DNA of 64,000 bases from Pseudovirgaria hyperparasitica (lineage: Eukaryota), in the NCBI GenBank assembly GCA_010093815.1, contig ML996571.1; one strand, given 5' to 3'. Both the position numbers and the translations under genes were made by a program. Position 1 is the first letter of the stretch; each line of letters opens with the position of its first letter. The notes under the pieces are model-generated. The model saw only the letters and a program-made list of their open reading frames with translations, had not been told where the DNA came from and searched no databases. Of the stretch, positions 1-64,000 are shown piece by piece.

Positions 1-570
1 ACTTACCGTCCGTGCGTCTACTTTAATTTAGCCCTATACCTCCTTAGGCCTTAGCCCTATATCTCCTTAGGTCTTAGACCTATTATTAAGTATATAGAAG
101 AAAGGGTTTAGTTCTTCGATTAAGGACTATTTTTATATTAATCTATCTCTTACCGGGTACTTCTTAGTTAATAGGGTACCTATTATCGCGTACGCTAGGA
201 CCATTTACTTATCTATTAAGAGTACGTGAATAAGAGTTATTTATATATTTTTAGAGTCGTACGTAAATAGATATTCGTATATTATAGATGTTCTATTTAC
301 GATATCTTATTTACGAAGGTCTATTTATAATTTTAAGAGTCCCGAGTATAAAGGTATAGTTTTCCTTCTATTTTCCTAGACCTTAATAATCTCGTCCTTC
401 TCTATTATAAGATTAGATTCTCTCTCTTTATCTAGTCGGAGTCTAGTTACTAACGCTTAGGTTCTATAGATAAATAATATTATCTACTACTAGGGCTACG
501 CCCTAGCTAGTAAAGACTATACTAACTAAGCGGTAAGTATTAGACTCTATATTATTTATATCGGGCTCCG
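1..570. mobile_element. Unclassified RIPed repeat relic into which LTR element A1 inserted; contains a 23-bp tandem repeat (ttagccctatacctccttaggcc, about 28-80)
   Basis: RIP-type composition; no diagnostic motif recognised. Confidence 0.4.
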
Positions 571-810
571 TGTTAGGGCTGACACTAGGATAGACTTAAG
601 TAGACTACTATGGTCTAGTACGGTCCGTAACAGGTGGACCTAGGTTAAGCTAGCTAGAATAAGTAAGACTACTATATAAGTAGGCCGTATATACTTAATT
701 TCTACTCTTTAGAAATTAACCTCGTTAGAAGAGTAGACTACCCTTTTAAATATATTCCCGAATCCTTCTATAACCTATTAGACTACTATTCTACGTCTAT
801 AATCCTTATA
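571..810 (+). repeat. LTR family A, copy 1 (240 bp)
   Basis: Starts TGTTAGGGCT, ends aatccttata (RIPed ...CA); near-identical to 4347-4586 and 24171-24410. Confidence 0.92.
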
Positions 811-2914
811 TTTTAATTCCTCTTTATATAGCACGATGGTAGTTTATAGAAATAGCTCTAACTACTCGTTATAATACTCGTGGCACCGCCTCTTATAGTA
901 GATCTTCTTCTAACCTAAACGAGGAGAATAGTCTATCTATAACTACCCCTACTAATAACTATATCTTATAGGCTATTATACTGATAACTCGTATAATATT
1001 CTATATAACTATAGAAGATATTATAGAATACGAGGATAGAGTCTATTATACTCTATCTTGGTCTAGTTTAAACTATACTAGACCTAACCTTAATATAAGG
1101 CTAGACCTTATTAATATTAATAAGTTAATCTATTAGAATCGCCTAATATTAACTATATCTTATAACGACGTATATACTAGACTACACGAAGAGAGGTAAT
1201 AATAGATTTAACTCGAGTAATAACTACGCGAACTCGACGAAGCTTAAGGACGTACTATAAGACTTAAAGCTATATTATACGCTTTAGTTCTAGTAACGAC
1301 TAATCTATATTTATATAGACCTATACTAACTAAAACGATCTATTCTAGTCTACTACTATCCTAATTACCCCGACCTAAGAAACTACCTTACTTTAATAGT
1401 AAAAGTAGAAAGAGTTTCTATATATAGGCTTACTAATATAGCCGATTATTCTATCTATTTACGAACGATAGCGATAAAATTAGATTCGCCTAGAACTACC
1501 TTAACCCGACGCCTTTAGAACGTTAGATAGTATACTAAATCGAATATTCTAAGGATACCTATAACTAGGACACGTTCACTAAATTTCTTCTCTAATATTT
1601 TAGTAATAGAGCTAAATAACGCGACTAGACCTAGGGCTATATCTTCGAGACTCGATAACGAGATAATTAGTTACTATTATAACTTCTTAAATACCTTCGG
1701 CCCCTCTAGAGAGAAGCCGAAGAAGATTATATAATTTAATAGTATAATAACTTTAAACGGTCCCTTATTCTAAATATAAAGGACTATCTCGATCTTATAA
1801 TAATAATCCCTATAGATCTCTAAGCTCTTATAAACCTTACGGAGCGATACTAGTATATAATAAATAATTAACGCCGCGCTAGTATATAACTATCCCTTAT
1901 AATCTAATCTAATATAAAATTATCTAACTAAAACCGATTTAGTAATAGATCTCGCGGGATATTATAAGGCTACTACTATATCTTAAATTTAAAACCACGC
2001 GGATTATATTATAGATCTCCCTACTAATTAATATATTAGGATATAAGAACTAACTCGTATAAATAATCTAAAGTTACTTACTATACCTATAGTAGAATAG
2101 ACTATATAGTATCTAAGTACCGTTCGGGGAAGCTACCGAGTGCTAATATAACTAACTAACTAGTTATATACTATAAGTACTAGTAGCTAGAACATATCGC
2201 GCCTAACTATCTAGTATAGAATATAAAAAACTAATAGCCTATAAGAAACCCTTATAACTTATAGACGCGACTATAATAGAGGGGTAATCCGCTAAATAGT
2301 ATATTCAACTATAGACTAGACCTATTAAGGTCCCTTATAGATAATATTAGACTATAATACTTAATAGTAGGTTAGCTACTAACGTTATATTAATCTAACG
2401 AGTATAAGAACTTAACGCCGATATCTAAGCTCTAATAGGTACTATATTCTATAGTATTAACGGTTCTATTAAGTTATATAGTATCTATACTATTAAATAT
2501 AGTATCTAGAATAGCGGAGAGAAATAGAAACTCTACTACTTAACCTTTATCGTGGTAGATAGTCCCTTTAATATAATTCTAGGTATACCGTGGCTTAAGA
2601 AATATAACCTAAAACTAGACTTCCTTAAGAAGATAGCTAGCTAGCGTATAAACCTACCTTAATAGGAACTAGTATAGCTTATTAATAATAAATAATTCTA
2701 GAAAGATTATAAGAAGGCGATCTCTACTATCTATATACTCTTACTTATATAAAATGGCGAGCTTAGTATTAAAGTAGACGAAAACCTACTATATTAGTAT
2801 AAAATATACTAATATATTACGTTAGCGATCGATTCCTCCGAACTACCTTAATACTAATCTACCGACCTTACTATTAATCTTAAAGACGGCTAGTAACCTC
2901 TATATAGACCTATC
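571..2914 (+). mobile_element. Ty3/gypsy family A copy 1 (5' LTR, gag, protease; broken off before RT by insertion of B)
   Basis: Colinear with 4347-5306 plus 16745-18134; homology stops at tatc|tattagg (2914/2915). Confidence 0.9.
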
Positions 2915-4346
2915 TATTAGGACTTAGCCTTAGGTAGAACCTAATCTACACGTACCTTAGCTAACAGGGTTAGAAGGTAACGTGAAGGGCGGTAAATAGT
3001 TACGTGCTAGATAGATTAGCGTCCCTTTATATATATACTCTTAGATTCCTACTAAAAGGGTTCGGTAGTAATTCGTTCTATAATAGAATACACCCTATTA
3101 TTCTATCTAACTATACTACTATCTAATAACCCTATTCTTATATTTAAATTACTCTCTATATAGTACTATAGTTAAGATAGTCTAACTAGAACCGAGAAGG
3201 TCGACACGATCTACTATAGGGATAAGTAATACTATATTAAATAATAGGGATCCTCTATAATCGGTATTAATCCCGGCCGTTTCTAACTAAGAAGTAGAAA
3301 TATTAGACTAAATCACGGAGCTTTTAGACGAAGAAATAGTAGATACACTAAGTAACTTCTAATAATATAAAGCCGGATAACGAGTCATGGCGGAGCTACG
3401 CGAGGTATTATAATAAACTATCGCTGAACTTTAGGAATACATCATGAATTAGACTTAAGAGATTTAAACCCTTAAAGAATAGGTAGAACGCACGAAACTC
3501 CTTATAAAGAGATAAGAACTTAAGGAGTCTCTTAAAGAACTATACTAAACGATAGTAGATAGACGACTTCCTATACTAATTCAGGCGGAATTAGTTCACC
3601 TACCATTAGAGTTATAATAATCTACCGTATACCCGGCCGCTTCGTTACCGATTTACTCTACTCCTTCCCTAGGTATACTAAAATCTAAAGACCCGACTAT
3701 ATTTATAGAGAAGAACTAAAAGGAGTAGAAAGACTAGAAGAGAGACTACGAAAAGTACTTCCTTAATAACCCTCTACTCTTTTCTACTAAAGTATAACGC
3801 ATTTTATTCGGAGAATAATACCTAGACTTATAATCCCGCGATTAATAGGATAGATAGAAGGAAGTATAGCTACTATCTATGATAATCTAGAAATATTTAG
3901 CTATATTTATACTAAATACCCTCGGAACGGATAGAGAACGTAAAAGAAAGGTACTATCTAAGTTAAGAAGCGTGGTATAACGACTAAACTAGACACCTAC
4001 TTAACTACTATAATACCTCTAAAACCTATAGAATAATATCCCTACGCTATAGAAAAATATTTATATATTCTAGTTTTATAAAGTACTACTTCCGTTAATC
4101 CATAAAAGACTAGGAATAGTATTATTAAGTTTTAACTATCTATATGAATTAGAGGAGAAAGCTAATAAATACTACCGTATCCTTAAGGAACGTGGCTCTC
4201 TAGGTAAAACCGACGAACCCTATACGGGTTAGAAACGAGGTCGATCGAATACGTTTAATTAAGAGTAACCTTACTATAATTAGCGCTAGAAGAGCGTAAA
4301 TCGGGGTAGAAACGCGTTAAGAGGATACTAAAATAATCGAGGCGGT
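2915..4346 (+). mobile_element. Truncated LTR element B (putative LTR about 2915-3128 plus gag-like region)
   Basis: Begins tattagg (RIPed TGTTAGG) exactly where A1 homology stops; TATA-like box; ends ctaata (RIPed CTAACA); followed by RIP-interrupted coding-like sequence ending in an RG-rich stretch; cut by LTR A at 4347. Confidence 0.6.
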
Positions 4347-4586
4347 TGTTAGGGCTGACACTAGGATAGACTTAACTAGAATACTATGGTCTAGTACGGT
4401 CCGTGATAGGTGGACCTAGGGTAAGCTAGCTAGAATAAGCGAGACTACTATATAAGTAGGCCGTATATACTTAATTTCTACTCTTTAGAAATTAACCTTA
4501 TTAGAAGAGTAGACTACCCTTTTAAATATATTCCCGAATCCTCCTATAATCTATTAGACTACTATCCTATATCTATAATCCTTATA
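4347..4586 (+). repeat. LTR family A, copy 2 (5' LTR)
   Basis: Direct repeat of 571-810; followed by ttaatttct, complementary to agaaattaa inside the LTR (Tf1-type self-priming PBS). Confidence 0.92.
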
Positions 4587-5306
4587 TTTTAATTTCTCTT
4601 TATATAGTACGATAGTAGTTTATAGAAATAGCTCTAACTACTCGTTATAATACTCGTGGCACCGCCTCTTATAGTAGACCTTCTCCTAACCTAAATAAGG
4701 AGAATAGTCTATCTATAACTACCCCTACTAATAACTATATCTTATAGGCTATCGTACCGATAACTCGTATAATATTCTATATAACTATAGAAGATATTAT
4801 AGAACACGAGGATAGAGTCTATTATACTCTATCTTAGTCTAGTTTAAACTATACTAGACCTAACCTTAATATAAGGCTAGACCTTATTAATATTAACGAG
4901 TTAATCCGTTAGAATCGCCTAACGTTAACTATACCTTATAATAATATATATACTAGACTATACGAAGAGAGATAATAATAGATTTAACTTAAGTAATAAC
5001 TACGCGAACTCGACGAAGCTTAAGGATATACTATAAGACTTAAAGCTATATTACGCGCTTTAGTTCTAGTAACGACTAATCTATATTTATATAGACCTAT
5101 ACTAACTAAAACGATCTATCCTAGTCTACTACTATCCTAATTACCCCGACCTAAGAAACTACCTTACTTTAATAGTAAAAGTAGAAAGAGTTTCTACGTA
5201 TAGGCTTACTAATATAGCCGATTCTTCTATCTATTCACGAATAATAGTAATAAAATTAGATTCGCCTAGAACTACCTCGACCCAACGCCTTTAGAACGTT
5301 AGATAG

Positions 5307-5678
5307 AATGGTAAGCCATCGCTACGTGTGTCCCTTTTGTAAATGGCTGTGTTCCTAGTATAGTAGTCGCGACGAACTTATAAGTATCTCTCCTAGGTAT
5401 TATAAGTTCTCTTTAAACGCACGACTTCTTATTAGTTCTCTTTTATAATAGGACGGGTCTATATAATACTCTTAATCAATTCTTTAATAGCTAAGCCTAA
5501 TAATTAATACCTATAGAGGCCCATGAACGTAAGGAAAGGTCGAATAGTCGAATATTAGTAATAGGGGAAGCGCGCCAAGTAGAATGACTAAGGAAAACGC
5601 CCTCCTTAAATATATAATAAAGCTATATAATCGAGCTAGGGACACATATATATAGGGCTGTAGGAGCGGCCTTCCACA
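5307..5678 (-). repeat. 3' LTR of element C
   Basis: Direct repeat of 16373-16744; on the minus strand it starts TGTGGAAGG. Confidence 0.93.
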
Positions 5679-5879
5679 TATACCTCCCCGGCCTATAGAA
5701 CTACTACCCTTAGTAGTATAGTAACCGTATAAGAAACTATATAAAGAACGCCTAAAAGAAAGACCTTAATACGAATAAAATGCGCCCCTAGTAAACCTCT
5801 CGGCGCGGGTAAACCTTAGCCCGGATTATTAGTTAAGGGTAGCCCTTAACTAATAATTAGGTAGGTTTTTAGGCGCCTA

Positions 5880-8819
5880 ATCTTAGTACTTAAGGTCGCG
5901 AGCCAGCTCCTAAAGAATTATATCGCTTATCTTAGAGAGGTTAGATTCCTCCTTATCGGATAGTTCGTTAGGCCTCTTCTATCTATAGAAGTTCTCTTTA
6001 ATATTATCTAGGCCCGCGTCGGACTCGAATTTCTTAAAATTAATTAGCCGCTTAGCGGCGCGCGCCTCGTTAAATTCCTTCTAGAACGACCTATCCCTAT
6101 AGACTAGCCTTTCCTACCTTACTATTTTCTTAAAGGTCTCTATAAATACCCTCGAGCCCTCCTTAAACCAGGCGTCTACCTTAGCTTTAAGTTATTAAGG
6201 ACTTGCGTTAAGCTACATAGCTACCTCTTCTTTTACCTCCTAGCTATCCTATCTTTTACGGCCGACTAATACGTTACTAACGGCGTTAAAACTCGGGAGT
6301 TAAACTACGGCTAGGAAGGTAAAAGGAATCGCGCTATATTTATTAGAAAATCCTAATAGAGACGTGGGTCCCGGAGTTAAATTCCTATGAGCTACTACGA
6401 GTTATTCCTATGTACCTATTTTAGGTACTTCCATTATCATGTAATTAGGGCTAATCGCGATATACCATGGAAGCATTATGCGTCTTCCACCCTTTACGGG
6501 ACCCTAGGCGCCGTATATTATTAGTAGGCTAGAGATACGCACTTTAAGGGACTAGTAGGGGACCGGGACAAAGGGACTAAATCGTTTCTTATTATCCGTA
6601 TTATAGATCTTATCGTTAATAGCCGTGATTATACCGTTTTGATTAACCCTCTCGCGGAGCTTAGCCTTCGACTACCATTCATTTAAGAACTTATAGAAGC
6701 GGGGAATAATTATAGTATAGTCGTTACTTCGTTCGTCGTCGAGACTAATACTCCCCTAGATTATATTAAACCCGTGTCTATCGCTAGAATCGAGGATTCG
6801 ATTAATGGCGTTATTAAGATACTTAAAACCCGTCTTATCGCCCCTATCCTAGGACTTCGTATAGTACGGGTACGAGATTAGATAGTAGTTAAGATCGGGC
6901 CGAAGAGCGATATAGGTAAGCTAGTAAAGTAGGCATTACCTAATAAACTATTAGATATAGGAGTAGTATATAGTTCGTAGCCAGCCATAGTTCAATTTCT
7001 TATTAAACATACGCTAGTAGTACTTATATATATTAAATTCATCCCTCGCGAGTTCTAGAATACTCTTATTAAGTATAGAGGTTGTCTTTTTAAGTGGCTC
7101 GAAGAGCCCTTTAATATTAATACTTCTAGTACGTTCCCACTCGTCAAAGAGTTACCTACCTATCCTACCATCCTCCTTCTAAATCATAAATACAATACTA
7201 GTAAGGATGGTTTTAATATTAATAACTTACTTCGGGGTCTCTAGGGCCTAGTAATAATAGATACCTAATACCTCTATCGGATAAGGTGGCCGCGTATACT
7301 TCGCGAACTAGGTATAGCGGTCCTTATAAACTTTAAGAGCCCCTACGTTATCTCTAAACTCATATACTATTTTAAGTCTCGCTACTAGGTTTAAGTAGGA
7401 CACGCTAACGAGTATATTATTCTTTCTAGCCACGTCTTAGTAATACTTATAGTAGACTTTATATAGAATAGCTATATTACCTATCTACGCTTTCTAGTGT
7501 ACTAGTAGAGCCATTCCCTTAATACTCGTAAAATTCTTCTTTAATAATATAGCTATCTTAAAAGTCTTCGTTACTAAAGGCGCGTATTAATACTTCTTAG
7601 GCTTATCCTCTTCCTCGACTAATACTATTATCTTAGAGTATAAACTAAGAATAACCGGGGATTATCGTGTAGGCGCCCCTAGTAATTACTAAGGGCTAGT
7701 AGATAAGGCACGTCCGCGAGTGGGTTTTATCGGCGTGGCTATAACGGGTACTAAAGAGGTTCTTACATGGCCCGGTAAGGGACGTATACTAGTAGTAGTA
7801 GAAGGAATACTTACTTCGAACGGACGACTAGCTTTAAAGAGACGACGTACTACTAAACTAGAAGGCGTGCTTCGTGGAGGGGACTTTACCGTAGGCGTTA
7901 CCTACGCTAGTTTTAGCGACGGTAAGGTCTAAGGCGGAGGCGATATACTTATCTCTTTGATTTATAGGTAGTATTCGACGGGCCTATAAACCATTCTACT
8001 TATCCGTGACTATTAACTAGCGGGAATAATAAGTCCTGTCTTATTATGGAACGTTAGTTTATTTTATCGGCTAGGGTAGTTCGAGAGTTACTAGAGAGAT
8101 AGACCGTCCTCGTTACTATCGCTGGCTAGAGCGGCATTAATATTAGAGCTCTAAAGATATACCTTAATTCCCCTTCCCTTCTATCCCTAGCCGATTCGGG
8201 ACTATAGGGATACGTTTAACTAGTTCCTCGCTCTCGCCCATATCCGCATTCGTGAGAGCGCTACTAGCTTTTCTATAAAGTTCTATATTTACTAGAGCTG
8301 TCTAAGGGCGGATTAGAGTAACTAGCCGTTATTATTAGAGAGGTCTTTTCGCTAGTTTTATAGAATCGCATTTTTAGCTTTTAGGATGCGGGAGTTAGTA
8401 TCTCTTCCACGACGAATTATCTTATAGACTTCTTTCGGAATAGAGGAGTTAATCTTTACCTTACTATACCCTATTACGGCTCCTACTTCCTAGAAGAGGT
8501 TAACTATACTACTTAAGAGCTATTCTACGAGGCTAGTAATATAAAGGAGATTATTAAACGTATCTAGAATATAGTCCTATCGCTCTTACGGGTCCTAGAT
8601 AGCGATAATTTAGTTAATAGTAGACTTATTTACTTCTATAGCTTCTATAGCCTATCTATACGGAGTAGTAGATGGCCTTAATACTATAATAGCCGTCGAT
8701 AGCCCTACTTTAGTACTTATAACTCTTAACTAGAACCGCGTCTATCTTATTAGTACTTAACGATCTTATAACTCTTCACGGGTAGGCGTTTTCTTTTTTA
8801 GCGGGGCTATTATTATTAT
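5880..8819 (-). pseudogene. RIP-inactivated extra ORF (about 980 codons) of element C with a C-terminal PhyH-like 2OG-Fe(II) dioxygenase domain
   Basis: One continuous frame from about 8819 to 6115 in which every stop I read is TAA/TAG (RIP-derivable); motifs GWLR, ALRPD, ISYPYY, GFK(H)L(D), I(Q)GSISLDDE, IIPRF(H)K, VP(C), I(H)GA.GP, RR.MLPW. Confidence 0.75.
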
Positions 8820-9829
8820 CGGTTCTATCGGTAAGTTACGTTCTAAGAAGAGGTAGTTAAGCGAGGCGGAAGTAGAGGAGGAGGTTTTATTAATTAAGGA
8901 GGTATAGAGAGGTGTAAGAGGGAAGAGTTATATACTATCTTAAGTTCTCTTTTTATGCCTCCTCGAATGCCGGGTATATAGTGATTTTTATAAATAATCC
9001 TTACTAACGGCCGTAGGCCCGTATACGTGTCGAATCTATGAATGAATATATACTAGGTATATAGAAAATCTATAAATAAATGTGTCTACCGGGTATATAG
9101 CGGAATCTATAAATGAATAGATACTAGGTATATTCTTATCCTTATAAGACTTTCTATAAGTATCTTTTTCTTCTATACCTTCTCCTTCTTTTCTTTCTTA
9201 TTAGTTTCTAACGGGGCCCGTTCTATAGTAACGAAATAGGCCTTTAATGGGTGGGCTTCGATTACACGACCGGCTTTAATATATAGTAGGTGGAATTCGC
9301 GTAAACGCCATTATGTCTTCTTTTAAGCATTGCTTACTTTAATAATAAGTTTTATTATTTTATAGTAATAATAGGGTTTATCATCCTCTTTTAATAATAG
9401 AGTTTATCGTTCTTTTTTAATGATGGAGTTCATTATCATGAGACTACTTTTATAAGTATCCCTTCCCTCCTTAAAAAAACTTCTATCCCCTAGAAGGAGA
9501 TGTTAATTCTAGGGAAACGTAAATATTCTTCTCTATTAAAGTCTTACGGAGTAGGAATTACCACTTCCATCCGGGTTCGTGTAGCGTCATCGAGGTGTTC
9601 CGTGAGTTATTTATAATAGTTTTCCTTATTACTACTCTCCTTATTTTCCTTGGTAATTCTTCCGATTAGTAGTCGCGAGGGCTCGTTATAACTCTCGTTA
9701 CTTATATTTCTTATAAAATATTTCTTTAATCTATGGCTAGGAAACGTCCCTCTAAGTATAGCTCTATTAAGCTCCGCGAGCTTATAAGTATAATTAAATA
9801 TAGACTAGATTCTATATGGCCCCCTCTAA

Positions 9830-12800
9830 TACTACCTTAGCTTCCGCCCTATATTCTTCTATTACTATAAGTTATATAGAAGGATAATCATGTTAACTAG
9901 TAACGACTCTTAACGAAGGTAATAGTCGTTATTCTATACCTCTCTCGATTTCTTACGCGTTTATATCGCGTAGGCATGGGCCTCCTTAAGATCCTCGGAT
10001 CTTCTCTTAAGTTATCTAGCTCGAAGAGTAAGTAAGTCGGACGTCGATCGCACCTCGTTCTAAGGGAGTATTCGGAGCGACTCGAATTCGACTTTAATAG
10101 GTATGATTAGTTTATGGCCGAGCACGAGGTATACGGTACTATACCCTATACTAGTACGTGTCGTTATTCTATCTACCTAGACGACCGCATGGAGGTAGCT
10201 AGGCTAGTTCTTAAATCCGCTATTAGTTATCTTCGCGAGAGCATTAGCGAGTAGTATAAAACTTCTCTTAATAATTCTATTTACTTAGGGATTATACATA
10301 GATATAACCTTCTAATAAATTCTATAGAGTCGGAGGAGCTCCTCTATAGTACCTATATTTTCTCTACTACTATTATAGGTAATTTTAGGAATAATTCTAT
10401 ATCTATAGATTACGTTCTTAAAGAGGAACTTTACGACGACTATGGATGTGGCTACCGTATATGCCTCCGCCTTAGTCCATCCGCTTAGCTATTCTTATAT
10501 AGATACTACTTTACTATACCCTATAGAAGGTAGTAGCGTCGTTACGTCTAAGTATATTCTTTACTAAAGAATAGGCGTTATAACGTGGTAGAGCCCTTTA
10601 TTAAGACTTCTAAGGAGTTTACTTCGTTATTAATATTCGTTATAGGTTTTCACGTGCTATCGCACGTCTCTATATATACCTATCTACTAATACTTATCCT
10701 TAATCCTTCCAAGGGTCCCTTCGCTATCTCTATAATCTATCTCATCGTGAGTGGCGGTAATTATACGCGCCCTAGTATTCGGATCCTTAATTACTTATAT
10801 ATATTAGCGATACCTATCTTCTCTCTACTAGAGTATTTAGTTACGTACGAGGAACTTTAGATAGTTAGTTATAAAGGTCTTATACGCTTGGTTAGTTAGA
10901 TCGGTTAGCCTCTTAAGTATAGTAAGGTACTTCGTAATCCTCTACTATTTATCGCTATATTTATCTATTAAGGGAGACTTAATGGCGGTATAGTCGAGTA
11001 TCCCTATCGTGTAATCTCTCCCGCTAATAGGCTTAATTAATAACGTCTCTAGCACGTCTATATATAGAGCCATATCCACGAACTCGTCTAGATTAAAGGT
11101 AGGGACGTCTAGTGGTTCTTCTCCTTCGTATATCCGTAAGATACTATCGGCGACTACGTTACGCTTTCTAGGTACGTGTCTAACTATAAAGTTCTATAGC
11201 TAAATCCACGCGAGCTACCTAGTAACGAGCGCCCCTAGTAAGTTAGTTACGGTACGGTTAATTTAAGCGACTAGAGTATTCGCGTCTATTTCCATAATAA
11301 AGTGCGTACTATAGAGGTATTACTAGAACTTCTATAACGCGTAGAGGAGGGCTCGGTACTCTAGCTTCACGGTATCGTAGTTTCTCTTAGCTTTTAACTA
11401 TATTTCTCTATTATACCGCGATAGCTAATATTTATAATTCTTATTCTCCTATATTAACGTAGCTCCCTACCTAACGTTACTAGAGTCTACTACTAGGATT
11501 ATATCTCCTATACCTATTCTATACCGTAACGTTATTAGTACGGGAGTAGTAGTTAGAGCTATCTTTAGCGCGTCTATCAAGGTCTACTCCTTAGCTATCT
11601 ACTACTAGGCTAATTTATTCTTTAATAGTATAAATAGCGGTAATGCGATAATAGCGTACCCGGGGATCTATATCCGGAAATATATATAAACGCTAAGGAA
11701 GGCTCGCACATTTATCGTGTTTTTATAGGGTTTCTAGTCTCTAATAGTAGTAACCTTTTTATTACTCGGTCGCCTCCCTTTAATGTCGTAGACGTATCCT
11801 ATAACGTTAGCGGCTTTAATATACTACTAAGTCTTCTTACTACTTAGGGCGTATCTAGCGCGCTCTATATCCGCGAGAACCTTATCCACGTTAATTAAAT
11901 ATTCTAGGATATACCTACGAATTCTAGGCAGGGCCTCCTTAGAGTTATATTTCGTCATGGGTCCTTTAATGCCTAAGTTATCTAGGAATGGTAGAGCCCT
12001 CTTCGGGATGTGTTCTTATATAATAGTTAATATAATCCTAACGAACTAAGCTACTAAATTAGTAGCCCCTTAAGGTAATATTATCCTATATAGTAATTCT
12101 AGGGGCGTTATAAACCCCGTTAAGTCTTAGTAATACTCTACTAATAGAATCTAATCGTATCCTAAGAAGAAGTCGGTAAACGTTAAGACGGCTATCCCCG
12201 TAAAGTACTCCGAGAACTCTTTATATAAGGGCGGCGTGGCCGCATTACGAATAGTAACTTAGTTAATTTCTATCGCCGAATTAATTAACCTATAATCTCG
12301 TTCCTTATTGGCTTCCTTCTTCTTTTCTACGAGAAAATAGGCGTTTCGATAAGGACTACTATAGGGCTCGAGCCTTCCGCTATTAAGACGCTCTTTTAGA
12401 ATTATAAGTACCTTCCTATAAAGGGCTCTAGGAATATTAAAGTTCTTAGTCTACTATACCTTATATTCTACTATTCGGATCTCCTACGGAGGTACCATCT
12501 CTTCGTTAAATTTACTAAGGTATAAGAATTTCTATACTAGTACTTTCTCACGATATAATAAGATTATATATAGTAACTTAAGTTCCGCGGGACGTAGCTC
12601 TATTCTAATCTTTAGCTAACTTATACGTAGAGATGTTAGACGTGTTCCTAGCGGGATAGTTACCCTTTAAGGCTCTATTAGCCTATTAAACGCGTTAAGG
12701 CCTAGGTAGACGGCTAGAAGAAGTACCTACTATGCGATTGCTCGTTTACGCTAGTCTAGATACCCTAATAGATTTCTAGGAACCTTTCGGTGGGCTTTAG

Positions 12801-15800
12801 AGTCATCTATAGGGTGTACTTTAACTCCCTTTCTTTTATATATAGTAGCTATACTAAATCCCTTTAATACCCCGGATGAATACCGTCTTTAGAGGCCGGT
12901 GGAGCCTACTATAAGCCGTTCTATTATTATGCCTTATTTATATATGAAGGTAGCGTACCTTACCGCCATAACTAGGGCGGCTAAGTTATCTTTTCTCGAT
13001 AACTAAGTAATATTTTTAGGCTGGATTTTCTCGGAAAGTAACTCTATATAACTTATTTCTATATCCGTATAAAAATATAGCCTATCCTCTTCGTTAGTAG
13101 GTTTACCGGACCCTATTTAGTGCGGATTATTAGTTAAGGGTAGCCCTTAACTAATAATCTAGCTTAACTCTAGCTTCCGGCGACATACTCCGCTATATAG
13201 TTAGTCTCTAGCCACGGAGTTACCCTCCTTCTCTAAGACTAGAATATACTTATCCGGACTAGTTTCGAAGGTTATATATTCTTATCTATATACGGAGTAG
13301 ACTATTAAGAGTACTTACCTAGAGGCTAACCTCTATACTATAAGTAAGGCCTATCTAGTATATAGCTCCCCTAGAATAAGGTTATAATTAAGTTTACTAT
13401 ATATAAATATCGAAGTAGCCGTAACGATCCGACCTATGCGGATAGAGTATTACTATACTATTCCTATGAATAGAGTACTATGCTAAGTAGCGCTAACTAA
13501 ACTCGAGTTCTTTATATATAGTAGAAGCGAAGATATTACTAGCCTAAGACGCCTTATAGTATCTAGTCGAATACTATTTACCTATGCGCTACTATTAAAT
13601 AGTACTATACTAGTCGCCCTTTTAGGACTAACTTCTACGGGGTACCTCGGATACTTAGCTACTAGCCTTACTATCCCTTCCTTAAGCTAATTAATATCTT
13701 ATTACGTGATAGCCGTCCCCGTGGTATAGAGGGGTACTAATATATTAAGTTTATTTATCTCGGGAGCTATAGTATAGTCGTTTCTTCCTTTCTTCTCGGC
13801 TCTCTCTTCTTAAGTCTTACGGACCTCTCTAGCTATGAAGTTAGGGGCGCCCTTCTCGAATACCGCACGATATAAGTCGCTATTAAGGCTTAATAGTTTA
13901 CTAATAGTAATGTTTATAGTTATCCCTAGAACGCGCACTAGCCATGCTTCGCTAGCTTCTATACTTAGCCGCTATCCTTCGCGTAGATAGTTATTAAGCT
14001 TAACGCCTTGGATACGTATCTTTTAACTAGGATTTAGGCTATCCCCTTTATCTATCTTATCCTCTAGCGCTATTGGCTCTTATTTAGACGTTCCCTAGTC
14101 GCTACTCTTCTCGCTATCCTTCTATTCCTCGATAATCCTTATATACTACTCTTTACGCATTCCACGGAGACGGGTAATCTTTCTTTCCTTAGTATGATTA
14201 GATGTACTCTTCGTAATCCCCCTTCTAGATATTATAAGTATAGTGGGCTCTTCTAGGGCTATCTTCTTATAGATATATCTATTACTAGCTACGTTAAAGC
14301 GTTCGTAGAATTCTATATATCTATCTTTCTTACTCTCGGGTAACATGACTTCTTCTTCCGAATCGCTATCTACTAAGGCCTAGTAGGGACCCTTCGTAGG
14401 TTTTATACTAATACTATATACTAGCACTCCCTATGAAGCGTTAATATTTACTACGGACGTAGAAACCTTTACTCCTCCTCCGTACTAGCTTAGACCGTTT
14501 TAAACCGTTACTATGTAGTTCCGGATAGCTTATAGAGTAGCTTATAGCCCTACCGAGGAGGGTAGTAATAGGATTTCTTCTCTATTCGCCCCGAAACGCC
14601 CTTAGAATACTTATACCCCGTTAATATTTAGTAATCCGTCTCTAATATATTCTACTATCTCCGGATATCTATATATTAGGTAATCTCCTCTATACGTAAT
14701 ATATACAATCGGTCTTCGAGGTCTATCCTAGGCTATAACGCCTCCTTAGGAGTCTCGGGTAGAGACGTATTCTCTATTCTATATATAATTCTATAGATAA
14801 ACTTACGTTAGTTCTATAGGCATGCCTCGTACTTAGGGATATACTAAAAGATTTAGTCTTCGCGCCTACTAGTTAATAATAGCCGAAAGTAGCTTAGGTT
14901 CGTACTTCTTAAGGGATAGGAATAAGGGATTAGAGGTAAAGTAGGACTTTATCTTAATTAACGTGAGGTCTAGTTTACTAAATCTCTCTACTATCTCGTT
15001 AAACTTATCTAATTCTAGCGTAACGTGTACTGCGACTAGAGAGGGGTAGTTAAATTTATTAGTTCTTCTTTCTTCATGTGACTACTCTTCTAAGCCGGTC
15101 TTCTTACTCTCTATCTTTGATTTATAGTATATGGCTATGGCTAGCTCTTATGCGGCTAAGTACTTATTAATACGAGCTAGTTCCTTAAGTACTCTAGCCT
15201 TTTATAATACGAAGCTATAGATAATTACCTAGTCGTAACTATATGCTTCTATTATAAGTTAACATTTCTCTATAGCCCGAGCCTTAAGACTATTAGGCAG
15301 CCCTTCTAGGAAGAGCTCTATTCGCGAATACGAGCTTAGGCTTCCTTTAGCCGTAAGTTTCTCCGTAATAATACGATACCGGGAGTAGTATATAGAGAGA
15401 GAGTAGGATGGGTCTACTTTAACTATTTCCACGTATTTTCGGATAAAGTAGATGGTACCTTCCTCGAGGGCAGAGTTAAATAGAGAGAATTCCTTTAATA
15501 ATTCTTTACGTAGCGTGGTCTACTACTATTTCTAAACCCTACTTATTTCTTTAATAGTAGGACGGAGATGGTCCTCGTAGTATAACGGTAGGGAGATTAT
15601 CTTCTTATTAGGCGGAACTTCGTAGTTTATATATATATCCTCGTACTTCCGAAGGAAGGCCGTGATATTTATTTCTTTAAAGCGCTTGGGGGCTAGGGTA
15701 GGTAGAGGTACTATCCTTCCTTATCGCGCAAATGCTACGAAGAAGTTAAGTATCTCTCTACGAGTTACTAGGTTGTTATTTTAAGCTTCTATCGTACTAT

Positions 15801-15905
15801 TACTAGTAGTAGGTATACTAGTAGAGACGCTAGGGGTAAGGTTATTAGTTAAGAGATTACCTTAACTAAAGGTTAGCCTAATACGTCTACTTATAACACC
15901 TATCA
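9830..15905 (-). pseudogene. RIP-inactivated gag-pol of element C (gag, PR, RT, RNase H, INT)
   Basis: gag KRFKEINITAFLRKYED; PR LF(D)S(G)A(Q)V about 13590; RT DFF(S)GYD(Q)I, LP(Q)GATN(S)VA(Q)F, PFLD(D)LGIKGP about 11980 (Ylt1-type); RH IILVVDSSNVG(W)G; INT YNP(Q) and AVV(W)VDRIT; boundaries approximate. Confidence 0.9.
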
Positions 15906-16351
15906 TCCCTTCTCTATATTGACTAATCCCTTTATAAGATAAACTATTACTATCGTCTTTATCGATATAAGGTTCACGGTATCCTACTTATATTATTATC
16001 TTCGTGTAAGGCGTTCCTAAAGTAGTATACTCGTATAGCCGTGTTTATAAATAATAGCTATAGTAGTACTAAATAGGTTATATTTATCGTTTTTAAACTC
16101 TTCTTTGCTACTTCATCTGGCCCTATTTTATATCCTATTCCCCTAAGACATTTTCGAGTCGCGCTATCACCCGTGTTAGCATGCGTATACTTTTTACGGC
16201 TACTTTTAAGAGGCTAGCCCCTAGCGACTCTAGACTCCCTATTTTCTAGACTCGTGGCTTCGATCTAGTAAGTCTAGACTACCTTATTAGGCACGCTATA
16301 TACTTCCCCTAAGCTAGTTTCGGAGTTCTAATCTCCCCTATAAGTTTATAG

Positions 16352-16368
16352 TCCGGGTACGACCTCTA
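16352..16368 (-). promoter_or_regulatory. Primer-binding site of element C (complement of a tRNA 3' end, possibly tRNA-Cys)
   Basis: Plus-strand tccgggtacgacctcta de-RIPs to TCCGGGTGCGACCT-CCA, a tRNA 3' end with a U discriminator, 4-5 nt from the LTR. Confidence 0.6.
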
Positions 16369-16372
16369 AAAT

Positions 16373-16744
16373 TATAGTAAGCCATTGCTACGTGTGTCCC
16401 TTTTATAAATGGCTATGTTCCTAGTATAGTAGTCACGACGAACTTATAAGTATCTCTCCTAGGTATTATAAGTTCTCTTTAAACGCACGACTTCTTATTA
16501 GTTCTCTTTTACGATAGGACGGGTCTATATAATACTCTTAATTAATTCTTTAATAGCTAAGCCTAATAATTAATATCTATAGAGGCCTATGAATATAAGG
16601 AAAGGTCGAATAGTCGAATATTAGTAATGGGGGAAGCGCGCCAAGTAGAATGACCAAGGAAAACGCCCTCCTTAAATATATAATGAAGCCATGTAATCGA
16701 GCTAGGGACATATACATATAGGGCTGCAGGAGCGGCCTTCCACA
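16373..16744 (-). repeat. 5' LTR of element C
   Basis: Direct repeat of 5307-5678, with transition-type differences. Confidence 0.93.
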
Positions 16745-17569
16745 ATAGTATACCGAATTAAATATTCTAAGGATACCTATAACTAGGACACGTTTACTAA
16801 ATTTCTCCTCTAATATTTTAGTAATAAAGCTAAACGACGCGACTAGGTCTAGAGCTATATCTTTAAGACTTAATAATAAGATAATTAGTTACTATTATAA
16901 CTTCTTAAATACCTTCGGCCCCTCTAGAGAGAAGCTAAAGAAGATTATATAATTCGATAGTACGACGACTTTAAATAGTCTCTTACCCTAAATATAAAGG
17001 ACCGTCTTAACCTTATAATAATAATCCCTATAGATCTCTAAGCTCTTATAAACCTCGCGGAGCGATACTAGCGTATAATAAATAATTAACACCGTGCTAG
17101 TATACGACTATCCTTAATAATCTAATCTAATATAAAATTATCTAACTAAAACCGATTTAGTAATAGATCTCGCGGGACGTTATAAGGCTACTACTACGCC
17201 TTAAATTTAAAACCACGCGGATTGTATCGTAGATCTCCCTACTAATTAATATATTAAGATATAAGGACCGACTCGTATAAACGACCTAAAGTTACTTACT
17301 ATACCTATAGTAGAATAGGCTATATAGTACCTAAGTACTATTTAGAGAAGCTACTAAGTACTAATATAACTAACTAACTAGTTATATACTATAAGTGCTA
17401 GTAGCTAGGATATATCGCGCCTAACTATCTAGTATAGAATATAAAAAACTAATAGCCTACGAGAAACCCTTATAACTTATAGACGCGACTATAATAGAGG
17501 GATAATCCGCTAAATAGTATATTAAACTATAGGCTAGACCTATCGAGATCCCTTATAGATAATATTAGA

Positions 17570-20500
17570 CTATAATACTTAATAGTAGATCGGCTACTAA
17601 CGTTATATCGACCTAATAAGTATAAGAACTTAACGCCGATATCTAAGCTCTAATAGATACTATATTCTATAGTATTAACGGTTCTATTAAGTTATACGGC
17701 ACCTATACTATTAAATATAGTATCTAGGATAGCGGAGGGAAATAGAAACTCTACTACTTAACCTTTATCGTGGTAGATAGTCCCTTCGATATAATCCTAG
17801 GTATACTATAGCTTAAGAAATATAACCTAAAACTAGACTTCCTTAAGAAGATAGCTAGCTAGTATATAAATCCACCTTAATAGAAACTAGTATAGCTTAT
17901 TAATAATAAATAATTCTAGAAAGATTATAAGAAGGCGATCTCTACTATCTATATACTCTTACTTACGTAAAATAGCGAGCTTAGTATTAAAGTAGACGAA
18001 AACCTACTATATTAGTATAAAATATACTAATATATCGTATTAGCGATCGATTCCTCTAAACTACCTTAATACTAATCTACTAACCTTACTATTAATCTCG
18101 AAGATAGCTAGTAACCTCTATATAGATCTATCTACCCTCTTTTAGAACCTAAGTTATAAGCCCTTTAAGAATATATTAAAAAGAACCTTATATAAGGATA
18201 GATTAGGCCTAGTATATCCCTAGCCGGAGCTCTAATCCTCTTTATAAAGAAGAAGAATAGGAGTCTCTATCTATATATTAACTACTATAGCCTAAATAAT
18301 ATTACGCGAAAGAATCGTTATCTACTACCTCTTATCTCTAAGTCTATTAATAGACTAGAACGCGTAAAGATCTTTACTAAGCTTAATCTATATAACGCCT
18401 ACTATCGCCTTCGTATTAAGGAAGGCGATAAATAGAAAACGGCTTTTAGAACCCGTTATAGATACTTTAAGTATACCGTGGTCCCTTTTAGACTAACTAA
18501 TGTACTAGGCACCTTCTAAGCGTATATTAATAACGCGCTAGTAGGCCTACTTAACACGATATATATCATGTACCTAGATAATATTCTTATCTTCTTAGAT
18601 AACGAGGAGGAGTATATCTAGCACGTACGTATAGTCCTAGATAGGCTAGAAAAGTATAAGCTATATATTAAGCTATCTAAATACGAGTTCTATTAGAACT
18701 ATATTAACTTTCTTAGCTTTATTATTACTAATTAAGGTATAACTATAGAGAGAGATAGAGTTACTACTATTATAGACTAGCCTAAACTAAAATCCGTTTA
18801 AGATATACGTGTCTTTATTAGCTTTACTAACTACTACCGAAAATTTATTAAACACTTCTCCCGTTTAGCCGTACTACTTAATACGTATACTACTACTACC
18901 GACTTATCTATTATAGTCCGTAGTAGATAGAAATAGCGTAATATTAAATTATAATCTATTAAATTAACTAAGGTCAAAAGAATATCCTTTAAGAAGATTA
19001 AAGAAGTATTTATAACCGCTCTATTACTAGTATACTTTAATCTAACTAAACCTATTCACGTTAAAACTAATATATTAGAATTTATAATCTTAGGTATACT
19101 CTTCTAGCCTAGACTAATAGAGTCTAAAAAGGTCTAATAGTATCTAGTTACGTTCTTCTCGCGTAAGATAGCTAATATTAAGACTAGATATACTATTTAT
19201 AACTAAGAGCTACTAGTAATAGTAGTGTAAGGAGGCGGGCTCCACGTACCAACCAACTATACCAAAAGGACCGAATCTTGAAGCTACTACTTCAAGGGTA
19301 GAGCACACTGCTTATATACGACTACTATATATATATATAATTAACTAGTAGGCCACGTGCTCCTCACGTGCCTAATATTATCCCTCTTTTTAAAGGCGCG
19401 TGTCCTCACGCGTCGTGGGCATACTACCTTACGAAAGATAAACTAAACTAGCCGTAACAGGCCTAGTATAAACGATGTACACACACAACCAATACTCGCA
19501 ATGCCGCCTCCAGCACCAGACACGCTAACTTACCGTAGTGACGTTACTACCATGTTATCCGTCACGTACACAAAGCACACGTGACGTGGCTAGCTAAACG
19601 GAATCGTACGAAATTCAATAACGGTTGACTAGACCGAGAGTTAAACCCGTGACCCCATAGTAGCTTTAAGATTATGTAAGGAGGCGGGCTCCACGCACTA
19701 ACCAACTACACTAAAAGGACCGAATCTTGAAGCTACTGCTTCAAGGGTAGAGCACACTGCTTATATACGACTGCTACACACATGTATAATCAACTGGTAG
19801 GCCACGTGCTCCTTACGTGCCTAACAAGTAGAGTCGTTTAAGTAGTAGCAATATTATCTTAAAGGTACTATATATAACGTTAAGTTACTAACTAATTACT
19901 ATAACTTAAAGGGGTTTATAAGTATAATAGTTTTAAATCGTCGATAGGTTCGATAGGCTAAGTAGCTTATAAATTTCTACTTTATAATCTACTATTAACC
20001 TAGAAGTATAAACCTAGCTAATAGAATATTAAGAAGACCTAACTATAAAGAAGGCGCCTAGAATTATAGTAGCTATAGGGTCCTAGAGTAGCTATAGGTC
20101 TAACTCTTAAGGACGAGGTTAGATAATAAGTTATCCGATAATTAGTAAGATACTAATACTAATACTAGTAATCGAATTTATAAGACTAAAGCCGGTAACT
20201 AAAGACGCGGTACTAAAGTCTCTAGTAAGCTATTTATTAGCGCTATTAGGGAGGGCGATAGTACCTAGCGTATATATTAAGTAGACCTCGCCTAGTTAAT
20301 TATAGATCTATAAAAGATAGACCTAATAGTTTTAAAGTTATATAAAATATAGTAAGATAGGTTATTACGGACCGAAGTAGACTATAAGTAGACCTTTATA
20401 GATAGCTTACTCTACTATAATAGAAAGTACTATATACCGACGGGTAACGCACGATTTACTATAGTTAGCCGATACTATAACGCTAACCTAGTAGGATATT

Positions 20501-21720
20501 TCGGGTATATATATACCCTAAGCTCGATTTATTAGTACTATTTTTAGGAAGATATACCTAAGTACGTCGAAGAATAGATAGCTACTTATCTAATTTATTA
20601 AAGAATAAAGGCACCTAGGTATAAGCTATATAGAAACTTATAGCCTCTACTAGTCCCCCTCTTTATATAGGAAGATATTACTATAGATTTTATAGTTAAC
20701 TTATCTCTAAGTAAGATACTTAGAATAAGTTATAATTTAATTCTTATTATCGTAGATAGACTTATAAAGATATCTAGGTACGTCCCTATATAGAAGACGA
20801 TTATATTAAAAGAACTAGTATAAGTATTCTAGAATAAGATTATTAAGGTCTATAGTATACTAAAAAGGATCGTTACGGACTAAGGGAGTATATTCATATC
20901 TAAATTCTAGATATTATTCTACGAAATGGCCGGTATAAATAGAAATATATTAATAGTATTCTATCTATAAATAGATAGTTCGATAGAGCGATAGAACTAA
21001 ACGCTTAAGGCCTACCTTCGTACATTCTATAATTTTAAATAAGACGACTAGACCTCTCTACTAAGTATAGTAGAATTTATATATAATAATAGTTATTATA
21101 GTATAATAGGTGTTACACCCTTCTAGACGAACCTAGAACATAGTCTAAGGATAGGTTTTAAACCTTATATAGTCTAGTTCGACCGAATAATAGATGTTAA
21201 CGTCTATACGTAGAAACTAGCGATTAAAATCTTTAAAACTACATGTAACTATCGCGTAATAATCTAGTAAGTAAATAAGTTATATATAAAGTAGTATAAT
21301 AGATTAGTTAAAGATTAAGCGTATAAGGAGGGAGACGAAGTCCTCCTTAACGTCCGTAATATATAAATATCGCGAGTAAATAAAAAGCTTAATTATAAAA
21401 TGGCTGGTCCCTTCCGAATCAAACGTTATATTAGTATAAGAGCCTACGAGCTCGACCTAGAAAACGATATAAAAGTCTATAATATATTCTATATCTTATT
21501 ACTTAAAAGGTTTTAATCTAATATATATAAACGCACGAACGTATAATTACACTCTATTATACCCTAAGATAGACTAGACGTATATAAAGTAGACTATATT
21601 ATCGAATATAGGCTCGACTAGAACGGTATCTAAAAGTATCGAATCTATTAGAAGAACTATACCGAGGATAAGGACACCTAGGAACCTATAGTATATATCT
21701 TAAGTACCGCGATAGCTATA
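17570..21720 (+). pseudogene. RIP-inactivated pol of family A (protease, RT, RNase H, integrase, chromodomain)
   Basis: Motifs, partly de-RIPed: L(D)S(G)SATNVIS about 17578; KTAFRTRY..FEY.VVPFGLTN about 18435; YLD(D)ILIF 18571; ELL(A)IV|ESFK split by D1; DITIDFIVNL and RIVTD(Q)G in the integrase; chromodomain YEVDYII..KYRI.WKNY..DTWEP about 21580-21710. Confidence 0.93.
19226..19826 (-). mobile_element. TRIM-like non-autonomous LTR element D1 (152-bp LTRs at 19226-19377 and 19675-19826; 297-bp non-coding interior)
   Basis: TG...CA termini; perfect 5-bp TSD AGTAG; PPT aaaaagaggga on the minus strand; inserted in the RNase H of A2. Confidence 0.93.
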
Positions 21721-22329
21721 TATAAATAGAGGTTATAGGATAACACGTTACTACCGTAAACCTAGTACCGTTAGGGCTATTATAAAAAGAAGAAGGATAC
21801 CGTAAAGAATAAAGTATTAAATTACGAATCCTAAACGCATACTAGGAAAACTCTATAAGGTAGCCCTATAATTTAAGTAATGCACGGTTACTAAACGCGA
21901 AGAAAACATAAATAACTATTATAGACACGTAACGCGATATATTATAATAGAATAATATAGAGAAGTCTAGAATAGACTAATATAGACTATTATACACGAG
22001 AAGAATATAGGACTAAGAAACTAAAAAGATACCCTACTACGGAATTAAACTCGTAATATATAATATAAAAGGTTAGAGTACCCGAACTAATAACTACTAG
22101 ACTACTAGTTCGGGTACTCTAATATAATTTAGAGAGATAAACTAATTTATATATAATACCTATACTTAAGTAACTTAAAGGAAATTAGAACCTAAAATTT
22201 AATAGTTATAGAATAAATAAGAATGTATATAATATCATTAAGTTAAGAATTAAATTACTAGAAAACTAGTAGATAGGTATCTAAACGGTCTAAAAAGGAC
22301 TAAAACGGATAGAAACTAGGTAGATAGAG

Positions 22330-23684
22330 CTAATATATACTATATAGAAACCCTAGTAAATAGAGCTATAGAGCTACTCCTCTATCTTATTATTACTCTT
22401 AGAGTATAGTAAATAAACTAACTAAGTAATAGAGCGACGGAGGTTAGAGACCTTATCCTCTAGAGTAACCACGCGCTTAGTTAGAGCCTAGTAAGACGAT
22501 AACTAAGCGCTAGAGCGGAGCGACTAGACCTAAAGTTAGCTAACGCGGTCTAGAATAATCTAGAATAGAATATATACCCTCTTATAAGGTAACTTAGAAG
22601 GAGAACTAGTAGATCTCTTATAAGACCCGTTAGTAGCACGAGGCGGACGGGAAGAAATAGTATAAATCTCTTCTACGGCCTTAGTAGCTAAAACTAACTC
22701 CCTAGAATAGGTAGTCTAAGCGCTAGGAATCTCGCGGCGACTAAAAATTATAAGCTAAGGTTAATAATAATTAACGGTTTCTAAACTTATACTTTAATAA
22801 CCTCTAGAAAGAGCTTATAGCGCTCCCTAAACTCCCTATATATAGAAGCTAGGTAACTACTAGAACCGCCGAGAGTCTCACGGACGCGAAGATTATTATA
22901 TATATCTTATATATAAATAGGAACCTAAAAACGCATTAGTATAGATAACTTTAGATTACCCTAGACTAAAATAGCCTAATAGACTTATCTAAAGATAAAC
23001 TTTACTAAGAACGGTATAGCGGTAGTAGTAGATAGAGAGCTTAAAGATTAGGCGTATAGGCCTATCGCGGTTAGTAGAGTAGTAGCTAATACTAGAGTTA
23101 GAGTAGAAGAGATATTTAGAGCTAGTAGCGTGAGCCTTAATATACTTAAAGTATATTAAACTATAGTTCGCCGTTTTTCTATAGCGTAAACTACGACCAC
23201 GTTTAGTACCTTTAGCAACCTAGGCCTTATTATTACTAGGGCTAGGTTTAGAGTAAATATTAAGGTCCTAAAAGGACCTAGAGTAACTAAGTTAGTCTAT
23301 ATTAGACCGAAAAGAGGAATAGTATTTAGAGCGAGGCGGCGAAGGCGTAAACTCTTAATTATTATCTATAATAAGATCTTCTTTATCCTCTAAAGAAGGT
23401 AGAGTAGATAGGCGGCGCGAGTAGATATAGATAGGCTTTATAGCTACCTCTTCCGTAATACTAGTACTAGGATTACCTAGATTAGAGTAACTAGTAGCTA
23501 CGTTAGTAGTAATAATAATAGTAGTAGTAGCCTTAGCTACCTTCTTCTCTAACTTAGAGCGCGCCTTTATACTACTATAATAAGTGGATTTTTTAGCCGG
23601 TATAGCTAGGGTAGAGATAATCCCTTTAGAGCGAGTCTTACGAGAGAAGAAGGTAGGCTTAGAAATAGGACTAGTATTAGACAT
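22330..23684 (-). pseudogene. RIPed spliced antisense gene in the 3' region of element A (about 410 aa; Cys-rich motif after de-RIP; C-terminal coiled coil)
   Basis: ATG at 23684 directly after a gctaac...tatag acceptor; 5'UTR intron 23872-23685 (GTAAGT); introns 22988-22925 and 22790-22741 restore a continuous frame; 3' end approximate. Confidence 0.65.
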
Positions 23685-24170
23685 CTATAATACACGTTAG
23701 CTAGAGATCTAAGAGTAGAATACTCGTTCAGCCTTAAAGGCGATTAAAGAAGCTAAATTAGTAACCGTAATAACGCGAATAGATTATATAGGACTAGCTC
23801 TAACGAAAATAGACTACTCTAGACCCGAATAGATCTAAACTAAAGGAGATAGTATACGAATTAATAACTTACCTTAAGAGTAAGGTAGATATACTAGAGA
23901 AGAAAATTTAGAATAAGAGAACTAAATATAAGCTTAGTTAATATAGCGGTTATATAACCCGCGGAGCTACCTCTAAGGTAGTAGCTATAAAGCGAGGGAT
24001 AAGCGCGTATATAAATAAAAGTAAACTAGAGCTTAAGTTTACTAATATAAAGACTATTAATAATATTATATAGATTTAATTAGATGCGCGTATAAATATA
24101 ACGCTTATAGAATTATAGATTTATATATAGCTAAGTACTTCGGGGCAAAGTATAAAAAGAAGAAGGATAT

Positions 24171-24410
24171 TATTAGAGCTAATACTAGAATAGACTTAAC
24201 TAGACTACTATGGTCTAGTACGGTCCGTAATAGGTGGACCTAGGTTAAGCTAGCTAGAATAAGCGAGACTACTATATAAGTAGGCCGTATATACTTAATT
24301 CCTACTCTTTAGAAATTAACCTTATTAGAAGAGTAGACTACCCTTTTAAATATATTCCTAAATCCTTCTATGACCTGTTAGACTACTATCCTACGTCTAT
24401 AATCCTTATA
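24171..24410 (+). repeat. LTR family A, copy 3 (3' LTR)
   Basis: Direct repeat of the other A LTRs; preceded by a polypurine tract at 24151-24169. Confidence 0.92.
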
Positions 24411-26251
24411 TAAATAAGATATAAATCTTTAAGATAGTAGTATTTAGAATACTATAGAGGGATTTAGAGGCTTCTACGTATATCTTTATAATATAGCTTC
24501 TAAGAGTATCTACGCTTAGCTATATTACTACTTCTATCTCTAGATTTACCTTTATAATAGTATTATAGAGATAGCTATTTTTAATTACCTATAGAGACTA
24601 AGAGTTAAGAATAATCTACTTAGCTATTAATTAATTAAAGCTATTAGATTAGAAAGTCTTAATAAGTAGATTTACTATATTCTATTCTATCCTTAACTTC
24701 TTAATTATTATCTTAAGTATATTACCTTATATATACTTCCTTTTTCTATCTCTATATATAGAGTATTTATTATAGAGATATTCTACTAAGTTTATTATTA
24801 AGTCTACCTTAAATCGTCTACCTAAATGTCTCTTATAATAGTATATATAATATTACTAGTACTTCGCTCTATTATTTATCTATTAGAGATAATATCTATA
24901 TTACTAGATCTAGCTAAAGCTATTAGTCTACTTAAATATCTCTATAGACTTAATAAAGGATAAGAGACGTTACTAATTAATACCTTTATATATAGACTTA
25001 TTATTAGGGTTAATAATTGTAAGGAGGCGGGCTCTACGCACTAACCAACTACATTAAAAGAACCGAATCTTAAAGCTACTACTTTAAGGGTGGAGTACAC
25101 TACTTATATACGACTACTATATATATATATAATTAACTAGTAGGCACGTGCCTAATAATATCTCCCCTTTTTAAAGGCGCGTGCCCTTACGCATTATAGG
25201 TATCTACCTTATAAAAGATAAACTAAACTAGCTATAATAGGCCTAGTATACGCGCTAGCTATACTTGGCCTAGCATAAACTATATGCACATAATTAATAT
25301 TTATAATACCGCCTCTAGTACTAGATATACTAACTTACCATAGTAACGTTACTACTATATTATCTATTACATATATAAAGTACACGTAATATAGTAAGCT
25401 AAACGGAATCGTACGAAATTTAATAACGGTTAACTAGACTAAGAGTTAAACCCGTGACCCCGTAGTAGCTTTAAGATTATATAAGGAGGCGGGCTCTATA
25501 TACTAACTAACTATACTAAAAGAACCGAATCTTAAAGCTACTACTTTAAGGGTAGAGCACACTACTTATATACGACTACTATATACATGTATAATTAACT
25601 AGTAGACACGTGCCTAACAATAATAGAGTTATAATCTAGATCTTCTATACTATCTATATTATCTAATTCTATTCTAGAGGACTCTTAAACTAGATAATTA
25701 TATAGATTAGTAGATATAGGCTCGTATAGAATAGGGCTAATACTAGAGAGAGATAGTATCGTTAAGTTATAGATAGTAGTATCTTAAGTTAGTATTAGGT
25801 TCTAAGATATATCTTAAGGCTTCTTTATATATATATTACGCTATAAACGCTCGGTCTAGCTATACTACTTTTTAAATATATCTTAAGAGTACTTCTTAGA
25901 GGTATAAATAGACTACTAGAATACTATATTAAGGTTATTAACGCGTAGTTATTAATATAATAGTATTTAATATATATAGTAAATAAGAGAAGTTAGTCTA
26001 CGGCCTAACTCCGGTACTTATAAAATTAGAATAATCTTAATACTATAGTCTATATATATATATATATATACTTTAGTTTAGTTTAATTATTTATAGTTTA
26101 ATACTATCTTAAATTAAAGTTAAACTAAAGTGTTAGTTCTTAGTAAGAGGCCTTAACTAAACTAAACTAACCAGTTCTTGAGGCGGTCGAATTGAAGTTG
26201 AACTGATTGATAGGAAGTCTGGTATTGGTAAGTTTCGGCTGACAAATTCTA
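24411..26251 (-). mobile_element. RIPed hAT DNA transposon relic (5' end with subterminal repeats plus transposase N-terminus)
   Basis: Minus-strand frame ends LKIYILF| at 24411, de-RIPing to SKIHISF(D), the fungal hAT motif at the first catalytic Asp; BED-like W.C..C...STSN about 24850-24910; GAACTG/CAGTTC repeats at 26072-26207; terminal position uncertain. Confidence 0.65.
25018..25619 (-). mobile_element. TRIM-like element D2 (140-bp LTRs at 25018-25157 and 25480-25619)
   Basis: Homologous to D1; perfect 5-bp TSD ATAAT; inserted in the hAT relic. Confidence 0.93.
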
Positions 26252-26702
26252 GTCGCTTTATTTCATGCTCACGATATGGGCATAGCTAGGGAGCACCCAG
26301 TCCATTCAGTAGACTTGATGGATAGATAAGCACGATAGGGGCTAGATTGTGTATTGGCATTTGGGAGACGCTTGCGCTCACTATCCGGATCCCCGATGGA
26401 TTCATCTATTATGCGCTAACCGTATATGGATGGCGATCAAGGTAAACCACCAAATCGAGACACCGTTCATCAACACCGCTTTCAACATTGACTTTCCCTT
26501 TTGACAGCGGTGGAGGAAAATCAAGGAAATGTCTACCATCAACTGGACATGGATAGAGATAACAGAGGCAGTGAAAACCAGGACAAAGCGCCGATAAAAA
26601 ATTTCTTCACGAGCATCATTTCTTACGACGCTAGACCATCCGCGGGAACCTGGATGACAAACAAAGCACCTGAAGGATCAAAAAGCCGCTCCAGACTACA
26701 CG

Positions 26703-27254
26703 ATGCTCGCTACAACACCTCGCCTTTCCCTCCGTGAGTTCACAGCAAACGACGTAGACTCGTTCTACGCCCTAGAGTCAAATCCTGCAAACGCCCGCTA
26801 CCAAACATGGGAACCACGAACCCGTCAACAAAGCTCAAAGCTTGTTGATGAAGCCATCAACAGCATTTTAATACAGCCCAGGAGGGTCATAGAACTGGTC
26901 GTCGAGACTGGCTGCGAAACCGAGACACCCAGATTCATCGGCCGTGTTGGGTGTATGATAGCCGACAACATCGCAAACCTGTGGTTTTCTTTCTTGCCAG
27001 CGGCTCAAGGCAAAGGTTATGCGACAGAAGCGGTGAGAGCACTGATTACTTTTCTTCACGACGCACCTGCCGGAAACCTGGTTGCTTTTGAGACCCTACA
27101 GATCGAGTGTGATCCACGCAATACAGGAAGTCGTAGGATTGCCGAAAGACTTGGCTTCCAGAAGATTTCAGAGGAATTGAATGTATACAAATGTAAAGGC
27201 GAGTTGGTTGGCTCAGTGGTTTATGAAACTGGGATCCAGGGTTGGTTGAAGTGA
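26703..27254 (+). CDS. GNAT acetyltransferase, RimJ/RimL-like (Acetyltransf_3)
   Basis: TPRLSLREF, QGKGYATEA (AcCoA-binding motif A), N..SRRIAERLGF; intronless, 183 aa. Confidence 0.88.
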   Translation: MLATTPRLSLREFTANDVDSFYALESNPANARYQTWEPRTRQQSSKLVDEAINSILIQPRRVIELVVETGCETETPRFIGRVGCMIADNIANLWFSFLPAAQGKGYATEAVRALITFLHDAPAGNLVAFETLQIECDPRNTGSRRIAERLGFQKISEELNVYKCKGELVGSVVYETGIQGWLK

Positions 27255-27766
27255 GAAAGTGTCGACCGATGGGCGCAAATGCTGCTCAAGAGCAGTATCG
27301 ATACGACAGTTGATGCCAGAAGAAGCCGCAAGCCAAGGTTGGCGATATGCGTAGGATAGTCGTCGCGTTCTCAAACTTCCCTGATTTACAATTCGCCTGT
27401 TCAACGCCGGCAGCCTCTTGCATCATGGATGTCTTTCCTTTCATACGAGTCAAAAGTCTTTGGGCTAAGTCTTTGCAGCCTTATCATACCAACTATCGTA
27501 GACTAGGATCCTATACTTGCGTATTTGCACTGTCGAAGAAAGCTCTCCCTGAGGCCGAGGCTGTCATAGTTGGTGTCGTTGGATGGTGGTTCCTTTTCCG
27601 AAATTTGTTCCTCGTGACTCGTTTTTCTGATAATCGCTTTTCCTCAGCCAGCTATTGCTGGCCTATCGTCATTAATACCGGATTTTCTGGCTTCAATTCT
27701 CTCTCAGAATCCGCCATGGCAGTGATTTTCTTGAGCTTACCCATCTAAGCATTTTCTTCATCGAGA

Positions 27767-29830
27767 TTAATCTTTGCCGATACTGGCTTCGTCGATGCTT
27801 GCTTTGGTGGAAGGACTCTCCTCGAAGTCGACATCTTCTACCGGGAGTGTCCCAAAGCTTATATACCCGAGATTAGGCTCTCCAAAGTCATATATTTCAG
27901 AGCCTAGGCTGTCGTCAATAACTTCTTCTGTTCCTCCCTCAAGTCTACTGGCTGCGGTACTAGTATCTCCTTTGGGGTTTCTTGCCTCCGCTCTCGCTTG
28001 ACTTTTCTGTTGTCTCCTGATACGACCTTGGGTGTAATCTCGTATGATCTCGCGCTCAATGCTCTGTTCCACCTCCTCATCTCTCTTGAAAGTAGAGAGA
28101 CTGAGTGCCCAGAACTCTTTATCGACCTCCAAATAGTGCCGGACAAGCCAACGCAATTTCTTCTTCAGGACCTCGTGGAGAGATGTCTGGTGCTGTTGGT
28201 CTAGGAATTGGAACAGCCGCTCTGGCACCAGTATGCCCCGGAAGTGTCGCTGAAGCATGTTGGTTGCAAAGCAACGCCGCTCATAGCTCCCACTTGGAGA
28301 CAACAAGGCGTGGTATAGCTCTTTGTAGTTGTCCAGGTTCGACAAATACTTTTTAAATTCTACCGGAGTATTCTTCATTACACTATTGTAGACATTTTTG
28401 AAACGGTCAACGTGCTTTGAGCTGTGGTTATTTACCGTGCAGTCGTTCTCATCTTTGAAGTCAGGTAACAAGGTGGTAAGCCCTGCCCAAAGTGGTGCAT
28501 AATGGGCATTATGCCACCCAACTACCCCACTGATCTGGATTTTCCCGTTGTCATTGACGAAAAAGACATTGCTGGCATTGAAGCCAGGGATCGTGAGTAC
28601 GAACGAAGGTTCTTCCTTAGATCTCGTTATGTTCCGTGCTACGTGTAGTGGCATACTCTCCAACGACATGTGAAGGAAACTGTCGATTGCTGTTGTACCC
28701 AAGGACTCAATGCCTTCATTTGTTTTGTCGATGAGACGAGCAAGCTCGGTGATAGGAAGATGAATCTCTCTACTGAAGTCACGAGGCTTTCTTTCTTCGT
28801 CTAAAGATTCAGTGATCGAGATATACGCTGCCGTCTGCCCTGTCTGCGCAGTGACCATACCGACTCTGTTCGACCGCCGCGAAGTCAACTTGCCCAGCAC
28901 TTCTGCGACGGCTTCAAATCCCCCTAACATCCTGAGCCCCGCCTTACGGTCATTTCTCTTGCTGGTAAGATATGTAGGCCACCTCTTTCCTGCCTTCATT
29001 ACTTTTCTCTCCGGGGCCCCATTCAACACTTCGTCGCCTCGGACTCCTTCCACGAAATCCATAAGGATGTATGGTACGCCTATCTCGCTACGATCCAACG
29101 AAGTCTCCCAGCAATACACCTCCGGCACCGGAATGCTGGTGTTATTCTTGACGTACTGCATTGTTGCTACCTCGGACCGCAGGAGCGCCGCTCTCTCCTT
29201 CGTCCATCGACCCTTCCAGCCCGCGCCTGGCACCTTCACCACGACAGCCTTCTCGTTGTTGCATAGCTTGTATACAGTATACTTTGAGCCATAGTCACGA
29301 TATTCGAGATTGTAGGTGACTTCAGGATCGTCCGTAGATCCCATTAGCCCTGTGACCATAATCTCCAGCTTCTTCTGATCTATGCGCAGAGTGTCACCCC
29401 ACATCCAGTCCTCACCGGTACCATCGAACGTATCGCCGTGCTTCTGATATGGGGTTTTGTAGATTTCGGTGATCGGAAAGAAGTGGACGCGCTTCGGCGT
29501 TTTCGCGAGTTCAGCAGAGGGGGGTTCATCTGAAGCGAGGACTGGCCGATCTCCAGACCTGTGCCTGATACTCTGCTTTGCAGCGTCGACGAATACCGCC
29601 GTGCTTTCCTGGGAGGCTTCAGGACAGCTCTTCTCGTTGACAGTAGACTCCTTCTTCTGTTCTTCCACTTCCTCATCTTCCTCCTTCTCCATAGTGCTTC
29701 TGGCACCCTCCATTTGTCTGACAGCATCGCTCGTTGGAATAGTGGCCCAAGTTCTAAGGCGCTTTGGGCGGTGGAGGGCGTTGTCGTATTGATCGGCGTT
29801 TGTGTCTCCGATAGGTCGTTTCATAGGCAT
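27767..29830 (-). CDS. Aminoglycoside phosphotransferase (APH)/kinase-like fold protein with degenerate catalytic motifs
   Basis: VVKVP, SEVATMQYVKNNTSIPVPEVYCW and IGVPYILMDFVEG are typical of fungal APH-like proteins; 687-aa intronless ORF. Confidence 0.75.
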   Translation of the reverse strand: MPMKRPIGDTNADQYDNALHRPKRLRTWATIPTSDAVRQMEGARSTMEKEEDEEVEEQKKESTVNEKSCPEASQESTAVFVDAAKQSIRHRSGDRPVLASDEPPSAELAKTPKRVHFFPITEIYKTPYQKHGDTFDGTGEDWMWGDTLRIDQKKLEIMVTGLMGSTDDPEVTYNLEYRDYGSKYTVYKLCNNEKAVVVKVPGAGWKGRWTKERAALLRSEVATMQYVKNNTSIPVPEVYCWETSLDRSEIGVPYILMDFVEGVRGDEVLNGAPERKVMKAGKRWPTYLTSKRNDRKAGLRMLGGFEAVAEVLGKLTSRRSNRVGMVTAQTGQTAAYISITESLDEERKPRDFSREIHLPITELARLIDKTNEGIESLGTTAIDSFLHMSLESMPLHVARNITRSKEEPSFVLTIPGFNASNVFFVNDNGKIQISGVVGWHNAHYAPLWAGLTTLLPDFKDENDCTVNNHSSKHVDRFKNVYNSVMKNTPVEFKKYLSNLDNYKELYHALLSPSGSYERRCFATNMLQRHFRGILVPERLFQFLDQQHQTSLHEVLKKKLRWLVRHYLEVDKEFWALSLSTFKRDEEVEQSIEREIIRDYTQGRIRRQQKSQARAEARNPKGDTSTAASRLEGGTEEVIDDSLGSEIYDFGEPNLGYISFGTLPVEDVDFEESPSTKASIDEASIGKD

Positions 29831-30699
29831 CGTACTGCGATTATAGCATGAAAGATATGTCCTTGATGACGGTATGATTTTAGTATAAGGGGTCTTATAG
29901 ACGATTGTTCGAGACTGCGCTGATGATATGGTACGAACTCAAAAGTAGATAGGGCAGAATGCGAAGAAACGGGGGCCACCTCTTCAGACAGCAGAGGTAT
30001 TGAGTTCTTACGCGACTTTCCAGATGCTGAAATGGCATTGTGATGACGAGTTGTGTTAGAGAGACTACACTGTGCATGCCAGGAGATGTGACAAACATAC
30101 GCCACCACGCCAAGACAGACAATAGAAATTGGGGGGATGTAACAAGAGAGAGGCAACCAAGTTAAGAAGAATGTTCAAGTAGTAAGATGTGAGTAGTCAT
30201 GGATCAAAAAGAGCATTTCATTGATGATATCTATAGGGAACAAGAATAAACGCTCGGAGAAAAATTTGTAAACACCAGCCGGAACTCTTTCCTCCAGGTC
30301 AAAAGCGCTAGGATATCTGTAATTAGAGAATGTTAGCGAAGTGAGCTTCTCAAGTCAGTGATGATCTAAGATCAAAGGCGGACTTCAACGGATGGCCAAG
30401 TAGAACTTAGCCATCTTATCAGCGAGAAGATTGGTTCTGCTCATTTCCAGCTACAACCACAGGACAACTTGCACTCCAGTGACCTCTTCCACTCGTAGTA
30501 CATCGACTTGAGCTTCCTTGTGAAGGAAACCTAGCCCGCACACACATGCGTACCCAAGCTTCAGAAATTGTGGACAACGCCTGGCAGCTCTAAACCAAAG
30601 TAGACCTCCGTCGAGAGCTGCCAGACTGCCACTAATCTCCCCACCAGTCAAGATTCTTCAGCCCGCTCGCAGTGAGTCCCACATCAAGCTTGGGGAGAC

Positions 30700-30853
30700 C
30701 ACCGGTATCCGTTTTAGCCCGACCGGTCTCGTGGTTTCATCACCGGTATCAGATAAATCCAATTCATCGCATGGTACTTCCACCGGTATCAGATAGATCC
30801 AATTCATCGCATGATTCGACCACGCGAATCGGTAACCCTGATTCATCGCATGG
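30700..30853. repeat. Degenerate tandem repeat of about 40 bp (caccggtatcagataratccaattcatcgcatg)
   Basis: Near-identical units at 30741 and 30781; partial units at 30700 and 30841. Confidence 0.8.
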
Positions 30854-32221
30854 CCTCCCTTCCACTTGTAGCTTCCCCAAAGTCCTGGGGATCGTAATCT
30901 TGACAAGCAAGGAAGTTAGTGAGCCCTCAGCAGCTTTCTCATCCACAGCCATTCCTACCCGTGCGCACCAGCTCAGGCTACATGCTCTGTCCAGGAAACA
31001 AGTCCATCAGACATTGCTCGCCGCCGTTGCCAGCCTGACGAGATCATTGGTCAGACCTCCGGCAAAGTGACTGATGGCATGCAAGCTAGACTGTGATTGA
31101 GCCAGCTCGGAATAAGAGATATTGGTTTTCATTCATCGAAGTATACGTAAACTGAAGTGGAGGTAAGTTACTCACAAGAGAGCTCAGGTTGCTTTTGCCA
31201 CCGGAAGCGAATCAGAGCTTGACGTTAAGCTTGAGTGAAATGCATGAAAATGATAGATAGGGATGAAGAAAGAAGAAGCAGAAGAGGAGGAGGTGGAGGA
31301 AGAAGAAGAAGAAAAGAGTTTGCAGACAGGAGGGAAGAGTGAGGCGGAGGAGTGAAGATGAAGGTAGAGAGGATGATGAATGGGAAAAAAACAAGTGGGC
31401 GAGCTCAAATATATAGCTTTTTGAACTGCCGCTAACAGAAAGCACAGTCCATCACTGGCAATGCTATTCTGCCACCGCTGGTGAATGGCCAATTGACGAG
31501 GGGCATTTTGTCTCGATCTGGCATGTCACGGGACTGTCTGTTTCGGCGACGGCAGCGGTGACGTATCTGGAGCGCAGTGGTTCGCCGTGCGCCATTCGTC
31601 CAGGTAGTCCCGGAAGCAGTTCCCATGAGCAGGGCTACGCCTATTCGAGACAGCTGTATTGTGGTGGTGACGTGCTGAGAAGTTTGAACAATGGGAGATG
31701 AAGTGAATCGTGACATTTTACGTTCGCCGTTGTCCCAAACTAGTTCCAGCGGCATGGCCTACAGTCATTCAGGATAGCTGTATTCTGGTACTTACTCGAC
31801 TACCGAAGGAGCTGATGGTGAAGTCTATATTCGGCTCCGCTACTTGGAAGTCGTTTGGGAGACAGTGTATGAAATTGTATTTTCAAGTACTATGGATACG
31901 GCACACTTGAAGGAGTAAGGTAGGAACGAAGCAAATTGTATGAGGAGAGTATCCATGTTGAGTTAGCTGAAGTTGTACTTCGTGTCTTGCAGTTCTAGGG
32001 GACTGAAGCCGAAAGAAATCTCACGATAGTAACATGGGCGGTGTACTAGGGAGCATGACAGCAGCCGCTGGACTTCTACCATGTACTTAGTGAACTGGGA
32101 ATCTTAGTTCAAGTAATGACATATCTTGGTCGAACATGAAGAGATGTTATCGGTGGAAAACGGAAATTATTCATGAGATGCAGAGGAGCTAGAGATGGAC
32201 AGCAAGGAGAGTAGAAAAAGT

Positions 32222-33151
32222 TTACTTAGCTGCCTGAAGAGCTCTTTTGTCTCTTCTTTGCTTGACCCACTGTCCAAATGGAAGCCATATCTCTTCCTTC
32301 TGCGCTGGCTTCAGAGTCGCAGCAAGCCCACTAGTAGACGTAGCCACAAAGACTCTCGCACCATGCCATATTCCACCGCAGCCGTCAGATTCTTCACCGT
32401 CCTGACTTCTGCCCATGTTCTCCTTCTCATCCTGCCACCCATAACAAAACTCCTTTACATTAGGACTTTTCCCATGGCGATACTTCCATATACTCTCCCA
32501 TATGCCTTTACCAACAATACACACAGCCTCAGGCTTATACTTTAGTATCTTCTCATCTAATATTCTAGTGCCAGCAACTTGTTCCGCCTTCGACAACTCC
32601 GCAGTATCCTTCGTTGGCCGCGAAACAATGTTTGTGTTGCCCATTGAGTATAGCCGCGGTAGATCCCCGTCTTCTTCAGGGCGACACCGCCTATCCGTAC
32701 AACCTGATGAGTGTAACAGTTTCCAGAAGAGATTCGAAGGATGTGCGTATGCGTGACCAGATGTGGCAGTTGATATGCCAGGATTAGCGCCTATGAAGAT
32801 ACAGATGAGTCCAGGCTCGAGGACGTCGCGTAACCCCGGGAGATGTGCATATTTCGAAGGGTCGGCATATTTGCTTGACGATCGGCGCTTCTTGGGTGTT
32901 CGAGAAGGCGAGTTCGACGTTGACTTGGTGACCGCAGATCGGTTCCGTCCGAGGGGTGGAATGGCTGTGGAATGAGACTTTGAGTGAGGGCGAGCTATGG
33001 ACACGTGCGATGCCGTAGTCGGCCTTGATCGTAACTCCCGATGCTGGAATTGCTCCAATCTGCGTGTGAAGCTCGGAGGAGCGGTGGGTTCGCCTTCGCT
33101 GGCGTAACTATCGCCATCTTGAGACTCCTCGGTGACGCGAGACCTAAGCAT
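32222..33151 (-). CDS. G/U (G/T) mismatch-specific DNA glycosylase, TDG/MUG family (thp1-like)
   Basis: IFIGANPG, GHAYAHPSNLFWKLLHSSG, GNTNIVSRPT, STSG motifs. Confidence 0.93.
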   Translation of the reverse strand: MLRSRVTEESQDGDSYASEGEPTAPPSFTRRLEQFQHRELRSRPTTASHVSIARPHSKSHSTAIPPLGRNRSAVTKSTSNSPSRTPKKRRSSSKYADPSKYAHLPGLRDVLEPGLICIFIGANPGISTATSGHAYAHPSNLFWKLLHSSGCTDRRCRPEEDGDLPRLYSMGNTNIVSRPTKDTAELSKAEQVAGTRILDEKILKYKPEAVCIVGKGIWESIWKYRHGKSPNVKEFCYGWQDEKENMGRSQDGEESDGCGGIWHGARVFVATSTSGLAATLKPAQKEEIWLPFGQWVKQRRDKRALQAAK

Positions 33152-34196
33152 GTCGCAGAGATCCGCCCACTAGAGACGTAGAAGAGTCTGTCTATCACCC
33201 GGGAAGGACATGCCAAGTCAAGCGACGCGTGCATCCAAGCAGTGATCTGGTCCTCATCATCTCGAGGCTTGTAGTTTGCGTTTGAACATTACGGACTCGG
33301 AGAAGTGACGTCTGGAACAATGATGAGATTTACCTTTGGTCGTGACCAACTATTCAGTTCTCATTTCTCACTGTCAGTGTTCGCAGACCACGCCCCTTGG
33401 CGGCAGCTATACTCTTGGGCTCAATCTCTTCACAGACCTTAAAAGCGCTTCATTGGTTCTTGGCTATTTAGGAACTGACTCCTTTGAGCGCATTGGGATC
33501 CCATGAGTGCCACTCTTTCCCAAATTAACACCTTCCTCATATCGTTGGTTCCCATGAGACTTCGTCGTATTTGAACTCGCCCTCCTATAACATGAGCGAA
33601 TCACTTGCTAGGCTCCTGGGAACTCGAAACATACCGGTTTTTGGCAGGAGAATACTACGTAGGACCTACTCGAACCAACGACTCACACCTCTACACATCA
33701 TCAATTTAAAGAATAACTTTCCGCTGTCTGTGAACAGGCCTCCTGACGGGTAGAAGAAATAGCCAAAGAGCTACTAACACCGGCATAAAGCCAACTCTGG
33801 GGTACCAGAATACCCGATATATGCTCATTGGCATCTTGATCCGGACCTCCCATCAATGTGTTCACTGCGAAATGACTTCATTGGTATACAGGCGCTGAGC
33901 GTTACCGAAGTAGTCGACTTCTTGATGTGCTCGTGGCAATACCATTTACATTTACCTTGAGGGGGTTTAATTCTACCATGCGTGAATTCATCTTCCACTG
34001 TGTAGCTATCGATCATAGACTGTCCGCGGCAGGAATCTCCGGATATTTAGAGAGACAAGTCACGCACGGTAGAAGAAATCACAAAGCACAGCAATATCTA
34101 CTAAAACCACATGCCAAAGCTCAGTGATCTATTCGTACGACGCATTGGACATATGTAGATTATTTGGCTCAACAGGGCGGGACCCGAGAGATGCAA

Positions 34197-36113
34197 TCAC
34201 AGTATAGTACACCTATTCAGCGGGTCGTTTCCCAGCATTGCATCTCTCAGATTCCGTCCCCGTCTCTGCCTCTTCTCCTCCTCGCTCAGGTCCTCGTGGC
34301 TGTATCCCCACCAGATGGCGACCCTTGCGTGAGCCAACAAACGGCCCTCCGCCCCAAAGTCCTCATCCCAGTCGTGTTTTCTCAGGGCCGTGCATCCGGG
34401 CAAGCCAACGAACCTGACCAGGGGCCGGGCTCGCCGGACGTCGTCGACCCACTGCTGGTCTATATCCGTCTCAACCTCCGGGCTGCCAATCCGAGGCTTC
34501 TTGTCTACCCAGTCATTGTTGATCGCATGATGCTCGTCCGGGCTGAACGCCTGTGCCGTCTTGCACGTTGGGTGACGGTAGACCACCAATGGGTCTTTTC
34601 GCATCTTTAGGTGCAGCTCGGCAGCAGCTTGCACTATGGTAAGTAGGGACAGGATCATCTTTCTGTGGAGAGTATGTTCTTCTTTTGCGTCCATGAAGAC
34701 CAGTCGTGAGATCTGTGTGTTCTTCTTCCCGATTAAAGGTTTGAAACCTGGATTGAGCGCTAGGATGGGCTGTAAAGCATCGAAGATCTTGATCGATATA
34801 CGGTGGGTTTCCCAGCCGTATTCCTCTTCCCATTCGGGAGCCTTTTCAATCCTTTCCACGATCTTCGCGAGGCATTCGTTGTATATGAAACCCCCTGGAT
34901 TTGTTCTATTAGCAGGTAAACAAGAAGACACAGACCTGTCGACACTGACCATGGCCATTCTTCGATAGCACCTTTTTTCCCATCTTATATATCTCCTTCA
35001 CTTGGCGTCTTGTTGCACCACACAGTGGTCTAGAAATAACATCCTCATGAATAATCTTCCCGATGATTGCGTAAATCAGAAGCCCTCTATCTTCGTTCTC
35101 AATTACCATTTCAGGCCATCCTCTCAGCGCGGTAGCTGGAGCCATCTCCTTAACGGCGCAGAGGAGATCCATACTAGGTCTTTTCAAGGGAACACCGTCG
35201 CCGTCCAAATCTTTGCCTCCCTGAATGGTGAAATTGCAGTACGTACCAATGAATCTTTTGATTCGTTTATGTATCAAAGCGTACTGACGTTTGACAAATG
35301 CATCCATACGGCGATATGAAGCCAGTTCGTCTTCCTCCAACAACTGTGACTCGGCAGGGTTGGTGGATTCGTGCTTCCGGTGGTCACAGTCCGCTCTCAC
35401 AGGTGTCTGTGGATCGCTCAGTCCTCTATCAGGGCTTCCATCTTCACGAGCTACGCGCTCTTGTCGACTTTGACCTTCGCTATCGAGATCGTCCTCATCC
35501 TCGCTCTGGCCCACTGGGCTGCGCTCAGATGTTAGGTCTCGATCAACTTCCGAGCGAGTCTCATCTTCACTGAAACTACCCCCAGCCTCACCAATATCCA
35601 GATCTTGGACTGACTGATACTGCACATCTTGGTCAGTCCCTGGCTCAGATCTCTGTTCAGGGGCTTCGATCTGGCCTGACTGCAACTGGGTGTATCGGGC
35701 TATAGATCTTGCTTTTCGTGTTTGACGAGTTCTAGTCGTGGTTTTGAATGTAATGCCTTTCCTTGAAGGAGTGGGCGAACTCATGGAAGATTCAGGAGGA
35801 GAGGATGTATGTTGCCTTTTTCGCTGTGTGTCGTCGTCAATATCGGAATCAATGGACCTGCCACGTTTCCTGTTTTCTGTTGGAGAATTTCGAGAGGTAG
35901 AGGAGATCAGAAGAGGAGCAGCATCGTCCACCACTGCTGCTTTAGCCTTTCGCATGTCGGCATTCTGTAAGAGTTAGGCTGCAAGATAAAAGTAGTAAAA
36001 TTCACAAATAGATGTCCCACCTTTTTGCGAACAGTCCTCATCACCTCACTGAGGTCTTGCTGATCGTCAAGCTCCGGCTGAGTTTGTCGTGTTGGATAGG
36101 TGCGGCCCGTCAT
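34197..36113 (-). CDS. Hypothetical protein, 3 exons (36113-36021, 35964-34950, 34894-34197)
   Basis: GT-AG introns with ctaac/gctaat branch sites join three ORFs in frame; low-complexity N-terminus, globular C-terminus; no family recognised. Confidence 0.7.
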
Positions 36114-36589
36114 AGTGGAGATTGATGATCTGGTAAGGAGACTTGCAAAGATAACTAGCTTCTCACAGAGACTCAGGACGATTTGTCGATTTCGAATCGC
36201 AGAGAACGAATGAAAGGAATGGGATGGAAGAATCTTGAAGAGGAATTTATTGCGGGAATTTGAAAGGCTTTTGCAGAACAATGGCTCCGCTATTGAACAG
36301 TGTTTGCCAGCAAACAATACAAAGAAGCCAACACGTGACATGCCTCTCCCTCAATGAGACCATTGAGCTGGCTGGAAACAATCCAATCGTCCCAATATCG
36401 TCAATAGAACCTTGTTACAGTTGGTTCTTTGATCGCAAACGACATTGTGCTTACCATGTCCAACGTATGCGCAAGGGGTGCGCATTACTACAATAGTGGT
36501 CGCAGAAAGACTCCAGCTCTAGGCACTCTATAGCGCTGTCTATAGACGCTGAATATATTGGGTATCACTAAGCACTACTCTGCACTCTG

Positions 36590-37182
36590 TCAAGTTTCGA
36601 ACTCCTCCTTCTTCTCCATGTTCGCCGCAACATGTCGCCTCAGCGCAGCCCAGCGGTCTTGCACTGCACCACTCATCTTCTCTTCTGTACTCCTTACGAC
36701 GCCTTCTTCCATAGCCTGTCCGTGTGCCGAAGCCATCGCGGCCATATTCATGCTCATGCGCTGCCGCTCAAGTGCTTCGATTTTCGCTCTCTTCTTCGCC
36801 ACACCCTTCGTGGCTTTCAGACTCGTGGTGCCCTTTTCCTTGCCTGTGCTTGATTTTACCACTCTTGCTTGTCCCACTACCTTACTGGCATTCTCTGGAC
36901 TGACGCCATCATCTGGAAGGGCATCTGCTAAGCTTTCTAGGGTGGCGACGAGTTTCTTATTCGGGCGGCGTCTTTTGGTCACTCTCTGATTAGGTGCTGA
37001 TTTTTGGATCTTAGAGATGAGGACAGAGTGCTTGATAGCTTGCTTGTCTTTCTTGGTAGTGGTAAAGGTGGAGGTAGGTGCAGGGTACGACGACGGACCC
37101 GATGCACGCTTCGCAGTCTTGCGTATGGGAGCCTGTCACAATGAGTGTGCGCACATGCAGAACGCTCTTGGCTACCTACCAT
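36590..37182 (-). CDS. SLX9: Ribosome biogenesis protein SLX9-like (ATG, intron 37179-37133, then APIRK...)
   Basis: TKKDKQAIKHS, KRRRPNKKLVATLESLADALP, RWAALR motifs. Confidence 0.85.
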
Positions 37183-37698
37183 ATGAGTTATTACAGTTCG
37201 GCGAGGTTGTATGACTTGACGTTCTCGAAAGGGTGGGCTTAGAGCTTCGAACTTTTTGGCGCCACTCGCGCTAACATGTTTTAAAAAATCGTGGGGTTTT
37301 AGCCACAAGTCAACGGAGTTCATTCCGTACAGTACAATCTACATCACAGCACATCCAAGAGGGACTTTTAGATGTAATCAAAATCCATAGATCTGCCTCG
37401 GCCGTCATTATTTCGTAGGTTTCGTGTCCTTTCTCTGCTTACCTACAACATACATCATCCTTGCAGGTTTGATAGCATAATCTGCTGGGTCGCAATCGAG
37501 CCAGAGCACTCTAGTGTCGGGCCCGTTCTGGCAGAGGTCTATAAAGCCTCAATTCTTGAGTAGATCCGTCCTTCATAGGGCAGAGCAAGCGACATGATCC
37601 TACCTGCAGGATGCTTTGCGATCTGATCGGCCAGCAGTTCCGTGGAGAGTTCCGCGGAACCAGTATGTGAACTAACCAAAGGAGCTGCACTGAACCTC

Positions 37699-39308
37699 TC
37701 AACCACTGTCGCCACTGCCTTGCATTGGCATCGAAGATGGTTGGCCTCCAGGAGTAGTATTGCTGGAATGCCTCTTCTTCTCTTTCTTCGCCCATCGTAC
37801 TAGAAATATATTAGTGCATCGTGGTTTCGAAAATAGGTGCGGATGACCTTACAACCACAAGCATTGCACAGAGTTTTGGGTCCGTTGGGACCTTTTCTCC
37901 ACTCTGGCGAGTCAAGCGTCCCGCAATCCGTGCATACATACTCATCCGCGACTTTCAATTTCTTCTTCTTGTCCGAAGACCCGCGGTTGTCTTTATCGAC
38001 AAGTATAGCGATACCTGCGTCTCCACGAATAAGCTGCGGGCTGGTGTCACCAGTGCTTATGCCTTTCGCCCTTTCCCCGTCCCTGTAGTGTAGACCTGTG
38101 AGCATTTCGATTGTTTCAATGTGTGTTGCTCCCTCGTAGCGCGCCATCTTATCGTTGATACTATCCGGCTTGGAGGCTGCCAGAGCTTCGTCCAAGTTCT
38201 GTCGCGTGAGAGCCGTATTCGAGATAGTCGGCTTGGCTGGAGGAGGCATGCCGTTATATTGAGCCATGTTGTCGCTCACTGACCGTTTTCCAGTTCGAGT
38301 TTCCGATACGCTTGTGCTGGTGGGACCAGTCTTACTCTCCGCATAGGCTCGGTCAGCGGCCTCATTTTCTTCCTGTTCTTCCCGTTTCAGTTCGGCTATC
38401 CGTTTCATTAGTCGCTCATTTTCGATCTTGTGCTCGAGGAACGAGTCGAGCAGAGCAGCATTCTTAGTCGGGTATGGCCTAGCCATCATGAAGAACCCTC
38501 TACAATAAGTATGGCCTCCATGTGTACCAAGAGCCACCGGCTCTGAACTCAGATGCGCATGTCCATGCGATTCAAATATTACATATGTCCCATCTTCTTT
38601 GCGAAAGCGGTAGAAGAACCGCAGACTGTTTCCGGACGCGATAGCCTCGTTGAACTCTTTGATGTATATACCACTGTCATCGGGATGCACGTATTCGTTT
38701 ATGAAGTGGCCAAGCAGTTGGCCATGGTCGTACCCAGTAAGCTGTTTTGCAGAAGGCGAAACATAAAGAATACGGCCATCAGGAGTGAGGATATGGAGAA
38801 AGTCCCGTATTTCTTCTAGGACGCGCTGGGACCAGTTACGGCGCTTCGTAAACTCGGTCAAGGTGCTGCCGGACAAGTTTGGATTTTGCATGCCATAGCC
38901 CGTCGGCAGCGGACCGGCGCCAATGTCATTCATGTTACCGCCGTGCATTGCGAAGGCATGGCCAGGGTCGGTTGACGAAGCGTGAGGCATAGAGCCATGG
39001 GCGGCGGAATGGCCGTTGTACGGGTAGACTGACTGGGATTGAGAATCGGGATCGAGCGATGACAAGTCAAGGTCCATGGGTAGCAAGTCATTGTCCATGG
39101 ACTGCATCATGCTCATGCCTTGTTCGTCGTCCATCATGACCCTCGAAGGATTGCCGGACATCTAGCAATCGAAGATTAGTTGTCATACCGGGCTGGCGAA
39201 AGACGCGACACGGACGTGAGCATAGGCACGAGCTGTGAGGCTAATAGTAAGAGGTGTGATGGGACGACTTACATCGCCCTGCATAGTGGAGCCATTATGG
39301 TGGTACAT
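37699..39308 (-). CDS. wc-2: White collar 2 (PAS domain plus GATA zinc finger); introns 39272-39162 and 37852-37800
   Basis: [14 protein letters not shown] domain; [33 protein letters not shown] after splicing; short first exon [12 protein letters not shown] inferred. Confidence 0.95.
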
Positions 39309-39820
39309 GGCGGGCTCTGGACTCCTAGGTCACGCCAGACGGTAGGCAAATCTTGGGAGACATGCAACGGAAAAGGCCGCCGATGCGAGGTTCTCCAGGG
39401 CTGGCGAGCAATGATCGAGGTGCTGTTGATGGGCCAAGTTGATGCTGGCGATATGATGCGCATTTACAGCGGGGAACTGAGATCATGAAGAGCTCCTGCG
39501 CCTCTAGCGGCGCCATTTTGGCCTTCTGCCTTCTTTTTCCCATCAGCATTTTCGCTTTCCCATATCTGGCTGGGGCGAAGGTCTAGTAAACTGTCAATCA
39601 CTGCCGATCGGGGCATAGTCGGCACGTGGGTCTCTTTCGATCGACCGTCTTCCGTCACGTGCTGACGTGTCACCATCGTCGCGTCTTCGTAAGGCGACAG
39701 GCTGGTCAGAGCTCACGTCACGTCTCTCTCCAACTGCGGAAGGTGAAGGGTATTTTGTCGCAAAGAGCTGAGGGAGACGACAGACTGACAGCAGCCAGCG
39801 CTAGAGACTGATCTCTCAGG

Positions 39821-42800
39821 ATGTCGAGCATAGCAAAGCTCTCTATACAGGGCGTCCGGTCGTTTGACGACAAGCGCCCGGAGATTATCGAGTTTGGCAC
39901 GCCACTCACTCTTATTGTTGGCTACAATGGATCCGGGAAGACGACAATCATTGAATGTCTCAAGTATGCTACAATGGGGGACCTCCCGCCCAACAGCACG
40001 CGTGGTGGAGCCTTCATCCACGATCCAAAGCTTGCTGGTGAGAAAGAGGTGTTGGCGCAGGTCAAGTTGTCATTCAGATCCACAAAGGGCGTGAAGATGG
40101 TCGCCACTCGAAATCTCCAACTGCAGCTCAAGAAGACCACAAGAACGCAGAAAACGTTAGAGGGCCAATTGATGATGGTTCAAAATGGCGAACGTACGTC
40201 CATTTCAACGCGTGTCGCAGAGCTTGATCAGATCATGCCCCAATATCTAGGTGTGTCTAAAGCTATACTGGATTCTGTGATATTTTGCCACCAGGACGAG
40301 AGTTTGTGGCCTATGGCTGAGCCTGGGTCTCTCAAGAAACGTTTCGATGAAATCTTTGAAGCACAGAAATACACCAAAGCAATTGATAACATCAAAATCT
40401 TACGTAAGAAGCAGCAAGAAGAACTACTGCAGTACAAGACAGTCGAGCGGTTTGCCAAGGAGGACAAAGACAAAGGAGAAAGGGCCGAGAAACGGTCGTC
40501 AGAACTCTATGAAGAGCTCATGAAAATGCGAGCAGAGTACGAGGCGGGCGAGATCGAAGTGGCGGAACTGCAACGCAAGACGGAAGAGGCTTACCAGATG
40601 GCTGCGAAATTCGAAAAGACTGTCGCTCGGTTAGAGGGAAAACGAATTGAAGCATCCGCGATCGAACGTAATGTCGTCTCGCTCCGAGAGAACATGAAAG
40701 AGATGGAAGACACAGATGAGGAACTGCAGTCTCATCTTGATAGGTACCAGGAGCGTATAGCACTCTATCGAGACGAAGCCGAAGTCCATCGTCAGCGGTA
40801 CTCGGAACTCTCACACGAGCTTGACGAGAAGCGCAAAGCTTTGAGTTTAAAACAGCATGAAATCGGGAAATATGAAGCCCAGAAAGACCACCATGACCGT
40901 CAGGTCAAACAACGCGAGACATTGATCAAGGAAACATCAAGGCGTCACAACATCCGAGGCTTTGAGCTAGACATCACGGACAAACACGTCATGGACTTTG
41001 TGGAACGCCTTGGAAAGCTAGCTCGTGATTCCAATACGGCATTCGAAAAGGCCCGCAGAGAGATGCATGAGGAACTGCAGCAAGCACAAGAAATACTCAG
41101 TCAACATAGTGAACGAAAATCAGCTCTCAATCAAAGCAAAGAGAACTGTAGGATTCAGATCGGATCGAATGATGGGCGAGTGGCGACTCTACAGAAAGAT
41201 ATGAATAAGATATCAATCGACGAGGGAAGTAAAGCTGTTCTTGAATCGACAGTCGAAGATCTGCAAGTTCGACTGGAAAAGGCCCAGACGGAGGAGGCGA
41301 GCACGGATTGGGACTCCCAGATTGGTGATTGCAACCGAAAGCTCCGAGAAGTAGAAGAGAGCAAAGAAAGATTCGACACGGAGCTTTATGAGGCGACAGC
41401 CAAGGCTGGCGAATCTGCCCGGCTCGACCTATTAGTGAAGGATCAGAAAGACCGACAGTGCAGCCTAGATTCGATGAGAGGAGCCTACGACAAGAAGCTT
41501 GGTTCTTTACTAGGTCAGGAAGTAAATCCTTCCACGCTCGAAGATGTGTTTCAATCGGAGCTGAAGATCAAAGTCAATGATTGCATAGATGCTGAGGCCC
41601 AGCGAGATGGGGTGGCGCGCGAGGTCGAACAACTCGATTTCAAGCTTGCAACAGCCCAAAAAAGCCTCAAACAGAAACAAGCAGAAGTCAGACGATGTGC
41701 GGATATGGTCCAGCGCGCCCTGAGCAATGGTGAGCCTGTTGAGGATCTCCCCTCTGTTCTAGACGACCTTGAGCTCAATTTGAAAGTGCTCAGAGATGAT
41801 GCTAAGAGTTATGAGGTGACGGCTCAATATTGGAATAAGTGTATGGAGTTTTTCAATAAGCACAAGGCATGTGAACTTTGCAAAAAAGGTATCAAGGAGG
41901 GGAGAGAAACAGACAAATTCCTGGAAGAACTTCAGAAACGTATCCGCAAATGCTCTACCCAGGAAGGTGAATCTGTGGCGGCAGAGTTGAAGGAGGCTGA
42001 AAGTGAAATAGAGGTGGTGAGAAACGCCAGACCAGCCTACGAGACATGGTTTCGCCTCAAGAATGACGAGATTCCACCATTACTCTCGGAGGTAGAGGCG
42101 CTAAACAAGAAAAGGCAACAGCTTGTCATCAAGCAAGAGGAACATGACTCAATTCTCAAGGAGAAAGACGACGAGCGGCGTGATTTTGAGACATACACCA
42201 AGACGGTCCAGCAGATCACCAAATATCACGCTGATATAGTCACTTTCAAGAAGCAGATTGAAGAGGTTTCTGCAAAGCAATCTCAGATTGGTGCATCAAG
42301 AGGCCTCGAACTGATCAAGGACGACCTAAAGGGAGCAAATGACCAAGCACGAGGGCTAAGGTCCACTCTGACACAGCTTCAGGGAGATCGCGAGAGATCT
42401 CGAACCACAATTAGTGCGCTTGAGCTCGAGGTCAGCAATACCAGATCAAAGCTCAGCACAGCAGCATACCAGCTGAAAGAGAAGGCCAATCTGCAATCAC
42501 AAATTGAAGACTTGCGAAAGCAGAATGATGTACAGCGGGAGCAGATTAAGGAATTGAGTCGTGAGCTACAGGCTTTGGCCCCCAAAATTGAGCAGGCACA
42601 GATCAAATACAACGATATCAAACAGCGAGGAGATGACAAGCAGCGTGAGCTTCAGCAAGAAGCAGCGAAGCTTTCTGATAGTCTACATCAGCTGAAGTCG
42701 GCTAATGATGAGATCAACGCATACGTCGATCGAGGAGGCGACCAGTCTCTCGCCCGTACCCGCCGAGAGATCGAAAACCTGGAGAACGATGTGAAAGGGA

Positions 42801-43807
42801 TCGATGAAGAGATACGAAAGACGGCCAAGGATGTAAAGAAGATTGAGGAGAGCTTGCGCAACACAGATGAAACCAAGCGCGCCATTAACGATAACTTACG
42901 CTACAGGCGTGGCGCCAGAGATCTCGAGAGCGTCCTGAAGGAAGTCTCAGACCTCGAGGCTGAGAACGCTGAAGCAGATATGGCTAGGTATGATGACGAG
43001 GGCTCAACATGGGGCAGGAAGCGCGACAAACTGTCAGGTGCACAGTCGATCCTGATGGGTGCGATGCAGTCGAAAGACGAGCAGCTACAAGGGCTTATCA
43101 AAGACTGGGAGACGGATTACAAGGACGCCAAATACAAGTACAAGGAGGCCCATATCAAAGTAGAAACGACCAAAGCTGCAGTCGAGGACCTGGGTCGATA
43201 CGGCGGGGCTCTGGACAAAGCCATCATGAAATTCCATACAATGAAGATGGAAGAGATCAATCGAATTGTCGACGAGCTTTGGCGAAACACGTATCAAGGG
43301 ACCGACGTCGACACAATCATGATTCGATCGGACAATGAGACGCTCAAGGGCAATAAGTCTTACAACTACCGTGTAGTAATGGTCAAACAGGATGTTGAGA
43401 TGGATATGCGTGGGCGTTGTAGTGCTGGGCAGAAGATGCTTGCTAGCATTATTATCCGACTCGCTCTCGCCGAATGTTTTGGTGTCAACTGCGGTTTGAT
43501 TGCACTGGACGAACCGACGACAAATCTCGACCGCGACAACATCCGATCTCTAGCACAGTCGCTTGCGCAGATTATCAAAGTTCGTCGGCAACAAGCCAAT
43601 TTCCAGCTGATTATCATCACGCACGACGATGAGTTCCTTGATTACATGCAGTGCGGAGATTTTGCAGATGTATACTTCCGGGTCTCTCGCGATGAGAAGC
43701 AGAAGTCGCAAATCCGCAAACAGCAAATTAGCAACGTAAGTCATCATGGAGCGTGACTGTGGTCCTGGAAACTAAGTTGATTTGATATGCAGGTGCGACT
43801 CGGTTGA
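39821..43807 (+). CDS. RAD50: DNA repair protein RAD50; terminal intron 43736-43792
   Basis: Walker A GYNGSGKT, Q-loop FCHQD, long coiled coil with CELC zinc hook, signature CSAGQ, Walker B LDEPTTNLD, H-loop ITH. Confidence 0.98.
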
Positions 43808-45949
43808 CGTGCTAGGTGGGCGTTCTTCATAACGTGTCACGGCCGATACATTCATGTCTTTCTATCTCTGTTCTGGACTCCTAGAGCGTGGTCAAATGTG
43901 TTACGAACAGTTACGGACTATCGACTGTGGCGCAACAGGGGCATTTTCTGTGGTGTGGCGTAGCATTTCAGTTCTGCATTTTCGAGGCGTTCTAGGCTCT
44001 TGCAACAAGGCAAACCCGATCTTCTTATCTATTGTCTACGCGCTGAAACAATACATTGTCGGTGCTAATACGTAGATGATAGCCCCATGTATTATCATCA
44101 TCTATCTCGACGCCATGTAGGCTGTCGCCGTTGCGCGGTATACCGTGGCTGCTCCACCGAACCTCCAACCCCGCAAACATGCACCAAGCCGTCCCTGACA
44201 TGGACCTGACAGCGGCAAGCCCTCGTAACGCCATTCCAAGCCGTCTCGAAGACTTTGACACATGCTGGAGTTGCAACATTGCGACTCTTCTCTCGTATGT
44301 GACCCGAAGTACACCATGAAAGGATGCCCAGGAATGCGTCATCATAAGGCTTCGTACATCCCATCCATATCTCAACATATTTGCGGATACAGCCGGATCA
44401 CATTCTTTACGAGCATCGCATAGCTCGTGTGACCGAGACATGCGAACAACGACAGCGAAGTTACACCGACCGATCCTATCACGGTCGTCGCTCTGCGCGC
44501 AGTGACCCGCTGGGGCTTGTCTATGTATCCCAGTCACCATCTTCCTGGTCTTTGGGTCTCCTCGTCTCTCGGTCTCTGTCTCTGTCCCCTCAATCCCACT
44601 GATACCCCGCGAACAATGGCTTAGAAGTCATCCAGCTGACCAGTGCTAGCCTGCTGTCGTGGCCGACGATGTGGATAGCTTCGTCCACCAGAAAGCGGGG
44701 GAAGTGAGTAGTGATCACAGTCACGGTCGCATTCAATCACGTTGACATCGGCATCTTGGAAGCAGAGGCAGAAGCAGAAGCAGAAGCAGAAACATGGACA
44801 GATCCGAGGGCCGATCATAGTTTACGCCTTCGGCGGCCCCTGACGACCACCAGCCAATCAACGTACGAGATCAAAGCGGATATGGGGTCGTTGGGCTTGC
44901 TGAGGCGCACCTTGGCGCGCATATTCAGGGCCGCGTGGCGCAACTCTGTGACCGCGACCATAAGCTTGTTTTCATTTTGGGTTACCCGCATGGATATCAT
45001 TAATCACCACCGAAAGATTTTGCTTGCTTCTGCATTCTGCTTTGAAAACTCCGCTCACTTACTTGACGTTGATGGCGCGGTTGGGCCTTGGCCTAGTTCT
45101 TGGGAGACAAGATCCTGACCCCCTACAGCCAGCACGCATGATGATGACCTCCGCGAAAAGCTGCATTACAGGAACAAGGGGTAGGGGGGCTGAATTCTAT
45201 CTACTGTTTGCTATCGTGTTGTTTATAGTGGTATCCAAGGCTAACACGACATGATACTCTAGTGCTTGTGCCCGTGCACACCTCACCAGTCAAAGTATCC
45301 ATGCTTGGCTCCAGTGATGCTTGCGGCAGAGTGGATCTTTGGAATCAGCACGGTCACGCTGATGCTCGCAACTGTGTCTAAAGCGCCGGAATTACCATCA
45401 TTACTATGGTCGCCTCAAAGCTCCGGATCTAGACAACCCGCGTGCTGGCGATCAGCACGCTTCCTCCCGCTCCTCACTGTGCTCTCCAGCGTATCAAAGG
45501 CCACTCTCGGCGCCGAGGTCATATGGTACGCAGTCAACGGCGTGAGCGTGCTCCAAGAATTTTTGCTCCAACGACAAGGTTTGGAGCAAGCAGATCGCCA
45601 TCCTTGTTAATACATTAGGGGGTCTACCCATTTTAGCTCTGCCGAATATCACCTAAGAATTCTTCGACTTCCCCTTGAAATCAAGCTGTGTGCTTGCTCC
45701 CCCGTTCCGCTCGGGATATAATCGTCGCATCTCTCCTGAGCCCATTGCTAAGTTTAGGCTTCCCGTGTGCTCTGTTGCATAAAGCTTTCTGTTGTCGCAC
45801 TCCAGCCCTGTTCTTGTCACGTCACGTCACGAGCACCGGGTCCTTTCGTCTGTGGCCGTAAGTGCGAGCTACGAAGCCTATAAGGACGCCTTCTCTTGAC
45901 TGTCGATCCAACCTCACGTCCATCGACACAAGCCACTTTCTCTTACAGC

Positions 45950-47369
<1,420 letters not shown>

Positions 47370-48026
47370 ACGGTCGTGTGGTGAGGATGAATATAAAAAC
47401 GACGTCCAGCCATGTTGAAAACAGTGCTCTTGGTGGGCGGTCGACACTCGCTTGGATGGAGCTGGTGGTACATTGCTTATTGCATATGAGCGTGGCATTT
47501 TACACTGGACATTTGAAACAACATTTACGATACCCACTCGCTTAATTTCTGTATATATGTTGACTTGCTTCTGGGAGGCGGTACTTGCACATAGTCTACA
47601 TACGATATCTATTACATTTCCTTTGTTTATCTCGCGACCCTGTTCCTAATGAAAGGTTGTGGATATTTGTCTGCCTGACCGACTCATTTGCCGGTGTGGC
47701 TGACTCGGGGCCAAAACAAGTACCGAGAAGAATCCTGGTACCACCTGAGATACCTACACCGAACGCCTCACTACCCCACCCGCAACACCTCGTAAGCTGA
47801 TGAGATGGAGTGGTCAGGCCATTCAATTGTCCGCTGGACTTTACAAGCCCGAATAAAGACATCATCAGGCAAGGGGGTCTGCCTCATTTGCCGTCATTGT
47901 CTATTCCTATTCTCAACACCTCTTACATAACCTGTCTGGCCATCACTAGTCTCTCGAAGCCCATTGAGCTCTAGACACTGGGTGTATGATTCTCGTCTGT
48001 CTACGACAACCGTCAGTCTCGTTAAT

Positions 48027-49338
48027 ATGAACTCCCTCAACATGACGCGGGAAATGCAAGACGAGCTCGCAGCTGTACGCCCTCTGCTCTGGTACTCCTC
48101 ACATCCACTCACTCCTCACAGGCCACATCATTCCACTCCTCGCCCAATCGCGGCGCCTCGGTGCCCCAGCTATCTGCAATTCCTGAGCAACGCATGTCTA
48201 TCTCAGAATGGCGCGCCAAGATGGGCATCGACCCTGCCAACCAGATCAAGCTTGTCAAGCTCTCTCACATGCGCTACCAGCATCCCGACCTGGCCAAGAT
48301 CACAACATTTCTGCGGCATTTTGGCATGAGCGTGGCGGCAAAGACGGAGACAAAGTTGTGGTATAAGGGTTATGGGACGGATCAATACGTGTACTACGCA
48401 CAGTACGGTGAGAAGAAGTTTCTGGGTGGCTGTTTTGAGGTTGAGAGTTTTGCGGATCTGGAGAAGTATGTACTCTGCCACTCCTGGCTGAAGGGAGAAA
48501 AGGGATGTGCTAACGTGACTTTGGGACAGAGCCGCAACTCTACCAAACGCGACTGAAATACAAAAAATAGACGACGCGCCGGGAGGAGGATACATGAGGT
48601 CCTTTACAGATCCAGAGGGCTTCCAGGTGAATCTCATATACGGCCAGACGCCCAAGGAAGCAGGCCAGCAACCCGAAGTCCTCGTGACAAACTACGAGCA
48701 AGACAAGCCACGCAAAGCCCGTTTCCAGAGATTCACGCTCGGCCCGGCCGAAGTACACAAGGTAGACTCCATCCCTCAACATGATCATCCTGCAGCAACT
48801 CAAGTATTCTTTTCAGCTCGGCCACTTCGGTCTCTGCGTCACCGACTTCGCCGCCCAAGCCGACTTCTACCTGCGCACCTTCAACCTCGTACCCACCGAT
48901 TTCCTCTACGCCGACCTCAGGGCGCTCGAAGACCGCGAAGACGTCGCCCTTCCGAAACCCGAAGACCGCAAAGACGTCGCCCTCTTCGCGCACATCGACC
49001 GCGGCAGCACCTACGTCGACCATCACACCTTCTTCATGACCGACAGTGCGACCTCCCACGTCCACCACTGCTCCTTTGAGGTGCACGATTTCGACAGTCA
49101 GAACCTGGGCCACGAGTGGCTTGCGCAAGAGGGGTACGAGAGCGTGTGGGGCGTCGGCAGACATGTTCTAGGCAGTCAGATTTTCGACTACTGGTGGGAC
49201 ACGACTGGGAACATGATTGAGCATTACACGGATGGCGATTTGGTTAATGAGGACACTCCGATTGGGTGGGCTCTGGCGCGGGGCGATACGGATCTAGCAG
49301 TGTGGGGACCGGATCCTCCGAAGTGGTTTCTGGCATAG
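48027..49338 (+). CDS. Two-domain VOC/glyoxalase-fold extradiol dioxygenase (trihydroxytoluene-oxygenase-like); introns 48075-48121, 48466-48529, 48762-48816
   Basis: KLSHMRYQHPDL, HKLGHFG, HVHHCSFEVHDFD, WGVGRHVLGSQIFDYW, IEHYTDGD; first exon inferred. Confidence 0.88.
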
Positions 49339-50879
49339 GCTGTTTTGTGTTGTGGTGTTGTGGTTTGTGGTGTGGTGTTGTGAGAGAGTCCGGGGGGGAA
49401 TCGATCTTGCGGATTGAGGAGTTGAGACTTTGGGCGTTGTTCTTCGGTCACCGACGCGGCAAGATAGGTGATACAGGGGATGTATGAATGAAGACGAATC
49501 TTCTCGTTTTACGCCGCACCGACCGGAACTCAATGTATATTGAAGAACAAAATACACAAAATATTGTCCATCCGTCTATCCGTATCGATATCAATACCCT
49601 CTTCAACAAACAGACAAACAAACAAACAAACAAACATACACAGACATACAACAGCCAAGACAGTGAAGTATGATGCGACGAGAGTAAGGCATCCAAAAAT
49701 AAACAAGAAATCAGGCTTTGAAATGAATAGGTGCGTCTAATAGTGTTTGTCTAGGCGAGTGACGAAGGAGAGCGCGCTGTGTAGAGTGAAGATTGTTTCA
49801 TGGTGCTCAGCACGGAATGCGTTGTATCCGAAGAAAAAGAATGTTGTCTGGGTGTATATGCTTGACGAGAGAATGGAGAGCGATGTGCTGTGTGCTGTGT
49901 GCTGTATGCTGGATGTGCTTAAGACGACATGAAATCATGGAGCGGACTAGATCAGATGCATCCTGAGATCAGACAGGTGCACATACACGGATTCGCACTC
50001 AGCACTCGCGAAGTAATCGTCTTTCTCTTCTAACACACTGCTAGGGTAAGTACCTAAGGTATAAAGGAAGCGACGACGACGACGAAGAAAGACCCACAGT
50101 CTCTTGCTCTAAAAAGCGTCCATAAACCGAGTGGCTCCAGGTGCTCTCCTCCCACATACCAATACAACATTGTCCTTTCTTTCCTTCGTAGGCAGTCTTC
50201 TTTGTCAAAAGTTGGGGGTACGTGGGATCTGAAAGGCGATTCCTATCGATCACTGAGATACCGTCTCATATGTCATCGTGCTAATTTATCTTGCCAACCC
50301 CCGAAAAATAAAAATTATGGAGGATGCGAGATGGCTACCGCAGTAGTGTGGTTCTTGGTTGTAGGATCGTCTTAAAGCTCGCTCTCCGGGTCGGGTGGCA
50401 TTCTTGTATGTGCCTGTGTATGAGACGGGCGTCCTGTTTCATGGTGATGAGCAGCGAAGAGATGGCAGCACTACTGAAGGGCGACTTACGTGGCCTCACA
50501 AGGAATTCCACAGTTGCCTGGATCTCAGGCTGACGTATGCGTAACCTTAACGACATGCAAGAATAGGATAGTCGTGTAGGAACGATACCATGGAACTTTG
50601 GGCAGACATTTGAGAGAATACAAACAGTGACAAGAGTGACTGAAACAGCTAAAGACCCTGTGGTTTATGACACGTGTTCCAGCCAGGTTGGTATACATAG
50701 AACAAGTAGCAAAACTGAAACCAGAGCACAAATGGGATCTTAGAGGCTTGAAATTGTGAATCTAAAAGCCAGGAAAAGTAACACTACGCTCGTTCCTTTC
50801 AAAGACAGGGTATTCCATGAATCTGCCTTACCGAGTAGGTTCATGGGAACATATGTTCTAAGCACTACAGCCCGTATCA

Positions 50880-51932
<1,053 letters not shown>

Positions 51933-53378
51933 TTTCAAGGAAAACTCTGCGAATTGAGATGTTAGCAAGATCTAGTAAGTAAATCAAGTCGCGCCTGTTC
52001 GAAGTTGAAGATGAGACTAGTGCACTCGTCGCCAGTGAAACCATAAAGCAACTGGCTGAGAACAAAAGCGACTGTTTGGAAATCAGGTGCATCACTCCGT
52101 TGACATGACCACAAAATGTGATGTTCGTGGTGTTCAAAGCGTGCTCGAGATTGAGGGTGAAAGATAACGATCGACGTCAAGCTCGCAGTGGGGTCAAGGG
52201 GTAGCAGAAACCGCAACCCTACAGAGCCCCTGCGTTGCGAGAGCGTCGAACTTCTCCATCGCTATCGCGTTGAATGCGGATGCGCCTTAGAGGTGCGCAT
52301 CGGTATACGACGACTTGGGATTGGGGGGTTGTTGCTTGTTGTCTCGCGACTGATCTTGGCTGCAGCCAGAAGAGGGATGGCACGATGACGACAAAGATGG
52401 GGTAATCTTACCTAGTAGAAGTTTCGGAGGAGGGTGGACAGGCGATAGAGGGAGTTGAGGAGAAAGTAGAGTGTATGCGTAAAAGCACAAGAACTGGTCG
52501 AAAGATTTGAGTGGGATAGAGAGATTCTTTGGCGGTGTCAGTGTTTTGAGGAGGAGATGGTGGGTTGTTGGCGGTCGTAAGTTGATGGAAGGAGCCAGTC
52601 GGTGGGCGTGGTCAGGGCTTTCAATCAACTAGGCGAGAGCCAATTAAATGAGTCTGTGCCTAGTCGTTTTCGGATTATGGATGCCTTGTCATTCTGCCTT
52701 ATTCCTGCCTGAGTTCCGTTAACGCCTACCTGGCTGCACCTTCGACATGGCACAATCGTAAGGTTGATATGTTGGGTCAACTCATACTTTCCGACCCCAC
52801 ATGAGCCCATCCATACATACCGCGATGATAACAGGATGTACATGAGTCAGGACTGATATTCATAGCACGTACACGATCAAGTTTTGGCATGCGGTAGTCC
52901 TAGCATATACGAGGGTCTCCTTGTAATCGTGTACTGCATAGAGCCAACTTTCGGTACGTTACATCATCATACTCCCTAATCACCCATGTGGTACTCTTAA
53001 AGCAGAGGGTATAATACGTTTGTGAGCGGCAACGCATACGAGTTCTATAAATACACGTGTCATCTCACACTCGTGTCCCTTGCCAGCTCTTGTTTGAAGG
53101 TCGTCTGATAGAGGTAGCTAAAACTTTGCAAACGAGCCGCCTTTCATTACCGATGCTCTATGATAAACAAGTAACATTGTGCTGAACATTATTTTCTACT
53201 ATGAAGATTCGAATCACGTTATAATGGTATGACGCACGCCAGATGCCACGTGATGTGCCAAGCATGACCATAGCTCTTGCATACCTAGGTAGAGAGGTAG
53301 ATGCTAGATCAAGTATTGCTCCGCTCGACATCACCACATATCAAATCGAAATATACCATCTTACAAAGCTCAATCATC

Positions 53379-54026
53379 ATGATTCGCGCTACCATCATCA
53401 AGTCTGCTCGGCCTCTTGCCAACGGCCGTTTGTTCTCTACCAGCCTGAGGACCATGGCAGAGGGGGACACCGGCGCTGTAAGGCCCGGCGGTTCTGCGCA
53501 AAGGTAATGTAATATCGTTTCCAATTGATCGAGAAATACATTCAATTCGCTTTCCAACTCATGGTCTAATATCGATACTAGCGATGCCTTCAATAAACGT
53601 GAGAAGGCTGCCGAAGACCAATACATCCGCCAGGAAGAACTCGAGAAGTAAGCTACACCACTCGTGGCAGATGTACAAAAGGGACAACCGCTGATATCAC
53701 ATCTATCAGAATCAAACAGATCCGTGAGAAGATCAGTAAAGAGCGGGAACACATCGACCAGCTGGACAAGACCCTGTACGTGTTACCTTCCTGAATTCCA
53801 CTATACTCTCCATTTTCTCTTTCTCTCCGGAGTGGAGTCAAGAGTAGGTATATGTGTGAGCACATCGATAGGTCCCCGCAAGCCGCTGCATATCTTTATA
53901 GACGTGGCTGGGGCTGAAGTACGGCGCTGAAGATGGCAAAAAAACATCAATCTACACGGGGTGGAGCTAATGGCTTTTCTTTCTTTCTACAGACAGGATC
54001 TCATGGAAAAGAAGGGGCAGAAATAG
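53379..54026 (+). CDS. INH1: Mitochondrial F1F0 ATPase inhibitor (IF1/INH1/STF1 family), 4 exons
   Basis: Mitochondrial presequence; MAEGDTGAVRPGG, DAFNKREKAAEDQYIRQEE; GT-AG introns restore the frame to ...LQDLMEKKGQK*. Confidence 0.9.
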
Positions 54027-54518
54027 TTTCAACACTGCTATTCCTATCTTTCTGCTGTTGCGAAAGCTAACGCAGGGTGTTGGGGTGGATAGGCAGGAGC
54101 TCGATGAACAGCATCGTCAGAGTGGACAGGGCGAGCACCAGCTGTGAACCAGCAATCCGGCCACGACCATCGTCACTCCCAATCTTTGTTCGCTGAGCGT
54201 TTGCTTCGTCTGCTGATTTCTCGTCAATCATTTACTCAATACTCTAAACGTCAAAATTCAAAACACAGAACGAAACTGCTTGATGGTTCGACTCACTTAT
54301 GAACTCCTCTCTACCACCATGTATAGCTAGTCGTCTTGATTGACAATCTCCCAATTGTAAAGAATTGATGCATTTCATGAAAAACCCATGTTACATCCTT
54401 CTGTGAACGAAAGAGTATATCTAATTTTACATCCTCAAATTGCACATTTGAGCTCCATTAAGCTAGTAAACTGTTCATCTACGCGTGAGTATCGGATATC
54501 AGTAAAAGTCCATTACTT

Positions 54519-56873
54519 TTAACGCCTCATGTAACTCTTGTAGAAGTCCTCCGCCGGGTCGGTGCCGAGGCCGCGATATCCGTTTGCTCCTAGCCGTTGG
54601 CCATCACGTTGTGCAGCCTCGATCTTAGCCTTGAGCTGAGCCGCACCGGAATCAATCTGAGTGAGCTGTTGCAAGTGTTGATTCAGGATCTTGACAACCT
54701 GCGAAAGCTGAAATATATGTTAGCACTAACATGACAAGCTACCGGGTTTCGGAAAACTTACTGGATCGTCGGTCTTGGCCTTGCTCAATGTCGACGACAC
54801 CCCATTGATCTCCTCGATCGTCTCCTTCAGCTCACCATTCATTTCATTGACTCTTTCGTTCAGCTTCTCTGCCAGCTTGTAAGTCCGCTCTCTTTCCTGG
54901 TCCGGTCCTTGTAGCGCCCCCTCGCCGTTCTGGCCAACGCTGTTCTTGATCAATTGGTCGACCTGACCCTCATACACATCGAGCCACTGGGAAAGCTCGT
55001 CTTGTTGACTCTCTACGTTGCGTAGCTGCTTCTCAACCTCAGAGGCGTCGCGCTCTGCTTGGAAAGCCTTCGAGTATAGCTTACTGATCTTGTCGCTATT
55101 CTCGACGAGTAATCTATCCCATGAAGCGACTTGTTCAGCTTGCGATTGAAAGTCTTTCTGGTATTTGGCGAGATCAGTAGCCCATCTTGTGATTATATCA
55201 TCTATAGACTTGTTCTTTAAGCGGGAGGCTGCGTCAGGGGTAGGACCGATCGTTGAAGCGCCCAGATTCGTGGAAGCTCCCAGTCCTGCTGCTCCACCGC
55301 TAGTCGCTGCCGTTGCGGTACCACCAGCAGTCGTACCTACTGCGGATGCTGGCGTGGCATTGCTCGCGGGAGCACCAAATAAGGTAGGAGCCGCGGTACC
55401 AGTGGTTGCTGGAGCACCACTAGATGATGAGGTCTCTGCTGGCTTGCTCCCAAAGGGACTGGATTTAGTGTTCGAGTCTGTGGCTGTAGCGCTGCCGAAG
55501 AGATTAGGTTTAGTACCAGTACCACCAAAGAGGCCAGTAGAAGATGCCGTTGATGCTGCAGGCTTTGGAGCCCCGAAAAGACCTCCAGAGGAAGCTGTTG
55601 TAGTGGGGACGGCTGTAGCAGCCGTGGTGGTCGAGTTAGATGCTAGTTGTGATGTGCTAGCACCTAAACTTGGAGTAGAGGTACCGGATGATGGCTTTGC
55701 GCCAAAAAGTCCAGATGATGATGAAGTAGTCGTGGCCGTTGGGGCCGCGGGTTGAGACAGACCCTGTGGATTTGATTGTGTTCCGCCTATATTGCCGAAA
55801 AGACCCCCTGAAGATGGCTTCGATGCATTCCCTTGCCCTCCAAGAGCAAAGGGCGACGACTGAGCAGCATTGGGCTGGTTGGACTGCGCTGAAACTGGAG
55901 CTGTTTGTGAAGCTGACGAAGTATCGCTCTTTGATACAGGTGGAGCAAAGAGACCGGGCGATGTTCCTTGCGCAGCGGCTCCGAACAGAGGTCCCGATGA
56001 AGCGGGTTTGCTGCCCTGGTTACCAAATAGTCCTCCACTGGTTGCCTGAGTTGGGCCTGCGGATAAGGGGGTAGTTGACGGAGTCGTCGTGTTGGGTTTC
56101 GAGCCGAACAGTGACCCTCCGCTGCCCTGAGCCTGTGCACCAAACAGACCAGTAGACGGCGGAGGATTACCGGCAGGAGTCGTGGAACCGAAACTGAAAG
56201 CAGGTTTACTGGCTGCTGGTGTTGCTGCTCCGGAATTACCTCCAGAAGGAGAGACGCCTGTAGAAGCTCCAAATAGCCCACCAGTTTTCGCAGCTGCTCC
56301 TACTCCTGCTGTGCTTGTTTTGCTGCCGAAAAGTCCACCTCCGCCCGTAGATGTGACAGCGTCTCCACTGCTTGTGCCTCCAAAAGTCGAACCGCCTCCT
56401 CCAAATAAACCAGAACCGCCTGATGTCCCTGTTGTCGTGTTTCCTCCGGCTCCGAGAGGACTCGGTTTACTAGGCTGAGTTGATCCCGTAGTATTCGATC
56501 CGCCAAAGGGCGACCCTCCTGCGTTCCCAAAGCCGAAAGATGGTTTTGCTCCTGACGTTGTGGCATTGGAGCCAAACAGACTTGGCGCCGATGTTGTATT
56601 TGAAGTCGATGCAGGATTTCCAAAGCTAAACGCCGGCTTGCTTTGATTCGCATCTCCGGTCGATGTCGAACCGAATAGCCCACTGCCCGAGTTGTTTGCG
56701 TTGCTGTTGTTGGCGTTGCCGAATGGCGAACTGCTACTATTTCCTCCACTAGGCTGCCCAAAAAGTGCACCACCTGCGGGCTTGTTTGTATTGTTTCCAA
56801 AAAGACCAGAGCCGCTGCTGGATGCAGCCGGCCCTGAGCTTTGCCCAAAGGTAAATTTTGGGGGATTGGACAT
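54519..56873 (-). CDS. NSP1: FG nucleoporin NSP1/Nup62; intron 54761-54708
   Basis: GLFG/FxFG repeats; Nsp1_C domain SRLKNKSIDDIITRWATDL...PDQERERTYKLAE; spliced C-terminus LSQVVKILNQHL. Confidence 0.96.
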
Positions 56874-57321
56874 CTTGGAGCCGTGTAGCTACCCTGGAAG
56901 CGTGTCAGTTCTTAGTACGGTCGCAAAGGAAAAGATATCTGATCGCGTACTCAGTCGCTTACCACTATAAGATGCAGTCACTTTTAGACAACCAAATATG
57001 ACGCGCAACGGGCTCGAAAATGTAGACTGGGAAGCTTGACAAGCCGATTGACGCGACCACTAACCTACAACAAGGCGGCAGAACCCCGGAAGAGCGTCGC
57101 GCTTGCTAGCTTTACGCCCAGCTAGAGGGCGGGCAGCGGTCCAGGGTGATCTACAGCCGGTAGCGACTGTCCCTAATCTCTCTCGTATCTGAACGTTTCA
57201 GACTTCATTTCATGCAGCTGCTCATGCACTTGTATTCATAATTCTGAGATTGTACGGACCTTGACCTGCTGATAGCTTTCTCGCACGAAACATCATTGTT
57301 GAAAGCCGGCCTCCACACGCT

Positions 57322-58971
57322 ATGGCTGACGGACAGCCCCCAAAGTTGAACACCAATCTCGGCACACATGAACAAGGTACGCAAGTACAGGGTCCTTCTA
57401 CTTTAAAGATATACGTTTAACTATGTATTAGATTCTTCCAGCGACGAGCATTTCTCGGATGCCCCAGAGCAGAAAGCTCCCATCGACCGATCGAAGGGCA
57501 ATTCGCCCATACCCATAACTCGAGTGGAGCGAGTCGACGACCAACCGAGCCATGGTGAAGTGCCCGGAACACCAGCATACGACCTACGTACCAAGGATGC
57601 AGTCCCTGATGAGGTGGAGATTGTCCCAGACGGCTTGAGGAGCAGAAGCGCATCAAGAGTGCTCCCTGAAGATCGTCCGTTGACTCCCGGTGGATCACCT
57701 ATCCCTGTCACCATAGTAGAGAGGGTAGATGATGAACCTGCGCACGGTGAGGTACCCGGGACTGCAGCTCACGAACTGCGTAAGATGGATGCAGCGCCAG
57801 ATATCGTACTGAAGGCACCAGTGACACAGAAGCGTGACGACGGTAGGGTTACTATGTCCACAGAAGCACGAAAATGAAGCTAAATGGCCTAGAGCAGCCT
57901 CCAAATGAGTTCGATGAAACTACTGTACCGCCGAATGGTCTACCAGACGGTGAAGGCGAAGATAGCAACGAGGGAATGGAGGAGGACAATGATGATGGCT
58001 TTGGTGACGATTTTGATGATTTTGAACAAGGCGAGGAAGGTGCTGATGATGATTTTGGCGATTTTGATGATGGCTTTCAAGACGGCGCAGATCAGCAGGA
58101 TAGTGCATTACACACCCCGGTCCAGACAGCCAGAACATTTGCACCACTCCCGTCTTCCGTTCCTGTAAGTTCCCTACAGAAAATCCAATTTATGAACCTT
58201 CTCTCCAATTATACATCTGCTTGTGATACGACTTCACGCTAACAAAAGCCGTGCCTACAGCCTATACTCGACTTTAATGACTACTCAACGCTCATAGAGG
58301 TGCAAGAAGCTACCCAGCCCTACGTGGCGAGTATATTTCCCAGTTTAAAAGACCTTCCAGAATCAACGACAGCTTCAGAAGACGCAAACTCAATATTCTT
58401 GTCAGAACGCAGTCTCTCATTGTGGTCGCAACTGGTTGCGCCACCACCGTTGCAGCCACCGAATTGGGTACGATCTCGTATTCGTCGCCTGTTTCTTGTC
58501 TCGCTCGGCGTCCCTGTGGATCTCGACGAGATACTACCAGCGAGTAAACAAAAGAAATTAATTCTTCCGTCCATGAAGATATCCGCAGACAGGTCACCAC
58601 GACCATCAGATGACCGTGCGAATGGCGCGATCGAGCGTCTGAAGAAGGGCGAGAATGCTTCTAGCACATCCGTCGACTCGTCGTCATCAAAACCAGGCCG
58701 TCCAGGCAGTAAGCGCAGAGGACCCCCACCAGCGCCTGAGCTGGACATCAGTTCGACGACCATATTGTGTTCTACCACCGAAATAGCATTGAACAACTTC
58801 ACAGATGCGGAATTGAGGGCACACGTGAAAAGATTAAAGGCACTGACCCTGCAGGCAGAGGAAGTCCTTCAATACTGGACAAAGCGGGTGGATAGTGCAA
58901 TAGGGGATAAGGAGGCTTTCGAGGGCGTCATTGAGAACCTCGTCAAGCATGCCAAAAAGGTCCGGAACTGA
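57322..58971 (+). CDS. YBL010C/LAA2-like (DUF5102) AP-1 accessory protein, 4 exons
   Basis: Duplicated VERVDDxPxHGEVPGT repeat; acidic FGDF motifs; SLWSQLVAPPPLQPPNWVRSRIRRLFLVSLGVPVDLDEILP; introns 57377-57431, 57843-57892, 58165-58260. Confidence 0.78.
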
Positions 58972-61900
58972 GTGGTGTATCTGCACCTACAGATCGGCAT
59001 ATAGCGAATACAAACTACAATATCGCTCGCCGTTTACACATATGCCGTGTCTACGCATATTCGCATGCACTAGCAACGCTTTGACTTTCCTTCTCATCAA
59101 GTCCTCGCACTGCCTGTCCACTATATCTCATCGCCTCACTACTTCACATCGTCCCGTTGATCTCCATCATGACTCACCTAGATCCAGCACCTCAAATCTT
59201 ACCCAACACCGGTTCATAACCAGTAGTGTTCGTGATCTGACATCGAACGATATATCTCGCCCCCGCCAACCGGGGTGCGCAGGCCACGCGGGGAAATCCC
59301 AGCCCGATGTGTTGTCAACGCTTCTCGGGCCGATGTGAGGCTGCCGGCAGCTACTACACCAATGATGGACAACGGCGGGGTCAATATAGGCATGCGGACT
59401 AGATGGCAGTGTGAATGCAAGATGAGACAATCATCTTGGCGAAATAGATGTCGGGCAGTGGCTTGGCGGGAGTCCGTTTGTGATGTTTGTGAGGCGGACT
59501 GGACATGCGACAGAGAGCAAATGATTGAGTGGGTAGGGCTAAAAACATGGATGGGTGAATTAGTGTAATAATATATGTATAAAGACGGAGGAGTCTCCGG
59601 AAAGTATGCGGCTAGAAACGTAGCGCCCATTGATTGGTGTGAGTGTCATCGCTCGACGTTGCCTCGATATGGTATACAGGGAGTGGTGGGGTACGATGAA
59701 GAACGTGAAACAGGGTGCACCACGGAGATTCCGATCTTGATGTTAGCTACTGCCTTGTTTCGCTGGAGATGGAGGGAATTGCCTCGGACATCTACAATAA
59801 TAGTTGCCTTGCATGCGTGAGAACGACGACAGAGCCGATATCTATGCCGCCACGGATCATCTACTTCCATCGATGTCCACTATTTCGAGAGAAAGACTTT
59901 TAGAGATTCCACTCATGGCCATTGTCACATGGCCATGACAGTTGCCAAATGCATATGATCATCTACCTATTGCATGTCTCTATATCTCAAACTGCAATGA
60001 TGTCGATGTCAAGAGGCTGCAGATGTCGGAATAGACTAAATATATCCCTCAGGTATTATGTATGGAGTTCCGCCACAAGGCTTCAATTCCAGGGTCCATC
60101 TCGGCGAAATGATACAGACGCCTAGACGACACTAAAGTCAATCAGAGCTCCGTTTAGGACCCTGGCGGCGGCCTTGCGGCAGGGTTAGCGCTCCCTGATT
60201 GAGCGACGAGGGCACACAGAGGGGCTAGGGGACCCTGTAGGAAGATTCGTGGACGTTGCGATCGTGCATCTGTGCGGCGGCATGATTCACTTTTTGCCAT
60301 GCGAGTGTGCATCATCGCATGGGCGGGTTGTCACCAATGGTCAAAGTCTGTTTTAACAGGTGGTCTTCGCCGGCCAGCGGCAGAGAGGGGCTGCAGAGCT
60401 CAAGATTTCTCTTGGATCGGATGAGATATTCAGGGGTACGGCACACGATATAGGCTTCTCGAGGTGCGAGGGGGTCGCACTAGAGTTCACATGTGCGCCT
60501 CTGCCGTGATGCCGCTCAAGAGATTTGGATGATGCTGTATCCATCCAGGAGGTGTGCGGTGCGGTGAGCAGTCGTGATGAAGGCACGGCTCTCATGATCT
60601 CCCCAAGATTAGAGGGTCTGCTTAGAGAGTTGATCTTCGATGAGACATGTCGATCACCATGCGTGGTACTCGTCAGGTCGCTCGAGCATGCCTCTTCGCT
60701 CACAGAGTGGCTGATGGTATTGCTTGTTGCGCAGGGAATCTTCTGTACTCGACGTGGTGCTGCGTGCGTGGCCTCCGTGATGAAACGGGAGACATTGGTA
60801 GATGTACATAGTATACAGATCTCACCTCAGGACCAATTGGAAAGGAGGCTTACGCCGGTGTGGATTGATGTGTTAAGGAACAAATTATGTGGAGTGGCTA
60901 CCACAGTGCGTGGCCGCTAGAATGGATCATAGATGCCCCTGGTTGAGCGTCGCAAGTGAGTATAAACAAGCTGATGCTTGTCGGACGAAGACTGGGTGAG
61001 ATTCAGGAAAAAAAATCTAGAACACGATGCAACGGCCCTGTTTCTAGCCCGGAGATATATAAGTGGACTATTATGTACTTGCGTACCCAAATACCTGTTG
61101 CGATAGATAGCGATTATTATTACGCAGTGCAGTACATATTGTTTCTTCTTCCAGGAATACCCCTGAACCCTGGCCGGCGTGCAGAAGCGTCCACTTGAGC
61201 CAGAGAAGAAGGCTGCTGCGTCATGGTGCACGGACGGCCCCGTCCCACGATGTCGCCGTACCAGACAACCGCAGCAAACGCAGGCAGTCGTGGAATTCAC
61301 CGAGCCTAGTCAGCTGGAGTCGCATTGGAGGCCTTGTTGATGCATAATGATCGCGAGAAGGCTTGAGATGGCAAGATACAGTTTTTCATTGCCGCGCCAT
61401 ACTATGTAAGAAGTGCCGTAGCTATGCTGATCCTTTTTGGAAACGGGGTGGGAAGATTCGGCTCAGTTTGGCCCTGTTGGAGGAGGGAGGGGGGGGGTTT
61501 AACAGACAGGGCAGACGTCTCGAGGAGCCCGGAAGCGCTAACACAGGCAGCCCAATCCTCCCCAAAACCGCCCTGGCCACCGCCTGAGGTTCACGGTCGT
61601 TCGCTGCACTCACTGTGACTGAACGTTGCCCCCTCCCCTCTTCACTGTCTGTCTGTTGGTCTGTTTGGTCGCTAGAGACGAGGTCGGTCGGTCGAGGAAT
61701 AGCAACGAGAAAAGGAACAGCAAGCTACTACTACTATTACTACTACTACTAGCCGATCCATCCATCACGTTTGACTTGCGCGTGCCAATCACTCCACCAT
61801 TCTATCCTCTACAACTTGCCAGAAATCGTTGTCTTTTCTGCCTCACTCTTCTTCCCTTCTTTCCTTCTCATCTCCCTCCTCCTATCGTACGACAACGCCA

Positions 61901-62267
61901 TCTGACTTTGGATCCCAGTCGTTGCCCAGTCCCACACCGGGGACCTTGCCACGCTTCCTTTCTATCATTCGCCTTGAAGCTCTCGCTCTCGCTCTCTATC
62001 GGCTGCTCCTTTCCGATCATTTGGCATTTCCATTCTATGCTCATTTCACCGGGCCAACCCCCAATAGCACAGATTCACAGCTTTTAGATCGCGACGACAT
62101 CAGTCACTGCTATCTCAATACAGTATACCACGCTCGCGCACTGTCCAGCTTCTACGCTCTCTCTCGTCGAATTCTCCGCCGCCAGTTAGATTTCCTCCGA
62201 TAACGTCCACACCTGGTTTCTACACCAAATGCTGGCATAGAGTACAATTATACGAATCGCTCTAGCG

Positions 62268-64000
62268 ATGCCTGATTCCCAGACTTCGGCCGCTCTTGTC
62301 GGTATTCTCTCCAACCTCGCCAAATCACACGATCCTTCACAAGACACCACATTTTCAGGACGCATAGCTGCAAATGGAACTCGGCAGTCCAAGATTCAGC
62401 TGCCTGGCCCTGACGACCCAGAGAAACAGACGCTTGAACGTGAGCTGTCAAAATTAGCCGCCCGCATCTCTTATCTCGAAGCCAAAGCGAACGCAGTCAA
62501 CGAACGCGCATTTCCTCTTACACCCAGCGAACCTCTTTCGTCTCCATTCAACCCAGATACCTCAGCTATCTCCGGCCGTAGTGCCCCTCCTGCCTTCACA
62601 CGGTCTCAAACTGGGGCCACGAAAGAACAGAAGGCACAATGGGTCTCGAACTGGCTTGCTTCGAGGGACGAAGCCGACCAGCCTCCAAGTCAGGTCACTG
62701 CTCTGACGGAAGAACAATTGAGCTACCTGCGAGACCACGTAAGCAAACAAGCGGAACAAATCCGTAGTCAACGAGAACACATTGAAGAGCTGCACAATGA
62801 AGTCAAAACTACACTGGAAAGCCAGAATCGAGAGGTCAAGGAGAGCGTGGATGATATTGACGCTCTGAAAAGAGAGCTTGCGAAACATCAGCAGGCCAAC
62901 CTTGCCTTCCAGAAAGCTCTACGTGAAATTGGAAACATTGTCACTGCTGTCGCCAACGGTGATCTCAGTTGCAAAGTTCTCATACACGCAAAAGAGATGG
63001 ACCCAGAAATTACTGTGTTCAAGCGCACTATCAACACTATGGTGGACCAGCTTCAAGATTTCGCCAGCCAAGTGACGCACCTTGCAAAGGAAGTCGGCAC
63101 CGAAGGCAGACTTGGTGGCCAAGCTTGTCTTCCTGGCCTCGGAGGTATTTGGGCTGAATTGACCGACAGCGGTATGTTGACGATCAGGCTTGTTTTGATA
63201 CCTGTCTAACCCTATCTAGTCAACGTTATGGCGAAGAATCTCACCGATCAAGTGCGAGAAATCGCTGTAGTAACAACTGCGGTAGCGGATGGCGACCTCA
63301 GTCGTAAGATCGAGCGTCCCGCACGTGGCGAAATTCTCCAGCTACAGCAGACTATCAACACTATGGTGGATCAGCTCCGTTCTTTTGCTACTGAAGTTTC
63401 AAGAGTCGCCAAGGATGTCGGCACTGAAGGTGTTCTCGGTGGCCAAGCTCAAATTGAGGGCGTCAAAGGCATGTGGAACGATCTGACAATCAACGTCAAT
63501 GCGATGGCCTTCAATCTCACGACACAAGTGCGCGACATTGCTGAAGTTACCACTGCCGTGGCTCAAGGAGATCTCACACGTAAGGTTCATGCTGAGTGCA
63601 AGGGAGAAATCCTCGAACTCAAAATAACCATCAATTCTATGGTGGAACAATTGCAGCAATTTGCACATGAAGTGACGAAAATTGCGCGAGAAGTCGGTAC
63701 TGAAGGCCAACTCGGTGGACAAGCCACTGTACATGGCGTCAAGGGCACATGGGCAGAACTCACTGAGAATGTGAACGGCATGGCCATGAACCTAACTACA
63801 CAGGTGCGCGAGATCGCAGAAGTGACAACTGCTGTCGCCAGGGGTGATCTCAGCAAGAAGGTTAATGCAGAGGTGCAAGGCGAGATTTTGGAACTGAAGA
63901 GCACCATCAACACCATGGTGGACAGATTGAGCACATTTGCCTTTGAGGTCAGCAAAGTAGCTCGCGAAGTCGGTACTGAGGGTCAGTTAGGAGGCCAGGC
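62268..64000 (+). CDS. NIK1: Group III hybrid histidine kinase with poly-HAMP repeats (partial, runs off the window); intron 63172-63219
   Basis: [17 protein letters not shown]; repeated of about 92 aa HAMP units ([26 protein letters not shown]). Confidence 0.96.

Follow-up and report, generated by a model that had tools for sequence, protein, structure and literature searches.

A predicted PhyH/Gig2-like Fe(II)/2OG oxygenase as a third gene of Ty3/gypsy retrotransposons in fungi, recovered from a RIP-degraded copy in Pseudovirgaria hyperparasitica

Introduction

Ty3/Gypsy elements of Phalaenopsis orchids carry an extra ORF with an AlkB-type 2-ODD domain that, according to the available portion of the report, demethylates m6A RNA (Alvarado-Marchena et al. 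2022, PMC9289625). In fungi it is genes of the TET/JBP type that ride on DNA transposons; the accessible part of a 2025 survey names Kyakuja, Dileera, Zisupton, Plavaka, EnSpm, hAT, Helitron and other carriers, contains the author's proposal that this cargo lets an element escape methylation-based silencing, and notes that a retrotransposon with a gene of this type had yet to be found (PMC12730594). Further sources, as far as their available text goes, deal with different dioxygenases or treat gypsy elements broadly (PMC5872316, PMC4595289). The published papers that we searched contain no account of a PhyH-type ORF in an LTR element of fungi.

To our knowledge, extra genes that have become fixed in LTR retrotransposons are rare and tend to reveal conflict between element and host. 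Pezizomycotina use RIP and methylation against repeats. The DNA considered here is a 64,000-nt stretch ("the window") of contig ML996571.1 in assembly GCA_010093815.1 of Pseudovirgaria hyperparasitica, which contains one copy of a retrotransposon that we call element C. While 2OG oxygenase cargo as such is known, the presence of a PhyH/Gig2-like oxygenase as a conserved third gene of gypsy elements in fungi appears to be new.

Results

Structure and setting of element C

Element C occupies 5308-16744 on the minus strand and is an 11.4 kb Ty3/gypsy LTR retrotransposon that has been killed by RIP. Its features are listed below in window coordinates.

5303..5306, no strand: left target-site repeat ATAG; positions 5307-5308 separate it from the TG of the LTR
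5308..5678, minus strand: 3′ LTR in element orientation, TG...CA core at 5309-5678 (self-BLAST, alignment, termini)
5683..5691, minus strand: polypurine tract (PPT) GGGGAGG just upstream of the 3′ LTR, read from the sequence
5816..5857, no strand: 42-nt palindromic motif, past the ORF3 end and ahead of the PPT
5880..8819, minus strand: ORF3, RIP-inactivated, 980 codons with 66 TAA/TAG stops; 5880 is the limit of the frame, not a placed stop
6084..7142, minus strand: predicted catalytic 2OG/Fe(II) oxygenase domain (tblastn HSP, column check, invariant residues, fold)
7443..7594, minus strand: CxC...CxxH module, probable zinc site (invariant Cys/His in homologues, RIP-type changes, model)
8820..9540, minus strand: spacer from the end of pol to ORF3, without a convincing reading frame
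9541..16344, minus strand: gag-pol frame, RIP-degraded (Pfam RNase H matches; colinear with intact polyproteins)
~11143-11580, minus strand: RNase H region inside the gag-pol frame
16374..16744, minus strand: 5′ LTR in element orientation (self-BLAST, alignment, termini)
16745..16748, no strand: right target-site repeat ATAG, partner of 5303..5306

The LTRs form a 371-nt pair with 94.6% identity (5308-5678 vs 16374-16744, self-BLAST) and end in TGTGG...CA, the CA having become TA in one copy; because ATAG lies 2 nt off the LTR end on one side, the target-site duplication is either 4 or 5 nt long. Direct LTRs with TG...CA ends, a PPT and a flanking target-site repeat, all features of Ty3/gypsy elements, are present in element C, and the pol order protease-RT-RNase H-integrase is found through colinearity with intact relatives. 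Pfam RT_RNaseH_2 (1.4e-09) and RT_RNaseH (3.2e-09) are matched in pol, only RNase H models passing in the window. The gag-pol frame is colinear over ~1060 aa with the intact PR-RT-RH-IN polyproteins of three metagenome loci (L013, L061 and L027), which contain, in order, Asp protease, RVT_1, RT_RNaseH, Integrase_H2C2 and rve, with Chromo added in L027. The integrase ends at ~9540 and ORF3 lies downstream of pol on the same strand, before the PPT and 3′ LTR, which is where the initial annotation of this DNA had placed it.

The 42-nt palindrome recurs at 13117-13158 (95%) and 15832-15873 (62%), and the spacer 8820-9540 contains short tandem-like repeats at 8970-9133. Both flanks of element C carry the same 7 bases, the end of the LTR of an outer element (1527-1533); element C is nested in this other LTR element, the sequence of which resumes exactly across the insertion. 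The window as a whole is a stack of nested elements. An Nsp1 nucleoporin gene places the host no more narrowly than Pezizomycotina, its best hits reaching 59-68% across one quarter of the protein.

Recovery of ORF3 and its RIP damage

ORF3 is a minus-strand frame running from 8819 to 5880, and every peptide string quoted in the initial annotation is present in its 980 codons. That reading of about 900 codons stands, whereas the 1-nt shift that it placed before a further 80 or so is not needed, given that the 980 codons in 5880-8819 form one frame. It had also described the frame as broken only by TAA and TAG, and we count 42 TAG, 24 TAA and zero TGA. The number of stops is no better than chance (57-128 in the other frames; a best-frame mean of 59 in 500 shuffles), and the lack of TGA says little, as just 3 and 5 occur in the other two frames. 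The significance of the frame comes instead from homology to intact proteins: ORF3 aligns end to end with its best intact fungal match (~900 aa) at E 5.6e-71, and remains colinear from the column of the initiator Met (ATA in the window, at 8819) through the C-terminus.

RIP indices for the ORF3 region are strong, with a TpA/ApT of 1.82 and a (CpA+TpG)/(ApC+GpT) of 0.22, compared with 0.70 and 1.22 for a comparison stretch of the window (30000-60000). Just one ORF, of 70 aa, is listed for 5880-8819, in keeping with the earlier remark that RIP hides this gene from the ORF track. We then compared the window copy with 87 columns at least 90% conserved in 20 intact homologues; 55/87 match, 28 differ in a way that C>T or G>A changes alone can explain, and 4 differ otherwise. 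RIP-type changes make up 28/32 differences, compared with 6.7 on average, and never more than 16 of 32, when the pairing is shuffled. The H-x-D codons at 6821 and 6815 now read TAT (Tyr) and AAT (Asn), and the distal His codon at 6515 reads TAC (Tyr), each through a RIP-type change; these three codons, which the initial annotation had reverted on paper, coincide with the invariant H-x-D and distal His columns. At 6485 and 6482 the Arg-Arg codons survive, while all four CxC...CxxH codons (7592, 7586, 7454 and 7445) have become Tyr through RIP-type changes. The window's copy of ORF3 is dead, its predicted iron and zinc ligands altered by RIP-type transitions, and the RIP damage spans the whole of element C, not ORF3 alone.

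Domain layout and predicted fold of the ORF3 protein

The ORF3 family comprises 601 representative clusters at E<=1e-3 and 106 at E<=1e-30. The product is ~900-1000 aa long and has four parts: an N-terminal helical domain (~190 aa), a disordered linker (~150 aa), a Cys module and a C-terminal oxygenase. About 500 aa, including the helical domain and the Cys3His module, precede the catalytic domain; a helical region, linker and CxC...CxxH module had all been anticipated from the degraded copy and are recognizable in homologues and models. The Cys and His residues of the module are invariant in homologues and the region is modelled at pLDDT ~90, and this Cys-x-Cys...Cys-x-x-His arrangement is probably zinc-binding. 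The N-terminal half gave no clear fold match (best Z 7.2, to a generic helical stretch), no Foldseek match at E<=0.001 and no recognized nucleic-acid-binding fold. Fused forms longer than 1596 aa, such as a pol-oxygenase, numbered 0/3826 candidates at E<=0.001, which is weak evidence.

Pfam PhyH (PF05721; cupin/DSBH clan, curated cut-off 22 bits) is the only family matched by sequence, and the match is marginal, with most members under the cut-off. At E<=0.01 it was found in 7/16 full-length homologues, 2 of them above the curated cut-off, and in 18/34 catalytic domains (best 7.2e-08); the remaining 9/16 and 16/34 matched nothing. Scores over the cut-off were 26.2 bits (P0002), 25.4 bits (P0008) and 25.1 bits (ORF3 of L074). 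The window copy's own translation, with X at stops and read in the three minus-strand frames, had no match in Pfam; phmmer with its C-terminal 524 codons had no match among PDB sequences (best E 1.4), and a profile of the 34 domains had 0 matches at E<=1 among the same sequences.

We modelled the catalytic domain of L016, an intact relative, with AlphaFold2 and the 34-sequence alignment, obtaining a pLDDT of 92.1 and a pTM of 0.91. Foldseek recovered 252 PDB matches at E<=0.001, and the top matches listed are 2OG oxygenases, mostly of the PhyH type. In VIA-align, YbiU (4rgk) scored Z 20.8 (rmsd 3.2, 277 residues aligned), Gig2 (6akz) Z 19.8 (rmsd 3.5, 278 residues aligned) and human PHYH (2a1x) Z 13.7; neighbours in the range of Z 13-21 are YbiU, Gig2, EvdO1, proline hydroxylase H11, EctD, SnoK, KanJ and PHYH. 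H119, D121, H220 and R230 are invariant in 34/34 intact catalytic domains, and in full-length proteins (n=30) H630, H730 and R740 are invariant and D632 nearly so. We take H119, D121 and H220 to be the iron ligands and R230 the 2OG-binding Arg, an assignment made from family knowledge and not from a ligand-bound model. Together, the model, the Pfam matches and these residues support a prediction that the catalytic part is a double-stranded beta-helix Fe(II)/2OG oxygenase of the PhyH clan, structurally nearest YbiU/Gig2. The PhyH-like double-stranded beta-helix first read from the degraded letters is upheld, as the proposed AlphaFold and Foldseek comparison returned this fold with PhyH-type neighbours and with TET and AlkB distant (Z ~8).

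Structurally nearest to the ORF3 domain are oxygenases that are uncharacterised or act on small molecules, rather than demethylases of nucleic acids or histones. Other identities were also considered, and membership of TET/JBP, of AlkB or, by sequence, of the Gig2-like family is not supported. For TET/JBP, NgTET1 (5cg8) ranked 46 at Z 8.0, vs 20.8 for YbiU, with no TET/JBP Pfam match; for AlkB, ALKBH6 reached Z 8.1 and AlkB (3h8o) and ALKBH3 Z 7.9, with no AlkB-type Pfam match. Membership of Gig2-like/DUF1479 (PF07350) by sequence was found for 0/34 domains at E<=0.01, though the nearest structures are of this kind. No JmjC chain was among the best 50 VIA-align matches and no JmjC Pfam match was found; absence from that list does not exclude the family. 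Look-alikes in a protein atlas name PhyH and Gig2-like at 0.88, under the 0.9 bar, and are leads only.

One may postulate that the ORF3 protein is an active oxygenase that acts on a protein or small molecule, not on a methyl mark, and benefits the element by a route apart from demethylation, such as hydroxylation of a host or element protein or a metabolic reaction. The closeness of YbiU/Gig2 and small-molecule hydroxylases at Z 13-21, against ~8 for TET and AlkB, points in this direction, and so does the N-terminal half, where no nucleic-acid-binding fold was recognized. However, a helical domain and a conserved Cys3His would be unusual for a small-molecule enzyme, and their presence ahead of the catalytic domain suggests macromolecular targeting; furthermore, a common fold does not fix the substrate, and both precedents for 2OG oxygenases in transposable elements act, in the accessible parts of the sources, on nucleic-acid methyl marks (PMC12730594, PMC9289625). 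We consider a protein or small-molecule substrate a serious contender, somewhat short of an even chance.

Recurrence of the layout, intact relatives and selection

Our survey covered 80 metagenome loci, 37 of which have at least 4 kb upstream and count as informative. Gypsy pol ends within 2.5 kb upstream of the ORF3 relative, on the same strand, at 21/37 informative loci, and 3 further loci with short flanks also show pol upstream, giving 24 pol-linked loci. When lineages are cut at 60% identity there are 9, the window included; because 16/24 pol-linked loci are a single element family, the independent support consists of the 8 outside lineages and not of 24 loci. In the remaining 16/37 informative loci no gypsy pol was detected at E<=1e-6.

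L016 is an intact element with 274-nt LTRs that are 100% identical, TGTGG...CCACA ends and a CTAC target repeat. It encodes ORF1 (gag-protease), ORF2 (RT-RNaseH-integrase) and ORF3 (986-988 aa), and nothing else is enclosed. L013, L061, L027 and L074 resemble it, so that 5 intact or near-intact elements, from 4 lineages, have an open ORF3; the spacer between pol and ORF3 in intact relatives is ~100-850 nt, and in L016 and L013 a GGGGGAGGTA motif precedes the 3′ LTR, as in element C. Seven DNA sequencing runs among the matches listed match the intact element L016, one of them with 0.71 of words, and no RNA run is among the matches listed, which bears on expression neither way. ORF3 transposes as part of the element and is kept open in intact copies.

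Between L013 and L016, dN/dS is 0.083 for ORF3, 0.086 for ORF2 (RT-RH-IN) and 0.197 for ORF1, at a dS of 0.33; purifying selection on ORF3 is as strong as on RT-RH-IN. Pol and ORF3 also diverge in step, with L061-L074 the closest pair in both and the remaining pairs at 41-49% identity in pol and 37-47% in ORF3. The initial annotation had taken the oxygenase to be cargo of the element, and had suggested homologue location and dN/dS as checks; pol upstream at 21/37 informative loci, the 9 lineages and the intact copies under purifying selection agree with it on both counts and show that the cargo is not a one-off.

It could be argued that the oxygenase gene is a separate mobile unit or host fragment that landed in this copy of element C by accident; after all, the window is built of elements within elements, C lies in another LTR element, and relatives of ORF3 adjoin Helitron genes elsewhere. 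Yet repeat searches in the window found no further terminal repeats bracketing 5880-8819 inside C, the same order, strand and spacing are repeated at 21/37 loci, and in L016 identical LTRs and a target repeat enclose gag, pol and ORF3 only. Chance nesting is highly improbable on this evidence.

Trees of the family show gypsy-linked and unlinked copies interleaved; 0/200 bootstrap trees contained a single gypsy-linked clade, and no fewer than 2 changes are required. At other loci, ORF3 relatives adjoin Helitron and Plavaka genes. Given the interleaved trees and the 16/37 loci without pol, the ORF3-type gene is not exclusive to gypsy elements. Both observations would also be expected if ORF3 were a passenger host gene, without a role in the life cycle of the element and on its way to decay, as would the dead state of the window copy. 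A passenger is nevertheless difficult to reconcile with an ORF3 whose frame is unbroken in 5 intact or near-intact elements from 4 lineages, has a dN/dS equal to that of RT-RH-IN across a dS of 0.33 and keeps its place in lineages with pol just 41-49% identical; in the window, moreover, RIP killed the whole element. We therefore regard a passenger origin as very unlikely, and ORF3 as very probably a genuine, element-borne and selected 2OG oxygenase gene.

Discussion

The best explanation for our results is that element C comes from a lineage in which a third gene is present between the integrase and the PPT/3′ LTR. In intact members, the ORF3 protein would be an active oxygenase that the element expresses from its own RNA, probably after splicing, from a subgenomic transcript or by way of a promoter inside the 100-850-nt spacer; its N-terminal parts may aim it at a macromolecular target, and its activity would help the element propagate. 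If a single function had to be named, the likeliest guess would be that ORF3 removes or alters a host silencing mark (methylation of DNA, RNA or histone) or interferes with a step of the RIP/methylation pathway. This guess, which is in line with the anti-silencing function suggested in the initial annotation, is tentative, its grounds being the parallel with AlkB in the Gypsy elements of orchids and with TET/JBP in DNA transposons of fungi.

A broader, and similarly speculative, possibility is that PhyH/Gig2-like oxygenases are a second 2OG family, independent of TET/JBP, that unrelated classes of fungal elements (Ty3/gypsy, Helitrons and perhaps others) may have recruited and exchanged as a counter-defence against methyl-mark or RIP-linked defence. 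If so, this would be the first such enzyme on fungal retrotransposons, and it would act on a mark of DNA, RNA or chromatin with which the PhyH clan has so far not been connected.

Regardless of the substrate, gypsy elements of one lineage in Pezizomycotina have, as a third gene that is conserved and under selection, a 2OG oxygenase of another type than TET/JBP, and what a retrotransposon gains from it, and on which substrate, is a testable question for which intact copies are available to clone. The analysis also gives a name and context to a fungal family of unannotated "hypothetical" proteins with at least 601 clusters, and demonstrates that RIP-degraded genes can be recovered by homology where ORF tracks are blank.

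Comparison with known systems

The orchid elements and element C have in common a Gypsy LTR element with an extra Fe(II)/2OG oxygenase ORF that is fixed in a lineage, judging from the available part of the orchid report (PMC9289625). According to the same portion, the orchid system has a plant host, an AlkB-like enzyme and a demonstrated RNA demethylase activity (PMC9289625), whereas ORF3 has a fungal host, is PhyH/Gig2-like (AlkB Z ~8), encodes ~900-1000 aa with a helical domain and Cys3His, and has an activity that is only predicted. As with the TET/JBP carriers in the accessible part of the survey, a 2OG oxygenase is kept intact in several classes of fungal transposable elements (PMC12730594). 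Unlike TET/JBP, the carrier of ORF3 is an LTR retrotransposon of a Pezizomycotina fungus and the resemblance to NgTET1 is limited to Z 8.0; the PE type of that survey, as given in the same part, has HxE where ORF3 has HxD (PMC12730594).

The best structural matches to the ORF3 catalytic domain are YbiU of Yersinia pestis and Gig2 of Candida albicans (GIG2), with an identity of 12-13%; these are single-domain cellular proteins of ~420-450 aa whose function is not settled, and YbiU is reportedly named in the titles of "y-ome" papers. With PhyH enzymes more generally, the ORF3 domain has in common the double-stranded beta-helix, the HxD...H triad and the downstream Arg, while PhyH enzymes have neither the long extension at the N-terminus nor the retrotransposon location that characterize ORF3.

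Element C and its genomic setting

Positions 1-26000 of the window are AT-rich (GC 0.26-0.41, versus 0.44-0.55 in the remainder) and contain element C, a RIP-degraded Ty3/gypsy LTR retrotransposon. The main features of the window are as follows.

571-1533 and 4347-5309: 963-nt LTRs of an older LTR element hosting element C, copies 94% identical
5308-5678 and 16374-16744: LTR pair of element C from self-comparison, direct repeat of 371 nt, 94.6% identical
5880-8819, minus strand: ORF3, the oxygenase frame, between pol and the 3' LTR
9400-16344, minus strand: long gag-pol frame of element C, pol end near 9540
54726-56873, minus strand: intact gene of the FG-nucleoporin Nsp1 (715 aa)

On the minus strand the LTR of element C starts with TGTGG and ends with CA, a purine tract (GGGGAGG) precedes the 3' copy, and ATAG is found at both outer sides. 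Given this LTR pair, its flanks and the fact that the older element's sequence continues exactly across the insertion, 5308-16744 is one 11.4-kb LTR retrotransposon that was inserted as a unit. Its pol frame is matched by RT-associated RNase H models (1.4e-09 and 3.2e-09) and is colinear over ~1060 aa with intact protease-RT-RNaseH-integrase polyproteins from metagenome loci. RIP signatures are strong in the ORF3 region, where TpA/ApT is 1.82 and (CpA+TpG)/(ApC+GpT) is 0.22, as against 0.70 and 1.22 in 30000-60000, and the ORF listing there is nearly empty.

Several further repeats were observed. Element C lies at the inner edge of the older element's 963-nt LTR, and the internal sequence that follows the first of these LTRs (1527-2916) recurs after C at 16745-18134 (91%); the resulting order, LTR-internal-LTR-[C]-internal, suggests tandem or recombined copies. 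A third fragment of the older element's LTR is at 24171-24470. Direct repeats of ~600 nt (19226-19824 and 25018-25629, 79% identical) bracket ~5.8 kb, and a stretch of 150 nt is duplicated inside each; they probably represent another degraded LTR element. Element C also has three copies of a 42-nt motif whose core (~28-34 nt) is a near-perfect palindrome, one just after ORF3 (5816-5857), one inside the gag-pol frame (13117-13158, 95% identical) and one near the 5' end (15832-15873, 62% identical); the motif might act as a hairpin signal in the element's RNA, or it might be a very small inserted repeat. Among the matches listed for Nsp1, the best have 59-68% identity in the C-terminal quarter and come from Onygenales, Dothideomycetes, Eurotiales and lichen fungi; the host belongs to Pezizomycotina, and these matches include no close relative.

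Homology of the damaged ORF3 frame

The peptide strings quoted in the initial annotation are all present in the minus-strand frame 8819-5880, whose 980 codons include 66 stops (42 TAG, 24 TAA and no TGA). Stop counts do not single out this frame (57-128 in other frames; about 59 in the best frame of shuffles), and Pfam and PDB sequence searches with the damaged translation gave no match. It is homology to intact proteins that establishes the frame as real. When stops are read as X, the C-terminal 524 codons align to intact fungal proteins of ~800-910 aa (best match E 5.6e-71, with 32% identity across 87% of the query); proteins from lichen-forming fungi are among them, as is a 'conserved hypothetical protein' from Coccidioides posadasii. 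With the full set of 980 codons as query, an exhaustive HMMER search retrieved 601 cluster representatives at E<=1e-3, of which 324 reach E<=1e-10 and 106 reach E<=1e-30.

In a 21-row alignment with 20 intact proteins, ORF3 is colinear from the initiator Met column (ATA at 8819 in the window) to the C-terminus; the alignment runs through without a frameshift, and the 1-nt shift proposed previously is unnecessary. At the 87 columns conserved at >=90%, the window copy keeps 55 residues; of the 32 differences, C>T or G>A changes suffice to account for 28, and four are of other kinds. A shuffled pairing control explained a mean of 6.7 of 32 (maximum 16). Codons 6821, 6815 and 6515, previously read as RIP-altered iron ligands, fall exactly on the invariant His, Asp and His. 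The Arg-Arg codons at 6485 and 6482 are retained, and the four Cys/His codons of the CxC...CxxH motif (7592, 7586, 7454 and 7445) all encode Tyr in the window.

ORF3 in gypsy elements elsewhere

A search of metagenome contigs with an alignment of 30 proteins yielded 354 stretches that encode relatives, and 80 loci were retrieved together with flanks of up to 10 kb. Intact pol queries were used on the 37 informative loci, those with >=4 kb of upstream sequence before the oxygenase match. At 21 of them, gypsy pol ends <=2.5 kb upstream on the same strand, and three loci with shorter flanks share this layout, giving 24 linked loci. One family accounts for 16 of the 24, mostly RIP-degraded copies from one sample set; at 60% identity the linked elements, window included, form nine lineages. 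The intact element L016 has 274-nt LTRs (100% identical, TGTGG...CCACA ends, CTAC target repeat) enclosing ORF1 (gag-aspartyl protease), ORF2 (RT, RNase H, and the zinc and core domains of integrase), a spacer of 356 nt, ORF3 (986 aa from the first Met) and a GGGGGAGG tract before the 3' LTR. The same gene order is present in its sister L013 (94% identical), and in L061, L027 (with a chromodomain) and L074. The cargo-gene layout proposed from the window alone is thereby borne out.

Between L013 and L016, dN/dS is 0.197 for ORF1, 0.086 for ORF2 and 0.083 for ORF3 (0.087 and 0.079 for its halves; dS 0.33-0.60), and this measurement, suggested in the initial annotation, indicates purifying selection on ORF3. 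Divergence of pol and ORF3 between lineages is roughly in step. The recurrent layout, intact elements and in-step divergence rule out both a one-off capture and a chance nested insertion of ORF3; together with the low dN/dS, they also argue against an unselected passenger.

Copies outside gypsy elements

No gypsy pol was found at E<=1e-6 in 16 of the 37 informative loci; at E<=1e-4, part of an integrase is seen in L021, 0.7 kb upstream of the oxygenase gene, and the L049 match is the extreme C-terminus of integrase. These 16 unlinked loci have open oxygenase genes of 750-1090 aa, with dN/dS of 0.14-0.26 in four pairs, i.e., under purifying selection. Their Pfam-annotated neighbours include Helitron Rep/helicase genes (L026, L031 and L055), a Plavaka transposase (L047), DUF6589 (L025), an rva_4 integrase-core protein (L008) and, at other loci, OrsD-helicase proteins, SNF2 fragments and NLR-type proteins.

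In L026 (5553-10642) and L031 (9038-17121) a relative of the oxygenase gene and a Helitron Rep/PIF1-helicase gene are arranged tail to tail, with 200-470 nt between them. Both the oxygenase gene (84%) and the Helitron gene next to it (95.7% over 3.8 kb) are common to these loci, which differ in the flank past the oxygenase gene; the gene may therefore be carried by a Helitron here, as reported for TET/JBP. Between L054 (8712-20944) and L080 (16-12038), nucleotide similarity of 66-74% extends in patches over ~12 kb that surround the oxygenase gene and continue downstream of it, a pattern compatible with orthologous loci of the host or with a single large mobile unit. Three nearly identical loci have a 220-aa ORF without a Pfam match ~250 nt after the oxygenase gene (L019:3807-4466, L020:5397-6056, L021:11914-12573), and in L021 gypsy pol fragments at 745-1764 and 7916-8191 lie ~6 kb apart, as if pol were split by an insertion.

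Two unrooted trees were estimated, one of 60 rows after 21 near-duplicate or short rows were dropped, the other of 22 of 81 rows by a careful search. Linked and unlinked copies are interleaved in both; none of 200 bootstrap trees united the gypsy-linked rows in a single clade, and the starred branches force at least two changes. The window copy is on a very long branch (1.88), without a reliable position.

A distant branch of the PhyH clan

Among Pfam families, intact relatives match PhyH (PF05721) alone: seven of 16 full-length proteins at E<=0.01 (two exceeding the 22-bit cut-off), one element-borne ORF3 at 25.1 bits, and 18 of 34 catalytic domains (best 7.2e-08). The 34-domain alignment (of 37 intact domains from the loci, three duplicates omitted; the domain of L016 ORF3 as first row) has invariant H119, D121, H220 and R230, the HxD...H triad and downstream Arg that had been read through the RIP damage. 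What is established for ORF3 is that the element carries it, that it is under selection and that its 2OG/Fe(II) site is complete.

The AlphaFold2 model of the catalytic domain (pLDDT 92.1, pTM 0.91) has 252 Foldseek matches in the PDB at E<=0.001, and the top matches listed are 2OG oxygenases, mostly of PhyH type (EvdO1, SnoK/SnoN, proline hydroxylase H11, EctD and GriE), in agreement with the PhyH-like double-stranded beta-helix first proposed. An independent structural scan of 48,161 chains ranked YbiU first (4rgk; Z 20.8, rmsd 3.2, 277 aligned), with Candida Gig2 (6akz) at Z 19.8, about twenty PhyH-clan enzymes at Z 13-15 and human PHYH at 13.7. A TET/JBP or AlkB identity was rejected, as NgTET1 (Z 8.0), ALKBH6 (8.1), and AlkB and ALKBH3 (both 7.9) reach only ~8. 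The Gig2-like Pfam model matched 0 of the 34 aligned domains and the family profile matched no PDB sequence; with the structural ranking, this places the modelled domain as a distinct, distant branch of the PhyH clan.

The N-terminal 519 residues resolve into the three parts anticipated earlier: a helical domain (about 50-240, pLDDT 80-95), a disordered linker (248-394) and a well-modelled part (395-510) holding the CxC...CxxH module, in which Cys397, Cys443 and His446 are invariant among intact proteins and Cys399 is conserved at 90%. The N-terminal model had no convincing fold match among solved structures.

Possible function and relation to known elements

We propose that the ORF3 protein would be an active oxygenase expressed from the element, that its helical and Cys3His parts would direct it to a macromolecule, and that it would raise the element's fitness. 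Two precedents suggest removal of silencing methyl marks: in orchid Gypsy elements an AlkB ORF is present whose m6A RNA demethylase activity has been demonstrated (PMC9289625), and TET/JBP genes occur in 11 lineages of fungal DNA transposons, which they are proposed to help in escaping methylation-based silencing (PMC12730594). By this analogy a demethylase-type counter-silencing role can be put forward, and we consider it rather doubtful; the nearest structures of the catalytic domain are small-molecule or uncharacterised oxygenases, and action on another substrate is a quite plausible alternative.

Excerpts of fungal TE papers do not mention a PhyH-type ORF in LTR elements, and a full-text literature search found no description of one in fungal LTR elements; in Repbase or Dfam, ORF3 elements may be present as consensus sequences with three ORFs and no annotation. 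That transposable elements carry 2OG oxygenases is already known; the enzyme family, the carrier class and the host group are new here.
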